From the NCBI GenBank assembly GCA_028281945.1, contig JANQIW010000095.1, positions 1 through 30,371 of the forward strand: a stretch of 30,371 nt of DNA, written 5' to 3'. Source of the stretch: Prochloraceae cyanobacterium PL24a_bin.78 (GTDB lineage: Bacteria > Cyanobacteriota > Cyanobacteriia > Cyanobacteriales > JANQIW01). The notes under the pieces were generated by a model, which worked only from the letters and a program-made list of their open reading frames with translations, had not been told where the DNA came from and ran no database searches. Both the position numbers and the translations under genes were made by a program. Positions 1-30,371 of the stretch are shown here, in pieces; positions within the stretch are counted from its first letter, which is position 1, and every line of letters begins with the position of its first letter.

Positions 1-138
1 TGGTTCAATAATTCTGTTTGTTTGATGATTGTATTACCTTAACCAACAGTATCCGCTCCTTTGTGCAGCAACATTTTACTGAAGCACAACCATTGTAATA
101 ATATTAATTATATTCCAAAAAAAGTATAAATAAGATCA

Positions 139-975
139 ATGGTGGATATTTCAATTCCAAAGAAAATTTGGTTTTTATGGCTTCAAGGTTTTTCAGAAAC
201 CCCTTTTGTAGTTCAACAGTGTTATAAATCTTGGAAAGAGTATAATCCTGACTGGGAAGTGATATTTTTAGATGAAAATTCTTGGAAAAATTATACTACC
301 ATTTCTTTATCTGACGAAAAGTTGAGCAAAATCTCCAAAAATCATCTATCAAATCTAATCAGACTCCAATTGCTTGCAAAACATGGAGGTGTTTGGGTTG
401 ATGCGACCTGTCTATGTAGACAACCTTTAAATAAATGGTTATGCAATCATTTAGAAGCGGGTTTCTTTGCCTTTTCTTATAGAACTAGGAGCTATGGTTG
501 GATCTTTACTTGGTTTCTTGCGGCAGAACCTGATAATCTTATTGTAACAAAAACAGCTGAGAAATTAACCTCTTTTTATGAAGATAACGAATTTTATGAT
601 AAAGAAGAAACTATTTTCAAAAAAAGAGTTGAATTTTTAGAGAAATTTTTAAATCGTAAGTATAAAACAACTAGATTTTGGTCTTCATGGTTAGTTAGAA
701 AAGTTTTCAAAGTCTATCCATACTTTACTTTTCATTATATTTTTGCCAAGCTAATTAATTCAGATAAAGAACTTCTAAAACTTTATAAACAAATGAAACC
801 CAATACTGAATTCTACGATAAAGGTAAATCAGGACTATTGCGTACTTTGGATATGGATATGAAAAATAAGATTGATAATGGAAATTACGTAATATATAAG
901 TTGACATGGAAATACAGAGAAGAAGAAAATTCTCCTACCTCGATTTTGTCCTATCTACTGGGAAAAAAAATTTGA
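139..975 (+). CDS. Glycosyltransferase of the Caps_synth / Gly_transf_sug (GT32-like, DXD) family
   Basis: 278-aa ORF. N-terminal 'IPKKIWFLWLQG' and the 'IFLDENSW' DXD-type motif are typical of the capsular-polysaccharide-synthesis / OCH1-like sugar-binding glycosyltransferase family. A/G-rich stretch 'aaagtataaataagatcaATG' lies upstream. Family assignment is by motif recall only. Confidence 0.55.
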   Translation: MVDISIPKKIWFLWLQGFSETPFVVQQCYKSWKEYNPDWEVIFLDENSWKNYTTISLSDEKLSKISKNHLSNLIRLQLLAKHGGVWVDATCLCRQPLNKWLCNHLEAGFFAFSYRTRSYGWIFTWFLAAEPDNLIVTKTAEKLTSFYEDNEFYDKEETIFKKRVEFLEKFLNRKYKTTRFWSSWLVRKVFKVYPYFTFHYIFAKLINSDKELLKLYKQMKPNTEFYDKGKSGLLRTLDMDMKNKIDNGNYVIYKLTWKYREEENSPTSILSYLLGKKI

Positions 976-1156
976 GATCAACTCTATCACTACTTTAGAA
1001 AATTGATATTAGATTCCTTATCAGAAAAAATCGTTGGTTTAATAACAGGATAGTCTTGGCTCTTATATTCCTTAAAAAGCTTATCTCTTTGAACCTTGCG
1101 CGAAAATTGATATTAGAGCGTCAAAACTATCCTTTTTTTCGTAATTCAATCATGTT

Positions 1157-1480
1157 TTATGGCGAGCTACTATTCTGTTGAGTTTTTGGCAGAGAACTGG
1201 TCAAAGCTCGATGCACAGCTTCCGGCTCATGATCGATAACTTTGAGAAAATTCCTTGATGGGCCCGATGGCACACGGCGGCCTTGCTCCCAATCTTGGAG
1301 GGTTCTTAGGGAAACCCCAAAATAATCAGCAAAGACGTTCTGACTCATATTGAGCTTAAGACGGATACGCCGGACATTAATTTCTTCGGGGATATGAACA
1401 ACAGAGCCGTTGTCTTCTCCTCTAGCAAAGGCAAGTGCTTCTTCCATTCCCTTGATGAGACTTTCACCTAATTCGCTCAT
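1157..1480 (-). CDS. XRE-family HTH antitoxin (HigA-like)
   Basis: 107 aa. 'MSQNVFADYFGVSLRTLQDWEQGRRVPSGPSRNFL' is a classic XRE/Cro HTH with the 'Q.WE.G...P' signature. Its start overlaps the upstream toxin stop by 4 nt (ATGA). Local GC is about 45-47% against a background near 30%. Confidence 0.75.
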   Translation of the reverse strand: MSELGESLIKGMEEALAFARGEDNGSVVHIPEEINVRRIRLKLNMSQNVFADYFGVSLRTLQDWEQGRRVPSGPSRNFLKVIDHEPEAVHRALTSSLPKTQQNSSSP

Positions 1481-1821
1481 GTATTTTTCCTCCTATACAT
1501 TTCAACAATACTACTAGACAAAGTTTTCAGGATCTTCTTTTCCTTGTCTGTCATGTTTTCTTTCTGGGTTTTTGCATAAACACTCATCAGAAATACAGGT
1601 ATATCAACGCCGCTGAAAAAAGTAATGACGCGGTATCCACCACCTTTTCCCTTACCTTTGGCAGCTACACGCACTTTTCGCATACCGCCGGTACCGACTA
1701 TTTCCTCCCCTATATCTGGATTAGCCGCAATCAAATCGATAATGCTTTCACGCTCATCATCGGATATACCTAATTTCTTGGCACACCTTATAAATTCGGG
1801 CATTTCAACAACACTTTGCAT
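1477..1821 (-). CDS. RelE/ParE-superfamily toxin (HigB-like; toxin-first order with an XRE antitoxin)
   Basis: 114 aa. 'MPEFIRCAKKLG...GGYRVITFF...VFLMSVYAKTQKENMTDKE' matches HigB/RelE-like addiction-module killer proteins. The gene order (toxin upstream, HTH antitoxin downstream, 4-nt overlap) is the HigBA arrangement. The true start may be the internal Met at 1801-1803 (MPEF...). Confidence 0.75.
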   Translation of the reverse strand: MQSVVEMPEFIRCAKKLGISDDERESIIDLIAANPDIGEEIVGTGGMRKVRVAAKGKGKGGGYRVITFFSGVDIPVFLMSVYAKTQKENMTDKEKKILKTLSSSIVEMYRRKNT

Positions 1822-2019
1822 GGGTCCATTATATACGGCATTGCCGTAGGTTTGTCAAACTTGTTTTGAGAGCTAATTTATAAAGTAGATTTTAAACTAC
1901 ACTCCAAGTTACCCCCTCAAATCCACTGTAAATAGGTACTTTTGAAAATATGTTGCTCAATTTAAAATATTCTTGGCACTCTCGAAATTTTATGCTACAA
2001 TAAATAAATGTACAATTTA

Positions 2020-2093
<74 letters not shown>

Positions 2094-2156
2094 TTCAAAT
2101 TTTTATATAATGATAAGAGCTAGTAAGGCTTAAAATACTGGAAAATAAAAGTTAGG

Positions 2157-4199
2157 ATGTCTGATCAAATTTCTCAACTATCTACTATATCTTCAACCAA
2201 ATCTTATAATAATATTCTCACCATTATTCCTGTTTATAATGAAGAAGAAACCATTGCCTCCGTAATTGCCTCATTAAAACAATATAATCTTACCAAAATT
2301 AGAATTATAGATAATGGAAGCACAGATAAAAGTGCAAACATTGCTAAATCAGCCGGTGCAGAAGTGATTTTTGAACCAATTTTAGGCTATGGGCAAGCCT
2401 GTTGGCGTGGTTTACAAGAGCTTCCCCCTGAAATCGAGTGGATTTTATTCTGTGATGGAGATGGCAGTGATGATTTAAGCCAATTGCCAGAGTTTCTTGC
2501 GCAAAGAGATAATTACGATTTTATTGTCGGCAATCGCACCGCTACTGTTGCAGGGAGAAACGCTATGACTCCTGTTCAACGTTTTGGCAATAAATTGTCT
2601 ACTCTACTGATTTATTTAGGCTGGCAATACCAATATCACGATCTCGGGCCTTTACGTTTGATTCATCGCAACGCTATAGAAGCAATGGAAATGAACGATC
2701 GCAATTTTGGTTGGACAGTAGAAATGCAGGTTAAAGCCATCGAGTCTAACTTGCAAATTCTGGAAATCCCTGTGGATTATCATCAACGACAAGGGGGTAA
2801 ATCTAAAATCTCCGGCACCATCCAAGGTACCATTAAAGCAGCTACAATTATTCTTAAAACTATTGGTTATTTATACTGGCGTAAAATTTTGAATCAATTT
2901 CTCAAACCAAAAAAAATTTTATTGATCTTAAGCACTTTTTTATTGGTTATGGGTGCTTTTTTGAGCTTTCCTTATGGAGATTTTACCATTGCGGGAATGG
3001 TTCCCCAATTCTGGAAAGGCATTGCCGTGATGAGTTTGGGCTTTATTCTTTCATGGAAATTGCCATCTCTTACAGGTATATGGTTTTGGAGTGTGGCAAT
3101 TATTACCAGATTAATTCTTTTACCAATGGAACCGGGAGAGGATATTTGGCGATATCTTTGGGAAGGTTATATCCAAAATCAAGGTTTTAGTCCATATGAT
3201 TTCCCTCCCATTGCTCCTGAATTAGAATCAATTCGCCCTGAATGGTGGTCGAAAATTCTTCATCCTACTATTTCTGCTATTTATCCACCTATTACTCAGT
3301 TTGGTTTTCGAGCGATCGCTGCTATTAGTCCTAGTGTAATTTTATTTAAAATTGGATTTATTATTGCAGATTTATTGATTTGTTGGCAACTGAGTAGGAA
3401 ACTTGGGTATCTTAAATCAACTCTTTATGCTTGGAATCCTGTAGTTATTTATTCATTTGCTGGAGGAGCACATTATGACAGTTGGTTTATTTTACCTTTA
3501 GTTGGTGCTTGGTTAGTATTTGATTACGAAGAAAACCCTTCTCGTTGGTTAATTAGTGCTTTATTACTAGGGATTAGTATCGCTGTTAAATGGATAACTT
3601 TACCAATTTTAGGATTTTTAGCATGGCAAGCGTGGCAAAAAGAAGGATTTAAAAAAGCAGTATTGGTAGGAATTTGTGGAATTTTACCTTTAATTTTGAC
3701 AGCAATACCCTTTTGTTACTCAGGAGAATGTCAATTAATCCCAACAAATTCTGCATTTGTAGTTTATGGGCGTAGTGCTGACTTATTTCCTTATTTACTT
3801 GCATTAGTTTGGGAGGAATCCCGCCAAGCAAATTGGTATTATCTTGTTCCTTTATCTTTAGCAATTTTGTTATTATTATGGAAAACAAAGACTTTCCAAT
3901 CCTTTTCTAGTAATTTTTTATTTGCTCTTTTAACTCTTTCTCCCATTATTCATTTATGGTATTTTACTTGGTTAATGCCTTTCGCTACTGTCACTCGAAA
4001 TTTAGGGGCGCGTTTAGTTAGTATATCTGCCTTTATTTATTTTATTTTACCCCATCGCATGAGTTTGGGAATTAATGATTGGTTATTGTCACCAATAGAA
4101 AGACTTTTTCTGTGGTTACCTTTTGTGTTGGGTTGGTTTTGGACTATTTTTAAGGAAAATCATAATGTTTTAGATACATCTAAAGATGTTACTAGTTAA
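2157..4199 (+). CDS. Fusion protein: N-terminal GT2 (DPM1/GtrB-like polyprenol-phosphate glycosyltransferase) plus a C-terminal polytopic membrane domain (GT-C / DUF2029-like)
   Basis: 680 aa. The N-terminus 'IIPVYNEEETI...IIDNGSTD...ILFCDGDGSDD' is a GT-A fold GT2 with a DXD motif. Residues from about 250 onward contain many predicted TM helices rich in W, F and L. HIP1 octamer GCGATCGC sits inside the gene at 3312-3319. Confidence 0.7.
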   Translation: MSDQISQLSTISSTKSYNNILTIIPVYNEEETIASVIASLKQYNLTKIRIIDNGSTDKSANIAKSAGAEVIFEPILGYGQACWRGLQELPPEIEWILFCDGDGSDDLSQLPEFLAQRDNYDFIVGNRTATVAGRNAMTPVQRFGNKLSTLLIYLGWQYQYHDLGPLRLIHRNAIEAMEMNDRNFGWTVEMQVKAIESNLQILEIPVDYHQRQGGKSKISGTIQGTIKAATIILKTIGYLYWRKILNQFLKPKKILLILSTFLLVMGAFLSFPYGDFTIAGMVPQFWKGIAVMSLGFILSWKLPSLTGIWFWSVAIITRLILLPMEPGEDIWRYLWEGYIQNQGFSPYDFPPIAPELESIRPEWWSKILHPTISAIYPPITQFGFRAIAAISPSVILFKIGFIIADLLICWQLSRKLGYLKSTLYAWNPVVIYSFAGGAHYDSWFILPLVGAWLVFDYEENPSRWLISALLLGISIAVKWITLPILGFLAWQAWQKEGFKKAVLVGICGILPLILTAIPFCYSGECQLIPTNSAFVVYGRSADLFPYLLALVWEESRQANWYYLVPLSLAILLLLWKTKTFQSFSSNFLFALLTLSPIIHLWYFTWLMPFATVTRNLGARLVSISAFIYFILPHRMSLGINDWLLSPIERLFLWLPFVLGWFWTIFKENHNVLDTSKDVTS

Positions 4200-4246
4200 A
4201 TTATTTTAATTTTAAGACTCACATTACTATCTAATCTTTAAAAACT

Positions 4247-4813
4247 ATGACTAAATCAATAGAAAAAATAGCTTGGAACTTTAAAGATTTATCATTTATT
4301 CCCTTTAATGAATCAAATTCTTATGAAATAATTGATGGGGAACTATTTGTGACTAGAAGCCCTCATCGCAAACACCAACAAATTTGTGGCAAAATCTTTA
4401 AAGAATTAGATCTTTGGAATTAATCTAAAAGATTAGGAGAGGTAATAATTTTTCTAAGAATTATTTTTTCTGAAGCAGATAATGTATCTCCTGATGTTAT
4501 TTGGATTAGTAATGAAAAATTGCACTATATAGAAGATGAAGCAGAGCATTTAACTGGTGCTCCAGAGTTAGTAATAGAAGTTTTATCACCTGGCAAAGAA
4601 AACTATCGTAGAGATAAAGAAGTTAAACTGAAATTATATTCTAATCAAGGAGTAGAAGAATATTGGATCGTCGATGGTTTTTTAAAACAAGTAGAAGTTT
4701 ACCGGCGAAAAAATAGTAAATTAATTTTAGTAGCAACTTTCTTAAATAATGATGAAATCTCTTCACCAAATTTACCTTTATTTAGTTGTGATATATCTAA
4801 ATTTTTTAGATAA
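4247..4813 (+). pseudogene. Uma2-family (DUF820) endonuclease gene interrupted by an in-frame TAA at 4421-4423
   Basis: Translating from ATG 4247 gives 'MTKSIEKIAWNFKDL...YEIIDGELFVTRSPHRKHQQICGKIFKELDLWN*'. Continuing in the same frame gives 'SKRLGEVIIF...SEADNVSPDVIWISNEKL...HLTGAPELVIEVLSPGKENYRRDKEVKLKLYSNQGVEEYWIVDG...VEVYRR'. Together these form one complete Uma2 domain. I checked the frame by hand: 4247 and 4421 are both congruent to 2 mod 3. Confidence 0.6.
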
Positions 4814-4850
4814 TTTTTTAGATAATTTTTTAGATAATTTTTAGGTAATT
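4800..4850. repeat. Tandem repeat of about 12 nt (TTTTTTAGATAA x3-4)
   Basis: 'ttttttagataattttttagataattttttagataatttttaggtaatttt' overlaps the Uma2 stop codon. Confidence 0.7.
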
Positions 4851-5166
4851 TTAAAAGCTAGTTTTGTAGTTACTTAAAACAAAGATTAGGAAATTTTAAG
4901 GAATTTCTAAAGTGAATCTAACTTTAGTTGGCTTTGATGGAAAAAAGAGATAGCTATCAATTTACTTAGATATCAACTTACTGCGGAAGTAGAAGGGGTA
5001 GCACCTAAAGTTTTTTTGTAAGAAATATTTTATCTTACTTTAAGTTCAATACTTGTCAGAAATTTTCCTTTTTAGAGGATTTTATCACTTAATTTTGAAC
5101 TGTTATCAAGCTTAATTTATCAAAGTTAATATAGAGATTTTACCAAACCATTAGAGAGTTTAAATC

Positions 5167-6030
5167 ATGAATAAATTCAAGACATTTTCCATTTTATTAT
5201 CCACTATTGTGATCTTAAGCGGTTGTGGTGTTTCAGCTCCAGAATTAGGAGCAGATTCTCAAAATTCTTCCGACAAAACAAATACCGCAATTAAACAACA
5301 ATTTAGCTATGAAAAATATGCTGATGTTTTGAAAAAATATGTTGATGATAAAGGTTTAGTTGATTACCAAGGATTGAAAGCAGATCGACAAAAACTAGAT
5401 GAATTTGCAGCAGCGATTGGAGCAGTTCATCCTGAAACTTATAGTTCTTGGAGTGAAACAGAGAAACTAACTTTTTTAATTAATGCTTACAATGCTTTAA
5501 CATTACAATTAATCATTAATCAAGACCCAATTCCTGCTAGTATTCGAGATATTTTTAATCCTTGGAAAGGTCCTAAATTTCCCGTTGTTGGAAAAGAAAT
5601 AAGTTTAGATGAAATTGAACATGGAATTATTAGGCAAAAATTTGACGAGCCTAGAATCCATGTAGCTTTGGTTTGTGCGGCAATAAGTTGTCCTATACTA
5701 TTAAACGAGCCTTACTATCCAGATCAATTGGATGCTCAACTAGATAAGCAATCAAAAGCATTTGCTGAAAGTCCTCAAGGTTTCGCCATCGATCGTAATA
5801 ATAAAGAGGTTAGTCTTTCTTCCATTTATAAATGGTATGGTCAAGATTGGGAGGGAAGTTATGGAGTAGATAGTAATAAATTTACCGGCAAGTTTAGTGG
5901 TAATAATAGCGAAAAAGCAGTATTAAATTATATCAGTAAATATCTTCCAGCAGAAGAAAAAGAATATCTCCAAGAAGGAAATTATCGAGTTAATTATCTT
6001 GATTACGATTGGTCTTTAAATGAGCAATAA
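5167..6030 (+). CDS. DUF547-family lipoprotein
   Basis: 287 aa. Lipoprotein signal with lipobox 'ILSGC'. Conserved DUF547 blocks 'LTFLINAYNALTLQLII' and 'HVALVCAAISCPILL' are present. SD-like 'agagag' lies upstream. Confidence 0.7.
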   Translation: MNKFKTFSILLSTIVILSGCGVSAPELGADSQNSSDKTNTAIKQQFSYEKYADVLKKYVDDKGLVDYQGLKADRQKLDEFAAAIGAVHPETYSSWSETEKLTFLINAYNALTLQLIINQDPIPASIRDIFNPWKGPKFPVVGKEISLDEIEHGIIRQKFDEPRIHVALVCAAISCPILLNEPYYPDQLDAQLDKQSKAFAESPQGFAIDRNNKEVSLSSIYKWYGQDWEGSYGVDSNKFTGKFSGNNSEKAVLNYISKYLPAEEKEYLQEGNYRVNYLDYDWSLNEQ

Positions 6031-6069
6031 TTTAGACCATTTATAGCCAATAGAAATCAATGTTTTTTC

Positions 6070-6105
6070 ATCAGAAATCTAACAGAAATCTAACAGAAAT
6101 TTAAT
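6070..6105. repeat. Tandem 11-nt repeat (TAACAGAAATC x3) in the convergent intergenic spacer
   Basis: 'cagaaatctaacagaaatctaacagaaatttaatc' lies between the 3' ends of the DUF547 gene and the RNB gene. Confidence 0.6.
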
Positions 6106-8017
6106 CAAAAGAGGAATAAGCAAAAGTTTGTTTTAACCTCTTTAATAAACTAGAAGCTGCCAATTGTTTAGCTTCTTTTTTGCTTTTACCATTACCTTTA
6201 TTGGTAAAAGTTTTATCTTCTAAAATAAGAGTTACTATACATTGAAAACCATTTGCTAATGACGAATATTTATAGTTAGGCACAGGCCAACTTAACTGTT
6301 GAGAAAGATTATTTAAAATAGCAATAGAATTGTCAGAAGATTCAAAAATTTCGTTAATATATTCTTCATTAAATTCTTCTCCCCAAAAATAATCTTCATC
6401 TTCAATCCATTCTTCTTCTTCCTCAATTTCGTCATTTTGTATTGCTAGCAAATTATTAGTATTGTCTGTATTTTTTTCTATTTTTGATGTATTTTGAAAA
6501 TTGAAATTTCTTTCTTCAATTGTTACTAATTCCTCTTCACAAAATGCCACTAACCATTGAGAAGCTGCGGATTGTTTAGCTTCTTTTTTAGAATTAGCAA
6601 TTTCAGGATTAAAAGTAGTTTCATCATCTACCACTAACCATGCAGCAAAAGGAGGTGCAGATAATTCTTCATAAATAAAATCTACTTGTTTGCCCATTTG
6701 TCTAGCAATTGAATTTAAAGCTTGGAGAAAATCTGAAGGATTTTTGTCCCCCCAATCTTTTAATTCTTCGAGTTTTAATTCATGCTTGAAAATGATTAAA
6801 GCGACATCTTTAAGAGTTAAAGTATTTTTATTAAATCTATTAATTATTTCAGGTAATAGTTTACCAATATTCTCATCATTAGCTACCTCTAAAAGTTTAG
6901 TAAATTCTTTAGCTGATAAACGAGAATAAATAGATTCATCTTGCAGATTTTGATTAATTATAGCTTGTGATTTTGCTTTCATAATCTCTTTTTTAGTTTG
7001 ACGAGTTTGTTCGCGATACTCATTAAGATGGTTGGCTATTTTTTCTAATTCTTCTTGAGTATATGGAATATTTTCTCCTTTAATTATAGACTTAATAATG
7101 CGATGATTAACTATATCTGCATATCTTCTAATAGGAGAAGTAAAGTGACAATAACTATCTAAATTTAAAGCAAAATGTCCTTCACAATTTTCTTGATAAA
7201 CCGCAGGTTTAAGATGGGATTGTAAATATTTTCTAATTAATTCGCTACTACCTAAATCTCTTAAACTTTTGATAAAAGTGTTTCTATCTTCAGGAATTTC
7301 TCCTGCTTTATGATTGCGATACATTCCTAGCTGGGTTTTTTCTAATAAAAAATTAGCAATAGCCATATTAGCTAAAATCATAAATTCAGCGATAATTTGC
7401 TGACTATTATATTGAATTTCTTTAGTAATATTTCCTTCTTCATCTAAGTTTAAATCCCCAATAGACATTGAACCAATTGCCCCTCTATCTTGACGAAGAT
7501 AATTTAATTTTTTAGCCCAAATTTCGCAATATTTTAAAAGAGGATATAATTGTTTTGATGGAGAAATTAAAGTTAAATCTGCCTCTTCATAAGCAAATCT
7601 TTTAATACTAATTAATAAGGTTTCTTGGATTTCAGTATTAACAATATTAGCACTAGAATCTAAAGTTATTTTTACAGTTAATGTAGGGCGATGTTTTCCT
7701 TCTAAAAGACTAGTTTTTTCTTCTGACAAGATTCTGGGAAACATAGGAATATTTCCTTTAGCTAAATAGACAGTTTCCACTCTTGTTAATGCTTCTTTGT
7801 CTAAGGCACTATTTTTATGAACATAAGCAGAGACATCTGTGATATGAATACTTAAAATTGCACCATTATTAATAATTTCAATCCAAATAGCATCATCTAA
7901 ATCTTTACTACTACTAGAGTCAATGGTAAAACCACATACCTGAGGGCGGCTTGAATAATCTATTGTAACTGTATTAGCTTCTGTTAGGACTTCTCTGGTA
8001 AATATTTTTTTAAACAT
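6101..8017 (-). CDS. RNB-domain 3'-5' exoribonuclease (RNase II/R family) with two C-terminal dsRNA-binding motifs and no CSD or S1 domains
   Basis: 638 aa. The RNB catalytic signature 'SSSKDLDDAIWIE...IHITDVSAYV' sits at the very N-terminus, so no cold-shock domains precede it. The C-terminus carries two DSRM units: '...PSDFLQALNSIARQMGKQVDFIYEE...SKKEAKQSAASQWLVAF' and '...NSIAILNNLSQQLSWPVPNYKY...KSKKEAKQLAASSLLKRLKQ'. An acidic linker (EEEEEWIEDEDYFWGEEF) separates them. Confidence 0.8.
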   Translation of the reverse strand: MFKKIFTREVLTEANTVTIDYSSRPQVCGFTIDSSSSKDLDDAIWIEIINNGAILSIHITDVSAYVHKNSALDKEALTRVETVYLAKGNIPMFPRILSEEKTSLLEGKHRPTLTVKITLDSSANIVNTEIQETLLISIKRFAYEEADLTLISPSKQLYPLLKYCEIWAKKLNYLRQDRGAIGSMSIGDLNLDEEGNITKEIQYNSQQIIAEFMILANMAIANFLLEKTQLGMYRNHKAGEIPEDRNTFIKSLRDLGSSELIRKYLQSHLKPAVYQENCEGHFALNLDSYCHFTSPIRRYADIVNHRIIKSIIKGENIPYTQEELEKIANHLNEYREQTRQTKKEIMKAKSQAIINQNLQDESIYSRLSAKEFTKLLEVANDENIGKLLPEIINRFNKNTLTLKDVALIIFKHELKLEELKDWGDKNPSDFLQALNSIARQMGKQVDFIYEELSAPPFAAWLVVDDETTFNPEIANSKKEAKQSAASQWLVAFCEEELVTIEERNFNFQNTSKIEKNTDNTNNLLAIQNDEIEEEEEWIEDEDYFWGEEFNEEYINEIFESSDNSIAILNNLSQQLSWPVPNYKYSSLANGFQCIVTLILEDKTFTNKGNGKSKKEAKQLAASSLLKRLKQTFAYSSFD

Positions 8018-8025
8018 AAATTAAA

Positions 8026-9393
8026 TTAATAATTGTTATTAGGAATTTCTAGATTTAAAAATTTAGTTAATTCTGGTTTAAATAAAAGCTTAATTTGTCC
8101 TGTAGGCCCATTTCTTTGTTTAGCAATAATAACTTCAGCGATTCCTCTATCTGGAGTATCTGGATTATAATATTCATCTCTATATAACATCATTACTAAA
8201 TCTGCATCTTGCTCAATAGATCCTGATTCTCTTAAATCTGATAACATCGGACGTTTATTATTTCTTTGTTCCACAGCCCGACTTAATTGTGAAAGGGCAA
8301 TGAGAGGAACGTTTAATTCCCTCGCTAAACCCTTTAAAGCACGTGTTATTCTAGATAATTCTTGTACACGGTTATCACTAGAACTGCCTTCCATCAACTG
8401 TAAATAATCTAATAAAATTAAACCTAATTCCTTTCTTTGGTCTGATTTTTGGTCTGATATTAAACGACGTAAATCCGATCTCATTTGCATCACAGTCAAA
8501 CTAGCATTATCATTAATATAAATAGGAAGGTCTGCTAAAGCTCCCACTGCTGCACCCAAAGGATCTAATTCCATTTGAGTTATGCGACCCGAACGTAACT
8601 TATTACTATCAATCCCTGTTTCGCCAGACAATAAACGGACAGATAATTGTTGTTTTGACATTTCTAAACTAAAGATTGCCACCATTAATTTCTCCTCAAG
8701 AGCAACATGATGGGCTATATTTAGGGCAAAACTAGTTTTTCCCATACTAGGGCGGCCAGCAATAATAATTAAATCCGATCGTCCTAAACCATTAGTCCTA
8801 GCATCTAAATCATAAAAACCAGTATTGATTCCGGGATTGCCAGTTTTGTTATACAACTTTTCAATCTCTTGAAAAGCATCAATCACCGTTTCAGAAATAG
8901 GGATTAAACCTTCTTGAGGACGCTTTTGAATCAGGTTAAAAATAGCTTTTTGAGAACTATTCATAACGGATTCAATTTCTTGAGTTGTATCATAACCTAA
9001 TTTTATAATTAGATGACCAGCTTTAATTAATTCACGACGTAAGAATTTATCCATTACTAAAGGGGCATGATGTTCAATTGTTATTGCTGAAACTGTACGA
9101 TCTACTAATTGTGTTAACTTTGTAGTTCCGCCTACTTCTTCTAAAAAACCTCGATCTAATAACCAAGTAGTTACTGTCATTAAATCAGTGGGTTTTCTTT
9201 GATTATATAAATATATTGCCCCTTCATAAATTTTTTTGTGAGCTTGGATATAAAAAGCTTCAGGATTGATTAAATTAACAACTCTTCCCATGGCTTCAGG
9301 ATCCAATAAAATACCTCCTAAAATCGCCTCTTCAGCATCAATATTTTGTGGTGGAAGAGAGTTTTGGGAAAATTGTGGTTTAAATTCTACCAT
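8026..9393 (-). CDS. dnaB: Replicative DNA helicase DnaB (intein-free)
   Basis: 455 aa. N-terminal DnaB domain 'NIDAEEAILGGILLDPEA'. Walker A 'IIIAGRPSMGKTSFALNIA'. Its stop lies only 8 bp upstream of the RNB gene start, so co-transcription is likely. Confidence 0.95.
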   Translation of the reverse strand: MVEFKPQFSQNSLPPQNIDAEEAILGGILLDPEAMGRVVNLINPEAFYIQAHKKIYEGAIYLYNQRKPTDLMTVTTWLLDRGFLEEVGGTTKLTQLVDRTVSAITIEHHAPLVMDKFLRRELIKAGHLIIKLGYDTTQEIESVMNSSQKAIFNLIQKRPQEGLIPISETVIDAFQEIEKLYNKTGNPGINTGFYDLDARTNGLGRSDLIIIAGRPSMGKTSFALNIAHHVALEEKLMVAIFSLEMSKQQLSVRLLSGETGIDSNKLRSGRITQMELDPLGAAVGALADLPIYINDNASLTVMQMRSDLRRLISDQKSDQRKELGLILLDYLQLMEGSSSDNRVQELSRITRALKGLARELNVPLIALSQLSRAVEQRNNKRPMLSDLRESGSIEQDADLVMMLYRDEYYNPDTPDRGIAEVIIAKQRNGPTGQIKLLFKPELTKFLNLEIPNNNY

Positions 9394-10293
9394 ATTAAAA
9401 ATAATAAATTTTTATTATTAAGATAGTAACCAAGATTATTATCATTAATCCCATTTACTAGCTATATATTATATAGTTTATTATTTTAACTTAAAAACAT
9501 GAGACTACTTTAGTTTAATTTTTATCTTCAGCTAAGGAGATAATTGTATCTAAATTTATTATTGTATCTTAAATTGTCTTTTGATAAAATCTGTTAACAC
9601 TATCAATAATAACCATAAAATTATGATGTTTTATCCTCGTTTTTAAAACAAAATTTTCCTCTTTAATTTTTCTTTCAAGGCTGTTATAATCTATTCTTCA
9701 AGTTAAGAATTGTATGTATCATTATATTTCTACTGATTTTTGGAGTAATATTAATTGTTATTATCTTAATTCTTGTTACCAAAAATGTCGAGAAAATGCC
9801 TCTGTTAAATTTTTCTATAAAAGTTAAAATTAAAATTAGACGGAAATAAATCCTACGCAAGAAATAAACCAAACTTTTTTTTTGAAAATTTGTTATATCA
9901 AATGGTCTTTAACAACGATAGAGTTAAAAAATCCCAAATCCAGGATAATTAACCAAAATTTATTCTCCCCATTCTTCCCATTTTCTCCATTCTCCCCTCA
10001 ATATCTATCACTATTAAAGAGAAACGATATTAACCATGTGATGAATATGAGTTTTTGGTTGGCTTGCTTGTTTGATTTGTGATTACTAATTATGATTTTT
10101 AAATTTGATTAACCTGACTCACAAAAATTTTTACAAAAAAAAGATATAGATAAAAATACATTTATTCTTATCTTTTTATGTTTATAGATTTTAAATAACC
10201 TAAATCAATTAGAAACTTAATATTTTTCAGGTAAATTTGGGAAAAGAAAAAACTCGATTTGATCATCGACTTATGACTTAAATACAAATTAAA

Positions 10294-12144
10294 TCAAGAT
10301 TCTCCTTTAAGCAATAATTCCATTCCTTTTGCCGTTTCGGCTTGAATTTTTAATTCATTACCAATGTCATCAGTAAGTTTTTTTAACTCTTCTCCTAAAC
10401 CTTGTGGCAATAAAACTTGTGTACTTTGAGCCGTTGCCAAAATCCCTGCAACTTCCAATAAACGTTGCAATAAAAGATTACGAGCTTCTTCGCATTTTTC
10501 TAAACTTTTCAACCAACCTTGAGGTAATTGATTGTATTGTAAAGACTGAGTTTCTAAATAAGATAAAGTTCGATCTAATCCATCTAATTGAATTGCTGCA
10601 TCGGCAGATACTTTAAGCAAATTAGATACATATCCCACTATTTCTTCTCGTTGTTCGGGAGTTTTTCTGGTATCAAACCAAATTTGACTAATGCGGACAA
10701 TATCGCTAAATAAATTACGGGCTGTAGTAGAATTTAAATCTTCCATAATTTCTACCACAATTTCTTGGAGTTTGGAGGGTAATTTTGATTGACTAGGCCC
10801 CGGAGTAAGTAATGGTTTTCCTATAGATTGATGAGCCAACAATAACAATCCTATGGCAAATAGCCCACTAAAACCTCCACTGACAAAGGATCCTACTCCC
10901 AAAATCGCCCCTGTTAAACCGTAAAAATTCTGAGGAATTGCTTTCCAAAGTTGATTTTTACTTAAAGCACGTACATAAATTTGTTTTTTAGCTAATTCTT
11001 CTACTACTGAATTAACTTGAGAGTCATCGAGACACACTAATGCTTTAGTTCCTGAAATAGTTTCTTTTAAACCCTCTCGTTGTGGGGATAAATTAAACAA
11101 CGCTCTAATTTTATCTAGGTTTTTTTCTTGTTTATCTTTATCTCCGTGAAGAGATTCTAACAGCAAATAGGTGGAAGGTTTAGAGACTATTCCTTTGCAT
11201 CCAGGACATATAGAAATTCCTAAAAAGGTTTCTGTTCCACAAACTAGACATGAATGATTGGATTTCTTTAAAGATTTAGCCATTCCACTCTTATCTATCA
11301 AAGTAATTCCTTGGCTTTTATTTTCAGATAATGCTTCCTCAAATCTAGCTACACTAGAAAAGCGATCGTTAGGATTAGCACAAGTAGCTTTAGCAATTAC
11401 TTCATCCAACCAAAAAGGAACATCTAGGCAAATATCTTTGACATGACAGCCTAAAGCTGGAAACTTTCCATCTAATGGTCGGTAAATTTCACCTGTAAGG
11501 GCAAAATATAAAGTCATTCCTAATGCAAATATATCGCCTTTAGAATTAATTTCTTTGCCATCTAGTACTTCTGGTGGAGTATATAATCCATCAAACAACC
11601 GCTTTCTTTCATTTTTACTTAGTTGATGTTCTATTCTGATAGAGCCAAAGTCACTTAAACGAGAATAACCATTGGATTCTAGAAAAATATTATTAGGTTT
11701 AATATTTCCGTGAATTATACCACGTCTATGAGCGGCGGCTAAAGCAGAAGCTATTTGTATACCAATAGAAACTACTTTATCTGAGGGTAAAACTCCTTCT
11801 TGTTTGATTATGGTTTGCAGGTTAGTCCCATCAACTAACTCCATAATTATGAGACTGCGATCAACTAAATCCATAATTATGAGAGTTTGGGAGTCAAAAT
11901 CTATATAATCGTAAGTTTGGATAATGTGAGGATGATTAAGAGAACGAGCTGCTATAACCCTTTTCTTAGTTTTTTCTTTACCTATTTTTGCTAAAATAGG
12001 AGGAGGTATTAATTGTTTTACAGCCACATTTTGTTTCAATTGAATGTCTTCGGCTTTGTAAACAACAGAATACCTGCCTCGTCCAATCTCCTTGATAATG
12101 GAATAACGGTCTTGTATAACTGTTCCGGGAGCAAAATAATTCAT
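10294..12144 (-). CDS. Membrane-anchored Hanks-type Ser/Thr protein kinase homologue with HGN replacing the catalytic HRD (predicted pseudokinase), a zinc ribbon, one TM helix and a helical C-terminal domain
   Basis: 616 aa. Gly-loop 'IGRGRYSVVY', beta3 Lys 'VAVKQL', DFG 'SDFGS', 'YTPPE' and 'DIFALGMTLY' are all present. The catalytic loop reads 'IIHGNIKPNNIFL' where HRDLKPxN is expected (DNA GGAAAT where CGNGAY is expected). After the kinase come 'CLVCGTETFLGISICPGCKG' (CxxC...CxxC), a TM segment 'LTGAILGVGSFVSGGFSGLFAIGLLLLA', and about 190 aa of helical C-terminus. Confidence 0.8.
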   Translation of the reverse strand: MNYFAPGTVIQDRYSIIKEIGRGRYSVVYKAEDIQLKQNVAVKQLIPPPILAKIGKEKTKKRVIAARSLNHPHIIQTYDYIDFDSQTLIIMDLVDRSLIIMELVDGTNLQTIIKQEGVLPSDKVVSIGIQIASALAAAHRRGIIHGNIKPNNIFLESNGYSRLSDFGSIRIEHQLSKNERKRLFDGLYTPPEVLDGKEINSKGDIFALGMTLYFALTGEIYRPLDGKFPALGCHVKDICLDVPFWLDEVIAKATCANPNDRFSSVARFEEALSENKSQGITLIDKSGMAKSLKKSNHSCLVCGTETFLGISICPGCKGIVSKPSTYLLLESLHGDKDKQEKNLDKIRALFNLSPQREGLKETISGTKALVCLDDSQVNSVVEELAKKQIYVRALSKNQLWKAIPQNFYGLTGAILGVGSFVSGGFSGLFAIGLLLLAHQSIGKPLLTPGPSQSKLPSKLQEIVVEIMEDLNSTTARNLFSDIVRISQIWFDTRKTPEQREEIVGYVSNLLKVSADAAIQLDGLDRTLSYLETQSLQYNQLPQGWLKSLEKCEEARNLLLQRLLEVAGILATAQSTQVLLPQGLGEELKKLTDDIGNELKIQAETAKGMELLLKGES

Positions 12145-12156
12145 AGTCGAGTGAAT

Positions 12157-12777
12157 TTAGAACCGTTGCTGATTAAAAGCTTCAATATCTTCTAAAACTG
12201 TTAGAGCATTATTACGCCAACCATCATTATTGGAGTAAATACGAAGGAATCTTTCTAGATTTATTTCTGCTTCATAATAAGAACCTATCAGATATTCAAA
12301 CATACCAGCATGGTATAAAGCTATGTAATTGTTTGGTTGATATTCTAACACTAAATTCATAATAGGCCCTGCTGATTCTTCATCTCCAGCATCGGCGATG
12401 GGACTCGCTAGGTTAAATATTACTGAAGCTGCATATTCTTTATGTCTGTAACATGGTAATTTTTCGATTAATTCTCTAGCCTCATCAATTTTCCCTGCCA
12501 AAGCGTAGCATCCAGCGGCATATGCTCTGCCTTCAATGGTATTGGGGTGGGGGTTAGAAAGGATTGCTGTTGTTACTTCTACAGAATTGCATTGAGGTTT
12601 GATGGAATTAAACCATTTTTCCCCTCTTGAGATATTTCTGGAGTTGTCTCGATGGGATGATATTTCTTGCTTAGTATAGTTTGATCTTGTTTGTGTTTCT
12701 GGGATAAAAGGGCGAGCCGCTAATATCAATGTACAAAGTCCGAGATAGGTAAATCCTAATTTATAAAGTAAACGCAT
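12157..12777 (-). CDS. Secreted TPR-like / helical repeat protein
   Basis: 206 aa. Signal-peptide-like N-terminus 'MRLLYKLGFTYLGLCTLILAA', then Ala/Tyr-rich helical repeats ('AYAAGCYALAGKIDEARELIEKL', 'ALYHAGMFEYLIGSYYEAEINLERF'). Ends 12 bp upstream of the kinase start. Confidence 0.5.
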   Translation of the reverse strand: MRLLYKLGFTYLGLCTLILAARPFIPETQTRSNYTKQEISSHRDNSRNISRGEKWFNSIKPQCNSVEVTTAILSNPHPNTIEGRAYAAGCYALAGKIDEARELIEKLPCYRHKEYAASVIFNLASPIADAGDEESAGPIMNLVLEYQPNNYIALYHAGMFEYLIGSYYEAEINLERFLRIYSNNDGWRNNALTVLEDIEAFNQQRF

Positions 12778-12855
12778 AATTTTAATTGGCTGATTTTATT
12801 GCCGGGAAATAGCTTTTTTTTAGTATAGTCTATTTCTACCATAAGATAGTCTTTG

Positions 12856-15486
12856 TTAGTTCAAGTTCATTTTTTTTGTTATTTTGGGGACTATTTTTAA
12901 AATTGGTTTAGCATCAACTCCTAGATTTCTAGCTTCTTCAAATAATTTCTTGACAAGTTGACTGTATTCTTGGCGAGTTATTTTTTCTTTGGATGCTTCT
13001 GACATTAGTCTTGCTGTATATTCTTGCAATACTACTACTTTGTCTGAGGGTAAATCTGAGCTTATGTTTTCTACTATTTGAGCTAATCCTTCTAAGGCGG
13101 TATCTTTTTCATAGCGATTGGCTATTTCTATCATTAATTTGGCAAACCTAAAAAATAGAGGTTTAAATTTTAAACCTTCAAGCATTGTACAACTTGCTTT
13201 TGGTGGGCAAATTTCACTGAGGATATTTTGATCTACGTCTTCAACTCCTATGGCTAAAAAGTTTAGTTTCTCTTCTGCAAAAGCTTCTTGAATTTTTTCT
13301 GCTGATTGTTGCCAGTTGTCATCAAGAGTACTACCTGCAATGGTGATGATCCAAGGTTGATAGTGTTGAATATTTTGCTCTTTAAAAATCTTTTGACGAT
13401 CGTCAATTACCTTAAGTGCTAATTCTAATCCTTCTCCTATGGCTGTGGATCCTTCTAATTCGACTTCAGTGAGGTTATAGTTTGCATTATCAGTAAAAGG
13501 TTTAATGGTTTTTACTGGTGTACCAAAGGTTATAATTGCTACTTCGATACACTTATTAGTATTTGGATCATTGCTTAATTGTTCTTTAAATTTATTGATC
13601 CCTTTGATTAATTCTTCCTTATACTCTGTTGACATGGAATCAGACGTGTCTATCAGTAATACTACTAAACACTTAGGTAAAGCTTCTTTTAGTCGAGGCT
13701 GAGTATATTCTCCGTTGCTTGGTAATTGGGATTGATTTGATGAAGTATCAAGCATTGGGGTAACAAATGCTTCCAAAATTTCCGAGCGTCCACCATCAGA
13801 GTTTACTAAAACATGGGGGAGTTGAATATTTGACCAATTATTGATTTTTAGGTAATTAAAATAATTATGAACACCACCAAGAGCTTGAATTTTAGATTGA
13901 ATTGATTCTGCATCTGCTTGATCTTGATACCATTGTGCTTGTGCTTGATTTTTGGCAATTTGTATATTGTCTTGAGATTCATATAGTTTCTTTTGTCGAT
14001 CTGTTTGAAATTCAATTAATTCCTCTCTTTGTTTTGTGAAGGCTTCTTGTTCTATCAGTTTTCTACGTTTTTCTTCATTTTCGATTTTAACTTGATAGCT
14101 TTCTGTTTTTTGTCTTTCTATTTCTCGCTCAGTTAAAATCTTCTCAAGTTCCTCTGGTAAATCTATTTCATTAATTAATGTATTAACACCTATAATACCA
14201 TATGACTTTAAGCTTCTTTTTATATATCCTTTTACATTTTGTGCTATCGTATTTCTCGCAGAATGAAAGTCTATAGCTTTGAATTCTTGTGCTGCACTCC
14301 TAAAATAATAACTTATATTTGGTTCTAAAACTTTTTTAATCAAATTTCTCATGCGATCATATGGCTTGACTATATATTCTTTACTATTTTCAACTTTTTC
14401 TAAATCTAATCCTTGTGAATTAACAGAGACAATACTAGCAATCATCTTAGGAGCATTTTCTGGTAGTATTTGAATAATCTGGGTAAGTTCGATGTAAAAT
14501 TCAAATCCATCTTTGGAACGAAGGTTTAAAGGTTCGAGATTTAAATCATAGTTCATTGCAGTAGACTGAGACTCTTCTTTTTTTGACCAATCTAATGCTA
14601 TTTCGTTAGTAGGAACAAGATTTATCTTCTGTAGATAAGTATTTATAGGATATTTATTAGGTCGTAAAGGTTCTTTATGTATTCCTTTATATTCTTTATC
14701 TACTAAATACTCTTCACCATTTTTTAATTCTTTATCTTTTTTTGTCGTCTCCTTACAAGGAGGAGTTTTACCAACATAAGATATCACAACTCCTACTGTT
14801 CCAGTAGGAATTACTGTTAATGGAACTTTTTCTATTTTAACAAACCAAGGATTTAAATACCAGTTACCCACAGGAATTATTTCTTCTTGTAAACCTTTAC
14901 ACCCACCATTATCAATAAATGCTTGGGCATCTTGAAATTTGTTATGATCTTCTATACATGGACCTGCTATTTCGCCTTCTGGAATTGGTAGACCATCTTT
15001 AGTTGTAACAATGCCAATCATATCTGTTTCTATATGATAGACCTTTAAATCTTCTGGATTTACATTATGTTCTTTAGCATTGGCAGAAGTGATTACAGTA
15101 AAAAGTTTGGTATTAATTCTGTATGTTCCTGCTCTTAAGATTCCTAATTGTTCCCCTTTTTCCCCACCATTGGCTAAGAAAGCAACTCCATCTTGAAAAT
15201 CACTACAGGGAACTATTCTTCCTAAATTTTGTGTATAACTTTCTGCCTTTGTTTCTCCATCTTTAGCTACTACTAAACCAATTTCTCCTTGAGGAATTTC
15301 TATGGCAGGTACTATCTCAACTTCCATAAGCCAAGGACTATAAAAATGTGTACCAGGTGGAAGAATCTCTGCTTGATAACCAGTTTCCCCATTAGTAGCA
15401 ATTTGTTTTCCTGGTGGTAATTTAGAGCCAACTTTTTTATACTTAATTCCTACTTGGTTTGGTCCAATTTCAATGGTTTTTAACAT
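12856..15486 (-). CDS. SPFH/flotillin-like protein with triplicated N-terminal 'IPxGEIG..KDG' modules and a coiled coil, fused to a C-terminal von Willebrand factor A (vWA) domain
   Basis: 876 aa. SPFH-like 'GPNQVGIKYKK...ILPPGTHFYSPWLMEVEIV'. Three repeats: 'IPQGEIGLVVAKDG', 'IPEGEIAGPCIEDH' / 'IGIVTTKDG', 'IPTGTVGVVISYVG'. Flotillin-type EA-rich coiled coil 'ERQKTESYQVKIENEEKRRKLIEQEAFTKQREELIEFQTDRQKK'. vWA with a MIDAS 'LLIDTSDSM' (DxSxS), '...GSTAIGEGL' and 'IITIAGSTLDDN'. An extra helical tail of about 130 aa follows. Confidence 0.7.
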   Translation of the reverse strand: MLKTIEIGPNQVGIKYKKVGSKLPPGKQIATNGETGYQAEILPPGTHFYSPWLMEVEIVPAIEIPQGEIGLVVAKDGETKAESYTQNLGRIVPCSDFQDGVAFLANGGEKGEQLGILRAGTYRINTKLFTVITSANAKEHNVNPEDLKVYHIETDMIGIVTTKDGLPIPEGEIAGPCIEDHNKFQDAQAFIDNGGCKGLQEEIIPVGNWYLNPWFVKIEKVPLTVIPTGTVGVVISYVGKTPPCKETTKKDKELKNGEEYLVDKEYKGIHKEPLRPNKYPINTYLQKINLVPTNEIALDWSKKEESQSTAMNYDLNLEPLNLRSKDGFEFYIELTQIIQILPENAPKMIASIVSVNSQGLDLEKVENSKEYIVKPYDRMRNLIKKVLEPNISYYFRSAAQEFKAIDFHSARNTIAQNVKGYIKRSLKSYGIIGVNTLINEIDLPEELEKILTEREIERQKTESYQVKIENEEKRRKLIEQEAFTKQREELIEFQTDRQKKLYESQDNIQIAKNQAQAQWYQDQADAESIQSKIQALGGVHNYFNYLKINNWSNIQLPHVLVNSDGGRSEILEAFVTPMLDTSSNQSQLPSNGEYTQPRLKEALPKCLVVLLIDTSDSMSTEYKEELIKGINKFKEQLSNDPNTNKCIEVAIITFGTPVKTIKPFTDNANYNLTEVELEGSTAIGEGLELALKVIDDRQKIFKEQNIQHYQPWIITIAGSTLDDNWQQSAEKIQEAFAEEKLNFLAIGVEDVDQNILSEICPPKASCTMLEGLKFKPLFFRFAKLMIEIANRYEKDTALEGLAQIVENISSDLPSDKVVVLQEYTARLMSEASKEKITRQEYSQLVKKLFEEARNLGVDAKPILKIVPKITKKMNLN

Positions 15487-15583
15487 GATACCCTTCCTAA
15501 TGTTTTGTTAATATTTATCGTGATTTTCTTGAAATTTTACGCATTTAGTTTTAATGTTTTGATCAATTAATGTTAGTTAATAA

Positions 15584-16579
15584 TCAATTTCCATCAATTC
15601 TGCATTTTTCACATCGAGATAAAAAGCCTTTAAAATTCTCTCTCCAAATTCCTAACTCTTCCTCTTCATCTGGATCCTTAGCTATACTGAATTGTAATGA
15701 AGGTAGATGTCCTCGTCTTGCTTGTAAATCAAAGGTGAAATCTTCATGTTTGAGCCATTCTTCATTTTGATACCAACCTACTAGTTCACCGAATTGATAG
15801 TAAAGTATGGGATTAAATTCTCCTTTTTTTCCTCCGATACTCAACCAAAGATCTCTTTGAACACTAAAACCAAAATGCCCTTTTGATTTATTTAACCAAA
15901 GATTATTGATGATTTTGAGGTCTTTACAAGGAAAATTTTCTATATCTTTAGGCTTTAACCAACCTTCTTTCTCTCTTTTGGCTACTTTTAGGATAACTTT
16001 TGCTGTTTCTATATCTGCTTCTTTCCATTGTCCTGCTTCGAGATATTCTCGTAATTGTTCATAATTGCCGATTATTTTGTCTTGATTAGGTTTCCTATAA
16101 GTATCTTGATGTGGTTGATATCCTATAGTTTCATTGGGCATCTCTAAAATTTCTGCGTCATACTGGATTCTTTGATTTCTAGTAGAATGAGAGAAGTTTT
16201 CAATTTCGTTAATAAGATGATCTACTTCAAACAATTCATCCCTCAATCTTTGAGACGAAGAAATTTGAGGATTTGTCGTTCTTGGAGGAAGATAATTCCT
16301 ATCCTGAAAATTCCCATAACTATCATATTCTGGAGGATATTGTCTGGATTTTGTGGATGAATCTTTTGTTTCTGCTTCTTCTGCCATTTCTGCTTCTAAA
16401 AGCTGGATGTCTTTTTCGCATTCTTCTATTTCTTCATCTAATTCTTCTATTTCGATTTTTAAGTCTCCAATTAATTTCAGATTAGATCTATTTTTGGCAA
16501 TATCTTGTTTATATTGAGCACGTCTTCTTTTTAAAGTATCCCTCGTTTTTTTGAGAATTTCCAAAGTTTCTTTTGACAT
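15584..16579 (-). CDS. Coiled-coil protein with a C-terminal GUN4-like (porphyrin-binding) domain
   Basis: 331 aa. The N-terminal ~70 aa is a charged coiled coil (LKIEIEELDEEIEECEKDIQLLEAEMAEEAE). C-terminal 'LREYLEAGQWKEADIETAKVIL...DLKIINNLWLNKSKGHFGFSVQRDLWLSIGG...FGELVGWY...RRGHLPS' matches the GUN4 domain signature. Confidence 0.7.
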   Translation of the reverse strand: MSKETLEILKKTRDTLKRRRAQYKQDIAKNRSNLKLIGDLKIEIEELDEEIEECEKDIQLLEAEMAEEAETKDSSTKSRQYPPEYDSYGNFQDRNYLPPRTTNPQISSSQRLRDELFEVDHLINEIENFSHSTRNQRIQYDAEILEMPNETIGYQPHQDTYRKPNQDKIIGNYEQLREYLEAGQWKEADIETAKVILKVAKREKEGWLKPKDIENFPCKDLKIINNLWLNKSKGHFGFSVQRDLWLSIGGKKGEFNPILYYQFGELVGWYQNEEWLKHEDFTFDLQARRGHLPSLQFSIAKDPDEEEELGIWRENFKGFLSRCEKCRIDGN

Positions 16580-17022
16580 TTATTATCTCCAAATAGTTAT
16601 GTTATCGTGATTTTATCCAACTCCTCGATGGATAAATTTAAAATAGAATCTAGATACAATCTAATTTTAGCTGAAAAAATAGTCATTTAATAAAAGAGAA
16701 ATAAATTAACGATCGTCAAAATAGTTACAACCTTATAGATTCATTTCCATCGATAAAAGAGTGTCTATTTTTGTTGCTTTAATTAATTCCAAGAGTGTTA
16801 ACTCACCCATCTACTATTAATATAATAGGATAAACATGATATAAATAATTATTTATCATCAAGAAAGATCGATGGAGAATAACTTTGAAAAATCCATTAT
16901 CCTATCCAACAAAAGCCTTAAAGTAAGTTATAATATTTAGTATATAGTTATCCTAATATATCAACAGGATCATAACTTCTCTGTTATCAAATAATGTGTC
17001 TATTGAGTATAGTAATAAAACT

Positions 17023-17051
17023 TTGACATTTTGAAAAAAAACTGTTATAAT
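17023..17051 (+). promoter_or_regulatory. Perfect sigma70-consensus promoter TTGACA-N17-TATAAT
   Basis: TTGACA at 17023-17028, a 17-nt spacer, TATAAT at 17046-17051. It lies about 280 bp upstream of the pentapeptide gene start. Confidence 0.5.
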
Positions 17052-17263
17052 AGGATTTAAGACAAGGAATTAAGGGTTTTTGAAATGAAAAACTTTAGGA
17101 ATCCACTCGACCATATAGACAAGCGTATTTTCAGTATTACAAAAACTGTTGTTTAAAAAAAGTTATACATCAAGTCAAACATTAAACGAACACATAAACA
17201 AACATTAGTAAGAGAGAATTAAAAATAAGGAACAGGACTTACGGAAAAAGTAAGGCTAAATAC

Positions 17264-17292
17264 TATATCTAGGGTATTGTACTCTAGATATA
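17264..17292. promoter_or_regulatory. Perfect 9-bp inverted repeat TATATCTAG-N11-CTAGATATA (candidate operator)
   Basis: Found by reading the sequence. It sits about 40-65 bp upstream of ATG 17329. A third CTAG ('tctatctagaaa') lies just downstream. Confidence 0.45.
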
Positions 17293-17328
17293 ACTTTCTA
17301 TCTAGAAAATCAACCCAGAATTAAGGTA

Positions 17329-17826
17329 ATGAATGATCAAGAATTAACAGAATTAATTAATAAACAAATCGTAGCTGAAATCCGAAATAGATATATACAA
17401 GGAGAAAGAGATTTTCAGGGAGCACAATTACAAGGAATTAACTTAAGTGGATTGAATTTAGCTGGAGTAGATTTAAGAGGAGCAAACTTATCAAAAGCTA
17501 ATTTATCAGGAACAAATTTAAGGGGAGCAAAATTAGAAAAAGCAAATCTAAGATCAGCGAAATTAAATAAAACTTGTTTAGTAGAAGCTAATTTAGTCAA
17601 AACAGACTTAAGAGATGCTAATTTGATCGAAGCAAAATTAAATCGGGCAAATCTTAGAGAAGCTAACCTTAACAAGACTTTATTAATTGAGGCAAATCTT
17701 GATGAAGCTAATCTACAAGAAACACAACTGATTGGCTCTTACTTAATCAGAATTAGTGTAATGGGAGTACATTTTCAGGAAGCAGAATATCAAAAGCAAA
17801 TTCAATTACTGCAAAAAATTGTTTAA
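17329..17826 (+). CDS. Pentapeptide-repeat protein
   Basis: 165 aa with about 20 tandem A(D/N)LxX pentapeptides ('GANLSKANLSGTNLRGAKLEKANLRSAKLNKTCLVEANLVKTDLRDANL...'). Confidence 0.85.
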   Translation: MNDQELTELINKQIVAEIRNRYIQGERDFQGAQLQGINLSGLNLAGVDLRGANLSKANLSGTNLRGAKLEKANLRSAKLNKTCLVEANLVKTDLRDANLIEAKLNRANLREANLNKTLLIEANLDEANLQETQLIGSYLIRISVMGVHFQEAEYQKQIQLLQKIV

Positions 17827-17934
17827 AACTTAAAGTTATACCTAAATCAAACCTAAAATAGGCCTGAAGACAAACATCATGACTTGATAATAAAAGGGAA
17901 GAAAGAAATAAAATCAAAAAAATCAAGAAAAATC

Positions 17935-18180
17935 ATGAACTATACTGTTTTAGATAAGATTAATGAGAATCAAATTACGACTCAAGTACAAATTGAATTA
18001 CGTCAAAGAGATAGAAATTTTCAAGAAGTAGGATTGTTAGGAGTTAATTTAGAAGGATTAGATTTAAGTCAAATAGATTTAAAAGAAGTAAAGTTGTCTA
18101 ATGGAAAACTGATAAAAGTGTTATTGATATTTTTTATTTATATAGTTGTTCTTGGATATTCTTATTCTAAATGTGTTTGA
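17935..18180 (+). CDS. Truncated pentapeptide-repeat paralog with a hydrophobic C-terminal anchor
   Basis: The N-terminus 'MNYTVLDKINENQITTQVQIELRQRDRNFQEVGLLGVNLEGLDLSQIDL' aligns with the N-terminus of the 17329 protein ('MNDQELTELINKQIVAEIRNRYIQGERDFQGAQLQGINLSGLNLAGVDL'). It ends in a TM-like tail 'LIKVLLIFFIYIVVLGY'. Start chosen at the internal Met. No clear SD. Confidence 0.4.
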   Translation: MNYTVLDKINENQITTQVQIELRQRDRNFQEVGLLGVNLEGLDLSQIDLKEVKLSNGKLIKVLLIFFIYIVVLGYSYSKCV

Positions 18181-18243
18181 AGTTATTGATTGATTTTTAT
18201 TATATATTTTGATGTATTTAAACAGAAGATAGAGGGGGTTGAT

Positions 18244-18444
18244 ATGAAAGAAGTGTCTTCACAAATTATTAGTTTAGTTGAAAGTCTAAGAGATAAACAA
18301 CAAGATAGATTAACTATTACAAGTCATCTGGCTGATAAAATTCATAAAGTGCAAATCTTACTTGAAGAAAATTCCATTTTAGAGGCAAAAAAAATCATTG
18401 CTGATGCCTTACAAGAGTGTGAAGAGTTAATTAGAATAGTTTAA
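18244..18444 (+). CDS. Small helical protein (~66 aa), paralog A of an uncharacterised family
   Basis: Start taken at 'MKEVSS' preceded by the strong SD 'agagggggttgatATG'. Paralogous to the 18784 ORF. Confidence 0.45.
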   Translation: MKEVSSQIISLVESLRDKQQDRLTITSHLADKIHKVQILLEENSILEAKKIIADALQECEELIRIV

Positions 18445-18783
18445 TTCTAGAAAATAAATTTTTATTTTTATAAAAATTAAGACTTGATTTTGTCTTGGAA
18501 AATAATTAAAGTTATACTACAAAGTAACCTAGTAGTTTCAACTATTTGTTAAACTGAATTTTTTAAAATTTGTTAAAATATGCTAGAATCTGGTAAAGAT
18601 TTAGTAAAGATTTAGTGTGTATTTTAGAGAAAAAAATTATACAGAAATCAAACATTAAGCAAACCTTTAAATATACATTAATATTGGATCATAGAAGGTA
18701 AATTTAGCACTACTATAGTAGTTAAATATACTCAGATTGACTTAACTAATAAAATTCAAAAAAATCATTAGGGAGATGATAAA

Positions 18784-18984
18784 ATGGATAACTTATCTAA
18801 TAGTTTAGAATTTTTAGCCAATACTATCAAAGAAAATAAGCAGGAAAGATTCACTAGATTAACTCAACTTGCAGATACAATGTATCAAGCAAAAATTTTA
18901 CTAAAGGAAGGAAAAAATAATGAGGCGGAAGAGTTTATAGAAATGGCAATTGATAATTGTCAAAAGATTTTATTAATAGGTTAA
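18784..18984 (+). CDS. Small helical protein (~66 aa), paralog B
   Basis: SD 'tagggagatgataaaATG'. Aligns with paralog A: 'KQQDRLTITSHLADKIHKVQILLEE...EAKKII..A...C' against 'KQERFTRLTQLADTMYQAKILLKE...EAEEFI..A...C'. Confidence 0.45.
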   Translation: MDNLSNSLEFLANTIKENKQERFTRLTQLADTMYQAKILLKEGKNNEAEEFIEMAIDNCQKILLIG

Positions 18985-19007
18985 GAGTTATATTAATAAT
19001 TAAATTT

Positions 19008-19460
19008 TTAATTCCATCCATAAGGGCGTAGATTATTAAAATTAATCACATCAATTTCTACTCGCCCAAGATAATTGGCTAATTTTAAATCATCGGTTAA
19101 AACTAGATATTTTTGAGGAATTGATAATTCAATAATTCCACAATCTGTTAAACCAAATTTAGCAAATTTATTATTTGTACTTACCTCTTTACTTTCTAGA
19201 TAAACTTCGTTTAATTTGGTTATTTTCTAAGCTAAAATAGATAAACATTTTCCTCTTTCTGGTTCTGCTAATTGATTAGTTAAACTATTTACTTCTGTTA
19301 AAATATTAGGCGTTGTAACGATTTTTTGAAAATTAGATATCACTATTAATAAAGTATCGTAATCTTTTGGAATAAATGTATTAGTTCCTTTAAACTTAGA
19401 GCTAATTTATAAAGTAAATCTTAAGCCGCAAATTTGTTGAGCATTAAACGAATCATACAT
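19008..19460 (-). pseudogene. Degenerate PIN-like (VapC-type) nuclease ORF with two in-frame stops
   Basis: Hand translation of the minus strand gives 'MYDSFNAQQICGLRFTL*ISSKFKGTNTFIPKDYDTLLIVISNFQKIVTTPNILTEVNSLTNQLAEPERGKCLSILA*KITKLNEVYLESKEVSTNNKFAKFGLTDCGIIELSIPQKYLVLTDDLKLANYLGRVEIDVINFNNLRPYGWN*'. 'ILTEV' and 'LTDDL' resemble PIN acidic motifs. The family call is tentative. Confidence 0.3.
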
Positions 19461-19786
19461 ATATAGGGCAAGCTTACAAAGTACAAAAATCTAATCTGAT
19501 GTCCAGAAAGCTTATGGGGTAAAGGTTTGTTTCTATAGGGATACCCCGATTTGGAAACAAATTTTAGGGATAATGGTCACGTTTTTTGGGGGTTAAAGGT
19601 TATAGCGAAAGCACTTTTTTTGTTTAAAAAAGCTTGAAATCCGCAATGCAGCAATGATTCTATACTCGTTCAGCAAGCCCTAAGCTATTCCTTGTGATGA
19701 GTGTCAAAAATAAAAGAAGCAAAAAAATGTTCTACTTTAGTAAGATAGAAGTCAAAGATGAAAACATTTTATAAACCAAGAGTAAT

Positions 19787-20638
19787 ATGACCAATTTAGT
19801 GATGCCACCAGAACGTAAATTCGGCTGGGAACTGAAACCAACTTTGTCAACCTATTTTGATATTCATAAACGGCAAAATGGACAGTTTTGTGTTGTTTTG
19901 AATCATTCTCTACTTCGAGGAGTCAAGTCAGAGATGATTCATTGGTGGTTTAGACACTTTCCAACCATTAAAGTAAGACTAGAGGATGTTAAAGGATATG
20001 AAAACAAGGTGGTGCCAGCATATTTGCTGTGGCATCCCTCGGATCATTATAGCGTATCATTGGAAGGACCCCTCGGACCTGGCAATACAGCACAAGCAAG
20101 GGCTACTATTCATATCAGAGAAGCCATGCAGTACTTGAAATACGGCTGGAAGTATAAAGTAGATAACAAAGTGAAAATTTTTTATTGCGGGCCAGACGGT
20201 TGGGCAATGGGTAGTTCCATCCCAATGTTGGGAACAGTAATGGTTCTTCGTATTCATTTTAAAGATGTTATCGAAAATGAGACAGTCATTGGAGTACATT
20301 ATCATTATGAGGTGGTCATTGGTTTGAGTGCAGATAATTTCATAGCACGGCAACTCAATAAAAAAATTACTCATCATTTTTCACCAGAATTTTTCTCAGC
20401 ATGGCATTTGCACAATACTATTGAAGTAGGTGTGTTTGAGAATTTTCTACCAAGACTATATGCACAACGCCATGATTTAGACAATTTACATTATGCTTTG
20501 GAGATGAATCCCGATTTGTCCTCCCCGGCAACACTGACGGGATTCAATAAAACCCTCTTTGAACAACGATTAGAAGGTTATAAGAAAACAGATGATCCAT
20601 TTTCTTTCCAGCAATTCAAAAGTGAGACCTTTCTTTAA
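19787..20638 (+). CDS. Hypothetical His-rich protein, probably horizontally acquired
   Basis: 283 aa. Local GC is about 42% against a background near 30%. Several His clusters ('HWWFRHF', 'GVHYHYEV', 'WHLHNT') suggest metal binding. The upstream 'caagagtaatATG' has no strong SD. I could not assign the family from memory. Confidence 0.55.
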   Translation: MTNLVMPPERKFGWELKPTLSTYFDIHKRQNGQFCVVLNHSLLRGVKSEMIHWWFRHFPTIKVRLEDVKGYENKVVPAYLLWHPSDHYSVSLEGPLGPGNTAQARATIHIREAMQYLKYGWKYKVDNKVKIFYCGPDGWAMGSSIPMLGTVMVLRIHFKDVIENETVIGVHYHYEVVIGLSADNFIARQLNKKITHHFSPEFFSAWHLHNTIEVGVFENFLPRLYAQRHDLDNLHYALEMNPDLSSPATLTGFNKTLFEQRLEGYKKTDDPFSFQQFKSETFL

Positions 20639-20836
20639 CCCTTTGCTACCCCTTAAAACAAGATTAAATTTATTCAAAGTACTAATTTTTTGGTGTGCAC
20701 ATTTTTTCTCTTAGCAATATGATCTCGATTTACCATTCCAACTAACCAAAGCAATAAAATATTAGGATCAATTAATATTCCTTTTGAGCTATATTTTTTA
20801 AATAGTTTTTTCCAATAATCCATCATCAAAAATTTA

Positions 20837-21133
20837 TCATAAATTTCTAATTTTCATCGATAATACTTTGCCATTTTTAGCATCAACTTTAAACACTTTA
20901 TCAACTCTTTCATATTGAGGTATAGGTGTTAAATCTCCTAAAGGATTTGCTTCTTTAGAAATAAGAGATAAAAAACTTAAAGTAATTAACCAAAATGATT
21001 CATCTTCAGATAATTCAATTTCTTCTAACCTAACATCTTGGATACTTTGGCTTAATTGATTTTGTAAAGAGTTTAAATATTTTTTCACTTGCAAAACTGC
21101 TTTAGTGAGATCTATTTTTGACTCAGTTTCCAT
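20837..21133 (-). CDS. Hypothetical small protein (possible PepSY-like C-terminus)
   Basis: 98 aa. The C-terminus 'YERVDKVFKVDAKNGKVLSMKIRNL' resembles PepSY-type beta-hairpin motifs. SD 'ggagat' lies upstream. Confidence 0.4.
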   Translation of the reverse strand: METESKIDLTKAVLQVKKYLNSLQNQLSQSIQDVRLEEIELSEDESFWLITLSFLSLISKEANPLGDLTPIPQYERVDKVFKVDAKNGKVLSMKIRNL

Positions 21134-21207
21134 GAAAGAATCTCCTAAAATTTAGTGCTGATTTACTTATTAATCTCAATGGTTGTTCAATAACTACTTA
21201 TCAATAT

Positions 21208-21627
21208 TTAGTTACTCTGACAATATTGATTCATTTTATTAACTAAAGCTTCTTCGTTTTTACTAATATTTATTAATTCTGTTTTAAGAGAAATAGCCTC
21301 ATCCAAATTTTTATTTTTAAAAGCTTCTACAAAATTTTGAGTAGCTTTTCCATTACGTTGATATATTTCGGCAAAATCCTGTTTGTATTGTTGTAATTTT
21401 TCATCTTCAATACTAATGCTATTCATTTCTTTAGCAGCTTCTTCAAAAGCATCGGCAACCTTGAGAATTTCTGGAAGGTTTTTAGTTTCTAGATATTGGT
21501 TACTTTCATCAGCGATACTAATAGTAACGTCAATAATCTTTTGACATTGTTCAAATTTTGAATTGCTACAACTAACAGTAACAAAAGCTGAAATTAAGAT
21601 AGTAAAAACAACTCTCCAATTCATCAT
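21208..21627 (-). CDS. Hypothetical exported or lipoprotein
   Basis: 139 aa. N-terminal signal 'MMNWRVVFTILISAFVTVSCS' with a marginal lipobox. SD 'aggagt' lies upstream. Confidence 0.5.
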   Translation of the reverse strand: MMNWRVVFTILISAFVTVSCSNSKFEQCQKIIDVTISIADESNQYLETKNLPEILKVADAFEEAAKEMNSISIEDEKLQQYKQDFAEIYQRNGKATQNFVEAFKNKNLDEAISLKTELINISKNEEALVNKMNQYCQSN

Positions 21628-21771
21628 TTAACTCCTAATTTATTTTTTATTTAAATCAAATATTTATATTGTTAATTTTGGGATTATTAAGATTATCAAG
21701 ACTTAAATATCCAAACATGGTAAATTTTTTGAGATTTTATTGTTAATAATCTATTCTAACAATTATCCACT

Positions 21772-22770
21772 CTAACCATGACGTTTTTGATGCCATTGCC
21801 AAGCATGATTAATGATAGTATTTAAGTCAGGATATTGAGGTTTCCAACCTAAAATATGAGTCGCTTTATAAGAGCTTCCTACTAAAATTGGTGCATCTCC
21901 TGGGCGACGCTCGCTTTCATGAGCAATAATCTTTTTCCCTGTTACTTGACGAGCATTTTCAATGACTTCTTTTACAGAGAAACCATTCCCATTTCCTAAG
22001 TTAAAAACATCACTTTTGCCTCCATCTAAAAGATATTTTAATCCCAAAATATGAGCATCAGCTATATCACTAACATGGATATAATCTCTAATAGCAGTGC
22101 CATCAGGAGTTGGATAATCTGTGCCAAAAATATACAAACATTCTCGCTTATTTAAAGCAGTTAAAAGAGTTAAAGGGATAAGATGAGTTTCTGGATGATG
22201 ATCTTCTCCTAATAAACCACTTTTATCGGCACCAGAAGCATTAAAATAACGAAAAGTAATTGATTTTAAACCATAAGCTCGATCAAAATCAGCCAAAATG
22301 GTTTCGATGGTATCTTTAGTAGCTGCATAGGGAGATAAGGGATTGTGTGGATGGGATTCTGTCATGGGAATTTCTTCAGGCATTCCATAAATAGCACAAG
22401 TAGAAGAAAAGACAAAATTCTTGATTCCATGAGCTATCATTGCTTCTAAAAGTGTTAAAGTTCCAGTTACATTGTTACGATAATATTTGGCTGGATTACT
22501 AACAGATTCTCCTACTACAATATAAGCAGCAAAATGCATTACGGCAATAATATTACGAGTAGAAAATAGTTGATCTAAACAAGCTCGATCGTTAGTATCA
22601 CCTACTATTAATTCAGCCTTCAAAACATCTTTAACAATTTCTGGATGACCGGCAGATAGATTATCTAACACAATCACTTCATAACCAGCTTCTAGTAAAG
22701 CTAATACAGCATGAGAACCAATATAACCTGCTCCTCCAGTGACTAACACTGTTTCTTTTCCTTCTGACAT
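21772..22770 (-). CDS. galE: UDP-glucose 4-epimerase
   Basis: 332 aa. Rossmann 'VLVTGGAGYIGSH', catalytic 'YAATK' (YxxxK), overall SDR-extended GalE architecture. SD 'gaggaat' lies upstream. Confidence 0.9.
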   Translation of the reverse strand: MSEGKETVLVTGGAGYIGSHAVLALLEAGYEVIVLDNLSAGHPEIVKDVLKAELIVGDTNDRACLDQLFSTRNIIAVMHFAAYIVVGESVSNPAKYYRNNVTGTLTLLEAMIAHGIKNFVFSSTCAIYGMPEEIPMTESHPHNPLSPYAATKDTIETILADFDRAYGLKSITFRYFNASGADKSGLLGEDHHPETHLIPLTLLTALNKRECLYIFGTDYPTPDGTAIRDYIHVSDIADAHILGLKYLLDGGKSDVFNLGNGNGFSVKEVIENARQVTGKKIIAHESERRPGDAPILVGSSYKATHILGWKPQYPDLNTIINHAWQWHQKRHG

Positions 22771-23000
22771 TTTTATTCCTCACACATTAATATTTGCAAG
22801 CTAAAGTCATTAATTAGTTATTAATTAGCTAATAATTATTAATCTTTAATTATTAATGATTGAATTTTTATTTACTAACTAACAACAATAAAGTGTTAAG
22901 TTAATATTTTATCCTCAAATAGGATGACAATAGATGCCTTACTATTATATCATTATTGATAGTTTTATGCTATAATTAATGTTGAAACATAAATATTAAT

Positions 23001-24533
23001 ATGCTAGAAAAACTCGATTTAAAACTCTCTTTAGAAAAAGCTTCTTATAAAGCCGAATTAAACAAATTAATGCCTCAGTTGCGATGGCTACAAAGTAGTT
23101 GTTGGCAGTATAAATTACCGGTAATTATTGTTTTAGAAGGCTGGGCGGCAGCAGGAAAAGGAATTATTGTTAAGAAAATAGTTAAATATATGGATCCTCG
23201 TGGATTCACTTTACATCCTATTTTACCACCTACAAATTCTGAGGAAGAGTATCCTTTTTTATGGAGATTTTGGCAAAAACTTCCTCCCATTGGTAAGTTT
23301 TCTTTGTTTTATCATAGTTGGTATATCAATGTTTTAGAAGCTCGTTTATTCAATAATTTGCCTCCTTCCCAAGTTTCATGGAGAATGAATGATATTAATG
23401 CTTTTGAAAGTCAACTAATAGATGGCGGCGTAACTATCATTAAATTTTGGATTCATTTGAGCCATGAAGAATTAAAACATCGACTCAAAAAATATGCTAA
23501 TGATAAACTTCAAGGGTGGCGAATTAGAAAAGAAGATTGGCAACAAGCTCAAAATTACGATAAATATCTTGAGTTAGTAGAAGATATGCTGGTTAATACT
23601 CATACAAAAGCTGCACCTTGGCAGTTAATCGAAGGAGATTGTAAATATTGGGCAAGGATTAAAGTAGTTTCGGAATTGGTGATTAGGATTACTGAAGCAT
23701 TACAACAGCATAAAATAGGTTTAGTAGAAAAAGAAAAAGTAAAAACCACACCAAATTTATCATTAGATTCAGATTTTATCAAAGACGATTTCCCTAAATT
23801 ACCGAGCTTTTTAGATCAAGTAAATTTAAATTTAAGTTTAGAAGAGACAAAATATCACCATCGCTTAAGTTTGGCTCAAGTTAAATTACGACAAATACAA
23901 CTTAAAATTCATCAAGCTAAAATTCCTGTATTAATTTTATTTGAAGGTTGGGATGCTGCTGGTAAAGGTGGAGCGATAAAACATCTCACTAGAATTTTGG
24001 ATCCTCGCAGTTATCAAGTTCATCCTTTTGGTGCACCCAATGAGGAGGAGAAAAAATATCACTATCTCTGGCGTTTTTGGCAGAAATTACCCCCGAAAGG
24101 AACTATCGGAATCTTCGATCGCACTTGGTATGGCAGAGTTTTGGTTGAAAGAGTAGAAGGTTTAGCGACACAAGAGGAATGGATGAGAGCTTATGAGGAA
24201 ATTAATCAGTTTGAAGCCCAATTAATTCATGAAGGATATTTAATCGTAAAATTTTGGCTACATATTAGTCAAGAAGAGCAACTAGAAAGATTTCAAAATC
24301 GAGCAAAAGATCCATTAAAAAGTTATAAATTAACTGAGGAAGATTGGCGCAATCGAGAAAAATGGGATAAGTATTTTATTGCTATTAATCAGGCTATTGC
24401 TCGTACTAATACGCCTCAAGCTCCTTGGAATCTTGTTCCTGGAAATGATAAATATTTGGCAAGAGTTTATGTTATAGAAACAGTAATTGATGCTATTAAG
24501 AAAGCTCTTAAAAAGAAAAACCATAAAAATTGA
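23001..24533 (+). CDS. ppk2: Two-domain polyphosphate kinase 2 (PPK2; polyphosphate:AMP/nucleotide phosphotransferase type)
   Basis: 510 aa with duplicated PPK2 domains, each carrying a Walker A ('VLEGWAAAGKG', 'LFEGWDAAGKGG') and a 'WRFWQKLPP' lid motif. Confidence 0.9.
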   Translation: MLEKLDLKLSLEKASYKAELNKLMPQLRWLQSSCWQYKLPVIIVLEGWAAAGKGIIVKKIVKYMDPRGFTLHPILPPTNSEEEYPFLWRFWQKLPPIGKFSLFYHSWYINVLEARLFNNLPPSQVSWRMNDINAFESQLIDGGVTIIKFWIHLSHEELKHRLKKYANDKLQGWRIRKEDWQQAQNYDKYLELVEDMLVNTHTKAAPWQLIEGDCKYWARIKVVSELVIRITEALQQHKIGLVEKEKVKTTPNLSLDSDFIKDDFPKLPSFLDQVNLNLSLEETKYHHRLSLAQVKLRQIQLKIHQAKIPVLILFEGWDAAGKGGAIKHLTRILDPRSYQVHPFGAPNEEEKKYHYLWRFWQKLPPKGTIGIFDRTWYGRVLVERVEGLATQEEWMRAYEEINQFEAQLIHEGYLIVKFWLHISQEEQLERFQNRAKDPLKSYKLTEEDWRNREKWDKYFIAINQAIARTNTPQAPWNLVPGNDKYLARVYVIETVIDAIKKALKKKNHKN

Positions 24534-24699
24534 GAGTTTTCTTAATAAATAGATTTAATTTTTTTGTATAACAAAAATAAATTTTCATTAGCTAAAAATA
24601 TTAATGAATTTTAATAAAACTTAAATCTAATACTAAGAAAGTCTTGAACGATGATAGAGTTAAAAGTATCAAAAATTAGTGGATTCTCGACCTAAAACT

Positions 24700-24800
24700 T
24701 ATCTCCCTTGTCCTCCTTGTCCCCCTTGTCTTCCTTGTCTAACCGTGCCCAAGTATATTATGGTTTTGGAAAAATGATATTGTCTTCCTTGTCTCTTCCT
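24700..24800. repeat. Short pyrimidine-rich direct repeats (CCTTGTC heptamer x5 or more; 15-mer TTGTCTTCCTTGTCT x2)
   Basis: 'tctcccttgtcctccttgtcccccttgtcttccttgtct' at 24706-24747, with a second 'ttgtcttccttgtct' at 24781-24795. ORF 24708-24944 is probably a translation artefact of the repeat. Confidence 0.6.
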
Positions 24801-25014
24801 CACCTTTGGCGTAGCCTCTGGGTAAGCAGAAGTCTATCTTACTTTTGGAAAATTGATATAAGGGAACATTTTTCCATTGAAAAGAGTCAATATATACCAA
24901 AGAAGAATGAAATTCTCCTTGAATATGATAAAGTCAAAATTTGATACAATAGTAGTCAACTAATAGTAATGCAAAAGAGTTTAACCTTCAAACCTAAATT
25001 AGGAGGGAAAAATT

Positions 25015-25584
25015 ATGAAAATATTTAATCTTAAAAACAATTGCCCTCAGTCAACAACAGACAAAACCCATGGGCAAACTAAACCGAAAAATAACCAACA
25101 ATTGTCATTTCAAAAGCTAAACAAAACACTCAAAGTATTTCTTGGAAGTACAATTTTAGCTGCCTCAACTTTGATGTTTGTCGATGTTAGCCCTAATTTA
25201 GCTCAATCTTGTAGAGCATTAGAAGTAGTCGGTGGTCAAGGGACTAAAGTAGATAAAAAAGTGACACCGCCAAGTGCTCCTCCTTTTTTCAGAAATAATT
25301 GGAATACTGATTTTCTAGTATCTAGAGATAGAAATTACTACAAGTACGTTTCTACCTTGATGCCAAAAGATAGTGGAGAATATAAAATTATGATGTTTCT
25401 TAAGTATAGTGATGATACCGCAGATCAAGTCTACGATCAAAAAATCACTTTAACAGAAGGAAAGCCTTTCTACATTACAGGTTCACCTCGTCGTAATGAT
25501 CAACCCTATCAAGTGAATGTCTTTGTTGGAGGCCTAACATCTGTAGGCAAATCTTATACTCTTTATGTAAATGGCTGTCGATAA
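25015..25584 (+). CDS. Hypothetical secreted protein
   Basis: 189 aa. Strong SD 'aggagggaaaaattATG'. Signal-peptide-like segment 'LGSTILAASTLMFVDVSPNLAQS' follows an unusually long ~40-aa polar N-region. Ends in 'YVNGCR'. Confidence 0.5.
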   Translation: MKIFNLKNNCPQSTTDKTHGQTKPKNNQQLSFQKLNKTLKVFLGSTILAASTLMFVDVSPNLAQSCRALEVVGGQGTKVDKKVTPPSAPPFFRNNWNTDFLVSRDRNYYKYVSTLMPKDSGEYKIMMFLKYSDDTADQVYDQKITLTEGKPFYITGSPRRNDQPYQVNVFVGGLTSVGKSYTLYVNGCR

Positions 25585-25690
25585 ATCAAGGGAATAATTA
25601 GGTTTATTAAATGATGCCAATATAGGTTATTTTATATTTTTTTAGAAGCTTTGAGTCGCTAAATTTACTTCATATCAAAAAAAAAAGAGA

Positions 25691-26821
25691 TTAATTAGCT
25701 TGATAAATTTTTAATCTTTCTTGATATTTAGCGACTAAAGACTTCATTGATTTGACATTTTGGTTATAATACCCCTTAGATAGATGAGAGTAACAAGTAA
25801 GGGAAGCCCAAACACGACAAGATTTAATAATAGCTTCTTTCAAATTACCTTGTTTTAATTTTCGCAGAGCACCTATCTCTTCTAATTTAGAAATAGCCCA
25901 TTTATCTTGTTCTTGAGGTGCAAAAGAAGTCATATTTTTGGCATTAAAATCCAAAATTTGATAGCGACCAAAAGCAGTAGAACAAGTTTTTTTCCCACTT
26001 TCGGTGATATAGGTAATACATTTTTCGGGATGAGTGGTTAAATCATCAACTATTTCCCCACCAAATAAAGTTTTATAACCTAAAGGATGGAGGGTTCCTT
26101 CTGCCCATGCAATGGTATCTAAAAATGCTTTTTCTTGGGGAGACAAAGAAGATAAAGCAGTAGTAGCTTTAGCAGGATTATATTTAATACTTATTTTCTC
26201 TTGATAAACTGGTTCTACCTGTTGAGTTTTTTGTTCTAATTTAGGATGAGGATTACGCTCGGATGATAGTGAGTTTAAACCAAAAGCAATACTAAATACA
26301 GAAGCCACCGCCATTGACATCATGCCAAGAGAAATTACCTTTTTTTTCTTTTTAAGATTTCTTTTATTGACTTTTGCTAAATCCTCTGGAATAGTAATAA
26401 CTATAAATTTGCCAGAATTTAAATTTTTCATAAAGAAACGTTTAGATCCTTGTAAATCTCGAGTATCCTTTAAGAGGAAATCTAGAATATTACCTTGAGA
26501 ATCTATTGCTTTATAAATATAGATATCTTGACCTTGAATAACTATTTTTCTTTCAACAACTTGCCAATCGGAAATTTTCTTGGCTTCATACTTCATTTTC
26601 TTAACTTGGGAAGAATAACGTCTAACTAAGGAAAAGAATGTGACACGATCGAGATCAAATCCCCTTTGAGACATGATCTTCTCAATTTTACGGTAGTTTT
26701 TATCGTAGTAAACATACCAGGCAACGCAAAGTAAGAGCATCTCTTCTTTTGTTTCTTTCCAAGAGCTTTTCAACTGAGCTTGGAGTTTATGATTATATTT
26801 ATTATTTAAAGTTGAACTCAT
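25691..26821 (-). CDS. Chimeric ORF: degenerate IS6-family transposase N-terminal fragment fused in frame to a SAR-type (signal-anchor) lambda-R-like lysozyme / lytic transglycosylase
   Basis: Residues ~28-140 'LLLCVAWYVYYDKNYRKIEKIMSQRGFDLDRV...WQVVERKIVIQGQDIYIYKAIDSQGNILDFLLKDTRDLQGSKRFFMKNL' align with the IS26 transposase block 'ILWAVRWYCKYGISYRELQEMLAERGVNVDHST...WHMDETYVKVNGRWAYLYRAVDSRGRTVDFYLSSRRNSKAAYRFLGKIL', but DETY reads VERK. A weakly hydrophobic A/G/S-rich TM 'MMSMAVASVFSIAFGL' follows. The C-terminus 'KAFLDTIAWAEGT...GYKTLFGGE...HP...CSTAFGRYQIL...AIIKSCRVWASL' matches lambda R endolysin 'KAFLDMLAWSEGT...GYDVIVGGE...HP...STGAGRYQLL...AIDRCSNIWASL'. Confidence 0.65.
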   Translation of the reverse strand: MSSTLNNKYNHKLQAQLKSSWKETKEEMLLLCVAWYVYYDKNYRKIEKIMSQRGFDLDRVTFFSLVRRYSSQVKKMKYEAKKISDWQVVERKIVIQGQDIYIYKAIDSQGNILDFLLKDTRDLQGSKRFFMKNLNSGKFIVITIPEDLAKVNKRNLKKKKKVISLGMMSMAVASVFSIAFGLNSLSSERNPHPKLEQKTQQVEPVYQEKISIKYNPAKATTALSSLSPQEKAFLDTIAWAEGTLHPLGYKTLFGGEIVDDLTTHPEKCITYITESGKKTCSTAFGRYQILDFNAKNMTSFAPQEQDKWAISKLEEIGALRKLKQGNLKEAIIKSCRVWASLTCYSHLSKGYYNQNVKSMKSLVAKYQERLKIYQAN

Positions 26822-27117
26822 TAAAATAAATCCTAAATTTTAAATATTTAAGCTTGGCTTATAGACTTAGAGTGGCTGATAGATAATACGGTATAAAAAA
26901 GTGTTCTTCAAACATCGAGAGATTGAGATACCAAATGTTAATTACTAAAAGCCTAACTGGTAAAGTAGGTTAAATCGACATAATCGAGATTCAGGGTAGT
27001 TTTCCAAGTCATTGTTTCAAATCAGTATGGTATTTCACCAAGCTATTAGGATTGTACCTTCTTAGGTGCTTTTTTTCAAAAAAGACTTTAATATATTTGA
27101 TTTAGCAAGTTCAGAAT

Positions 27118-27357
27118 TTACCAAGTCAGATCTAAATCAATCTTAACAGAAAGCTCAGATTTACCATAGGGAACAGCTGTAATACAACTACAAATACAAG
27201 TTCCATCATCTAATTCAACTTCACAGGCATGGCAAGATCCCATCAAACAACCTGTAGGAATAAAGACTCCTGCTTTTTGGGCGACTTCTAAGATAGATTC
27301 ACCGGGTTCTGCTTGGATTTCGATTTCATCAGGGAGAAAAGTAATTTTTACACTCAT
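27118..27357 (-). CDS. Small 2Fe-2S ferredoxin-like protein
   Basis: 79 aa. Cys pattern 'GCLMGSCHACEVEL...CICSCI' is a 2Fe-2S-type fold. Lies 12 bp downstream of cobQ on the same strand. Confidence 0.65.
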   Translation of the reverse strand: MSVKITFLPDEIEIQAEPGESILEVAQKAGVFIPTGCLMGSCHACEVELDDGTCICSCITAVPYGKSELSVKIDLDLTW

Positions 27358-27369
27358 TTTTTCTATAAT

Positions 27370-28857
27370 TTAATTGGGCAAAATAGATGTTAAATCTAAA
27401 TGGGTTTCTACTATATTGGCAATATTATCTAAAAGATCTTCTCTTCGATCGCGATAATTGACGATTCCAGTGGGAAGAGTAGGCAATCCTCGTTTAAGAC
27501 GTAGATAATTTAACCAGAGACGTCGCCAAGGGCCGTTATCAAATAAACCATGAAGATAACATCCCCAGATAGATTTTGATTGATTCACTAATCCTAAATT
27601 AGGATCTGAGAACATGGGATGACAAGTATAATTGGTATCTAATGTATTATTATCGATCATTTGGGTAAATCCTTGATGGATTTCATAACCATCTATTGGT
27701 AAACCTGTTTGGGGATAGGATGAAAAAACTTGTCTTTGACGTGAAATCTTATTTTCCATAATTGTAGTTTTTATCGGTAGTAAATCTAATCCAGTGTGAT
27801 TTTTAATCCTCCCTTCAAGTAGATTAGGATCTAATAATTCTTTACCTAAGATTTGATAACCACCACAAATACCGATAATTGTTCCTCCTGCGGCTACATA
27901 ATTTTTCAATTGTTCTGCCATTCCGCTTTCCTTTAAACGTACCATGTCGGAAATGGTGGTTTTAGAACCGGGAATTATGACCGCATCAGGATGTCCTAAA
28001 TTTTCCTTCAATCCTAAATATTCTAGTAATACTGATGTTTCAGCTTCTAAAGGATCGAAATCTGTAAAATTAGAAATATAAGGTAAGCGAATTACGACAA
28101 TTCTAAGATCATAGTTAGTTTTACTAGTTCTTCTTTCAAGCAAATCTAAGGAGTCTTCTGCTGGAAATAAATTTTCACTCCAAGGGATAACCCCAATTAC
28201 AGGAACTCCAGTAAAGTTTTCTAACCAAGTAATTCCTGGATCTAAGAGTGATTTATCTCCTCGAAATTTGTTAATGACAATACCTTTAATAAGGGCGCGT
28301 TCATCTTCTTCTAATAAAGCCAAAGTTCCCACCACATGGGCAAAAGCACCACCACGATCGATATCCACTATCAAGATGGAAGGAGCGTTAAGATATTTAG
28401 CCACTCGCATATTACTTAAATCCCGATGCTTCAGATTAATTTCAGCAGGGCTGCCTGCGCCTTCACAAACCAGTAAATCAAAATCTGTTTCCAAGGAAGA
28501 GATTGACTCGGTAATGGCTTGCCAACCTTTATGGAAATATTCCTCGTAATACTGATGGGCGGTAGTAAATCCAGCTACTTCTCCTTTAATAATTACCTGA
28601 GAAGTCATATTTCCTTGGGGTTTAAGCAAAATAGGATTCATTTCTACTCTAGGTGTAACACAAGCAGCCCATGCTTGAACGGCTTGTGCATAACCGATTT
28701 CCCCTCCTGTGGGGGTTACATAGGCATTTAATGCCATATTTTGGGCTTTAAAGGGTGCTACTTGCCAACCTTTTCTAGAAACAATTCGACACAATGCTGC
28801 TGTTAAAAAGGATTTTCCAGCATGAGATGTGGTTCCTACTACCATTATTGCTTTCAT
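27370..28857 (-). CDS. cobQ: Cobyric acid synthase (CobQ/CbiP)
   Basis: 495 aa. N-terminal P-loop 'MVVGTTSHAGKSFLTAALC' and C-terminal glutamine amidotransferase 'GICGGYQILG...H' are both present. Confidence 0.9.
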   Translation of the reverse strand: MKAIMVVGTTSHAGKSFLTAALCRIVSRKGWQVAPFKAQNMALNAYVTPTGGEIGYAQAVQAWAACVTPRVEMNPILLKPQGNMTSQVIIKGEVAGFTTAHQYYEEYFHKGWQAITESISSLETDFDLLVCEGAGSPAEINLKHRDLSNMRVAKYLNAPSILIVDIDRGGAFAHVVGTLALLEEDERALIKGIVINKFRGDKSLLDPGITWLENFTGVPVIGVIPWSENLFPAEDSLDLLERRTSKTNYDLRIVVIRLPYISNFTDFDPLEAETSVLLEYLGLKENLGHPDAVIIPGSKTTISDMVRLKESGMAEQLKNYVAAGGTIIGICGGYQILGKELLDPNLLEGRIKNHTGLDLLPIKTTIMENKISRQRQVFSSYPQTGLPIDGYEIHQGFTQMIDNNTLDTNYTCHPMFSDPNLGLVNQSKSIWGCYLHGLFDNGPWRRLWLNYLRLKRGLPTLPTGIVNYRDRREDLLDNIANIVETHLDLTSILPN

Positions 28858-29156
28858 TGATTCGATCCCATAACGACAGATTTCAATTCTAACGAACCAT
28901 GTTCAATTTTGTTAAAGTTTGATTAATTATTTTTTTACTTTTTTCTTAAGCTTATTGTACTACGAGGTTAATTTGATCGTTGATTTGATAAACATTGAAT
29001 GAGTTTTTAAACTTTGGAAATCATCAAGTATTTCGTTGGTTTTTCCTTAGCTTTTCCTTGGTTTTTCCAAGAATACTATTTATAATGGAAATGGTAGATA
29101 TTATTATCAATTTTGGAATTCTAAAATATCCTCAATAGAATGATTAATGGGATAAA

Positions 29157-29606
29157 GTGATGATTGAAAAAATTAAAGAAAAACTAAGCTTGACTTCTGG
29201 GCCTTCATGGAAGTCTTTTGAACAATTTCGCAGTGAAGGTGCAAAAGCTCTATCTCCTGTTCAAAAAGGCAAAGTTGCAATACTTCAGACTAAAACAGGT
29301 CAATATCGTATTCTTGAAGAAAGTGATTTTCAAAGACTTTATGGTTTGGCCAGAGATGTTGAGCGAATTCAAGGAGGTTTACGAATGGTTTATAAAGCTG
29401 TTCGGGCAGTTAAAAAAAATCAAGACGAGGAAACTATGGAAGTTTTGATGGAAAGTATCAATTTATTGGGTAATTTCCCTGAACTTCCAACACGAAGTAC
29501 TTGGGATGATCTTACTCCTGAAGATCTCGATTCAACTGTTGATGATGATGATGAAGTAATTCTTACTCCTGAAGATATTGAAAGTCCATTGGTTGAAGCT
29601 AATTAA
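29157..29606 (+). CDS. Hypothetical protein with a Phd/YefM-like antitoxin core and an acidic C-terminal tail
   Basis: 149 aa. 'SPVQKGKVAILQTKTGQYRILEESDFQRL' resembles the Phd/YefM beta-strand region and ESEYERL-type motif. The tail is strongly acidic ('DDLTPEDLDSTVDDDDEVILTPEDIESP'). The assignment is tentative. Confidence 0.4.
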   Translation: MMIEKIKEKLSLTSGPSWKSFEQFRSEGAKALSPVQKGKVAILQTKTGQYRILEESDFQRLYGLARDVERIQGGLRMVYKAVRAVKKNQDEETMEVLMESINLLGNFPELPTRSTWDDLTPEDLDSTVDDDDEVILTPEDIESPLVEAN

Positions 29607-29635
29607 TCGTAATTAGGGAGATTGTTTCAATACAA

Positions 29636-30319
29636 ATGGCAGAAAATTTAGGAGATTTAGAAAGTAAATTGAAGGATCTTTCTCATGACGATAGTGCTCT
29701 TGAAATCATTAGAGAGTTTCCTAGAAATTTAGGTAAGACAAAAGCTAAACAAAAAGTTTTTAATGCTAAAGATGCTTTGATTCGTCATCCTATTTTTTAT
29801 CAAGATTTATTAGATCGCAATCTAATTAAGGAAGAAGAAGATCCTTTTATTTTACTTCAAGGAGATATCATTAGCACTGATAGTGCCTACTTTATGGGAG
29901 AGCGTTTAATAGATATGAAATTTGCTATTGCTAGTTCTACTTGTGATTTAGTGCCTAAACGCCGTAATTATGCCGCACTTTTAAGGTTGAAACCAATTAC
30001 TCAAGAAAGTCCTAATGTTAAACAAGTATTAGGAGAGTTATTAAGTTTTAAATCGACTAAACGTATGTATCTCCCACCTTTACCAAATGATGCTGATGAT
30101 GTAATTGCTAATGCTTTACTTTTTGATGGAATAGTACAGATTAAATTAGAAGATTTATTGATGGCAACACGAATTGCATCCCTTAGTTTAGTTGGATGGC
30201 GAATATTTGGTTCTATTGTTCGCAATATTATGGTGAGGGCAGGTGATTCTGAGGTGGTAATGAGACAAAGTAATACTCAGATCTTGCACCTGATTAAACA
30301 TAAATCAAAACCATGTTGA
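29636..30319 (+). CDS. Hypothetical protein, unknown family (candidate partner or toxin of the 29157 gene)
   Basis: 227 aa. SD 'agggag' sits 12 nt upstream. Lies 29 bp after the previous gene. I recognised no known domain. Confidence 0.45.
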   Translation: MAENLGDLESKLKDLSHDDSALEIIREFPRNLGKTKAKQKVFNAKDALIRHPIFYQDLLDRNLIKEEEDPFILLQGDIISTDSAYFMGERLIDMKFAIASSTCDLVPKRRNYAALLRLKPITQESPNVKQVLGELLSFKSTKRMYLPPLPNDADDVIANALLFDGIVQIKLEDLLMATRIASLSLVGWRIFGSIVRNIMVRAGDSEVVMRQSNTQILHLIKHKSKPC

Positions 30320-30371
30320 TTTAACCAAGGGATTAATGTTATTAACTGTTTAAAAAGTGCTCGAAATAAAA

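Follow-up and report, generated by a model that had tools for sequence, protein, structure and literature searches.

Enzymes of the RNase II/R type are nucleases that thread single-stranded RNA, and their substrate choice is set by the CSD and S1 domains. Cyanobacteria, the hosts considered here, show pervasive antisense transcription and have several RNase III genes. Variants of the RNase II/R plan have been described. The RNase II of Deinococcus radiodurans (PDB 2R7D) and the RNase R of Haloferax volcanii have a reduced RNA-binding apparatus and are still active (PMC12320835). Each cyanobacterial genome has two to three RNB proteins, and the existence of an RNase R-like activity in cyanobacteria has been called unclear (PMC10989914).

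The window analyzed here is a stretch of DNA of 30,371 nucleotides from Prochloraceae cyanobacterium PL24a_bin.78. One of its genes encodes a protein in which an RNB core with an intact active site is followed by a helical module and two domains with the dsRBD fold, the second dsRBD helix having a conserved basic start. The protein belongs to a large family of the same architecture. The reading that we favor, with a probability of about 0.6, is that the family represents an active subfamily of RNB exoribonucleases whose dsRBDs would dock on RNA duplexes while the RNB core trims 3' tails, and that the gene in the window is co-transcribed with dnaB without forming a functional module with it. 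The positions of all the features are given in Table 1.

Table 1. Features of the RNB-dsRBD gene and its upstream neighborhood, in window coordinates
Feature	Position	Strand	Basis or remark
RNB-helical-dsRBD-dsRBD exoribonuclease gene	6101..8017	-	Complete ORF, 638 aa + stop; ORF list, Pfam RNB + dsrm, AF2
RNB catalytic domain, residues 30-313	7079..7930	-	Pfam PF00773, E 8.2e-71
Active-site motif TID33-x5-D39-L-D41-D42, metal-binding Asp quartet	7892..7921	-	Conservation and RNase R alignment
Long connecting helix (residues 321-359) and helical bundle (361-425)	6743..7057	-	Family-specific module
dsRBD1, residues 427-493, alpha-beta-beta-beta-alpha, SKKEAKQSAAS helix	6539..6739	-	Pfam dsrm, AF2
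Disordered acidic linker, ~residues 500-550 (EEEEEWIEDEDYFWGEEFNEEY)	6368..6520	-	pLDDT, composition
dsRBD2, residues 564-635, canonical dsRBD, SKKEAKQLAAS helix	6113..6328	-	
Spacer between dnaB stop and RNB start	8018..8025	-	8 bp, tttaattt; read directly from sequence
dnaB, replicative helicase, 455 aa	8026..9393	-	Pfam DnaB + DnaB_C; upstream gene, probably same transcript
AT-rich non-coding DNA upstream of dnaB, ~900 bp	9394..10293	-	Likely promoter region of the dnaB-RNB pair

The reading frame of the RNB gene starts with an ATG and cannot be extended upstream because an in-frame TAA (8023-8021) immediately precedes this codon. The possibility that the protein extends further at its N-terminus, or that another frame encodes CSDs, was considered and rejected: besides the stop, the upstream DNA is filled by dnaB, which ends 8 bp away, and the homologues begin in the same way. 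The N-terminal start is common to the homologues in alignment A1, a few of which have short extensions and one of which (P0080) has a long one. The claim of the original prediction that no CSD-containing extension lies upstream is therefore confirmed. The same prediction had the protein starting directly at the KDLDDA motif. The RNB core is indeed N-terminal, but it is preceded by some 29 residues, among them a short helix. The AF2 model of the protein has a mean pLDDT of 88.3. An Rfam search of the whole window returned a tRNA-Val alone, and no match near the RNB gene.

The predicted RNB core is borne out by the Pfam match listed in Table 1, which scores 239 bits (cut-off 29.3) and covers profile positions 10-325 of 326. 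In a Foldseek comparison the core matches RNase R, RNase II and Dis3L2 with E values of 1e-27 to 1e-19, and phmmer pairs it with the RNase R chain 8cdu_C of the PDB (E 4e-38). Residues D33, D39, D41 and D42 and, in the SPIRR motif, R297 and R298 are all present and are invariant across the 55 homologues of alignment A1. The active-site motif aligns with tidgadakdldda of the B. subtilis RNase R. We take the Asp quartet D33/D39/D41/D42 to be equivalent to D201/D207/D209/D210 of the E. coli RNase II. The RNB domain, the four Asp residues and the Arg of SPIRR place the protein in the RNase II/R (RNB) superfamily, and it is apparently a catalytically competent 3'-to-5' hydrolytic exoribonuclease.

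The helical module that follows the core is found solely in the RNB-helical-dsRBD context. Downstream of it, the AF2 model of dsRBD1 has helices at residues 427-440 and 477-493, which enclose strands at 445-449, 457-463 and 472-474, and the alpha-beta-beta-beta-alpha fold of a dsRBD is thus present. The Pfam dsrm profile recognizes two stretches in the whole protein (E 9.2e-15). When the pieces are scored separately, residues 421-500 reach 26.9 bits and residues 501-638 reach 35.7 bits, the gathering score being 23. The KKEAKQxAA helix predicted for each domain lies within the SKKEAKQxAAS motifs at residues 475-485 and 611-621. Both domains have KKEAK; K477 of dsRBD1 and K613 and K617 of dsRBD2 are invariant in the family, and Q573 in the alpha1 helix of dsRBD2 is nearly so. 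Neither domain has the GPxH loop (beta1-beta2, dsRBD region 2), as read from alignment A1. Of the two domains, dsRBD1 is the weaker one and departs further from the canonical form; its scores against Pfam dsrm are weak in most homologues. Thus, of the "two canonical DSRMs" proposed originally, the two C-terminal dsRBDs stand, both above the gathering score, but dsRBD1 is less canonical and has no GPxH-type loop.

The linker between the two dsRBDs has pLDDT values below 50 at residues 510-548 of the AF2 model, and the 59 residues from 498 to 556 contain 20 D/E versus 3 K/R. Both the sequence and the length of the linker differ between homologues. The codons for KKEAKQ in dsRBD1 and dsRBD2 share a 19-nt identity. 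Gene conversion was considered as its origin and set aside; the identity is uninformative because the genome has 30% GC and a strong codon bias.

In the entire 638-residue protein, Pfam finds no CSD, S1 or OB family, with CSD and OB families checked at E values up to 1. In particular, it finds no S1 domain at the C-terminus, and the C-terminal half is predicted to consist of helices and the two dsRBDs. The absence of CSD and S1 domains noted at the outset is in agreement with these searches. The NCBIfam equivalogs all score below their cut-offs (in bits): 235 versus 598 for the RNase R model TIGR02063, 137 versus 642 and 157 versus 542 for the RNase II models TIGR02062 and NF003455, and 219 versus 369 for TIGR00358. 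These scores are low because the CSD and S1 regions are missing.

The protein was originally thought to be singular, which it is not. It is one member of a large family that is already catalogued in the databases, where its relatives are automatically annotated as "RNB domain-containing ribonuclease" or "ribonuclease catalytic domain-containing protein". The same layout is found in many proteins of 600-890 residues with two to four dsRBDs. Most of them are cyanobacterial (Gloeothece PCC 7424, Crocosphaera ATCC 51142 and the Acaryochloris plasmids pREB1-5 carry examples, the Acaryochloris plasmids having many copies), and others occur in Methanosarcina, Thiothrix, Saprospiraceae, Hyphomicrobiales and elsewhere. 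Full-length homologues with the order RNB, helical module, dsRBDs are 34-41% identical to the window protein over 95-99% of its length. With its N-terminal RNB domain, its helical module, at least one dsRBD and this full-length homology, the window protein is a member of the RNB-helical-dsRBD subfamily, and in a neighbor-joining tree it falls within the cyanobacterial clade. With a best match of about 40% identity, the window copy is one of the most divergent members; it stands out by the KKEAKQ that its two dsRBDs share, by its strongly acidic linker and by its unusual place behind dnaB. The subfamily is distinct and widespread: the RNB core forms the N-terminus, and CSD1, CSD2 and S1 are all missing. 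Our literature searches found no paper describing this architecture, real and well represented in the databases as it is, and no biochemical or expression data on any member of the family.

The dnaB gene ends with a TAA at 8028-8026, which leaves the 8 bp to the RNB gene that had been reported for this spacing. The spacer has no Shine-Dalgarno-like sequence, and the translation of the RNB gene is possibly coupled to that of dnaB. The non-coding DNA upstream of dnaB (9394..10293) has no ORF of 120 residues or more. A consensus scan found no promoter-like site on the minus strand in the 3' part of dnaB, and the nearest such sites upstream of the RNB gene are at 9543-9791. The scan adds little because its 22 sites in the region, against 23.4 expected, are not above chance overall. 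The gap of 8 bp is too short for a terminator and no promoter-like site was found in the 3' part of dnaB, so that the proposed co-transcription with dnaB is plausible in this genome, weak as the promoter scan is.

The functional link to the helicase that this proximity was taken to imply is not supported by comparison with other genomes. Relatives of the RNB gene were collected at 80 genome loci, with 1.5 kb or more of upstream sequence available at 63 of them, and a tblastn search with the window DnaB found dnaB upstream of the RNB gene in one of the 80; the synteny whose conservation was to be checked is thus not conserved. The pair does recur, with a gap of 7-8 bp, in a second cyanobacterial MAG (L021/L086), in which the flanking genes differ. 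This is not a close relative: the DnaB proteins are 61% identical and the RNB proteins 36%. The window DnaB is 68-70% identical to cyanobacterial DnaB proteins. The closest RNB relatives, which form the sister clade, have coaE upstream. At the three loci of the closest DnaB relatives, the downstream gene encodes a PMT_2 glycosyltransferase or an esterase, and no RNB gene follows. When ORFs within 4 kb on each side were called in the 80 loci and clustered, no neighbor family was shared by more than eight loci, and the largest family was that of a generic response regulator. A conserved operon partnership with dnaB was rejected on the grounds of the single locus, the coaE of the sister clade and the other followers of the nearest dnaB genes. 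As judged from gene order, the adjacency is specific to this lineage and a local accident, not a functional module.

By combining these observations, it is possible to describe in outline how the enzyme might work. Through its dsRBDs the enzyme would attach to A-form duplex regions (stem-loops, sense/antisense duplexes or RNase III products, for example), and the single-stranded 3' tail next to the duplex would then be degraded in the RNB channel. The dsRBD1 would be held directly after the helical module, and dsRBD2 would move on a flexible acidic tether of about 50 residues. Lacking the CSD/S1 clamp, the enzyme may approach the duplex more closely than RNase II, as the minimal D. radiodurans RNase II reportedly does. 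Duplex docking by the dsRBDs and 3'-tail trimming by the RNB core would be the most likely mechanism, and it is reasonable to infer that the dsRBDs replace the clamp that threads single-stranded RNA as the substrate-recruitment module.

The dsRBDs could be put to a different use. They might be type-B domains for dimerization or for docking to a partner such as RNase III, RNase E or the ribosome, leaving the RNB channel alone to select the substrate. One or both could be of this type, as neither has the GPxH loop and dsRBD1 is weakly recognized in homologues. However, the KKxAK lysines K477, K613 and K617, at positions where canonical dsRBDs contact the RNA backbone, are invariant in both domains, and a number of dsRBDs that varies from two to four among homologues fits an avidity-based binder of nucleic acids better than a fixed protein interface; this use of the domains is therefore unlikely. 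That the protein is an inactive pseudonuclease which only binds RNA, like yeast Ssd1, or comes from a truncated or artefactual gene model, is hardly credible. The RNase R and RNase II equivalog scores far under the cut-offs and the modest identity of 37-41% to the best non-self homologues could be read in this way, but all four catalytic Asp residues and the SPIRR Arg are invariant, the Pfam RNB match is full-length and the model confidence is high. The stop ahead of the ATG and the N-terminal start shared in alignment A1, from which few members (P0080 by a long extension) depart, speak against truncation.

The distribution of the family brings to mind a mobile conflict or defense nuclease, which would, for example, sense or destroy phage or plasmid dsRNA and have no housekeeping function. 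The spread across phyla is patchy and includes archaea; fourteen Acaryochloris plasmid records have copies, CSD-less RNB genes are carried on megaplasmids of Rhodococcus, Pseudomonas and Streptomyces, some genomes have several paralogues or tandem copies, and IS605 OrfB genes lie near the RNB gene in two loci. Such a role is nevertheless quite improbable: no PADLOC family matched at E values up to 0.01, the 80 loci have no constant partner gene or defense-island context, the window gene and its closest relatives are chromosomal and sit among the housekeeping genes dnaB and coaE, and a phage collection gave matches to the RNB domain alone and none to the full-length architecture. It is very doubtful, too, that the position behind dnaB reflects action on replication- or plasmid-linked RNA, i.e. 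R-loop RNA, primers or antisense RNAs controlling replication. The recurrence of the dnaB-RNB pair in the second, not closely related MAG would agree with such action, as would the Acaryochloris plasmids pREB1, pREB2 and pREB4, where a repeated block combines the gene with recA and a RecD-like helicase, and the six loci where it lies beside parA (in three of them also beside parB). Against it stand the rarity of dnaB and of any common neighbor among the 80 loci, coaE in the sister clade and the unpaired closest DnaB homologues. Only a few lineages rich in plasmids show the recA, RecD and parAB contexts, and segmental duplication between plasmids can account for them. Furthermore, dsRBDs bind A-form RNA duplexes preferentially and have little affinity for RNA-DNA hybrids. 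A broader proposal, that the family is a distinct duplex-directed exoribonuclease with a cellular job of its own, perhaps the clearance of sense/antisense duplexes or RNase III products, perhaps the handling of replication- or plasmid-linked regulatory RNAs, seems to us very improbable as well. If its replication and plasmid RNA option were true, the repeated siting by dnaB, by the RecD-like/recA block and by parAB in different lineages would be due to a connection with DNA replication or maintenance rather than to chance.

The favored reading, an active exoribonuclease that docks on duplexes, describes a branch with tandem dsRBDs in place of CSD and S1, which implies a different substrate choice, by duplex recognition. 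Given the antisense transcription and the RNase III genes of cyanobacteria, an exonuclease targeted to duplexes could be a missing step of their RNA decay. What makes the finding valuable is the family, as a target for biochemistry, and not the window gene or its unconserved dnaB neighborhood.

The relation of the window protein to the known systems can be summarized as follows. It has in common with the canonical RNase II and RNase R the RNB domain, the Asp quartet and the Arg, whereas their CSD1, CSD2, S1, HTH and K/R-rich tail are missing and a helical module with two dsRBDs is found instead. The minimal RNB enzymes are no closer to it than RNase R is: 2r7d matches the RNB core with E 2.9e-17 (Foldseek E 4.5e-18), and neither the Deinococcus RNase II nor the Haloferax volcanii RNase R has dsRBDs. 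The Deinococcus enzyme is reported to keep an S1 domain and to have a winged-HTH domain (Schmier et al. 2012). Synechocystis Sll1290 and Sll1910 (Zam) and Anabaena Alr1240 belong to the same phylum and superfamily as the window protein, but they are not among its top 120 relatives; the characterized ones are RNase II-like, and a dsRBD is not mentioned for them. In the bacterial RNase III and in the eukaryotic TRBP, Staufen, ADAR and DCL4, the catalytic module that accompanies the dsRBDs is an endonuclease or is absent, whereas here the dsRBDs are carried on a 3' exonuclease core of the processive type.

The following observations establish the architecture of the RNB-dsRBD protein. The original prediction, an RNB exoribonuclease with two C-terminal double-stranded RNA-binding domains (dsRBDs) and neither cold-shock (CSD) nor S1 domains, is an accurate description, and the inference drawn from its domains is sensible. 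The junction sequence shows that the gene boundaries and the 8-bp spacing to dnaB are exact. Just 5' of the start codon (ATG at 8017) lies an in-frame TAA at 8023-8021, so the RNB-dsRBD frame is not extendable N-terminally and an upstream extension is excluded. Pfam places RNB at residues 30-313 (E 8.2e-71, profile almost fully covered) and dsrm in two stretches (E 9.2e-15), and no cold-shock, S1 or other OB family matches the protein at E up to 1. RNB is thus the N-terminal domain, as had been claimed, but the protein does not start directly at the core, since about 29 residues come first. When segments were scanned apart, dsrm scored 26.9 bits for residues 421-500 and 35.7 bits for residues 501-638 against a gathering score of 23, dsRBD1 being the weaker of the two domains; residues 314-420 alone matched no profile. 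The NCBIfam RNase R and RNase II alignments are confined to the RNB part and lie far under the equivalog cut-offs, and the last 70 residues align to the RNase III dsRBD.

Positions of the gene, its junction with dnaB, the protein modules and the repeated plasmid block
Feature	Position	Strand	Source
RNB-dsRBD ORF, 638 codons	6101-8017	-	ORF list
dnaB, 455 codons, directly upstream of the RNB-dsRBD ORF	8026-9393	-	Pfam DnaB and DnaB_C
dnaB stop codon TAA	8028-8026	-	junction read
dnaB/RNB-dsRBD spacer tttaattt, 8 bp	8018-8025	-	junction read
AT-rich non-coding DNA, ~900 bp, upstream of dnaB	9394-10293		
RNB fold	to ~residue 313		AlphaFold2 model
Long helix	residues 321-359		AlphaFold2 model
Helical bundle	residues 361-425		AlphaFold2 model
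dsRBD1, alpha-beta-beta-beta-alpha	residues 427-493		AlphaFold2 model
Acidic segment, disordered (pLDDT below 50)	residues 510-548		AlphaFold2 model
dsRBD2, alpha-beta-beta-beta-alpha	residues 564-635		AlphaFold2 model
Repeated block, locus L099	pREB1 83946-95799		
Repeated block, locus L094	pREB2 344000-356087		
Repeated block, loci L093 and L096	pREB4		

Both dsRBD folds are present in the AlphaFold2 model, which was built with 55 homologues as input and has a mean pLDDT of 88.3. In Foldseek searches of the PDB, the N-terminal half matches RNase R, RNase II, Dis3 and Dis3L2 (E 1e-27 to 1e-19), and the C-terminal part matches the tandem-dsRBD proteins TRBP, MLE, ADAR2 and DRB4. Each domain carries the predicted KKEAKQxAA helix, within SKKEAKQxAAS at residues 475-485 and 611-621, and the GPxH loop usual in dsRBDs is missing from both.

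Four aspartates, D33, D39, D41 and D42, are invariant in the alignment of 55 family members. They form a TID-x5-D-x-DD motif that aligns to the same motif in B. subtilis RNase R, and correspond to D201, D207, D209 and D210 of E. coli RNase II. Y84, a PM-P motif and H291-T-SP-RR (R297, R298) are also invariant. This pattern indicates an active nuclease; an Ssd1-like pseudonuclease is opposed by the invariant catalytic residues. The invariant residues of the dsRBDs, K477, K613 and K617, are lysines of the KKxAK motif, and their conservation shows that purifying selection acts where canonical dsRBDs touch the RNA backbone.

RNB matches numbered in the thousands when 5.8 billion proteins were searched. 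The best 120 are all 563-886 aa long and 34-44% identical to the query, covering 74-100% of it (most at least 90%); RNB and dsrm were already precomputed for most of them. In members of 750-886 aa the extra length is a third and a fourth dsRBD. Named members, labelled "RNB domain-containing ribonuclease" by NCBI, come from Gloeothece citriformis PCC 7424 ("ribonuclease II"), Crocosphaera subtropica ATCC 51142, Acaryochloris marina, Phormidesmis, Xenococcus, Thermosynechococcaceae and Aphanocapsa. Scanning one genome per GTDB species yielded 542 confirmed relatives, of which 80 were retained. An N-terminal RNB followed by one or two dsrm domains is also found outside cyanobacteria (loci L036, L039, L041, L043, L047, L048, L051, L054 and L062); the non-cyanobacterial records, MAGs or genomes, are labelled Saprospiraceae, Thiothrix, Thiotrichaceae, Hyphomicrobiales, Ktedonosporobacter, Ignavibacteriales, Nanoarchaeia and Methanosarcina, and binning errors may lie behind some of the MAG labels. 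The segment comprising the helical region and dsRBD1, searched alone against 1.84 billion cluster representatives, had no more than 36 matches at E up to 1e-3; wherever the matched protein is full-length, it is 600-800 aa long and the segment falls at about its residues 310-510. The module is accordingly specific to the RNB-dsRBD family. The best non-self identity of the window protein is about 40%, and a neighbour-joining tree groups it with P0003 and the clade of P0008, P0021 and P0029 in a Chroococcales-type branch. The window protein is one divergent representative of a family that is large, widely distributed and already annotated.

The proximity to dnaB is not conserved. Among 80 related loci, 63 of which extend 1.5 kb or more upstream of the RNB gene, tblastn with the window DnaB matched one, L021 (uncultured cyanobacterium GCA_949127655.1), where 7 bp separate the end of dnaB from the RNB-dsRBD gene. 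L021 is not a close relative: its DnaB is 61% and its RNB protein 36% identical, the flanking genes differ, and its RNB gene belongs to another sub-branch of the tree. In the sister clade (P0008, P0021, P0029), coaE lies upstream of the RNB-dsRBD gene with a 1-bp gap or an 11-bp overlap. This close pairing, again with a housekeeping gene but a different one, occupies L082 4403-6881, L084 3400-5806 and L101 2400-4806, each with a divergent M48 peptidase gene upstream. An IS605 OrfB gene precedes the RNB-dsRBD gene in Gloeothece PCC 7424. In the three closest DnaB homologues examined, dnaB is followed by a PMT_2 glycosyltransferase gene or by an esterase gene on the opposite strand, and no family of neighbouring ORFs, clustered over the 80 loci, is common to more than 8. 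The dnaB adjacency is a local feature, and the RNB-dsRBD gene seems to be tucked tightly behind whatever housekeeping gene comes before it.

Of the predicted link with the helicase, co-transcription is likely in this genome, but a functional module finds no evolutionary support in the loci compared. A consensus scan of the window found the stretch from 7407 to 9542 free of minus-strand promoter-like sites and the dnaB/RNB-dsRBD spacer free of terminator-like ones. The nearest upstream minus-strand promoter-like sites lie in the AT-rich region upstream of dnaB. The site total over the scanned region is not above chance, so the promoter scan is weak evidence. The AT-rich region contains ATTCTCCCC four times at 9962-9997 and matched nothing in Rfam. 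At the other end of the gene, the 11-mer CAGAAATCTAA occurs in three tandem copies (6072-6104) overlapping the stop codon, inside the 70-bp spacer to a convergent DUF547 gene at 5167-6030 (+).

No DnaB in the databases is more than 70% identical to that of the window, and the best matches with a name are from Hydrococcus, Xenococcaceae, Chroococcus and Crocosphaera. GC averages about 31%, and GUN4, pentapeptide, Uma2, CobQ and PPK2 are typical cyanobacterial genes of the window. The host is a low-GC cyanobacterium of Chroococcales/Pleurocapsales type that lacks close relatives among sequenced genomes. A 97-aa ORF at 4520-4813 matches only the C-terminal half of Uma2, a putative restriction endonuclease (profile positions 88-170 of 172), and is probably a truncated remnant. 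Four codirectional genes at 10294-16579 (-), for a Ser/Thr protein kinase (616 aa), a TPR protein, an SPFH/Band-7 and VWA protein (876 aa) and a GUN4-domain protein, may form a signalling cluster. The GC minimum (24%) at 17884-18984 has a strongly positive GC skew (+0.33) and small ORFs only, two of which (18190-18444 and 18784-18984) appear to encode paralogous helical proteins, 66-84 aa in length. A 376-aa ORF at 25691-26821 with a DDE_Tnp_IS240 transposase domain indicates an insertion sequence.

One alternative is a role for the enzyme that is linked to replication or plasmids. PLSDB contains copies on 14 Acaryochloris plasmid records, and on pREB1, pREB2 and pREB4 of Acaryochloris marina the gene is part of a repeated block made up of RecD-like helicase, recA, hypothetical, GNAT, RNB-dsRBD and RRM protein genes. 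parA adjoins the gene in six loci (Aphanocapsa, Phormidesmis, Acaryochloridaceae and a MAG labelled Pirellulaceae), three of them also with parB. Together with the two dnaB cases, these contexts would give a loose association with DNA maintenance genes, which is improbable: the recA/RecD and parAB contexts are more simply explained if, in a few lineages, the gene sits on plasmids and segments have been duplicated, and the dnaB adjacency is not conserved. A defence role could also be considered, but the window protein matches no PADLOC defence model. The dsRBDs themselves could be protein-interaction modules.

On pREB4 the RNB gene (record positions 1331-3244) is closely followed downstream by a stand-alone 95-aa dsrm-domain ORF (928-1215), an arrangement suggestive of a split or frameshifted copy. 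PLSDB also contains CSD-less RNB genes on Rhodococcus, Pseudomonas and Streptomyces megaplasmids. Those of Pseudomonas sp. VLB120 pSTY (L097) and Rhodococcus sp. ZPP pRZP2 (L098), conjugative or mobilizable megaplasmids, share the post-RNB region and have mostly hypothetical genes as neighbours; on pSTY a PAPS-reductase-family gene precedes the RNB gene.

The window protein has an intact RNB active site, no CSD/S1 clamp, and two dsRBD folds whose basic helix N-termini are conserved; a flexible acidic tether precedes dsRBD2. The dsRBDs would anchor the enzyme to A-form RNA duplex segments, leaving the RNB channel to digest the 3' tail beside the bound duplex. With no clamp, RNA would have a shorter way from the protein surface to the active site, so the enzyme may trim closer to the duplex, as the Deinococcus enzyme studied by Schmier and colleagues in 2012 reportedly does. 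No description of the RNB-dsRBD architecture came up in a full-text literature search that combined RNB or RNase II with dsRBD or DSRM; the fusion is catalogued in databases and appears to be uncharacterised, and the family is worth biochemical study. According to a 2022 review of cyanobacterial RNA decay, there are two or three RNB proteins per genome, study has been limited to the RNase II-like Sll1290 and Alr1240 and to Sll1910, and the existence of an RNase R-like enzyme in cyanobacteria is unclear (PMC10989914). A 2025 review of RNase R (PMC12320835) cites D. radiodurans RNase II and the RNase R of Haloferax volcanii as active RNB enzymes whose accessory domains are minimal, so the absence of CSDs is not unprecedented.

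What the first reader, a model, noticed from the sequence alone, without database searches (positions are those of the whole stretch)
10294..16579. Four-gene minus-strand cluster: GUN4/coiled-coil protein, SPFH-flotillin::vWA fusion, secreted TPR protein, membrane pseudokinase with zinc ribbon. Candidate novel membrane signalling or conflict module.
Four co-directional genes with short gaps (97, 78 and 12 bp) are bounded on both sides by long AT-rich spacers (about 750 and 900 bp), so they look like one transcription unit. Each protein is individually a known type, but I do not recognise this combination as a described system.
- The 331-aa protein is a porphyrin-binding GUN4 domain attached to a coiled coil.
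- The 876-aa protein is a flotillin-like scaffold with a triplicated beta-module and a MIDAS-containing vWA domain.
- The 206-aa protein is a secreted helical-repeat protein.
- The 616-aa protein is a Hanks-kinase fold with HGN in place of the catalytic HRD, a CxxC-CxxC ribbon, a TM helix and an extracytoplasmic helical domain.
vWA domains recur with Ser/Thr kinases, PP2C and FHA in bacterial signalling and NTP-dependent conflict systems. Here PP2C and FHA are absent. Instead there is a flotillin scaffold and a GUN4 sensor. One reading is a tetrapyrrole- or redox-sensing microdomain assembly. Another is a phosphorylation-independent pseudokinase switch.
Basis: partly seen in the sequence, partly recalled or inferred. 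Interest (0 to 1): 0.8.

Follow-up and report, generated by a model that had tools for sequence, protein, structure and literature searches.

The report
GUN4–SPFH cassette beside TPR–pseudokinase pair
The four genes are real, but they are two independently conserved gene pairs placed side by side: a cyanobacterial cassette that pairs a GUN4-domain protein with a large flotillin/vault-like scaffold, and a widespread TPR-plus-membrane-kinase pair whose kinase has lost its catalytic residues in this lineage.

Summary
Four co-directional minus-strand ORFs lie at the stated coordinates, and the stated domains are present.

The reading as one novel four-gene system is only partly supported.

Pair A (GUN4 protein, then SPFH-vWA):
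- It is a conserved cyanobacterial cassette. A gene with a C-terminal GUN4 domain lies directly upstream of a homologous SPFH gene in about 20 of 27 evaluable loci.
- The N-terminal head of the GUN4 protein varies: kinase, caspase, CHAT, trypsin or coiled coil.
- The SPFH tail also varies: vWA, zinc ribbon, or DUF4407 (fused or encoded separately).
- The SPFH protein has four β-modules, an SPFH core and a roughly 90-residue helix. Its best fold match is Major Vault Protein, followed by the SPFH cages.

Pair B (TPR, then kinase):
- In 5 of 5 contexts of the closest TPR homologs, this pair is conserved without GUN4 or SPFH nearby.
- 72 of the 74 related kinases whose motif could be read keep HRD.
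- The window kinase is a lineage-specific degenerate form: HGN, αC Glu→Arg and a 10-residue duplication. The last two changes are shared by a 91%-identical relative whose fragment ends before the HRD position.

Four unrelated kinase types recur next to SPFH genes, so a functional link in this genome is not excluded.

I found no published description of the GUN4–SPFH pairing.

Verdict: new variant of a known kind, moderate interest.

The parts
15584..16579 (-). Pair A, gene 1: 331-aa GUN4-domain protein. It has a highly charged coiled-coil N-terminus (aa 1 to about 75), a low-complexity linker and a C-terminal GUN4 core. No TM segment.
   Evidence: GUN4 E=1.3e-38; homologous to the solved Gun4 cores 1Z3X (E=1e-16) and 1Y6I (6e-15); no hydrophobic segment; the N-terminus has no homolog in other loci.
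15695..16066 (-). GUN4 core domain (aa 172-295). This is the constant C-terminal domain of the gene upstream of SPFH genes across cyanobacteria.
12856..15486 (-). Pair A, gene 2: 876-aa multi-repeat SPFH scaffold fused to a vWA domain. No TM segment.
14587..15486 (-). Four tandem homologous beta-modules (about aa 1-300). The fourth leads into the Band_7 core.
   Evidence: hhalign s2-s3 probability 98.6% (E=8e-16), s1-s3 95%, s2-s4 95%, s1-s4 58%.
14068..14718 (-). Band_7/SPFH domain (aa 257-473).
13882..14154 (-). Single helix of about 90 residues (aa 445-535). It is equivalent to the wall or cap helix that builds SPFH and vault cages.
13177..13674 (-). vWA domain (aa 605-770). DTSDS plus Thr are present, and the fifth MIDAS Asp is non-canonical. 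A disordered linker (aa 550-600) precedes it.
12871..13167 (-). C-terminal four-helix region (aa 774-872) after the vWA domain.
12157..12777 (-). Pair B, gene 1: 206-aa TPR-like protein. It has an N-terminal hydrophobic helix (aa 2-20, signal peptide or anchor), a disordered linker and an all-alpha repeat domain with two invariant Cys residues.
   Evidence: family of 144 proteins..
10294..12144 (-). Pair B, gene 2: 616-aa membrane Ser/Thr-kinase homolog. Its order is kinase domain, CxxC-CxxC zinc ribbon, alpha/beta linker, hydrophobic stretch and helical C-terminal domain. It is catalytically degenerate in this lineage.
   Evidence: full-length orthologs at 30-41% identity..
11704..11712 (-). 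HGN codons (aa 145-147) in place of the HRD found in orthologs.
   Evidence: 72 of 74 scorable related kinases have HRD.
11830..11889 (-). 30-nt in-frame tandem duplication (LIIMDLVDRS / LIIMELVDGT) of the beta5/hinge segment. It is absent from all orthologs and present in the 91%-identical fragment P0293.
   Evidence: repeat family D2, 87% identity.
11197..11250 (-). CxxC-x10-CxxC zinc ribbon (aa 299-316). It is present in nearly all of the full-length orthologs.
10831..10923 (-). Hydrophobic stretch of about 31 residues (aa 408-438). It is either one TM helix or a hairpin.
16580..17328 (.). 749-nt AT-rich divergent spacer (26.3% GC) with no ORF of 30 aa or more. It must hold the promoter for the cluster.
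9394..10293 (.). 900-nt AT-rich spacer (22.7% GC) downstream of the kinase gene, containing only low-complexity ORFs.

Best explanation
The cluster is a juxtaposition of two separately conserved two-gene modules.

Module A (GUN4 protein, then SPFH-vWA):
- It is one variant of a cyanobacterial cassette. A large soluble SPFH protein (four beta-modules, an SPFH core and a long helix) is paired with an upstream gene whose product ends in a GUN4 domain.
- Both proteins carry a swappable part. The GUN4 protein has a variable N-terminal head: Ser/Thr kinase, caspase, CHAT, trypsin, or here a coiled coil. The SPFH protein has a variable C-terminal tail: here vWA, elsewhere a zinc ribbon or repeats, or DUF4407 either fused or encoded next door.
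- Inferred mechanism: like every SPFH family with a solved assembly, and like MVP, the scaffold oligomerises through its long helix into a ring or cage that displays its tail. The GUN4-tagged partner is recruited to or regulated by that assembly. GUN4 would act as a tetrapyrrole sensor, a docking adaptor, or both.
- A constant core with variable enzymatic heads, and mobile-element or DO-GTPase neighbours in the closest homologs, fit a stress, cell-death or conflict signalling assembly.

Module B (TPR, then kinase-ZnR-TM-helical domain):
- It is an independently conserved, probably translationally coupled envelope signalling pair found in many bacteria.
- In this lineage its kinase has lost the catalytic Asp, the HRD Arg and the alphaC Glu, and has gained a 10-residue duplication. 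It can therefore act at most as a pseudokinase scaffold or receptor.

Shown: the gene order, the conservation pattern, the folds and the motif states. Inferred: oligomerisation, the role of GUN4, and any link between modules A and B.
For: Pair A linkage:
- A GUN4 ORF lies directly upstream on the same strand in L002-L008, L010-L013, L018, L019, L021, L022, L024, L035, L043, L068, L080, L083 and Microcystis L091/L092.
- GUN4 is always C-terminal, and the heads are Pkinase, Peptidase_C14, CHAT, Trypsin_2 or no Pfam match.
- The SPFH tails vary.

Fold:
- AF2 model with pLDDT 76.6.
- The Foldseek top hit is MVP (E=3e-11), followed by prohibitin, HflK/C, erlin, stomatin and QmcA cages.
- Four internal repeats.
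- No TM segment.

Conflict-like context:
- ParAB, Tn7-like and TraG genes, followed by a DO-GTPase cluster, next to the closest homologs.
- CHAT, dCache and pLGIC genes in L010 and L012.
- Kaur et al. 2020 list GUN4 and Band7-like domains as components of cyanobacterial conflict systems.

Pair B independence:
- In 5 of 5 closest TPR homologs, a 604-627 aa full-length ortholog of the kinase follows at a 12-nt gap, a 4-nt overlap or (L088) a 26-nt overlap, in unrelated contexts.
- About 65 ortholog clusters exist.

Kinase degeneracy:
- HGN against HRD in 72 of 74 scorable related kinases.
- KKRV against RREV.
- Spacing from the beta3 Lys to the HRD position of 105 against 95 residues.
- The 91%-identical fragment P0293 shares the duplication and the alphaC change.
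Against: - No experimental or co-expression data exist. Oligomerisation and the role of GUN4 are inferred by analogy.
- PADLOC has no model for the SPFH-vWA protein, and no viral or defence-island annotation ties the window locus to defence.
- The window context is ordinary chromosome (DnaB, RNase II, CobQ, PPK2).
- TM-scores to MVP are low (0.13-0.24) because the chain is elongated. Pfam Vault and MVP_shoulder models do not hit, so the vault resemblance concerns architecture and does not show homology.
- Six cyanobacterial SPFH loci lack GUN4, and all non-cyanobacterial ones lack it.
- Kinases recur beside SPFH genes, so the adjacency of A and B here may be functional rather than incidental.
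Confidence: 0.6

Rival explanations
1. All four genes form one functional system in this lineage. The TPR-kinase pair was captured as the membrane-proximal sensing or anchoring arm, replacing the FHA-kinase or kinase-WD40 of other variants. It then evolved into a pseudokinase that docks onto the vWA MIDAS site or the GUN4 coiled coil.
For: - The gaps are short (97, 78 and 12 nt), with no terminator-like site in the gaps.
- Four unrelated kinase architectures sit beside SPFH genes: kinase-GUN4 fusion, FHA-kinase, kinase-WD40 and this one. That is far above the roughly 1% background of kinase genes (my own estimate, not computed here).
- In this window neither the GUN4 head nor the SPFH tail is enzymatic, so an external partner would make sense.
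- The kinase ORF is intact. Its zinc ribbon, TM stretch and C-terminal domain are conserved, and its degenerate features are stable in a 91%-identical relative.
Against: - The combination is seen only in this contig.
- Orthologs of the TPR-kinase pair are elsewhere in 5 of 5 contexts, and the closest SPFH-vWA loci lack them.
- Loss of three catalytic residues plus an insertion is equally what relaxed selection would give.
Confidence: 0.25
2. The GUN4-SPFH cassette is a housekeeping organiser of membrane microdomains for tetrapyrrole or chlorophyll metabolism. It would be a flotillin-like scaffold that concentrates porphyrin-handling proteins or protease clients, by analogy with HflK/C-FtsH. 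It would not be a conflict or cell-death module.
For: - The GUN4 core is a close homolog of the Mg-chelatase cofactor Gun4.
- SPFH proteins are classic membrane scaffolds, and the Synechocystis flotillin homolog Sll1021 is uncharacterised.
- The window context is chromosomal housekeeping genes.
Against: - Neither the SPFH protein nor the GUN4 protein has a TM or lipid anchor.
- The heads fused to GUN4 are caspase, CHAT, trypsin and kinase, which are typical of signalling or cell death rather than biosynthesis.
- The cassette is patchy, variable and sometimes on mobile elements.
- Most SPFH partners lack a vWA domain.
Confidence: 0.2
3. The adjacency has no functional meaning and the kinase gene is simply decaying. 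The cluster is a by-product of genome rearrangement in a gene-sparse, AT-rich region.
For: - The arrangement is unique.
- Three catalytic-site losses plus an in-frame duplication.
- Long non-coding spacers occur throughout the window.
Against: - The ORF is intact over 616 codons, with the non-catalytic domains conserved at 30-41% identity to orthologs.
- The same derived N-terminal features are kept in a 91%-identical relative.
- A second ortholog (P0319) has independently reached HGN, which suggests a tolerated functional state.
Confidence: 0.15

Closest known systems
NTP-dependent conflict systems of multicellular bacteria (Kaur, Burroughs, Iyer & Aravind 2020, eLife, PMC7159879), especially the VMAP/vWA-MoxR ternary systems
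   Same: - The domain vocabulary is shared: vWA, Band7-like scaffolds, GUN4, Ser/Thr kinases, caspase/CHAT, trypsin, TPR and zinc ribbons.
- The logic of a constant core with variable effectors is shared.
- Both are enriched in filamentous or colonial cyanobacteria.
- The closest homologs sit next to a DO-GTPase cluster.
   Different: - No MoxR AAA+, VMAP, iSTAND, DO-GTPase/GAP1 or EACC1 component lies in or next to the window cluster.
- The constant pair here is GUN4 plus a multi-repeat SPFH protein. Text searches of that paper and its 2021 sequel found no such pair.
SPFH cage and ring assemblies: HflK/C-FtsH, prohibitin, erlin, stomatin, flotillin, QmcA-YbbJ
   Same: A Band_7 core followed by a long helix. 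Foldseek matches at E of 1e-8 to 1e-10, and the sequence profile hits HflC and stomatin.
   Different: - No TM or hairpin anchor.
- Four extra N-terminal beta-modules.
- A C-terminal vWA domain.
- No NfeD or FtsH partner.
- The partner is a GUN4-domain protein.
Major Vault Protein (eukaryotic vault shell; true bacterial homologs reported in Moorea, Saprospira and myxobacteria, bioRxiv 10.1101/872010)
   Same: - The order of parts matches: tandem beta-repeats, an SPFH-like shoulder and a long cap helix.
- MVP is the top Foldseek hit, at E=3e-11 over about 695 columns.
- The taxonomic spread is similar.
- Vault-associated PARP4 and TEP1 also carry vWA domains (my own knowledge, not tested here).
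   Different: - No Pfam Vault or MVP_shoulder hit.
- Four repeats rather than nine.
- Low TM-scores.
- Assembly into a closed shell is untested.
Gun4 (Mg-chelatase cofactor, porphyrin-binding)
   Same: The C-terminal domain is a clear homolog of the Gun4 core (1Z3X E=1e-16, 1Y6I E=6e-15). It keeps the FGFSVQR..W and RGHLP signatures.
   Different: - The N-terminal helical domain of canonical Gun4 is replaced by a coiled coil here, and by enzymatic heads elsewhere.
- The genomic partner is an SPFH gene, not a chelatase gene.
- Porphyrin binding is untested.
ArnA (FHA-ZnR) / ArnB (vWA) with kinases ArnC and ArnD in Sulfolobus, and bacterial vWA-FHA-STK-PP2C circuits
   Different: - No FHA or PP2C in the window.
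- The kinase is inactive.
- The vWA domain is fused to an SPFH scaffold.
Pseudokinases that lack the catalytic Asp (for example HER3, which has HRN)
   Same: Asn replaces the catalytic base, while the beta3 Lys, the DFG motif and the second Asn of the catalytic loop are kept.
   Different: This kinase also lacks the alphaC Glu and has a duplication in beta5/hinge. Nucleotide binding is untested. The HER3 comparison rests on my own knowledge.

Membership tests
SPFH / Band 7 superfamily | Band_7 alpha/beta core detectable by profile | tested here: met
   PF01145 E=1.2e-20, above the cut-off. The profile hits HflC and stomatin. Fold matches.
SPFH / Band 7 superfamily | Long C-terminal helix that mediates ring or cage oligomerisation | tested here: inconclusive
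   A single helix spanning aa 445-535 is predicted. Oligomerisation cannot be tested with these tools.
SPFH / Band 7 superfamily | Membrane anchoring (TM helix or hairpin) | tested here: not met
   No segment has a 19-residue Kyte-Doolittle average of 1.6 or more. Some relatives are fused to, or sit next to, the membrane protein DUF4407.
Major Vault Protein family | Pfam Vault repeat or MVP_shoulder sequence signatures | tested here: not met
   No such hit at E of 0.1 or below.
Major Vault Protein family | Architecture of beta-repeats, SPFH-like shoulder and cap helix | tested here: met
   Foldseek top hit 9r86, E=3e-11 over 695 columns. Four internal repeats.
vWA domain with functional MIDAS | DxSxS, Thr and Asp metal-coordinating residues | tested here: inconclusive
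   DTSDS (613-617) and T681 are present. The canonical Asp after beta4 is replaced by 'IAGST', and D722/D723 lie nearby.
GUN4 family | GUN4 core domain | tested here: met
   PF05419 E=1.3e-38. Homology to solved Gun4 structures.
GUN4 family | Porphyrin binding and stimulation of Mg-chelatase | not testable with these tools
   This needs biochemistry.
Hanks-type Ser/Thr protein kinase (active) | Catalytic HRD Asp, alphaC Glu, beta3 Lys and DFG | tested here: not met
   HGN replaces HRD and KKRV replaces RREV. VAVK and DFG are retained. There is a 10-aa insertion.
TPR-coupled ZnR-TM kinase family (unnamed; about 65 clusters) | Full-length collinearity: kinase, CxxC-CxxC, hydrophobic stretch and helical C-terminal domain, with an upstream TPR gene | tested here: met
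   30-41% identity from end to end to L087, L088 and L173-L175, each preceded by a TPR homolog.
vWA-MoxR ternary / DO-GTPase / EACC1 conflict systems (Kaur 2020) | MoxR AAA+ with VMAP or iSTAND; or DO-GTPase with GAP1; or EACC1 with caspase | tested here: not met
   None of these appear in the cluster or the window. DO-GTPases are present only next to the Moorena and metagenome homologs.
PD-T4-6 / MADS6 kinase defence genes (PADLOC) | Specific match beyond the generic kinase domain | tested here: inconclusive
   The hits cover only the kinase domain, or only the GUN4 domain in the case of PDLC04062, which is a kinase-GUN4 model. NCBIfam MAD6 scores 131.8 against a cut-off of 460.
TPR repeat proteins | Helix-turn-helix repeat solenoid | tested here: met
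   AF2 pLDDT 91.7, nine helices in aa 51-205. Only TPR proteins are retrieved, at E of about 5e-3. Pfam TPR hits are below the cut-offs.

The most novel reading that the evidence does not exclude
The multi-repeat SPFH protein forms a vault-like or half-vault cage. Its clients are GUN4-tagged effectors (caspase, CHAT, trypsin, kinase or, as here, a coiled-coil adaptor). Free tetrapyrroles, produced by photo-oxidative damage or phage infection, bind GUN4 and release or activate the caged effector. This would be a cyanobacterial counterpart of an inflammasome or vault compartment. In this lineage a captured TPR-pseudokinase would provide the link to the membrane.
Probability: 0.12. Interest if true: 0.85.

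Novelty: new variant of a known kind. Interest (0 to 1): 0.55.

Why it matters
Possible benefits if the GUN4–SPFH cassette is a real functional unit:
- It would assign a first genomic partner, and so a testable function, to the large and uncharacterised flotillin-like proteins of cyanobacteria.
- It would explain why GUN4 domains are fused to caspases, CHAT proteases, trypsins and kinases.
- It would offer a bacterial system with a vault-like arrangement of parts that can be handled genetically.

There is also a methodological lesson. Tight spacing and shared orientation made two independent modules look like one system, and only comparison of neighbourhoods separated them.

The degenerate kinase is a natural active-versus-dead pair within one orthologous family. 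A second ortholog has apparently reached HGN independently. This makes the family useful for studying how pseudokinases evolve.

Tried and rejected
1. A metagenome scan with the kinase ortholog alignment. The auto-chosen peptide patterns were generic kinase motifs. All 80 loci match only aa 7-272 at about 30% identity, so I discarded them as non-orthologous.
2. A word-indexed homolog search with the C-terminal half of the kinase returned nothing. This was a false negative, because direct comparison and the exhaustive HMMER search found about 65 full-length ortholog clusters.
3. The idea that the window's GUN4 N-terminal coiled coil is a fused copy of the small coiled-coil proteins (c8/c30) encoded upstream of GUN4 elsewhere. 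I rejected it: hhalign probability is 0.4%, and no remnant lies in the upstream spacer or anywhere in the window.
4. Membership in the true MVP family. I rejected it for lack of Pfam Vault signatures.
5. PADLOC and NCBIfam defence assignments. The kinase hits are generic to the domain and below the curated cut-offs.
6. A phmmer search of the vWA domain against PDB, meant to read MIDAS residues. It gave only a spurious hit to a designed repeat protein.
7. A viral-contig scan for the SPFH family found no relatives.
8. Promoter and terminator scans found fewer promoter-like sites than the shuffled controls and nothing in the internal gaps.
9. Identifying the organism through exact cluster look-up gave no names.
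10. Spacer ORF and repeat searches found nothing meaningful.

Full report
**Observation**

The gaps between them are 97, 78 and 12 nt. The flanking spacers are 749 nt (26.3% GC) and 900 nt (22.7% GC), against 31.9% for the whole window. The spacers contain no credible ORFs, Rfam families or repeats.

Pfam confirms GUN4 (E=1.3e-38), Band_7 (1.2e-20) with VWA/VWA_2 (about 1e-9 to 3e-10), and Pkinase (2.4e-36). The TPR hits fall below the curated cut-offs. The rest of the window is ordinary chromosome: DnaB, an RNase II-dsRBD fusion, glycosyltransferases, PPK2, CobQ, a RelE/HTH pair and one IS240-type transposase.

**Anatomy of the SPFH-vWA protein**

An AF2 model built on 15 homologs (pLDDT 76.6) shows these regions in order:
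- a beta-rich region, aa 1 to about 300
- the SPFH alpha/beta core
- one uninterrupted helix, aa 445-535
- a disordered linker, aa 550-600
- a vWA domain, aa 605-770
- a helical C-terminal region

Profile-profile comparison of sub-alignments shows four mutually homologous beta-modules, not three (s2 against s3: probability 98.6%, E=8e-16).

No Pfam Vault or MVP_shoulder signature is detected, and TM-scores are low. I therefore describe the protein as having an MVP-like order of parts, and I do not call it a member of the MVP family. True bacterial MVP homologs are a different and already reported set.

The protein has no TM segment. Its MIDAS site has DxSxS and the Thr but lacks the canonical fifth Asp.

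**The GUN4-SPFH pairing is conserved**

The N-terminal SPFH module has thousands of relatives. A scan of species-representative genomes returned 80 loci from Cyanobacteria, Myxococcota, Bacteroidota, Acidobacteriota and Anaerolineae. I extracted ORFs from all loci and searched them with the window proteins.

Results for the cyanobacterial loci:
- In about 20 of 27 evaluable loci, the gene directly upstream on the same strand encodes a GUN4 domain. One further locus (L065) has it convergent downstream. The count comes from hand-curating the locus table. It treats the near-identical L002-L004 as one locus and L091/L092 as one, and it leaves out contig-edge loci.
- The taxa covered are Nostoc, Calothrix, Tolypothrix, Scytonema, Anabaena, Cylindrospermum, Nostochopsis, Iningainema, Moorena, Okeania, Microseira and Microcystis, plus several metagenome-derived loci that are named only at family level or are unclassified.
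- None of the non-cyanobacterial loci has a GUN4 gene.
- De novo clustering of all neighbouring ORFs found no other partner family of comparable recurrence.

**Constant domain, variable head**

In these upstream proteins the GUN4 domain is always C-terminal, and the N-terminal part changes:

| N-terminal head | Loci |
|---|---|
| Ser/Thr kinase | L018, L019, L021, L024, L035, L068 |
| Caspase (Peptidase_C14) | L011, L013 |
| CHAT | L010, L012, L083 |
| Trypsin | L065 |
| Coiled coil or no Pfam match | window, L043, L002-L008, L022, L080, Microcystis |

The SPFH tail varies as well. It is a vWA domain in the window, in L002-L009 and in several of the longer database homologs. It is a zinc ribbon in the Nostocales kinase variant. 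It can also be CshA-like repeats, or DUF4407 either fused or encoded as the next gene.

Further neighbours include FHA-kinases, kinase-WD40 proteins, and a dCache sensor with a Cys-loop channel homolog and a second CHAT protein. In the closest SPFH-vWA relatives (46-48% identity) the neighbours are ParAB, Tn7-like and TraG genes, followed by a small GTPase, two DO-GTPases and large unknown proteins.

A constant core with swappable enzymatic parts is the organising principle of the conflict systems described by Kaur et al. 2020. That paper lists GUN4 and Band7-like domains among the components. It also notes GUN4 fusions to kinases, caspases, trypsin and TIR.

Full-text searches found no paper that links GUN4 genes to SPFH genes. 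One paper reports mutations in a GUN4-kinase gene and a CHAT gene in phage-resistant Nodularia. This is suggestive but tangential.

**The TPR-kinase pair is a separate module**

The TPR protein belongs to a family of about 195-aa proteins, with 144 hits. Its AF2 model (pLDDT 91.7) has an N-terminal hydrophobic helix, a disordered linker and a TPR-like solenoid. Two Cys residues are invariant across the family.

I examined the contexts of the five closest TPR homologs on long contigs (45-53% identity in the A4 alignment):
- In all five, the TPR gene is directly followed by a 604-627 aa kinase. The junction is a 12-nt gap in two loci, as in the window, a 4-nt overlap in two more, and a 26-nt overlap in L088.
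- None has an annotated GUN4 or Band_7 gene within 7-10 kb. This rests on the precomputed Pfam annotation of the called genes, not on a new search of those loci.
- The kinases are collinear with the window kinase from end to end at 30-41% identity. This covers the CxxC-CxxC ribbon, the hydrophobic stretch and the C-terminal helical domain.

An exhaustive HMMER search finds about 65 such full-length cluster representatives. More distant TPR relatives are followed by a 196-202 aa unknown protein instead of a kinase.

It is not met for the GUN4 and SPFH genes.

**The kinase is a lineage-specific pseudokinase**

| Feature | Related kinases | Window kinase |
|---|---|---|
| Catalytic loop | HRD in 72 of 74 scorable sequences | HGN (P0319 also has HGN) |
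| alphaC motif | RREV in most | KKRV |
| beta3 Lys to HRD spacing | 95 residues in nearly all | 105 residues |

The table draws. The extra 10 residues come from a 30-nt in-frame tandem duplication at 11830-11889.

A 118-aa fragment from a 91%-identical relative carries the same duplication and the same alphaC change. That fragment ends before the HRD position. These two changes are therefore real and stable, not assembly errors.

VAVK, DFG and the second catalytic-loop Asn remain, so nucleotide binding is conceivable.

Whether the C-terminal domain is extracytoplasmic is uncertain. The hydrophobic stretch is about 31 residues long, and two orthologs carry a 7-residue insertion in its middle, which is compatible with a hairpin.

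**Synthesis**

The best-supported reading is that the cluster consists of two modules placed side by side.

- **Module A.** It is a variant of a previously unremarked cyanobacterial cassette of an X-GUN4 protein and a multi-repeat SPFH scaffold. In this variant both variable positions are non-enzymatic: a coiled coil and a vWA domain. By analogy with all solved SPFH assemblies and with MVP, I infer that the scaffold oligomerises through its long helix and displays the vWA tail. I also infer that the GUN4-tagged partner is recruited to it or gated by it. Whether GUN4 senses tetrapyrroles, acts as a docking adaptor, or does both cannot be decided here.
- **Module B.** It is a widespread TPR-coupled membrane kinase pair that has become catalytically dead in this lineage.

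Four unrelated kinase architectures recur beside SPFH genes. A genuine functional capture of module B therefore remains a live rival (about 0.25). The degeneration of the kinase precisely in the lineage where it abuts module A is unexplained.

**Novelty and score**

Every domain is known, and the general logic matches the published conflict-system framework. The four-gene combination itself is not conserved. The new elements are the GUN4-SPFH linkage with variable heads, the vault-like order of parts of the scaffold, and the natural active-versus-dead kinase pair. I rate this a new variant of a known kind, with interest about 0.55. It remains well above ordinary because of the conserved cassette that the comparison uncovered.

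Noticed in passing
L002:478-19085, L003, L004, L005:8453-22330: In the closest SPFH-vWA relatives the cassette (231-aa coiled-coil protein, GUN4, SPFH-vWA) lies between ParA/ParB plus Tn7-like TnsA/TnsB/TniB/TniQ genes and a TraG/VirD4 gene. A GTPase-like protein, two DO-GTPases, large unknown proteins and a VWA_2 protein follow. This looks like a DO-GTPase conflict system carried on a mobile element.
   Followed up: partly
L010:1587-8365; L012:3845-11757: The CHAT-GUN4 and SPFH genes are followed by a dCache_3 sensor, a Cys-loop ligand-gated channel homolog (Neur_chan_LBD) and a second CHAT protein. This is an unusual signalling and protease neighbourhood.
   Followed up: partly
L091:4637-9829; L092:3285-9829; L022; L080: A recurring four-gene variant in Microcystis, Anabaena and Cylindrospermum: a small helical protein of about 159 aa (c30 family, with a conserved C-terminal KLKVxLPxIP...YExE motif), GUN4, SPFH and DUF4407. 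DUF4407 is fused to SPFH in a Moorea protein (P0117).
   Followed up: partly
protein P0319: A second, distant ortholog of the TPR-coupled kinase also has HGN in place of HRD (GILHGNLKPENVL). This suggests recurrent conversion to the same pseudokinase state.
   Followed up: no
window 6101-8017 (-): A 638-aa protein that fuses an RNase II (RNB) domain to two dsRNA-binding (dsrm) motifs. It is encoded 8 nt downstream of DnaB (8026-9393).
   Followed up: no
window 17329-18444 (+): A 165-aa pentapeptide-repeat protein, then a 98-aa ORF, then an 84-aa ORF with a weak hit to CTD11 of ABC-3C conflict systems (E=9e-4, below the cut-off). They are divergent from the cluster. A perfect sigma70 consensus (TTGACA-17-TATAAT with TG) lies at 17023-17051.
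   Followed up: no
window 1157-1821 (-): A RelE-family toxin (114 aa) and an HTH_3/MqsA-like antitoxin (107 aa) with overlapping coding sequences. This is a toxin-antitoxin pair next to a tRNA gene (2020-2093).
   Followed up: no
window 25691-26821 (-): A DDE_Tnp_IS240 transposase, the only mobile-element gene in the window. It is not adjacent to the cluster.
   Followed up: no
window 9962-9997: The 9-mer ATTCTCCCC repeated four times in the 900-nt AT-rich spacer downstream of the kinase gene.
   Followed up: no
tool behaviour: The word-indexed homolog search returned no hits for the C-terminal half of the kinase, although about 65 full-length ortholog clusters exist. Negative results from that tool for divergent helical domains are unreliable.
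   Followed up: yes
L013:5226-5816; L083:7467-8153: Uma2-family (restriction-endonuclease-like) genes lie next to two caspase/CHAT-GUN4 plus SPFH loci.
   Followed up: no

Follow-up and report, generated by a model that had tools for sequence, protein, structure and literature searches.

The gene at positions 10294–12144 on the minus strand of the window, a 30,371-nucleotide stretch of DNA from Prochloraceae cyanobacterium PL24a_bin.78, probably encodes a pseudokinase that is specific to its lineage and descends from an active kinase of the membrane-anchored Ser/Thr type, a reading to which we give a probability of roughly 0.6. Because the catalytic residues have been lost yet purifying selection persists, the 616-residue product is most likely a non-phosphorylating pseudokinase. 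Proteins of this kind are already known; the window protein adds a fairly ordinary new case. By sequence, a pseudokinase is defined by the absence of at least one of the β3 Lys, the HRD Asp and the DFG Asp (PMC12599244, PMC13519141). In the window protein the HRD Asp is replaced by Asn, so that the pseudokinase proposed in the earlier note is borne out at the level of this definition.

The reverse complement of positions 11680–11739 gives AAAHRRGIIHGNIKPNNIFL, that is, residues 136–155 of the 616-aa open reading frame. All the kinase and partner features described here lie on the same minus strand. In this segment H145-G146-N147 (CAC GGA AAT, 11704–11712) replaces HRD, with the GGA AAT codons of G146 and N147 at 11704–11709, and in an alignment with StkP, for which a structure has been solved, HGN falls exactly on HRD. 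Both the HRD to HGN change and the replacement of the Arg together with the catalytic-base Asp, as first noticed from the letters alone, are thereby confirmed. The two columns are 100% Arg and Asp in 46 non-redundant orthologues, and HGN is therefore not chance variation. HRD was also present in 18 of 18 full-length database homologues and in all 73 fetched genome loci with a detectable catalytic loop (about 70 of the two-gene type described below and three fused). Of the top 150 representatives of 1.84 billion proteins, nearly all have it too; family members bearing HRD number more than 100. The earlier note had proposed an alignment with orthologues as a way to see whether HGN is conserved in this clade. 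It turned out that HRD is kept by all orthologues beyond the immediate lineage, even by the nearest ones, at 39–41% identity to the window protein. A catalytic loop of the SelO/Bud32/APH 'HGx' type was considered and rejected because the family consensus is the canonical HRDVKPxN.

Codons 146–147 were read as HGN in the window contig alone. No HGN codons were found in close relatives by database searches, by a metagenome scan or by a scan of 185,579 species genomes, a set without the window's own genome; the close sister sequences are two short contigs. L085, of a lineage represented in SRR24907502 and 94.5% identical in nucleotides, spans the partner gene and kinase codons 1–10; L092, of a lineage represented in ERZ21854015, spans codons 1–133. 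One could thus imagine that the two codons were misread in sequencing or misassembled, or that HGN is a lesion confined to one strain or assembly. We regard this as very improbable, given that separate nucleotide changes in two adjacent codons would be required (CGG GAT in P0133, the nearest relative, to GGA AAT in the window) and that other catalytic residues are changed as well, as L092 confirms independently.

The kinase motifs had been described as otherwise intact. Those listed are indeed present: G21 and G23 of the glycine-rich loop (GRGRYS, 12067–12084), the β3 lysine K43 of VAVK (12016–12018), the DFG motif D165-F166-G167 (11644–11652), PPE with E192, and DIFALG at residues 204–209. 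The orthologue alignment adds D204, R261, the four Cys of a zinc ribbon and the catalytic-loop Asn152 (11689–11691), a metal/ATP ligand in an invariant column of the family alignments. The description fails nonetheless because further lesions lie in the catalytic site: the αC Glu, the HRD Arg, the activation-loop Thr and the P+1 Gly-Thr are all lost. At αC position 62 (11959–11961) an Arg stands for the Glu that pairs with the β3 lysine; this Glu is 100% conserved in the orthologues and matches the Glu of 'RFQRE' in StkP. Within the glycine-rich loop, G24 has become Arg, a lineage-specific change. The activation segment (residues 168–192, 11569–11643) is degenerate, with T178N, G181K, G185D, T186G and a one-residue deletion before the remaining PPE; it lacks both the phospho-acceptor Thr and the P+1 Gly-Thr, and its pLDDT in the AF2 model is 62–70. 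These four substitutions, together with E62R and G24R, all fall at columns that are 100% conserved elsewhere. At conserved columns the window protein deviates in 42 of 130; in other members the median is 2 and the maximum 26. Also overlooked was an in-frame tandem duplication of 30 nt in strand β5 (11824–11883, 26 of 30 nt identical), which reads LIIMDLVDRS and then LIIMELVDGT. Of the two copies, the second corresponds to the β5/hinge of the orthologues, and the first forms a looped-out insert between β4 and β5 in the AF2 model (pLDDT 69–78). Compared with StkP and with every orthologue, the protein gains 10 aa through the duplication, which is found in L092 too.

To judge from the sequence, the losses of catalytic residues are coordinated. 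D147N itself could be drift from mutational bias and not a selected change, since four conserved Asp have turned into Asn in this AT-rich genome. Kinases with a D to N change are able to keep trace activity, and HER3 (HRN) and JAK2 JH2 (HGN) are weakly active. The window protein might likewise be an atypical kinase that is still active, transferring phosphate slowly without a catalytic base or through a substitute residue, and signalling by phosphorylation. In favour of this alternative, the protein keeps its overall fold, K43, N152, DFG and the APE Glu, and the N-lobe with its ATP-binding elements is under strong purifying selection. We nevertheless consider it quite unlikely, as the substitution is not single: the αC Glu, the RD Arg, the activation-loop Thr and the P+1 Thr, which positions the catalytic loop, are missing as well, and the same combination is repeated in a distant family member, P0206, which deletes the activation loop in addition.

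Further support for a pseudokinase comes from selection on the gene. A sister lineage, L092/P0132, has E62R, G24R and the duplication in common with the window protein, and the two kinase genes could be compared over codons 1–118, which cover the N-lobe only. The dN/dS ratio over these 118 codons is 0.12 (dS 0.44), with 14.5 non-synonymous and 25.5 synonymous differences (binomial p = 4e-9 against neutrality), and on this account the window kinase gene appears to be maintained and not decaying. Because L092 already carries G24R, E62R and the duplication, purifying selection acted once these lesions had arisen. The opposite situation, in which constraint is relaxed and the lesions, the duplication and the divergence are the early decay of an incipient pseudogene in an AT-biased genome, with no function kept, is in our view unlikely. 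It would account for the 42 of 130 deviating columns, well above any other member, for a 30-nt tandem duplication within the kinase core and for the four conserved Asp turned into Asn, which are consistent with AT pressure. Moreover, the L092 contig, whose coverage is just 2.6x, shows a TAA stop in frame at codon 119; should this stop be real, the protein is dispensable in that lineage. Against decay, the low dN/dS separates two lineages that both have E62R, G24R and the duplication, and the duplication is in frame in both. The 616 codons are unbroken in DNA of about 31% GC, where chance stop codons are frequent, and the partner gene and the C-terminal signature residues of the kinase family are conserved. 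Finally, in the GC-rich genome of P0206 a parallel HRD to HGN change led to the same outcome, and P0206 is also kept with a partner gene. The earlier judgement that this is not a decayed gene thus stands, and we retain the maintained pseudokinase as the preferred reading.

The overall architecture is that of a complete family member. From its N-terminus the protein comprises a kinase domain, a zinc ribbon, an α/β linker domain, a transmembrane hairpin and a C-terminal helical bundle, and it is colinear with orthologues of about 610 aa over 99% of its length. The Hanks-type kinase domain (residues ~14–275, 11320–12105) was recognised by Pfam PF00069 Pkinase (126 bits for a cut-off of 31.7, E=2.4e-36) and by phmmer against StkP/PknB (E=1e-27). 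The AF2 model of the whole protein (mean pLDDT 84) has a confident kinase fold, which is bilobal in Foldseek comparisons, with TM scores of 0.87 to Stk1 and 0.84–0.87 to PknB. The CxxC...CxxC zinc ribbon (C299, C302, C313 and C316; 11197–11250) is invariant in the family. A transmembrane helical hairpin is predicted at residues ~405–442 (10819–10932), with helices at 405–422 and 426–442 in the AF2 model and a hydropathy maximum at 413–438. The C-terminal helical bundle (residues ~457–612, 10309–10776) is family-specific, and no named fold relative was found for it in the window protein. Like the window protein, the Hanks Ser/Thr kinases PknB, StkP and Stk1 are anchored in the membrane and have their kinase domain at the N-terminus, in the cytoplasm; the domains are homologous and of the same fold. 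In contrast to them, the window protein has no PASTA domains, carrying instead the zinc ribbon, the hairpin and the helical bundle, and it lacks the catalytic Asp, the RD Arg, the αC Glu and the activation-loop Thr.

Twelve nucleotides upstream of the pseudokinase gene lies a conserved partner gene (12157–12777), whose 206-aa product has an N-terminal membrane anchor and a Cys-containing TPR-like domain; the TPR matches in it are weak. In about 80 genomes (L001, L002, L005, L093 and L095 among them) a partner 41–53% identical to it is encoded directly upstream of the kinase on the same strand. The dN/dS of the partner gene is 0.29 against L085 and 0.21 against L092. The module, a membrane-anchored sensor-like partner of about 200 aa followed by the kinase, occurs mainly in Gemmatimonadales and in a few cyanobacteria, including Gloeobacterales. 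The window protein, with its partner gene upstream, is a full-length colinear member of this two-gene family, which is characterised by the zinc-ribbon/TM-hairpin kinase. All the other members examined except P0206 have HRD, the αC Glu and a Thr-bearing activation loop. At three cyanobacterial loci the partner domain is fused to the kinase through a single transmembrane segment; this would place the partner domain across the membrane from the kinase, in a predicted extracytoplasmic location, as expected of a sensor. We infer from this arrangement that the partner acts as a sensor and interacts with the kinase. An SPFH+vWA gene further upstream was rejected as a core component of the module because it is absent beside the module in L001, L002, L004, L093 and L095; synteny was seen only with L085, the closest relative.

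P0206, the one exception, is a full-length family member from a 69%-GC genome in which the catalytic loop also reads HGN (GGC AAC). It combines this with an αC Glu to Thr change, a degenerate glycine-rich loop and a 12-aa deletion in the activation loop, and is present in two samples, with its own partner gene. As it branches beside an HRD member and distant from the window protein, P0206 appears from its placement to have become HGN independently of the window lineage, by parallel evolution. We speculate, tentatively, that the HRD kinase subunit of this family has switched at least twice independently to HGN, once in a cyanobacterium of 31% GC and once in a bacterium of 69% GC, that the output of the module no longer involves phosphotransfer and that HGN is the preferred convergent state. 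If so, the αC Glu and the activation loop disappeared at each switch and the partner, the hairpin and the C-terminal bundle stayed, the module would relay its output through a scaffold that depends on nucleotide or conformation, as in JAK JH2, and HGN would be a favoured end point of dead kinases in both bacteria and eukaryotes. The pairs P0133 and the window protein, and P0167 and P0206, would be natural combinations of an active and a dead member for direct comparison.

The following scenario can be proposed. The ancestral state would be a split receptor kinase, whose partner had one membrane anchor and a TPR-like domain across the membrane, and whose kinase subunit had a cytoplasmic kinase domain, the zinc ribbon, the transmembrane hairpin and a cytoplasmic helical bundle. 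In the window lineage the residues for phosphotransfer and activation have been replaced (D147N, R146G, E62R, the activation-loop Thr and the P+1 Gly-Thr), while those of the nucleotide pocket (K43, N152 and DFG) are still there, as are the fold, the zinc ribbon, the hairpin, the bundle and the partner gene. Substrate phosphorylation by the window protein would be gone or very weak, and the protein may work with the partner sensor as a scaffold or conformational subunit that perhaps binds nucleotide. Such a scaffold role would be analogous to that of HGN-type pseudokinase domains such as JAK JH2. The catalytic-loop HGN is found in the JH2 domains of JAK1/2/3/TYK2 and in VRK3 (PMC2639636; PMC2754085), the JAK JH2 domains being listed with VxLK and HGN (PMC2639636). 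The window protein (VAVK, HGN) has the HGN triplet and the retained β3 Lys in common with JAK JH2, and the triplet in common with VRK3. Its mode of action is likely to be analogous to that of these eukaryotic pseudokinases, nucleotide-dependent or conformational and not based on phosphotransfer. However, JAK JH2 has a DPG motif and stands in tandem with the active JH1 domain, whereas the window protein, a membrane protein with a single kinase-like domain, keeps DFG and lacks the αC Glu. The likeness is an analogy and not membership; the origin of the window protein is independent of JAK JH2 and VRK3, with only the kinase superfamily in common.

Among bacteria, the described pseudokinase families are ActPs1-3/MviN, GLW, CP1, DYD, DLHK and EssB/YukC (reviewed in PMC12599244), which combine a Hanks fold with degraded catalytic motifs, as does the window protein. 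ActPs2 has β3 K to R, HRD D to N and a DFG deletion (PMC12599244); the D to N change is shared, but K43 and DFG are retained in the window protein, which is thus not a member. CP1 occurs in cyanobacteria and proteobacteria and mixes active and degraded members, which reside in the cytosol and are invariably joined to a COG3899 ATPase domain (PMC12599244). The window protein has a transmembrane hairpin and no COG3899 domain, and the description of CP1 sets it apart. Unlike these families, it is a rare lineage-specific derivative within an otherwise active one. Bacterial pseudokinases are recognised, with almost no experimental study (PMC12599244). A widespread and otherwise active two-gene kinase module with two independent HGN derivatives, at least one of them under purifying selection, would offer a clean natural comparison in which to ask what role the scaffold of a bacterial receptor kinase has after the loss of catalysis. 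A second question is why HGN should turn up both in JAK JH2 and VRK3 and in bacteria. As for annotation, the gene should not be named an active serine/threonine kinase. Elsewhere in the window, a 900-nt stretch free of open reading frames downstream of the pseudokinase gene had no recognisable content, and Rfam and a tRNA scan found tRNA-Val at 2020–2093 as the only RNA gene. The window also carries GUN4 and pentapeptide genes; together with nearest homologues from Gloeobacterales and other cyanobacteria, these point to an AT-rich, cyanobacterium-like genome.

The candidate pseudokinase gene is a single ORF of 616 codons at 10294..12144 on the minus strand, and residues 136-155 of its product read AAAHRRGIIHGNIKPNNIFL. 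Pfam Pkinase matches the first ~275 residues with a score of 126 bits (cut-off 31.7), and among solved bacterial kinases StkP is the best match (E=1.9e-27), followed by PknB and Stk1. In this alignment H145-G146-N147 (11704-11712, minus strand; codons CAC GGA AAT) falls exactly on HRD, so that translation and alignment both confirm the substitution described in the earlier note. The HGN codons are known from this one contig only, which is the point in favor of a sequencing error, an explanation that we hold to be very improbable. A fragment spanning codons 119-261 was sought for the lineages of two short sister contigs, L085 and L092, and none was found.

The other kinase motifs had been described as intact, and those named as retained (GRGRYS, VAVK, DFG, PPE and DIFALG) are indeed all found. 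We then compared the protein with 46 non-redundant orthologues. Of the 130 columns with at least 90% conservation, it deviates at 42, versus a median of 2 (maximum 26) for the other members. Many of these deviations are conservative and consistent with AT bias (R→K, V→I); we list as lesions the non-conservative changes at columns 100% conserved in the other members. These are G24R, adjoining the glycine loop; E62R, by which the αC glutamate is lost (position checked against the StkP 'RFQRE' motif); R146G and D147N, at the arginine and aspartate of HRD; T178N, G181K, G185D and T186G, which affect the activation loop and P+1 'GT'; and R198E, D200N and P221Y. Moreover, the kinase core carries an in-frame 30-nt tandem duplication of the β5/hinge segment (11824-11883, minus strand, 26/30 nt identical). 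Its copies, LIIMDLVDRS (residues 88-97) and LIIMELVDGT (98-107), represent a 10-aa insertion with respect to every orthologue and to StkP; the earlier note does not mention it. Because of the non-conservative losses and the duplication, "otherwise intact" is incorrect. K43, N152, D165-F-G, E192, D204 and R261 are kept, as are all four cysteines of the Zn ribbon and signature residues of the C-terminal part (E552, R555 and Q560 among them). Altogether, the catalytic and regulatory apparatus is degraded as a whole, with the nucleotide-pocket residues and the scaffold retained. An atypical, weakly active kinase, which would have to work with K43 and the DFG motif but without D147, seems rather unlikely to us.

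A first database search gave 18 full-length homologues (~610 aa, 30-35% identity), every one with HRDVKPxN. In these homologues the kinase start codon is overlapped by a ~200-aa gene without Pfam match. Its homologue in the window is the ORF 12157..12777, and their 43-46% identity exceeds that of the kinase. A search with this partner, which served as a specific probe, covered one genome of each species. The ~80 loci obtained are mostly from Gemmatimonadales, with a few from Gloeobacterales and other cyanobacteria, and HRD is present in all 73 loci where the catalytic loop was found. Two closer full-length relatives, P0133 and P0134 (39-41% identity), both HRD, came from an exhaustive HMMER scan that covered 1.84 billion cluster representatives. 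Conservation of HGN in the clade, which had been put forward as a check, is therefore not what these relatives show.

A single full-length member of the family with HGN, P0206, came out of the same scan; it was found in two samples, and its source organism has 69% GC. Its HGN codons are GGC AAC, and the partner gene upstream is 41% identical to that of the window. P0206 has an αC E→T change, a degenerate G-loop (GRSPHS) and a 12-aa activation-loop deletion, and retains the K, N, DFG, APE, Zn ribbon, TM region and C-terminal domain. In a neighbour-joining tree it groups with the HRD member P0167, and the window protein groups elsewhere with P0133; HGN was therefore reached on two occasions. In the window protein, Asn at four conserved Asp positions is evidence of AT pressure. 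However, judging from the sequences, AT pressure alone cannot account for HGN, since the same state occurs in genomes of opposite base composition (~31% GC for the window DNA). The most useful outcomes are this independent recurrence inside one family and the existence of natural active/dead pairs.

We then considered whether the gene is under selection. L085 (Logan SRR24907502) is 94.5% identical to the window over 1173 nt, gap-free, from the last part of the vWA gene upstream through the partner gene (dN/dS = 0.29) to the first 10 kinase codons. L092 (ENA ERZ21854015, 2.6x coverage) includes the greater part of the partner gene (dN/dS = 0.21) and kinase codons 1-133. G24R, E62R and the 10-aa duplication are all present in L092; these lesions are therefore older than the lineage split, and the duplication is old and tolerated. 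Over the kinase N-lobe, 12 of 118 residues differ (dS 0.44, dN/dS 0.12), and ~14 of 40 substitutions are non-synonymous, versus 78% expected if neutral (p = 4e-9). Purifying selection thus acts on a kinase domain (its 118-codon N-lobe) that was already degraded. Relaxed constraint or early decay would agree with an in-frame TAA in L092 (TTA→TAA at 927-929, window codon 119, ~11788-11790), at the invariant Leu119. Similar sequence continues in frame past this stop, which, given the 2.6x coverage, may reflect either an error or a loss (truncation) of very recent date, and which we leave unexplained. Nevertheless, a dN/dS of 0.12 after the lesions and an intact 616-codon ORF in ~31%-GC DNA argue against simple decay, which we consider unlikely, although it is the foremost alternative. 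With the catalytic aspartate replaced, the earlier reading of a pseudokinase and not a decayed gene is borne out, and we give a maintained pseudokinase a probability of about 60%.

In the AF2 model (pLDDT 84) the kinase fold is predicted with confidence (Foldseek TM 0.87 to Stk1); duplication copy 1 forms a lower-confidence β4-β5 insert and copy 2 forms β5; the activation segment is poorly ordered. Beyond the kinase lie a Zn ribbon, a small α/β domain, two adjacent TM helices (405-442) and a long helical bundle (457-612), for which structural neighbours were generic ones only. Given the TM hairpin, the kinase domain and the bundle would both be cytoplasmic. The partner (12157..12777, minus strand) carries a single hydrophobic anchor at its N-terminus, besides a TPR-like domain in which cysteines are conserved. 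Three cyanobacterial loci, L049 (3008-4459, Gloeobacterales ES-bin-313), L052 (3050-4504, uncultured cyanobacterium) and L057 (2951-4432, Pleurocapsa sp. MO_192.B19), encode a different HRD kinase whose C-terminus is fused to the partner domain, a Rosetta-stone style link to kinases. A single TM segment joins the two, which puts the partner domain where a sensor domain would be expected, across the membrane from the kinase. Beyond the lesions, retained features and selection that we showed, we propose, as the best-supported reading, that the whole family may be a split receptor kinase. In the window lineage, the kinase subunit would now phosphorylate little or nothing and act, in concert with the partner, as a scaffold that may still bind nucleotide.

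The JH2 pseudokinase domains of JAK1/2/3 and TYK2, like VRK3, carry HGN in the catalytic loop (PMC2639636), and this triplet is common in animal kinase-like non-kinases (PMC2754085). The scan also returned two multi-domain bacterial proteins, P0248 and P0255, each combining a kinase domain with HRD and another domain with HGN (HGNLKPxN), a tandem layout resembling JAK JH1/JH2. Bacterial pseudokinase families were catalogued recently (PMC12599244). In ActPs2 the D→N change is likewise seen, but together with β3 K→R and a deletion of DFG; CP1, known from cyanobacteria, is a cytosolic family whose members are in every case tied to a COG3899 domain (PMC12599244), unlike the window protein. By their descriptions, the window protein is outside all these named families; it belongs, as a derived member, to an uncharacterised family that is otherwise active. 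A lineage-specific pseudokinase within an active kinase family is a well known phenomenon.

Directly upstream of the partner gene lies an 876-aa SPFH/Band-7 protein with a C-terminal vWA domain (12856-15486, minus strand), syntenic in the closest relative, L085, and not beside the module in other genomes. A GUN4-domain protein with a long N-terminal coiled-coil, Glu-rich extension (15584-16579, minus strand) and a pentapeptide-repeat gene (17329-17826) jointly indicate that the host is a cyanobacterium. Between dnaB and the pseudokinase gene, a 900-nt stretch of ~27% GC (9394-10293) contains short imperfect repeats only, with no ORF of at least 70 aa and no Rfam match. Two small paralogous ORFs of 84 and 66 aa (18190-18444 and 18784-18984, plus strand) have the pattern '...QxRxT...LAD...ILL.E...EA...I..A...C...I' in common; the region around them is very AT-rich (24% GC) and strongly GC-skewed. 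The sole mobile-element signature within the window is an IS240-type DDE transposase gene (25691-26821, minus strand). Finally, a 638-aa RNase II-type RNB protein (6101-8017, minus strand) has, besides an acidic linker, two double-stranded-RNA-binding (dsrm) motifs in its C-terminal part, a domain combination that is unusual among bacterial RNB proteins.

Follow-up and report, generated by a model that had tools for sequence, protein, structure and literature searches.

SPFH proteins are now known as builders of closed rings and domes; all solved members form such assemblies, with the vault as the soluble exception (PMC12624060). The vault, made of 39-mer half-vaults that meet base to base, is also the only SPFH assembly described as both soluble and composed of many repeats. 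An MVP repeat followed by an SPFH domain is a recognised architecture, and eight tandem repeats have been counted in rat MVP (PMC13607799). Moorea is one example of bacteria with separate, true homologs of MVP that share >50% identity with the eukaryotic protein (bioRxiv 10.1101/872010). The TerY-P triad comprises a TerY-like vWA protein, a PP2C phosphatase, and a fusion of a Ser/Thr kinase with a zinc ribbon (PMC11090510). Kaur, Burroughs, Iyer, and Aravind (2020, PMC7159879) name Band7-like domains among the modules that form superstructures in the vWA-MoxR/EAD conflict systems, and they list GUN4 there as a domain found in cyanobacteria only.

The window analysed here is a stretch of 30,371 nucleotides from a Prochloraceae cyanobacterium. 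At 12856–15486, on the reverse strand like all features described below, it contains a single open reading frame encoding an 876-aa protein. We regard this protein as the subunit of an oligomeric, vault-like signalling scaffold that combines SPFH rings, amplified modules, a YegL-type vWA domain, and a GUN4 partner; this reading, whose functional part we infer, is probable, if only modestly so. The preliminary description had proposed that a true vWA domain follows an SPFH scaffold within one protein, and this is borne out by Pfam and by the AF2 model. The Band_7 profile (PF01145) matches aa 257–473 (E 1.2e-20; 74.7 bits against a cutoff of 23.6), and VWA (PF00092) matches aa 608–767 (E 9.5e-10; 39.4 bits against 23.8); VWA_2 (PF13519) is matched as well (E 3.2e-10; 41 bits against 27). 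The AF2 model, with a mean pLDDT of 84.8, places β-rich modules at aa 1–300, an α/β SPFH core reaching to approximately aa 444, a single 90-residue helix at aa 445–535, a disordered tether with pLDDT below 50 at aa 549–600, a Rossmann-like vWA domain at aa 605–770, and a helical tail at aa 774–872. Foldseek matches the model best to MVP, in an alignment of 684 columns; next come prohibitin, erlin, HflK/C, and stomatin, and QmcA is matched as well (E 1e-9 to 1e-7 for the ring-forming SPFH proteins). The Band_7 score above the curated cutoff, together with an α/β SPFH fold leading into long coiled-coil helices, identifies the protein as an SPFH member. The α/β core (14155–14586, aa 301–444) is the counterpart of the MVP shoulder and of SPFH2 in HflK/C and prohibitin. 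The following segment (13840–14154) consists of the long helix, an LGG break, and a short helix at aa 539–549, and this helix pair (aa 445–549), modelled by AF2 and matched to MVP by Foldseek, corresponds to CC1/CC2 or to the cap helix. The LGG break is conserved in the family alignment, with G538 invariant. Next comes an IQLPHVLV motif (aa 554–561), in which L556 is kept in at least 90% of the sequences and P557 is invariant, and a disordered tether rich in Ser, Thr, Gln, and Pro that extends to aa 603 (13678–13839). The earlier label of flotillin/SPFH holds for SPFH and is unsupported for flotillin: the Pfam Flot model gives no match at E up to 0.1, and no transmembrane or hydrophobic segment is predicted in the 876-aa protein. 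Likewise, no membrane anchor was found for what had been called a membrane scaffold, and we take the protein to be cytoplasmic.

The β-domain that precedes the SPFH core, with the SPFH1 or MVP repeat fold, is tandemly amplified in the rare bacterial family to which the window protein belongs. In the window protein, the internal repeat noted previously is real but comprises four homologous modules instead of three, at aa 1–58, approximately 59–135, approximately 148–220, and approximately 221–300. Profile–profile comparison of sub-alignments with hhalign relates all module pairs at 92–99.8% probability (E 6e-7 to 3e-28). Module 0 (15313–15486, aa 1–58; IGPNQVGIKYKKVG...PPGTHF) is a short N-terminal β module that lacks the C..FQD..AF insert; its strands are predicted by AF2 at pLDDT >90, no transmembrane helix lies ahead of it, and hhalign links it to modules 1–3 at 96.8–99.8%. 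Module 1 occupies 15082–15312 (aa 59–135; IPQGEIGLVVAKDG...C..FQD..AF..GGEKG.Q..IL..G.Y.INT.LF.V). Module 2 (14827–15045, aa 148–220; IETDMIGIVTTKDG...H..FQD..AF..GGCKGLQEE) is matched by the module HMM and is related to modules 0 and 1 at 98.7%. Module 3 (14587–14826, aa 221–300; IPTGTVGVVISYVGK...), related to modules 0–2 at 92–97%, is the native SPFH1-like module and runs into the Band_7 match, which begins at aa 257. The number of copies ranges from two to nine among the first 83 relatives and from one to 13 among 150 representatives.

As modelled, the monomer is laid out like MVP, with stacked tandem repeats, an SPFH shoulder, and a long cap helix forming the same structural array. The likeness is structural only; a sequence relation to MVP was rejected, since the Pfam Vault model matched neither aa 1–243 nor the multi-repeat stretch of the relative P0002, even at E up to 10. 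The modules also differ from those of MVP in being about 73 aa long with a C..FQD..AF helix insert, and the window protein has four copies in place of the eight in rat MVP and carries a vWA domain at its C-terminus. Because of these module differences and the separate existence of true bacterial MVP homologs, the amplification appears to be independent of eukaryotic MVP. With the ring-forming SPFH proteins (HflK/C, prohibitin, erlin, stomatin, and flotillin/YqiK), the window protein shares the Band_7 domain and the SPFH1-SPFH2-CC1-CC2-CT order, whereas it has four SPFH1-like modules instead of one, its subtype has no transmembrane helix or membrane hairpin, and it ends in a 270-aa module made up of the vWA domain and helices. 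By analogy with these assemblies, we infer that the SPFH-vWA protein may form a ring or cage. One alternative carries the resemblance further and posits a vault-like nanocompartment, soluble and closed around its cargo, in which the vWA domain and tail would act in cargo loading or as a cap. The repeat–shoulder–cap-helix layout and the unanchored window subtype fit this proposal, as does a repeat number of up to 13, which would be expected if wall length were tunable; however, about half of the family carries N-terminal transmembrane helices and would form membrane-attached domes, and with the Vault model unmatched as well, we consider a closed nanocompartment quite unlikely.

The C-terminal head is of the YegL/TerY type. 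With 33% identity to E. coli YegL across its whole length (175 aa, E 2e-31), the vWA domain (13168–13677, aa 604–773) also has the YegL-family motifs PW..LI and PTDxW. Its fold resembles vWF A3, with a Foldseek TM-score of about 0.7 by target length. Compared with stand-alone vWA genes located next to PP2C and kinase genes, which are themselves 49% identical to YegL, the domain shows 35% identity. Part of the MIDAS is kept, as previously described: DTSDS (DxSxS) occupies aa 613–617, and the Ser/Thr of the next loop lies at aa 680–681. The β4 Asp, located in LITDG of E. coli YegL, is replaced in the window protein, which reads IAGS. In the alignment of fused and stand-alone copies, this position is Gly, Ala, or Cys in every SPFH-fused vWA, whereas the stand-alone YegL-like copies retain the Asp. 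The MIDAS of the fused vWA domain is therefore incomplete, and the metal-dependent adhesion once suggested for it is doubtful. The TLDD stretch previously assigned to the MIDAS overlaps the conserved PTDxW motif and is not the MIDAS Asp. NCBIfam gave only below-threshold vWA matches for the SPFH-vWA protein, among them a weak match to a cobaltochelatase subunit model (E 0.0015, far under the cutoff). PADLOC, including its TerY models, matched neither the SPFH-vWA protein nor the vWA domain taken alone; the protein is thus not among the recognised components of defence systems. The C-terminal tail (12856–13167, aa 774–876) is predicted by AF2 at a pLDDT of about 90 to comprise four helices (aa 774–809, 814–831, 838–854, and 856–872), the first of which begins immediately after the last vWA strand. 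It spans about 100 aa, shorter than the 130 aa initially estimated, and had no credible Pfam or PDB sequence match. This tail is restricted to the subtype of 850–876 aa and a 481-aa paralog in locus L005.

The gene upstream of SPFH-vWA (15584–16579, reverse strand) encodes a 331-aa GUN4 partner (Pfam GUN4 E 1.3e-38) with an acidic coiled coil at aa 1–75, a low-complexity linker, and a full GUN4 domain at aa 166–326. It thus shares the domain of GUN4, the tetrapyrrole-binding activator of Mg-chelatase, but differs in its 165-aa coiled-coil and low-complexity N-terminus and in being operonic with an SPFH scaffold and not with chlorophyll-synthesis genes. The search for other SPFH-vWA fusions yielded 13 loci with enough upstream sequence for comparison. 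Twelve of them have a GUN4-domain gene upstream, 11 of these directly, while in locus L012 an ORF for a 115-aa SPFH-module fragment separates the GUN4 and SPFH-vWA genes. The GTDB scan also placed GUN4 or a kinase–GUN4 fusion upstream of relatives that lack the vWA domain in 13 cyanobacterial loci. A GUN4 gene is found directly upstream of the vWA-less relatives L008/9, both from Microcystis, L022–25, L030–37, L053, L058, and L083. GUN4 therefore tracks the SPFH part and not the vWA domain, and recruitment of GUN4 by the vWA domain is unlikely.

These data bear on the partner model of the preliminary description, in which an oligomeric scaffold at the membrane displays a vWA MIDAS that recruits, in a metal-dependent manner, either the GUN4 protein or the pseudokinase encoded nearby. 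GUN4 and kinase genes are indeed recurrent neighbours and remain candidate partners, the DxSxS motif is kept, and the acidic coiled coil of the GUN4 protein could provide a carboxylate ligand. Against it stand the many vWA-less relatives preceded by GUN4, the β4 Asp lost from all fused domains and retained in stand-alone ones, and the missing membrane anchor of the window protein, which together make MIDAS-based recruitment quite unlikely. Another alternative is a flotillin-like scaffold of housekeeping microdomains in which tetrapyrrole/chlorophyll biosynthesis is organised, with GUN4 activating Mg-chelatase and the vWA domain analogous to that of ChlD. It would accord with GUN4 as the sole near-constant partner, with the weak cobaltochelatase match, and with the chromosomal, housekeeping context of the window, but it is quite improbable in view of a vWA domain that is clearly of YegL/TerY and not ChlD type, the EAD1, EAD8, CHAT, or kinase fusions on the GUN4 partners of relatives, which are typical of conflict/signalling proteins, the rare and patchy distribution of the family (777 matches among 1.84 billion representatives), its GUN4-less members in Myxococcota, Acidobacteriota, and Chloroflexota, and one relative's locus on a Tn7-like element.

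Downstream of SPFH-vWA, in the same operon, a kinase-like gene (10294–12144, reverse strand; 616 aa; Pfam Pkinase E 2.4e-36) encodes a Ser/Thr kinase fold at aa 1–280 followed by a CxxC...CxxC zinc ribbon at aa 299–316, the order also described for the TerY-P kinase, and then a hydrophobic segment at aa 407–437 and a helical C-terminal domain. The catalytic loop reads HGN in place of HGD, whereas neighbouring kinases have GD in the alignment, and a 30-nt in-frame duplication adds 10 aa in the hinge. Judged from these residues, the protein is probably inactive, in agreement with its earlier designation as a pseudokinase. A phosphorylation switch therefore could not operate as in TerY-P. The HGN loop, the 10-aa duplication, and the transmembrane segment set this kinase apart from those of TerY-P, just as fusion to a 600-aa SPFH scaffold and loss of the β4 MIDAS Asp distinguish the window vWA domain. 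Complete vWA-PP2C-kinase triads flank relatives in loci L010/L017, L016, and L021, and L012 has a stand-alone vWA gene and a kinase gene. The PP2C HMM detected PP2C in L010, L016, L017, and L021 and in no ORF of the window. Between the SPFH-vWA and kinase-like genes, 78 nt past the stop codon of the former and 12 nt ahead of the latter, lies a gene for a 206-aa TPR-like protein with a hydrophobic N-terminus (12157–12777, reverse strand), whose weak TPR matches all fall under the Pfam cutoffs. From its position in the operon, this gene may belong to the system. Neither the TPR-like protein nor the C-terminal domain of the kinase-like protein has a counterpart among 95 related loci, and both were rejected as conserved system components.

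The surroundings of the relatives resemble the EAD networks. EAD1- or EAD8-tagged GUN4, caspase, trypsin, and WD40 proteins, STAND/NACHT NTPases, and iSTAND proteins occur among their neighbours, while PP2C, STAND NTPase, and EAD genes are missing from the window, whose GUN4 protein bears a coiled coil in place of an EAD. DO-GTPase-like genes, which follow several relatives, are also absent from the window. With respect to the vWA-MoxR (VMAP) systems, the window protein places SPFH before vWA and not vWA before an effector, its vWA domain is YegL-type and not CoxE/MoxR-associated, and no MoxR AAA+ ATPase, VMAP, or iSTAND third component occurs in the operon or the window. EACC1 and MoxR-type systems were rejected because their defining genes are absent.

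For the vault-like signalling scaffold, a mechanism can be envisaged in which the SPFH-vWA protein would assemble into a ring or dome, as in the solved SPFH proteins, and the extra modules would lengthen the wall. At the apex, the vWA heads would gather on flexible tethers of about 50 aa, and the co-transcribed GUN4 protein, as a tetrapyrrole binder, would associate with the SPFH body. Proteins of the Ser/Thr kinase type would couple the platform to a signal in the manner of TerY-P; in the window, this partner would be the putatively membrane-anchored, catalytically dead kinase with its zinc ribbon. The whole would serve as a platform for stress or conflict signalling and not for housekeeping membrane organisation. 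Counting against this reading are the negative PADLOC search, the housekeeping surroundings in the window with their lack of PP2C, STAND NTPase, and EAD genes, the probable inactivity of the kinase, and the TPR-like protein and kinase C-terminal domain that have no counterpart among the related loci. A more ambitious version, which we put forward tentatively and hold to be unlikely, envisages vault-like bacterial particles: large soluble or membrane-capping cages whose modules were amplified independently of eukaryotic MVP to at least 13 copies, crowned by tethered YegL-type vWA domains, and serving in the stress or anti-phage signalling of cyanobacteria as an assembly platform or effector gated by tetrapyrroles through GUN4. 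With a tunable number of MVP-like modules, an unanchored subtype, GUN4 as the operon partner, and a signalling-type vWA head, the family would offer a genetically tractable model of how repeat number determines cage geometry and of the role of vault-like assemblies. It would also join TerY-P (YegL) modules with the GUN4/EAD conflict networks of multicellular cyanobacteria, both of which are poorly understood.

A scan of GTDB genomes with the single protein found no close relatives, and the related GTDB loci came from an alignment-based scan. The databases name the relatives only as SPFH domain-containing or VWA domain-containing proteins, and no description of the family was found in the searchable literature; the fusion is not an annotated family of known role, the case that would have refuted the preliminary description. 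The YegL/TerY type of the vWA domain and the MVP/vault-like architecture arising from the repeats are points absent from the preliminary description. Scans of the operon for promoters, terminators, and tandem repeats returned nothing above background. JGI applies the name YqiK to some relatives and YegL/YqiK to P0025. The rest of the window offers a housekeeping context, with genes for DnaB, RNase II, PPK2, and glycosyltransferases.

The SPFH-vWA gene of the window (12856–15486, minus strand) is a single ORF of 876 residues, in which Pfam matches exceeding the curated cutoffs place a Band_7/SPFH domain at residues 257–473 (E 1.2e-20) and a von Willebrand factor A (vWA) domain at residues 608–767 (VWA, E 9.5e-10; VWA_2, E 3.2e-10). 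The AlphaFold2 model, obtained with 83 homologs as input (mean pLDDT 84.8), comprises a beta-rich region (residues 1–300), an alpha/beta SPFH core extending to approximately residue 444, a single unbroken helix (445–535), a short helix (539–549), a disordered stretch (549–600), a Rossmann-like vWA domain (605–770), and four helices (774–872). Since the Pfam domains and the model concur, the domain layout in the preliminary description is correct. That observation is confirmed overall, with corrections to the repeat count, the vWA motif, and the membrane status, and its interpretation is partly supported. The label of a membrane scaffold is unsupported for this protein, as a hydropathy scan detected no hydrophobic segment in it or in its closest relatives of 850–876 residues; one or two N-terminal hydrophobic helices are present in about half of the wider family. 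The vault is the only solved SPFH assembly described as lacking membrane association (PMC12624060). Taken jointly, the architectural statements on the SPFH-vWA protein can be held with high confidence.

The beta-rich region consists of four mutually homologous modules (residues 1–58, ~59–135, ~148–220, and ~221–300), as revealed by profile–profile comparison of their sub-alignments (hhalign probability 92–99.8%, E 6e-7 to 3e-28). The homology behind the previously described internal repeat is thus real, but the modules number four rather than three. The last module, which extends into the Band_7 match, represents the native SPFH1-like, membrane-proximal domain; the first three are additional copies. 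A one-module HMM detected 2–3 further copies in the 850–876-residue relatives, up to 8–9 head-to-tail copies of ~73 residues in relatives of 1200–1400 residues, and 1 to 13 copies among the best 150 family representatives. By these sequence profiles, the family is built of genuine tandem repeats in varying copy number. Cys94 (15205–15207, in module 1) and His181 (14944–14946, in module 2) are invariant in a 16-sequence alignment and sit just ahead of a conserved 'FQD..AF' helix, one per inserted module; given the tetrapyrrole-binding GUN4 partner discussed below, they could be a candidate ligand or metal site.

A Foldseek search of the full model against the PDB returned the major vault protein (MVP; 9r86) as the top match (E 1.5e-9, 684 aligned columns), followed by prohibitin, erlin, HflK/C, stomatin, and QmcA, while the vWF A3 domain matched the C-terminal part. 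The structural-likeness values for the repeats were 11.0 (206, at 3.9 Å) for MVP repeats R1–R7 (3gf5), 8.7 (201) for rat MVP (6bp7), 7.1 (109) for prohibitin, 5.5 (103) for erlin, 5.1 (103) for HflC, and < 4 for unrelated folds. The Pfam Vault model gave no match even at E up to 10; therefore, the likeness to MVP is structural and architectural rather than one of family membership. In many archaeal SPFH proteins, the domain preceding the SPFH core has recently been classified as a single 'MVP repeat', with MVP described as a multi-repeat elaboration (PMC13607799), and the true bacterial MVP homologs form a separate group (bioRxiv 10.1101/872010). In the family of the window protein, the MVP-repeat module therefore appears to have been amplified a second time, independently.

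Of 1.84 billion representative proteins, a HMMER search with modules 1–2 picked out only 777 (E up to 1e-3), 127 of them with E up to 1e-30, and a scan of GTDB species genomes yielded 80 loci. The SPFH body (residues 1–535) occurs in Cyanobacteria, Myxococcota, Acidobacteriota, Chloroflexota, and Bacteroidota. The vWA fusion is found in 20 of the best 150 family representatives, and every source organism on record is a cyanobacterium (Microcystis, Moorena, Crocosphaera, Nostoc, Iningainema, Okeania, Stigonema, Calothrix, and Caldora/Symploca). Database names for these fusions are only 'SPFH domain-containing' or 'VWA domain-containing' protein, and full-text literature searches found no paper on the SPFH-vWA fusion or a GUN4-SPFH link; only PMC7159879 comes partly close, briefly mentioning Band7-like and GUN4 domains in connection with vWA-MoxR systems. 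An SPFH scaffold that combines an MVP-like array of repeats with a vWA head of the YegL type, and that is encoded in a conserved operon with GUN4, is unreported.

Four window genes run in the same direction, separated by 97, 78, and 12 nt, in the order coiled-coil GUN4 (15584–16579), SPFH-vWA, TPR-like (206 residues), and kinase-like (616 residues). The neighbourhoods of relatives in other genomes (loci designated L001 onwards) were assessed by look-ups of eleven homologs and an HMM census of 95 loci. Of the 13 SPFH-vWA loci whose upstream sequence extends for 1 kb or more, 12 have a GUN4-domain gene upstream, which is immediately adjacent in 11; in L012, a 115-residue SPFH-module fragment ORF (5603–5950) separates the two genes. 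Such module-only ORFs directly upstream of a full SPFH gene, the other being in L009 (4417–5940, 507 residues), could reflect gene splitting or a frameshift, or could encode module proteins that stand alone. A GUN4 gene, either by itself or fused to a kinase, also precedes the SPFH gene in 13 vWA-less loci that the GTDB scan returned from cyanobacteria and in Microcystis L008/L009; the census of 95 loci detected no GUN4 in loci from outside the cyanobacteria. The presence of GUN4 therefore follows the SPFH body rather than the vWA domain, which argues against the earlier proposal that the vWA domain recruits GUN4. A first ~60 residues with the motif 'KDLALIKKIEDRLR.EDDPR' are common to the GUN4 protein, a 227–231-residue protein encoded upstream, and a 481-residue vWA paralog (L001 6465–7148, 7152–7982; L003 3540–4235, 4239–5057; L005 7087–7986). 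This N-terminus behaves like an effector-associated adaptor domain; the window GUN4 protein instead has a long acidic coiled coil. The 481-residue paralog (L005 5602–7047) consists only of the N-terminal adaptor helix, coiled coil, vWA domain, and helical tail, with 30% identity to window residues 457–876, and its gene is just upstream of a GUN4 gene and beside that of a 1103-residue NACHT protein.

Residues 604–778 align with E. coli YegL over nearly its full length (33% identity, E 2e-31) and are 35% identical to stand-alone vWA proteins (~221 residues) encoded near relatives of the SPFH-vWA gene. One of the latter is 49% identical to YegL, and its gene adjoins PP2C and kinase genes. The TerY-P triad unites a TerY-like vWA protein with a PP2C phosphatase and a Ser/Thr kinase that carries a fused zinc ribbon (PMC11090510), and the stand-alone vWA, PP2C, and kinase gene set is such a triad. 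The alignment separates fused from stand-alone domains cleanly: YegL and the stand-alone copies carry 'LITDG', whose Asp is replaced by Gly, Ala, or Cys in every SPFH-fused copy ('IAGS' in the window). The DxSxS and 'PTDxW' motifs are kept in all aligned copies; the 'TLDD' motif previously described overlaps 'PTDxW' and is not the MIDAS aspartate. Hence, the DxSxS part of the described MIDAS stands, but the loss of its Asp in the fused domains makes metal-dependent ligand capture uncertain.

The kinase-like protein contains a well-matched kinase fold (Pfam, E 2.4e-36) followed by a CxxC...CxxC zinc ribbon (residues 299–316), resembling TerY-P kinases in this respect, then a 31-residue hydrophobic segment (407–437) and a helical C-terminal domain with no family match. 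Its catalytic loop is IHGNIKPNN (HGN at 11689–11712); kinases next to related SPFH genes have IHGDIKPEN or VVGDLKPEN. Judged by its sequence, the protein has most likely lost catalytic activity. A 30-nt tandem duplication that preserves the reading frame (11824–11883, minus strand; 26/30 nt identical) doubles the kinase hinge strand (LIIMDLVDRS/LIIMELVDGT), which together with HGN suggests a decaying or repurposed kinase. The HMM census detected no PP2C gene in the window, and no homolog of the TPR-like protein or of the kinase C-terminal domain in any related locus among the 95, so operon position is the one pointer to their role.

Near relatives, vWA-PP2C-kinase triads occur in L010/L017, L016, and L021, a stand-alone vWA and a kinase in L012, and kinase genes immediately downstream in L038 and L044. 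EAD1- or EAD8-tagged GUN4, caspase, trypsin, WD40, NACHT, or STAND proteins are encoded in L005, L010, and L016. DUF4407 proteins recur, separate or fused: a DUF4407 membrane protein gene directly follows vWA-less members (L008/L009 8621–9829; L026, L034; L045, L047, L049, L084), and in Moorena DUF4407 is fused to their C-terminus. The scaffold thus appears to take alternative C-terminal 'heads'. Several SPFH-vWA genes are followed by a conserved gene set encoding a ~253-residue GTPase-like protein, two ~275–305-residue paralogs with weak Pfam DO-GTPase1/2 matches, and a 670–830-residue protein (L001 10720–16607; L003 10041–15039; L007 4376–9122; L014 5674–7278; L015 10810–12612; L014 and L015 stop at the contig edge, with the first two genes visible). 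Since DO-GTPase systems are, according to Kaur et al. 2020 (PMC7159879), nearly absent from cyanobacteria, this set may be a divergent cyanobacterial branch. In one case (L002 1–6038, 11269–12861; also L003 and L004), the GUN4/SPFH-vWA locus is flanked by Tn7-like TnsA, TnsB, and TniB, ParA/ParB, and a TraG-type coupling protein, and is therefore cargo of a mobile element.

Since all solved SPFH proteins form a ring or dome, we infer by analogy that the window protein would oligomerize into one through its SPFH core and long helix, and that the stacked modules would, as in MVP, make the wall longer. Closure of the apex would fall to the conserved 'LGG...LPxVLV' region, and 50-residue tethers rich in Ser/Thr/Pro/Gln would present the heads, each a vWA domain plus helical bundle, as a crown. 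The tetrapyrrole-binding GUN4 protein may associate with the SPFH body, and kinase-type proteins may link the platform to a signal; in the window, the linking protein would be the pseudokinase with its membrane anchor, perhaps together with the TPR-like protein. The TerY-P triads, EAD adaptors, STAND NTPases, caspases, and mobile elements near the gene pair in other genomes favour a stress- or conflict-signalling role over housekeeping. Taken jointly, the functional statements on the system are tentative, and a bacterial vault-like particle serving tetrapyrrole-gated signalling is an unlikely, though conceivable, reading.

The remaining window is ordinary chromosome, with genes for glycosyltransferases, a RelE/HTH pair, RNase II, DnaB, a pentapeptide protein, an epimerase, PPK2, CobQ, and one DDE transposase. 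The RelE-family toxin gene (1477–1821) overlaps an HTH/MqsA-like antitoxin gene (1157–1480; the pair at 1157–1821, minus strand), and a tRNA-Val lies at 2020–2093. From the kinase-like gene to dnaB, a 900-bp AT-rich gap (9394–10293) contains no ORF > 66 residues and no Rfam match; within it, the 9-nt tandem repeat ATTCTCCCC is present in four copies (9962–9997). The sole mobile-element gene seen in the window is a 376-residue ORF with an IS240-type DDE transposase domain (25691–26821, minus strand; E 3.5e-12). An 84-residue ORF (18190–18444, plus strand) has a sub-threshold Pfam match to CTD11 of ABC-three-component conflict systems (E 9e-4, 20.2 vs cutoff 27.7 bits).

Follow-up and report, generated by a model that had tools for sequence, protein, structure and literature searches.

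A GUN4-like protein paired with a large SPFH protein: a candidate two-gene conflict or signalling module of cyanobacteria

The window analyzed here, a stretch of 30,371 nucleotides, contains a gene for a 331-aa GUN4-like protein which, on balance, we consider to be a non-enzymatic subunit, acting as adaptor/sensor, in an apparently undescribed GUN4–SPFH two-gene module of the conflict or signalling type. GUN4 has so far been known almost entirely as a porphyrin-binding cofactor of Mg-chelatase, and its many cyanobacterial paralogs have been treated only as generic "tetrapyrrole sensors". What emerges from the window locus and its relatives is a specific partnership, that of a GUN4-like core with a giant SPFH scaffold free of transmembrane (TM) segments and with a vault/flotillin architecture, and caspase, CHAT, TRADD-N, kinase, and EAD modules fit the same slot of the GUN4-like proteins. 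If this partnership is physical, it would offer a handle on the ligands of GUN4 paralogs, on the cargo of large bacterial SPFH assemblies, and on the control of cyanobacterial orthocaspases and CHAT proteases.

Domain architecture of the GUN4-like protein

The open reading frame (ORF) at positions 15584-16579 of the minus strand, gene 1 of the module, was taken from the ORF list and agrees with a gene call made independently on another assembly of this locus (L001); the locus is carried by a Logan contig of run SRR20820736. The DNA is cyanobacterial and low in GC (~31%). Pfam assigned residues 172-295 to GUN4 (PF05419) with an E-value of 1.3e-38 and 132.8 bits, compared to a cutoff of 29.2. 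Solved Gun4 structures were matched by sequence (E 3e-16 to 8e-15), the AF2 model matched GUN4 structures in Foldseek (4xkc, 1z3x, 1y6i, and 7e2r) with a probability of 1.00 and a target-normalised TM-score up to 0.75, and hhalign related the core to canonical orthologs at 99.9%. No other or enzymatic domain was found with Pfam or NCBIfam, the latter giving no match for this protein or its close homologs; "stand-alone" GUN4, the term used in an earlier note on this DNA, is therefore a fair description.

Four parts can be distinguished along the protein, all encoded on the minus strand. Residues 1-78 (positions 16346-16579) are predicted to form a charged two-helix hairpin, i.e. an antiparallel coiled coil that may serve as an adaptor or oligomerisation module. 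AF2 places helices 2-29 and 34-78 (pLDDT 83-93) as an antiparallel hairpin with weak structural matches to antiparallel coiled coils; 48% of the hairpin residues are charged, and the heptad signal is confined to residues ~1-70. A polar, low-confidence and probably disordered linker follows at residues 79-166 (positions 16082-16345), with pLDDT values below 50 at residues 78-86, 89-120, and 129-166 and a Pro/Ser/Thr/Asn/Gln/Gly content of 43%; in the clade alignment, the equivalent linker of the homologs is Pro-rich and varies in length. The "long coiled-coil stalk" of the earlier note is to be corrected to a helical hairpin of ~75 aa followed by a disordered linker of ~90 aa.

The GUN4-like core, or "cupped hand", spans residues 167-297 (positions 15689-16081) according to Pfam, PDB alignments, Foldseek, hhalign, and the clade alignment. 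It contains an 8-aa insertion between α5 and α6 that is specific to the clade (G250, G253, and F255 are invariant) and ends in GHLPSLQF, compared to GHLPLxNxLR in the canonical protein. Residues 298-331 (positions 15587-15688) comprise an acidic loop and a conserved C-terminal helix (residues 305-325 in AF2), of which W312, F316, K317, F319, L320, and E324 are invariant in the clade alignment. This helix occupies the place of the canonical α7/α8, with which no confident alignment was obtained past GHLP using a HMMER profile or hhalign.

Relation to canonical Gun4 and to tetrapyrrole binding

Judged by its sequence, the 331-aa protein is a GUN4-like paralog and not the Gun4 of the chlorophyll pathway. 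Its Pfam domain and fold could in principle indicate a genuine Gun4 (Ycf53), a cofactor of Mg-chelatase with an unusual N-terminus, but motif and architecture effectively refute this very improbable reading. The GUN4_N domain (PF16416), carried by some of the canonical orthologs retrieved, gave no match at E ≤ 0.1 in the 331-aa protein. The LxNxLR motif (Asn211 and Arg214, followed by Arg217) is absent from the query and its whole clade, was kept in 0 of the 75 paralog cores examined, and is replaced in the query by GHLP-SLQFSIAK where canonical orthologs have GHLP-LSNQLRGVR. The query core shares ~36% identity with canonical cores, compared to 55% within the SPFH-linked group described below, and canonical orthologs match the Synechocystis core at 55-67%. 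The nearest relatives of the query are all paralogs fused to signalling or death domains.

The same residues bear on ligand binding. The earlier note had proposed a tetrapyrrole-sensing input to the downstream assembly, and a tetrapyrrole-sensing role of GUN4 in multidomain proteins of cyanobacteria has already been published (Kaur et al. 2020; PMC7159879). Under this proposal, the core would take up a porphyrin, a bilin, or a catabolite of chlorophyll, e.g. one set free when thylakoids or photosystems are damaged, and signal to the SPFH-vWA assembly. Such a role is compatible with the two-gene module, and we regard it as unlikely. In Synechocystis Gun4, mutation of Arg214 abolishes porphyrin binding, this residue being called "absolutely essential" for both porphyrins (PMC1084334), and Asn211 of LxNxLR is required for bilin binding (PMC10156173). 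Both residues lack a counterpart in the query and in every clade member; in the query, Ser125 and Gln126 are replaced by Glu and Lys, respectively, and paralogs without these residues are predicted not to bind Proto or bilin efficiently (PMC1084334, PMC10156173). The alignment of binding-pocket residues to canonical GUN4 had been named beforehand as the comparison that could refute the proposal, and these residues are largely absent.

The hydrophobic palm and the α6/α7 loop, in contrast, are kept together with the fold. Using the residue list of PMC1084334, about 15 of 17 alignable positions are still hydrophobic, with the canonical/query pairs F105/W185, L116/I196, V135/I213, F138/F216, L143/L221, I146/I224, W150/W228, F160/F238, V162/V240, W167/W245, W183/W269, W189/W275, F196/F281, W198/F283, L207/L292, and P208/P293. 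Moreover, the N219G variant of Chlamydomonas GUN4 (CrGUN4) loses bilin binding and keeps porphyrin binding (PMC10156173), so that, given the conserved palm, some hydrophobic ligand is possible for the GUN4-like core. Palm conservation would be needed for folding anyway, however, and the clade's own invariant insertion and C-terminal helix suggest a different binding surface. Tetrapyrrole sensing is hence possible for the window protein but unsupported by its residues, and the missing key residues call for caution in equating a "GUN4 domain" with porphyrin binding.

Genomic partnership with SPFH proteins

The GUN4 gene stands at the head of a co-directional run in which it is followed by the SPFH-vWA gene (after 97 nt), a TPR-like gene (after a further 78 nt), and a Ser/Thr kinase gene (after 12 nt), in agreement with its earlier placement at the cluster head, directly upstream of the flotillin-vWA gene. 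Upstream of the GUN4 gene, a divergent intergenic region of 749 nt without any ORF (positions 16580-17328, no strand assigned) is the presumed promoter region. A consensus promoter scan returned fewer promoter-like sites than shuffled sequences and was uninformative; no terminator-like site fell in a minus-strand intergenic gap.

The SPFH partner (positions 12856-15486, minus strand, 876 aa) appears to be a scaffold protein without TM segments, as judged from Pfam (Band_7 and VWA), AF2, Foldseek, and conserved adjacency; no hydrophobic segment was found in it. It consists of β-rich repeats (residues 1-240), an SPFH core (~277-442), a 90-aa helix (445-535), a linker, a TerY/YegL-type vWA domain (605-770), and a helical bundle. 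The best Foldseek matches of its model are Major Vault Protein (MVP; about 680-750 columns) and the prohibitin/erlin/HflKC/QmcA cages. Homologs of the vWA domain carry the JGI label YegL, and its last MIDAS Asp is replaced ("ITGS"/"IAGS"). The TPR-like protein (positions 12157-12777, minus strand, 206 aa) shows sub-threshold TPR matches and a hydrophobic segment at residues 3-21, a probable N-terminal anchor or signal. The kinase-like protein (positions 10294-12144, minus strand, 616 aa) matches Pfam Pkinase with an E-value of 2.4e-36; it has HGN in place of HRD and thus lacks the catalytic Asp, and carries a zinc ribbon (CLVC..CPGC), one Gly-rich TM helix, and a C-terminal helical region. From these comparisons, both genes are treated as accessory: the TPR-like gene has no homolog in any related locus and is specific to the window locus, and the kinase matches those of related loci at the domain level only.

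Several other components were searched for at the locus. No AAA+/MoxR, STAND, or GTPase gene other than DnaB is present in the cluster or window, no PP2C gene was found, no effector domain occurs at the locus, and the GUN4 protein has no EAD match in Pfam. PADLOC returned nothing for the window locus beyond a non-specific kinase model set. Its "PD-T4-6" match to the GUN4 region (E 8e-42) was rejected as evidence of defence, since the set is a broad Ser/Thr kinase collection, one member being a kinase-GUN4 fusion, and the kinase matches many such models.

We defined the pair as a GUN4-like gene directly upstream of, and co-directional with, a gene for a long (≥764 aa) TM-less SPFH protein with N-terminal β-repeats, an arrangement that the window pair shows. 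A protein composed of a variable N-terminus and a GUN4-like core, followed by a long SPFH protein, was found in at least 13 independent cyanobacterial loci besides the window, always adjacent and on the same strand (Moorena producens, Moorena SIO3I6, Nostochopsis, Stigonema L005, Iningainema L007, Microseira L009/L010, Okeania L012, Nostocaceae L041, L068, L085, L003/L004, and metagenome loci L166-168). GUN4 occurred in 7 of 80 genome loci of the SPFH family, and the SPFH protein had the long form (≥764 aa) in all 7; ordinary flotillin-like relatives of 600-760 aa have unrelated upstream genes, e.g. atpC, and no GUN4. Conversely, 79 out of 80 metagenome loci of GUN4 paralogs lack an SPFH neighbour, the single exception being the closest relative. 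A longish SPFH protein at one locus (L013) has no GUN4 within 6 kb, at L006 the available ~1 kb of upstream sequence is free of GUN4, and the Microcystis caspase-GUN4 has no SPFH neighbour. The distribution of the pair is patchy rather than universal.

The linked cores also resemble each other: all 12 have another linked core as nearest neighbour (permutation p ≤ 2e-4), with 55% identity within the group compared to 47%, a modest margin. In neighbour-joining trees of the cores, the linked group comes out as monophyletic once and is interrupted by a single intruder in a second tree; as bootstrap values are 11-24%, we claim no robust clade and rely on the nearest-neighbour statistic. Together with the adjacency at the linked loci, the absence of GUN4 beside ordinary flotillin relatives, and the absence of SPFH beside most other GUN4 paralogs, the co-occurrence analysis supports a functional tie of the GUN4 protein to the downstream flotillin-vWA gene, as the earlier note had suggested. 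From this synteny, we infer a physical interaction between the GUN4-like and SPFH proteins.

The N-termini of the linked GUN4-like proteins are interchangeable. According to Pfam, they consist of a caspase, CHAT, TRADD-N plus CHAT, Ser/Thr kinase, EAD1, EAD8, or a coiled-coil hairpin. Among all homologs with an organism name, 90 of 90 come from cyanobacteria, and many carry fused caspase, CHAT, TIR, trypsin, kinase, or EAD modules (PF00656, PF12770, PF13676, PF13365, PF00069, PF19955, or PF19961); the window protein lacks these fused domains and is placed in the same radiation by sequence. For two types of locus, a matching hairpin is present on the product of the adjacent gene, so that the hairpin behaves like an adaptor. 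At L003, residues 279-345 at the caspase C-terminus share 55-60% identity with the N-terminal hairpin found in the family of the adjacent GUN4 protein; in the Moorena type, the hairpin of a 231-aa upstream protein recurs in the adjacent GUN4 protein (~31%) and in P0002 (83%). No second copy of the window hairpin was found among the window ORFs of at least 40 aa, nor does it show significant similarity to HMMs of the Nostoc-type and Moorena-type hairpins. Kinases recur as well, as STK-GUN4 fusions adjoining SPFH (L041 and L068) and as separate genes downstream of SPFH (L010, L041, L068, and the window).

The genomic contexts of the relatives include Tn7-like genes, ParAB, a T4SS coupling protein, DO-GTPase-like genes (Moorena-type relatives only), integrase, and HigBA. 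The closest full-length homologs lie between ParAB and the T4SS coupling protein inside Tn7-like elements, and L003 is accompanied by ParAB, integrase, and HigBA. These locations would fit a pair that is carried as cargo by integrative or conjugative elements or belongs to their machinery, acting in maintenance, exclusion, or anti-defence, with the window copy a domesticated or stranded remnant. We find this quite improbable: no mobile-element genes adjoin the window pair, the nearest being an IS240-type transposase at a distance of ~9 kb and a RelE/Xre pair at ~14 kb; no relatives of the pair were found in viral contigs; and a plasmid database gave only generic flotillin N-terminal matches. 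Since defence systems are typical cargo of mobile elements, the context does not discriminate between these readings.

The location of the window pair among ordinary chromosomal genes (e.g. DnaB, epimerase, and PPK2) could instead indicate a housekeeping membrane microdomain, in which the SPFH protein organises domains of the thylakoid or plasma membrane and the GUN4-like protein supplies or buffers pigment at these sites. Cyanobacterial SPFH proteins have been implicated in domains for PSII biogenesis and repair (PMC9950537), a microdomain role with FtsH and PSII repair has been proposed for other SPFH proteins of cyanobacteria, and canonical GUN4 loaded with porphyrin associates with membranes (PMC2757182). 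This role is nevertheless improbable for a patchily distributed pair in which neither protein has a TM segment, pigment-binding residues are missing, and relatives carry caspase, CHAT, TRADD-N, or EAD and sit in mobile elements.

Proposed function and comparison with known systems

The effector repertoire of the relatives and their genomic contexts, i.e. mobile elements and defence islands, point to a role in conflict, regulated cell death, or stress signalling rather than in chlorophyll biosynthesis; GUN4 in conflict systems is an earlier concept (PMC7159879, PMC8195603). In the module that we favour, gene 1 would provide a variable N-terminal module, a linker, and the GUN4-like core, and gene 2 a very large cytoplasmic, TM-less SPFH protein resembling flotillin and MVP with a variable C-terminus (in the window, a TerY-type vWA and a helical bundle). 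The GUN4-like core would be the constant piece coupling gene 1 to the SPFH scaffold, either because it docks on the scaffold oligomer or because it binds a hydrophobic ligand that controls docking, and the N-terminal piece would supply the output. At the window locus, the output module appears reduced to the ~75-aa hairpin on its ~90-aa flexible tether, which may recruit a partner in trans or mediate oligomerisation; the vWA domain could form a signalling arm of the TerY-P type together with the kinase-like/zinc-ribbon protein encoded downstream, which is membrane-anchored.

A bolder extension, speculative and unlikely, is that the core was exapted from tetrapyrrole binding to serve a soluble SPFH cage of the vault or flotillin type as its loading or docking subunit. 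Matched hairpins or fusion would then tether caspase, CHAT, TRADD-N, or kinase on or inside the cage. The result would be a cyanobacterial "death-scaffold" or immune system not recognised before, whose trigger might be a hydrophobic danger ligand, e.g. free pigment from damaged thylakoids. If true, the assembly would be a prokaryotic analogue of a cargo-loaded vault.

Compared to Gun4/Ycf53 (Synechocystis Sll0558 and T. elongatus Gun4; PDB 1y6i, 1z3x, 4xkb, and 7e2t), the window protein shares the core fold, the FGFSVQR and GHLP motifs, and the hydrophobic palm. It differs in lacking GUN4_N and LxNxLR, in its 8-aa insertion and different C-terminal helix, in its N-terminal hairpin and disordered linker, and in having an SPFH scaffold as genomic partner in a window without chlorophyll-biosynthesis context. 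Also comparable are the cyanobacterial GUN4 paralogs of Rockwell & Lagarias 2023 (Synechocystis sll1380; "SynGUN4b/c"), whose core likewise lacks the bilin/porphyrin signature residues and which, like the window type, occur only in cyanobacteria, a common feature rather than a clade assignment. Neither the SPFH-linked subgroup nor the hairpin and effector N-termini of its proteins are treated in that study.

In the partner, the SPFH core leads into a very long helix, a feature shared with the SPFH cage systems (HflK/C-FtsH, the SPFH-NfeD pairs QmcA-YbbJ and YqiK-YqiJ, and flotillins). SPFH operons also have a dedicated partner, here a small gene directly upstream. This window partner is GUN4-like and free of TM segments, unlike the NfeD-like membrane protein with its C-terminal OB fold, and the SPFH protein itself lacks a TM anchor and has an extra vWA and helical bundle at its C-terminus. 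The order of β-repeats, SPFH "shoulder", and long helix aligns in the model with eukaryotic MVP over the columns given above, but global TM-scores are low (0.12-0.19). True MVP homology was rejected, as there is no Pfam Vault match and the bacterial MVPs of a 2019 preprint (10.1101/872010) are a different family; the resemblance is architectural only.

In the account of Anantharaman 2012 given by PMC11090510, the TerY-P triad comprises a TerY-type vWA, a PP2C phosphatase, and a Ser/Thr kinase with a C-terminal zinc ribbon. Set against that account, the window operon differs in lacking PP2C, in its vWA fused to SPFH with a replaced MIDAS Asp, in the HGN and TM helix of its kinase, and in the TPR-like gene in between; it likewise combines a YegL/TerY-type vWA with a kinase-like protein directly followed by a CxxC..CxxC ribbon.

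Finally, the conflict systems of Kaur, Burroughs, Iyer & Aravind 2020 and 2021 include VMAP-ternary, iSTAND2, TERNS3, and TRADD-N proteins and the two-gene EACC1-caspase and EACC2 systems. The window lacks their NTPase core (MoxR-vWA-VMAP, iSTAND, STAND, or DO-GTPase) and any recognisable effector or EAD, and the constant partner is an SPFH scaffold, a term that appears in those papers only in a reference list. EAD-type coupling, with the same adaptor on adjacent products, is absent from the window and present in L003 and the Moorena-type relatives. The linked relatives share with these systems the caspase, CHAT, TRADD-N, S/T kinase, EAD1, and EAD8 domains, a bias toward filamentous cyanobacteria, contexts in mobile elements or defence islands, and the logic of a constant piece combined with swappable effectors and matching adaptors on adjacent gene products.

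The GUN4-like gene and its surroundings

The GUN4-like open reading frame at 15584..16579 (-) is real and encodes 331 residues (ORF list), and a second, independent assembly (the Logan contig L001) carries an identical GUN4 gene call with the same three downstream genes. It is the first gene of a co-directional run: after a 97-nt gap comes a gene for an 876-aa protein with SPFH/Band_7 and vWA domains (12856..15486 (-)), then, after 78 nt, one for a 206-aa TPR-like protein (12157..12777 (-)), unique to the window locus among the related loci compared, and, after 12 nt, one for a 616-aa Ser/Thr-kinase-like protein (10294..12144 (-)). A divergent intergenic region of 749 nt lies upstream of the GUN4 gene. 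Between the kinase gene and dnaB is an AT-rich gap of 900 nt (9394..10293), with several weak promoter-like matches and no ORF of at least 60 aa found on the cluster's strand.

In this protein Pfam recognises a GUN4 domain (aa 172-295; E 1.3e-38; 132.8 bits, cutoff 29.2) and no second credible domain, and NCBIfam gives no match. Its sequence matches solved Gun4 proteins of Thermosynechococcus (1z3x, E 2.8e-16), Synechocystis (1y6i, 7.7e-15) and Chlamydomonas (4ykb). An AlphaFold2 model computed from the clade alignment has pLDDT values mostly of 80-92 across aa 172-297, and a Foldseek search with it returned 14 GUN4 chains at probability 1.00, with target-normalised TM-scores up to 0.75 (Arabidopsis GUN4). 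ORF list, Pfam and gene order thus bear out what an earlier note had read from the sequence, namely the coordinates, the domain and its place at the cluster head. That note had also described a long coiled-coil stalk, of which the coiled coil stands and the length does not. Two helices are modelled at aa 2-29 and 34-78 (pLDDT 83-93). A heptad pattern is seen only in about aa 1-70, where 48% of residues are charged, and aa 79-166 are polar (P/S/T/N/Q/G 43%) with modelled pLDDT below 50; the N-terminus is therefore a short hairpin of helices, joined to the core by a flexible tether. Weak structural matches of the hairpin are to antiparallel coiled coils, e.g. the seryl-tRNA synthetase arm and Kif21A.

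The kinase-like protein keeps the Gly-loop, VAVK, DFG and PPE motifs and has HGNIKPNN in place of HRDxKxxN, and with Asn at the position of the catalytic Asp (HER3-like) it may be a pseudokinase. C-terminal to the kinase domain come a CLVC..CPGC zinc ribbon and a single Gly-rich TM helix (aa 413-431), and the hinge region holds a near-tandem duplication, 'QTLIIMDLVDRSLIIMELVDG'.

Ordinary genes surround the window copy (dnaB and genes for an RNB-dsRBD protein, a pentapeptide protein, an epimerase, PPK2 and CobQ); the nearest mobile-element genes, which encode a transposase of IS240 type and a RelE/Xre pair, are several kb off. The window's only mobile-element or toxin-antitoxin signs are this IS240-family DDE transposase (25691..26821 (-)) and the RelE-like toxin with its Xre/MqsA-like HTH antitoxin (1157..1821 (-)), adjoining tRNA-Val(GAC) (2020..2093 (+)). 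A very AT-rich region (GC 0.24) contains a truncated paralog (17884..18180 (+)) of the pentapeptide-repeat gene next to it (17329..17826, 165 aa) and two small, helical-looking ORFs of 84 and 66 aa (18190..18444 (+) and 18784..18984 (+)) that are mutual paralogs (blastp E 3e-9). Directly downstream of dnaB (8026..9393), a 638-aa protein (6101..8017 (-)) has an RNB (RNase II/R) catalytic domain and, at its C-terminus, two double-stranded-RNA-binding motifs (dsrm), to our knowledge a seemingly unusual architecture.

Comparison with chlorophyll-pathway Gun4

All 90 database homologs bearing an organism name are cyanobacterial. The best of them (270-310 aa) share with the window protein a helical N-terminus, a Pro-rich linker, the GUN4 domain and a conserved tail; in others the same core is fused to CHAT, TIR, caspase, trypsin-like, Ser/Thr-kinase or EAD domains. 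Judged by its sequence, the window protein is not the chlorophyll-pathway Gun4. Pfam finds no GUN4_N (PF16416), the N-terminal domain of cyanobacterial orthologs, and core identity to canonical cores is about 36%, against 55-67% for canonical orthologs to the Synechocystis core.

Bilin binding by canonical Gun4 needs Asn211 of the LxNxLR motif, which cyanobacterial paralogs characteristically lack (PMC10156173), and porphyrin binding cannot do without Arg214, with further contributions from Arg217, Ser125, Gln126 and a hydrophobic "greasy palm" (PMC1084334). In HMMER alignments the palm and the alpha6/alpha7 loop map one-to-one, hydrophobic character being kept at about 15 of 17 alignable positions (canonical to window: F105 to W185, V135 to I213, W150 to W228, F160 to F238, W167 to W245, W183 to W269, W189 to W275, L207 to L292, P208 to P293). 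Every alignment to solved Gun4, with the single sequence or a profile of 11 clade members, ends at GHLP; the canonical orthologs retrieved end in ...GHLPLSNQLRGVRV...HPAW. Profile-profile alignment with these orthologs reaches a probability of 99.9% over the core, and past GHLP it sets canonical L-S-N-Q-L-R-G-V-R opposite S-(gap)-L-Q-F-S-I-A-K without confidence. Neither HMMER nor profile-profile alignment found equivalents of Asn211 and Arg214, Ser125 and Gln126 are replaced by Glu203 and Lys204, and LxNxLR is kept in none of 75 extracted GUN4-like paralog cores. The clade has an 8-residue insertion between alpha5 and alpha6 (G250, G253 and F255 invariant) and, after an acidic loop, a conserved C-terminal helix of its own (W312, F316, K317, F319, L320, E324).

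The earlier note had considered a tetrapyrrole-sensing input to the downstream assembly plausible, and this proposal loses most of its ground because the pocket residues are largely missing. We regard it as unlikely that the core is a tetrapyrrole sensor, a role compatible with the pairing described below: Asn211 and Arg214 are without counterparts, whereas the palm is retained and an N219G variant of Chlamydomonas GUN4 (CrGUN4) still binds porphyrin (PMC10156173). On these last two grounds, the core may still accept a hydrophobic ligand.

Conserved and specific linkage to an SPFH gene

We use GUN4-SPFH module for a GUN4-like gene, with or without a fused N-terminal domain, directly upstream of and co-directional with a long TM-less SPFH gene. 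Such adjacent, co-directional pairs occur in Moorena producens (GUN4 276 aa, SPFH-vWA 853 aa), Moorena sp. SIO3I6 (277 and 876 aa), three metagenome contigs (L166-168; 272 and 856 aa), the Nostoc-like contigs L003/L004 (275 and 926/938 aa, then DUF4407) and Nostochopsis (CHAT-GUN4 393 aa, SPFH 945 aa, then DUF4407). Searching one genome per species with an SPFH-partner alignment gave 80 loci. A GUN4 ORF was present in only 7, always immediately upstream on the same strand, and all 7 carry long (at least 764 aa) cyanobacterial SPFH forms (L005, L007, L009, L010, L012, L041, L068). About 70 loci remain; their SPFH genes (600-760 aa) are of flotillin/YqiK type, belong to Nostocales, Chloroflexota and Verrucomicrobiota, and are preceded by unrelated genes, e.g. 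atpC in Nostoc. No GUN4 was found within 6 kb in L013 or in the approximately 1 kb of upstream sequence present in L006; L008 and L015 contain no sequence upstream of the SPFH gene. Conversely, among 80 metagenome loci collected with the GUN4 clade alignment, an SPFH neighbour was seen in only one, the closest relative (L085). A Microcystis caspase-GUN4 gene is surrounded by defence genes (an island of type I RM, HEPN/MNT, HigBA and PIN), and its locus has no SPFH gene.

Gene contexts and both surveys thus uphold the tie to the flotillin-vWA gene drawn in the earlier note: the link is conserved and specific. The nearest neighbour of a linked GUN4 core is also linked in 12 of 12 cases (permutation p ≤ 2e-4), and mean core identity is 55% within the linked group versus 47% to other paralogs. 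Linked cores are monophyletic in one NJ tree and include one intruder in another, with bootstrap values of just 11-24% (122 columns), and we do not claim a robust clade.

The closest relatives have mobile-element settings (Tn7-like TnsA/TnsB/TniB, ParAB, a T4SS coupling protein, DO-GTPase-like genes, an integrase, HigBA); no relatives were found in viral contigs. In the loci of the closest homologs (L166/L167/L168 and L002/L165), ParAB and Tn7-like TnsA/TnsB/TniB lie upstream of the pair, and downstream is a conserved series of genes for an 88-aa protein, a TraG/VirD4-like T4SS coupling protein, three proteins of 252, 276 and 305 aa (that of 305 aa DO-GTPase-like) and a protein of 828 aa; one large mobile element may carry the module in these loci. 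In Stigonema (L005) the module may be duplicated or extended, because a second GUN4-domain ORF (621 aa, 13153-15015) and a second vWA-like segment (11745-12266) follow the first pair.

The SPFH partner, N-terminal modules and a possible coupling role

The SPFH-vWA model (mean pLDDT 77.6) comprises beta-rich repeats (aa 1-240), an SPFH core (aa ~277-442), a single 90-residue helix (aa 445-535), a disordered linker, the vWA domain (aa 605-770) and a C-terminal helical bundle. No hydrophobic segment was found in it or in the window GUN4 protein. Homologs differ in how many N-terminal repeat units (~100-150 aa each) they have, up to about 4 (L005), and their C-terminus may be vWA, CshA-repeat-like, a DUF4407 fusion or absent. 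The vWA MIDAS retains DxSxS and Thr; its 'TDG' is 'ITGS' or 'IAGS' (Asp to Gly or Ala) in this protein and in all aligned vWA-bearing homologs, which suggests that the metal site is altered or lost. In Nostocales loci (L003:10068-11402, L171:10611-11945) the gene after SPFH encodes a 444-aa DUF4407 protein, multi-TM by eye, and in some Moorena proteins of about 1025 aa (P0205-P0207) DUF4407 is fused to the SPFH C-terminus; it is another candidate membrane-acting output.

According to Pfam, SPFH-linked GUN4 proteins begin with EAD1 (L005), EAD8 (P0019), caspase (L009, L010, L085), TRADD-N plus CHAT (L012), CHAT (P0005) or a Ser/Thr kinase (L041, L068); those of the window, L007, Moorena and Nostoc begin with a hairpin and no Pfam-recognised domain. 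The N-terminal module is interchangeable. Kinases are met repeatedly near the pair, as GUN4 fusions in L041 and L068 and encoded downstream of SPFH in L010, L041 and L068; in Rosetta-stone fashion, this hints at a joint action of GUN4, SPFH and kinase. The L003 caspase has a gene of its own just upstream of GUN4, and over the 67 residues at its C-terminus (aa 279-345) it shares 55-60% identity with the hairpin that begins the proteins of the neighbouring GUN4's family. In Moorena-type loci the gene directly upstream of GUN4 encodes a 231-aa protein that starts with a hairpin; identity of this hairpin is ~31% to that of the adjacent GUN4 protein and 83% to the N-terminus of P0002, which among GUN4 homologs is closest to the window protein. 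This conserved, Pfam-less protein (227-231 aa; L166:6462-7157, L002:9314-9997, L165:6451-7146) contains …KDPGVDFKHRLKVALPIVPMLVEYEGEIELGSGF… in its C-terminal part. The hairpin thus seems to behave as an adaptor in these linked relatives. The window hairpin has no second copy among all window ORFs of at least 40 aa and matches neither hairpin HMM of the two coupled families; its putative adaptor role draws on position and predicted structure, not sequence.

What we observe is the domain architecture, the absence of canonical ligand residues, a conserved and specific adjacency, swappable N-termini, hairpin matching in relatives and a scaffold-like, TM-less partner. The window protein very probably belongs to the GUN4-SPFH module. 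More tentatively, the GUN4-like core would be the constant piece that couples to the SPFH assembly, by docking or ligand-gated docking, with output supplied or recruited by the N-terminal module; for membership and mechanism taken together, we lean slightly in favour. The system could act in conflict, regulated cell death or stress signalling. The window copy, which is effector-less, would be an adaptor reduced to a minimum, with the vWA and kinase-like arm as its possible route of output, and the interest lies more in the system than in this copy.

GUN4 paralogs fused to death or signalling domains are already known, and the sensor idea is published: Kaur et al. described GUN4 as a cyanobacteria-specific module of VMAP-ternary, iSTAND2, TERNS3 and TRADD-N proteins and suggested a tetrapyrrole-sensing role for it, with no mention of an SPFH or flotillin partner (PMC7159879, PMC8195603). 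Apparently new is the pairing of GUN4 with an MVP/flotillin-like SPFH scaffold, plus matched hairpins, neither found in the literature searched. The best Foldseek matches of SPFH-vWA are eukaryotic Major Vault Protein (MVP) chains (about 680-750 columns, E 1e-10), with the same order of beta-repeats, SPFH shoulder and long helix; next in rank come SPFH proteins that form cages (prohibitin, erlin, HflK/C, QmcA and stomatin). TM-scores to MVP over the whole structure reach only 0.12-0.19, however, Pfam Vault does not match SPFH-vWA, and the bacterial MVPs of a 2019 preprint (10.1101/872010) are a different family; in the model, the likeness is a domain-order resemblance, not membership. The window operon recalls the vWA and STK-zinc-ribbon of the TerY-P triad but lacks its PP2C (PMC11090510). 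The hairpins of L003 and the Moorena-type loci follow the pattern of EADs, in which the same adaptor is carried by adjacent gene products (PMC7159879).

Follow-up and report, generated by a model that had tools for sequence, protein, structure and literature searches.

A conserved cyanobacterial gene fusing an IS6 transposase-derived module to a predicted membrane-anchored lambda-type lysozyme

The gene considered here lies on a contig of Prochloraceae cyanobacterium PL24a_bin.78 (JANQIW010000095.1), the whole of which (30,371 nucleotides) is referred to as the window. On the reverse strand (-), an open reading frame at 25691..26821 begins with ATG, has no internal stops, ends with a stop codon at 25691-25693 and encodes 376 amino acids (aa). 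The predicted bitopic product is built of three parts: an IS6 transposase segment (aa 20-136), a transmembrane (TM) helix (aa 162-180) and a lambda-R/GH104 lysozyme (aa ~221-376). Judged by sequence comparison, the matches of both halves, to IS6 transposases and to lambda lysozyme, are far above chance. Downstream of the fusion gene lie PPK2 (23001-24533, + strand) and an NAD-dependent epimerase (21772-22770, - strand), which have the same order and orientation relative to it as in Gomphosphaeria aponina and in the metagenome contig L014. Promoter and terminator scans remained at chance level (7 sigma-70-like sites against 8.4 expected). The sole candidate promoter signal for the full-length transcript is a sigma-70-like match, TTGAAG-17-TATTAT, at 26883..26911 (-), 62-90 nt upstream of the ATG, and it is not statistically distinguishable from chance.

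The N-terminal module (aa 1-136, 26414..26821, -) is predicted to be cytoplasmic and non-catalytic and carries a net charge of +10; across the family, this charge ranges from +4 to +15. Residues 20-136 match positions 2-120 of 202 in the IS6 transposase model NF033587 (E 4e-26); the score of 92 bits misses the equivalog cut-off of 125 bits, as the back half of the model has no counterpart in the protein. Positions 3-75 of 139 of the Pfam family PF13610 (DDE_Tnp_IS240) are matched as well (E 3.5e-12, 47 bits against a gathering cut-off of 27). Identity to real IS6 transposases is ~30% over the first ~130 residues. In the AF2 model (pLDDT about 80-94), three helices, formerly the H-HTH, precede beta1-beta3 and alpha1 of the RNase-H-like core. 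Foldseek searches with the module gave only non-significant DDE transposase/integrase matches, no sequence matches were found in the PDB, and a word-index search with the module alone returned zero matches.

In the IS26 transposase Tnp26, residues D78, D138 and E173 form the DDE catalytic triad, F4, F9, R49 and W50 are needed for binding the terminal inverted repeats (TIRs), and the portion of the core that is retained in the fusion contributes to binding affinity (PMC8477213). The WRVDETY motif of genuine IS6 transposases aligns to W86-Q-V-V89-E-R-K92, so that DETY reads VERK and the position of the first DDE aspartate is taken by V89 (codon 26555..26557, -; residues numbered as in PMC8477213). 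This position is V, A or E in 12/12 family sequences, and in the same 12/12 W50 is replaced by Leu and F4/F9 are lost, whereas all of these residues are retained in 8/8 of the real IS6 transposases used for comparison. The recognition-helix positions R49-W50 correspond to S64-L65 (codons 26627..26632, -): the Leu is invariant, the R49 equivalent varies among orthologues, and Y54 alone is kept. Everything beyond the 'FF' motif of alpha1 is absent, with the regions of D138 and E173 deleted and a vestige of the former present in one homologue only (P0002). Since in all members D78 is changed, W50 has become Leu and the triad's second Asp and Glu are deleted, the module is not a transposase. The alignment clearly indicates a domain with neither DDE chemistry nor the residues that Tnp26 uses for binding IS ends. 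Whether it binds DNA at all is uncertain, because these residues are gone and the R49-equivalent position is variable. Short, high-scoring IS6-like sequences (P0032-P0055) were considered as further domesticated forms and rejected; all of them keep DETY and RW and are therefore ordinary IS6 fragments.

A basic juxtamembrane linker (aa 137-161, 26339..26413, -) ends in KVNKRNLKKKKK and contains a run of eight A nucleotides at nt 475 of the gene. Slippage on this run would produce N-module-only products of 161 or 176 aa in the window. Programmed or transcriptional slippage was rejected for the family, as the A-runs are missing from P0002 and P0006; they therefore arise incidentally from the Lys codons AAA and AAG in AT-rich DNA. 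The linker leads to the single hydrophobic segment, VISLGMMSMAVASVFSIAF (aa 162-180, 26282..26338, -), with a Kyte-Doolittle mean of 2.03 and 42% G/A/S. A hydropathy scan found exactly one TM segment in every family member, starting between residues 146 and 201, with G/A/S contents of 21-42% and Kyte-Doolittle means of 1.5-2.6. The segments of the orthologues are mostly ordinary Leu/Ile/Phe-rich anchors (21-37% G/A/S, mean up to 2.6). The net charge is +7 in the 15 residues before the segment against +1 after it, a positive-inside signal, and the four invariant cysteines of the protein are confined to the part beyond it. Consequently, the protein is predicted to insert N-in/C-out. A variable periplasmic linker (aa 181-220, 26162..26281, -; pLDDT <50) follows.

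The C-terminal domain (aa 221-376, 25694..26161, -) is a predicted periplasmic lysozyme or lytic transglycosylase of the lambda-R-like GH104 type. Residues ~225-370 match lambda lysozyme R (PDB 1am7/3d3d) over 143 residues (phmmer E 2e-17) and the endolysins of PHROG 90 (E 5e-27), and the AF2 model superposes on 3d3d (Foldseek TM 0.78, E 7e-8). Pfam profiles fail to detect this domain. The lambda R motifs are kept, with AWAEGT aligned to AWSEGT, followed by GGE, HP and GRYQ. The glutamate of AWxEGT, E241 in the window protein, which we take to be the catalytic residue (lambda R Glu19), is invariant in 19/19 aligned sequences, and C268, C280, C335 and C343 are invariant across the family. Tethered to the membrane, the periplasmic domain would be an active muramidase or lytic transglycosylase with a local role in peptidoglycan remodelling. 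Relatives that consist of a signal-anchored lysozyme alone are known (P0009, P0022). P0009 was rejected as a lysozyme-only relative in the same slot, as it is cyanobacterial but sits in unrelated gene contexts, and three candidate distant fusions (P0026, P0030, P0159) proved to be tandem double GH104 proteins. As a separate observation, P0132 carries a tyrosine-recombinase SAM-like N-domain. With P0132 as a pointer, the fusion may exemplify a recurrent design, 'recombinase DNA-binding domain - TM - lambda-type lysozyme'.

In its description of the gene, the original prediction has stood up well: the front half of an IS6 transposase with its first DDE aspartate and its C-terminal half lost, a frame running without a stop through an A/G/S-rich TM segment into a lambda-R-like lysozyme with EGT, GGE, HP and GRYQ, and the absence of IS terminal inverted repeats were all borne out. 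As for the last point, only chance-level AT-rich repeats were found when 25000-27400 was searched for IS-like repeats of roughly 14 bp.

The fusion is not confined to the window. Eight full-length homologues (seven proteins and L014) share its architecture at 40-50% identity and 94-99% query coverage; each is single-copy and without IS inverted repeats. When 1.84 billion cluster representatives were searched exhaustively with a profile, four full-length clusters were found and otherwise only fragments. The family is small, comprising about 10 lineages that are known mostly from metagenome assemblies, and its members are publicly annotated as "IS6 family transposase" or "DDE-type integrase/transposase/recombinase". 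In the literature on IS6 domestication and on GH104 in cyanobacteria, no description of the fusion protein was found. Because metagenome or Logan assemblies supply most of the members, one might suspect that two separate genes have been joined by a frameshift error or in a chimeric contig; however, the same architecture recurs in independent NCBI, ENA, JGI and Logan assemblies, the window protein is present in two sources and the junction sequences are conserved, so that the chance of an artefact is negligible. In one short assembly (L043), the N-module contains an in-frame stop eight codons from the contig end, which reflects either an assembly error or real decay.

A GTDB scan places the fusion gene at one locus per genome. 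In L002 and L014, the gene order is ABC(-), fusion(+), small ORF(-), PPK2(-), epimerase(+), where the ABC gene encodes an MsbA-like exporter. The window retains the PPK2/epimerase half of this order, and the ABC neighbour is missing in the window and in L004; L005, L007 and L008 retain the ABC half, with Wzy_C downstream. The exporter gene is divergent to the fusion gene in five genomes, and in several loci the fusion gene lies 20-60 nt upstream of Wzy_C. The small convergent ORF was rejected as a partner, since the 189-aa ORF of the window and the 286-aa ORF of Gomphosphaeria are non-homologous; the Gomphosphaeria ORF is 70% identical to that of L014. Between Gomphosphaeria and L014, the fusion is 69% identical against 85, 88 and 79% for the neighbours, and between the window and Gomphosphaeria it is 41% against 63 and 79%. 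The fusion identities track those of the neighbouring genes, a pattern that points to vertical inheritance and co-divergence.

Selection has acted on both ends of the protein. Mean pairwise identity is 47% in the N-module and 66% in the lysozyme, its most conserved part, compared with 28% in the block of aa 137-190 that includes the TM segment and 11% in the linker of aa 181-220. In the closest pairs, NG86 estimates of dN/dS lie at 0.14-0.21 in the N-module and 0.13-0.30 in the lysozyme, against 0.43-0.75 in the linkers; dS is near saturation in the deeper pairs. Purifying selection on the N-module is as strong as that on the enzyme domain. In Geminocystis sp. and CG_2015-16_32_12, a lysozyme-less version of 198 aa, with the module and the TM segment kept, is found at the equivalent position upstream of Wzy_C; 75 indexed blocks of the collection contain the identical sequence, and 24 contigs were read. 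Its N-module shows 8 synonymous and 2 non-synonymous changes (omega about 0.06, p=7e-5), against 3 synonymous and 8 non-synonymous in the linker, TM segment and tail. Selection on the N-module persists in a lineage that has deleted the lysozyme.

These data bear on the interpretation of the original prediction, in which the transposase part was a relic and the product a phage-derived SAR endolysin starting at the internal 'MMSMAVAS', with the dead IS6 fragment either the donor of a promoter or the mark of a deletion that had stranded the lysozyme. This account, also in a form in which the fragment is junk, is very improbable and already largely refuted. The window's Met167/Met168 do lie near the start of a hydrophobic segment with 42% G/A/S, the lysozyme is homologous to lambda R and phage endolysins, and signal-anchored relatives with only a lysozyme are known. 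On the other side, the full-length protein is conserved as a single unit in eight syntenic lineages, so that the relic reading is unsupported. In DNA of 30% GC, 140 neutral codons would almost never remain open, and the low dN/dS of the N-module, lower still where the lysozyme is gone, is not that of junk. The two Met residues are peculiar to the window protein. When homologues were scanned, P0004 and P0007 had no in-frame ATG, GTG or TTG between the 'FF' motif and the TM segment, and internal initiation was rejected as a family trait; in the window, the Met pair could yield a shorter SAR-like product besides the full-length one. In the family, the TM segment is preceded by a folded basic domain of 145-200 aa and a Lys/Arg cluster, and a folded, highly basic N-terminal domain of 160 aa could not leave the membrane behind a SAR helix. 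The best-matching phage lysozymes share <=37% identity with the domain of the window protein, and no viral contigs carrying the fusion were found. The window is plain cyanobacterial chromosome in which no prophage remnants or IS genes were detected, and only housekeeping genes, with no holin/pinholin, spanin (Rz) or prophage context, surround the gene there or at homologous loci.

The best explanation is that the gene encodes one functional protein, which is neither a decayed transposase nor an accidental read-through and which is probably expressed at full length. The gene is single-copy, syntenic and vertically inherited, with purifying selection on the transposase-derived part despite its lost mobility, as expected of a domesticated transposase. 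That it is a conserved and selected exapted fusion acting as a single unit is, taken alone, very probable. For the whole statement, in which an exapted IS6 module faces the cytoplasm in a bitopic membrane protein whose periplasmic muramidase is active, we estimate a probability of roughly 0.7. The fusion probably arose when an IS6-family transposase, truncated near its second catalytic Asp, was joined to a resident GH104 lysozyme with Cys residues, upstream of its signal-anchor. The event is placed in an ancestor shared by a small group of unicellular cyanobacteria, namely Gomphosphaeria, Geminocystis-like forms and relatives, after which the fusion would have been passed on vertically as a single-copy chromosomal gene. 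Its peptidoglycan remodelling is probably tied to the accompanying envelope-polysaccharide genes, those of the MsbA-like ABC exporter and of the O-antigen-ligase-like Wzy_C protein.

The strongly basic cytoplasmic module may serve as a binding domain without catalytic activity, which positions or gates the enzyme or reports on it and also has an independent function. Any specific mechanism for it is tentative and clearly less likely than not. As its ligand, a nucleic acid recognised with a new specificity is the leading candidate, at somewhat short of even odds; a protein partner is not far behind, and some other ligand is the least probable. A bolder proposal, namely that this is the first domesticated IS6-family module in bacteria, an autonomous membrane-tethered cytoplasmic binding domain, possibly with new-specificity DNA binding, that forms a physical link between the cytoplasm or nucleoid and an enzyme cleaving peptidoglycan in the periplasm, is conceivable and on balance rather unlikely.

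Two other functions for the module have to be weighed. In a one-component regulator similar to ToxR/CadC, the IS6 helix bundle would bind chromosomal DNA, and the lysozyme would mainly sense peptidoglycan or muropeptides and so control the transcription of the envelope genes next to it (those of the ABC exporter and Wzy_C). Such a role is consistent with the predicted N-in/C-out bitopic topology, which places a basic helix bundle in the cytoplasm, with the divergent exporter and closely spaced Wzy_C, and with the retention under selection of the N-module and TM segment without the periplasmic domain. However, the DNA-recognition residues R49/W50 are lost, the ABC neighbour is missing from the window and L004, and no shared operator- or TIR-like motif was found upstream (no 9-mer in >=4 of 6 upstream regions). 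The invariant catalytic motifs of the lysozyme and its high conservation favour an enzyme over a mere sensor. The regulator is thus an unlikely reading, albeit the strongest competitor.

Truncated transposases are classic repressors of transposition, for example the Tn5 inhibitor and InsA of IS1. The module could similarly be encoded by the host to inhibit IS6 transposition, either by poisoning multimers or by competing for ends, with the membrane tether sequestering active transposase. It does keep the part of the core that adds to binding affinity (PMC8477213), and it is selected independently of the lysozyme. Nevertheless, the TIR-binding residues F4, F9, R49 and W50 are lost in all members, the module shares only about 30% identity with real IS6 transposases, which makes co-assembly doubtful, the loci examined showed no IS6 copies, and the fusion to a lysozyme would be left unexplained. 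We therefore regard an inhibitor as highly improbable.

If the preferred reading of a domesticated membrane protein is correct, the family appears to be a clean, datable bacterial exaptation, marked by shared inactivating substitutions, strong purifying selection and vertical inheritance. The lysozyme-less lineage is a natural "domain-deletion experiment" suggesting that the module matters on its own. With a basic domain in the cytoplasm, a TM helix and a GH104 domain in the periplasm, the predicted arrangement would be an unrecognised architecture of cell-wall hydrolases. As the proteins are annotated as transposases and Pfam misses their lysozyme, IS counts for these genomes come out slightly too high, and a peptidoglycan enzyme goes unnoticed. 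Since Geminocystis and related unicellular strains can be cultured, the function is open to experiment.

Several known systems resemble parts of the fusion protein. With IS6/IS26 transposases such as Tnp26 it shares the N-terminal helix bundle, the linker, and beta1-beta3 and alpha1 of the RNase-H-like core. It differs from them in having no DDE triad, in the replacement of the TIR-binding F4/F9/R49/W50 and in the lack of terminal inverted repeats; instead, it is single-copy, syntenic, vertically inherited and joined to a TM segment and a periplasmic enzyme. With lambda lysozyme R (1am7/3d3d) it has in common the fold and the motifs AW(A/S)EGT, GGE, HP and GRYQ, at about 33-37% identity. Lambda R lacks the four invariant Cys and belongs to a lysis cassette, whereas the fusion lysozyme is anchored by an internal TM segment and encoded by a chromosomal gene of housekeeping type. 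SAR endolysins (P1 Lyz, R21 of phage 21) likewise export a muralytic domain by means of a partly G/A/S-rich hydrophobic segment; in the fusion family, however, the TM segment is not N-terminal, there is no holin/pinholin or spanin context and no internal start is conserved.

For eukaryotes, exapted transposase domains are amply documented; in bacteria, such cases are rare and poorly characterised, RAYTs being the textbook example. The fusion gene is similar to RAYTs (Bertels et al. 2017, PMC5581495) in its single copy, vertical descent, purifying selection and lack of self-mobility. RAYTs are IS200-type HUH enzymes with intact catalytic residues and act on REPINs, whereas the fusion retains no more than the front half of a DDE transposase, which is non-catalytic and connected to a membrane enzyme. 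The bitopic transcription factors ToxR and CadC have the same predicted layout, with a cytoplasmic N-terminal helix bundle, one TM segment and a periplasmic C-terminal domain. Their DNA-binding domain is an OmpR-type winged helix, while the cytoplasmic domain of the fusion has a fold derived from the IS6 H-HTH, and its periplasmic domain is apparently an active enzyme.

The fusion gene occupies window positions 25691..26821 on the reverse strand and, as the original prediction had it, begins with ATG and runs for 376 codons. The IS6 identity of its N-terminal part was borne out: residues 20–136 matched positions 2–120 of the 202 in the NCBIfam model NF033587 (E 4e-26), and positions 3–75 of 139 in Pfam PF13610, DDE_Tnp_IS240, were also matched (E 3.5e-12). 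The C-terminal 210 residues gave no matches to Pfam or NCBIfam models. Residues ~225–370 were similar to bacteriophage lambda lysozyme (1am7/3d3d, E 2e-17, phmmer against PDB sequences), and the C-terminal part matched PHROG 90, labelled 'endolysin' (E 5e-27). In an AF2 model built from 19 sequences, the lysozyme domain was predicted with pLDDT >90 and superposed on 3d3d with a TM-score of 0.78. The lambda R motifs are all present (AWAEGT, for AWSEGT in lambda, then GGE, HP and GRYQ), there is only one hydrophobic stretch (residues 162–180), and no terminal repeats of the IS type were found around the gene. As an observation, the prediction holds in all particulars. The Lys-rich juxtamembrane linker also contains a run of eight A (window 26339-26362, reverse strand; gene nucleotides ~460–483), where a +1 or -1 slip would give an N-module-only product of 176 or 161 aa. 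The run is not kept in the homologues P0002 and P0006 and probably reflects only Lys codons in AT-rich DNA.

The idea that the transposase part is a relic is contradicted by the orthologues, which are conserved as a single full-length unit. Among 5.8 billion proteins searched, six others (348–403 aa) cover 94–99% of the query at 40–45% identity, all six matching PF13610, and an eighth member of 387 aa (locus L014) came from a metagenome scan; this family sample is small and mostly metagenomic. When 1.84 billion cluster representatives were searched exhaustively with an HMMER profile, four full-length clusters and otherwise only fragments came up; the lower-scoring matches are either ordinary IS6 transposases or lysozyme-only proteins, with a clean divide between the two. 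The family alignment is collinear from end to end. In a short Logan contig (L043:1-882), the N-module frame extends 5' of the called Met and meets a stop in frame 8 codons away from the end of the contig, either through an assembly error or because the module has been lost or is decaying in that lineage.

In Tnp26, the IS26 transposase, the catalytic triad is D78/D138/E173, and F4, F9, R49 and W50 are needed to bind the IS26 terminal repeat, with Y54 also tested (Pong et al., PMC8477213). When 8 genuine IS6 transposases were aligned with 12 family sequences, F4, W50, Y54 and D-E-T-Y were kept in every genuine enzyme, whereas all 12 family sequences lack F4 and F9, are variable at the R49 position, and have Leu at the W50 position (L65 in the window, invariant), V, A or E at the D78 position (window V89) and IP, TF, RK or KR instead of T-Y. 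Y54 (window Y69) is the only one of these residues kept by the family, and everything beyond the core helix alpha1 is replaced. In P0002, a remnant of the region around the second Asp survives (FFRKVFKPGDHQSLYVRDIANNGAYLKGFEQFK; IS6 has FFRKALK...TVDKNAAYPIALKTMK), which suggests an original break shortly past that Asp, with later trimming in the lineages. That these derived changes are shared argues for the family having arisen once. Judged from these residues, the N-module is no longer a transposase. The retained part is predicted to fold as three helices, then four beta-strands and one more helix (AF2, pLDDT ~80–94). Its net charge ranges from +4 to +15; the equivalent segment of active IS6 enzymes has +1 to +9.

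Mean pairwise identity within the family is 66% in the lysozyme domain, 47% in the N-module, 28% in the juxtamembrane linker and TM, and 11% in the periplasmic linker. For the three closest pairs, dN/dS (Nei–Gojobori) is 0.14–0.21 in the N-module, 0.13–0.30 in the lysozyme and 0.43–0.75 in the linkers, dS being near saturation in deep comparisons. A pseudogenised segment would drift like the linkers and gain stops in DNA of 28–39% GC, so the N-module does not behave as one and is, by these measures, under selection.

A lysozyme-less form bears on the same question. P0023, a 198-aa protein from the profile search, has the IS6 module and basic linker, then the TM, and ends in a tail of 30 residues. 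Copies identical to it are indexed in 75 blocks of the collection, with 24 contigs read; contigs with its cluster reach 112 kb, and it is a complete gene. Its public labels are 'IS6 family transposase' (Cyanobacteria bacterium CG_2015-16_32_12) and 'DDE-type integrase/transposase/recombinase' (Geminocystis sp., WP_373480001.1). In Geminocystis-like genomes (L044:8001-8597, L048:6001-6597), the Wzy_C gene starts 20 nt downstream, the usual slot of the family, and tblastn found no lysozyme remnant at the locus. Two strains that both carry the lysozyme deletion differ at 21 nucleotides, and the decisive close-pair selection test rests on these 21 substitutions: in codons 1–125, synonymous changes outnumber non-synonymous ones by 8 to 2 (omega ~0.06; binomial p = 7e-5 against neutrality), and in the linker, TM and tail there are 3 synonymous to 8 non-synonymous (omega ~0.65, not significant). 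The form without lysozyme is still selected, and therefore the N-module is maintained for its own sake, whether the enzyme is present or absent.

The lysozyme had been proposed to start at an internal Met and to be a SAR endolysin, and neither proposal stands. The Met167/Met168 pair is specific to the window, and P0004 and P0007 have no in-frame ATG, GTG or TTG between the IS6 module and the TM; internal initiation may still yield a minor product in the window itself. The TM lies 145–200 residues from the N-terminus, preceded by a folded domain of basic character and by a cluster of Lys and Arg (net +7 in the window), and most orthologues have an ordinary anchor there, rich in Leu, Ile and Phe (Kyte–Doolittle mean <=2.6, G/A/S 21–37%). 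A SAR helix could not pull a folded basic domain across the membrane, and a protein with such an anchor in such a place is, as predicted from its layout, a stable N-in/C-out membrane protein. The four invariant Cys (C268, C280, C335, C343) are confined to the C-terminal domain, which fits an oxidising periplasmic location, and they recur in the signal-anchored lysozyme-only relatives P0009 and P0022, which suggests that the ancestor was a resident anchored lysozyme. The proposed stranding of a phage-derived gene finds no sign of a recent prophage: phage lysozymes are at most ~37% identical to the domain, and the fusion was found in no phage records or viral contigs. That GH104 domains as a class came from phages is plausible. 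By structure and by sequence, the third-best match of the domain is the baseplate hub of cyanophage A-1(L) with a GH104 domain (PDB 8kea, sequence E 6.5e-6), so lambda-type lysozymes are also virion-associated wall-piercing enzymes of cyanophages.

The locus is inherited with its surroundings. In Gomphosphaeria aponina SAG 52.96 (L002) and L014, the order is a divergent MsbA-like ABC exporter (581–582 aa), the fusion gene, a convergent small ORF, PPK2 and an NAD-epimerase. The window, which lacks the ABC neighbour, keeps the right half in identical relative orientations (PPK2 23001-24533, epimerase 21772-22770), and L005, L007 and L008 keep the left half, followed downstream by a Wzy_C O-antigen-ligase-like gene. 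Identities of the fusion protein track those of its neighbours: 69% between Gomphosphaeria and L014 (PPK2 85%, epimerase 88%, ABC 79%), 41% between the window and Gomphosphaeria (PPK2 63%, epimerase 79%) and 72% between L005 and L007 (ABC 79%). With one locus per genome in a GTDB species-genome scan, the fusion is a single-copy chromosomal gene passed on vertically. Elsewhere the window carries the genes of an ordinary cyanobacterial chromosome (GUN4, DnaB, RNase II, a pentapeptide protein, CobQ, ferredoxin) and is free of prophage and IS genes. It also holds a toxin-antitoxin pair at 1157-1821 (reverse strand), a RelE-family toxin (PF06296) with an overlapping HTH_3/MqsA-like antitoxin gene, and ~2 kb (17827-19786) free of ORFs >=100 aa on both strands. 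The window PPK2, a two-domain protein of the polyphosphate:AMP phosphotransferase type, has <=64% identity to any of the 5.8 billion proteins, and the host therefore belongs to a poorly sampled lineage without a close sequenced relative; the nearest named relatives of this PPK2 are from Chroococcales/Pleurocapsales-type cyanobacteria. Heptanucleotide tandem repeats resembling cyanobacterial short tandemly repeated sequences lie just 3' of homologue stops, (CAACTAT/CAACCAT)n at L002:11114-11210 and (GATAATT)n at L004:6832-6860; none was found 3' of the window gene.

Other GH104 architectures were seen outside the window. P0132 (L051:1898-2878, 326 aa) has a tyrosine-recombinase-like SAM-like N-domain with weak matches (PF13495, E 2e-4, below cut-off; XerA 5hxy, E 0.002), then a basic stretch, a TM and a lysozyme of the same lambda type, and it may represent an independent second case of the 'recombinase DNA-binding domain - TM - GH104' design. 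In P0136, the TM and lysozyme come with an Arg-rich tail. Tandem double GH104 (P0026, P0030, P0159), GH104 with NlpC/P60 (P0048, P0131) and M23 peptidase with GH104 (P0162) also occur among the profile-search proteins, and no Pfam-A model detects the GH104 domain in these six.

The evidence comprises a polypeptide conserved as one unit, an IS6 module that is dead yet selected, a single TM whose flanking charges follow the positive-inside pattern, the complete set of GH104 catalytic motifs and envelope-related neighbours (MsbA-like exporter, Wzy_C and, nearby in L044, Bac_transf). The protein would sit in the cytoplasmic membrane with its lysozyme on the periplasmic side, where the predicted tethered muramidase or lytic transglycosylase would remodel the wall locally. 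The cytoplasmic N-module is predicted to bind a ligand without catalysis, to position or control the enzyme, and to have a second, enzyme-independent role. Its basic charge favours a polyanion ligand such as DNA or RNA; it may also bind a protein partner or act as a nucleoid/envelope tether. The Tnp26 recognition residues are lost, the R49 position varies and no conserved motif was found upstream of the family genes, all of which argues against simple retention of IS-end binding. The strongest specific rival, a ToxR-like regulatory role, is considered rather unlikely, and the predicted layout is like that of ToxR-type bitopic proteins.

No description of an IS6 module–TM–GH104 architecture was found in the searchable literature, and databases label the family proteins as transposase. 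The likeness to lambda R lies in the enzyme domain. With IS6 transposases only ancestry is held in common, as the fusion protein fails every functional membership test, and its population-genetic behaviour is like that of RAYT-type domesticated transposases (PMC5581495). The fusion is best classed as a peptidoglycan hydrolase anchored in the membrane and joined to an exapted transposase domain.
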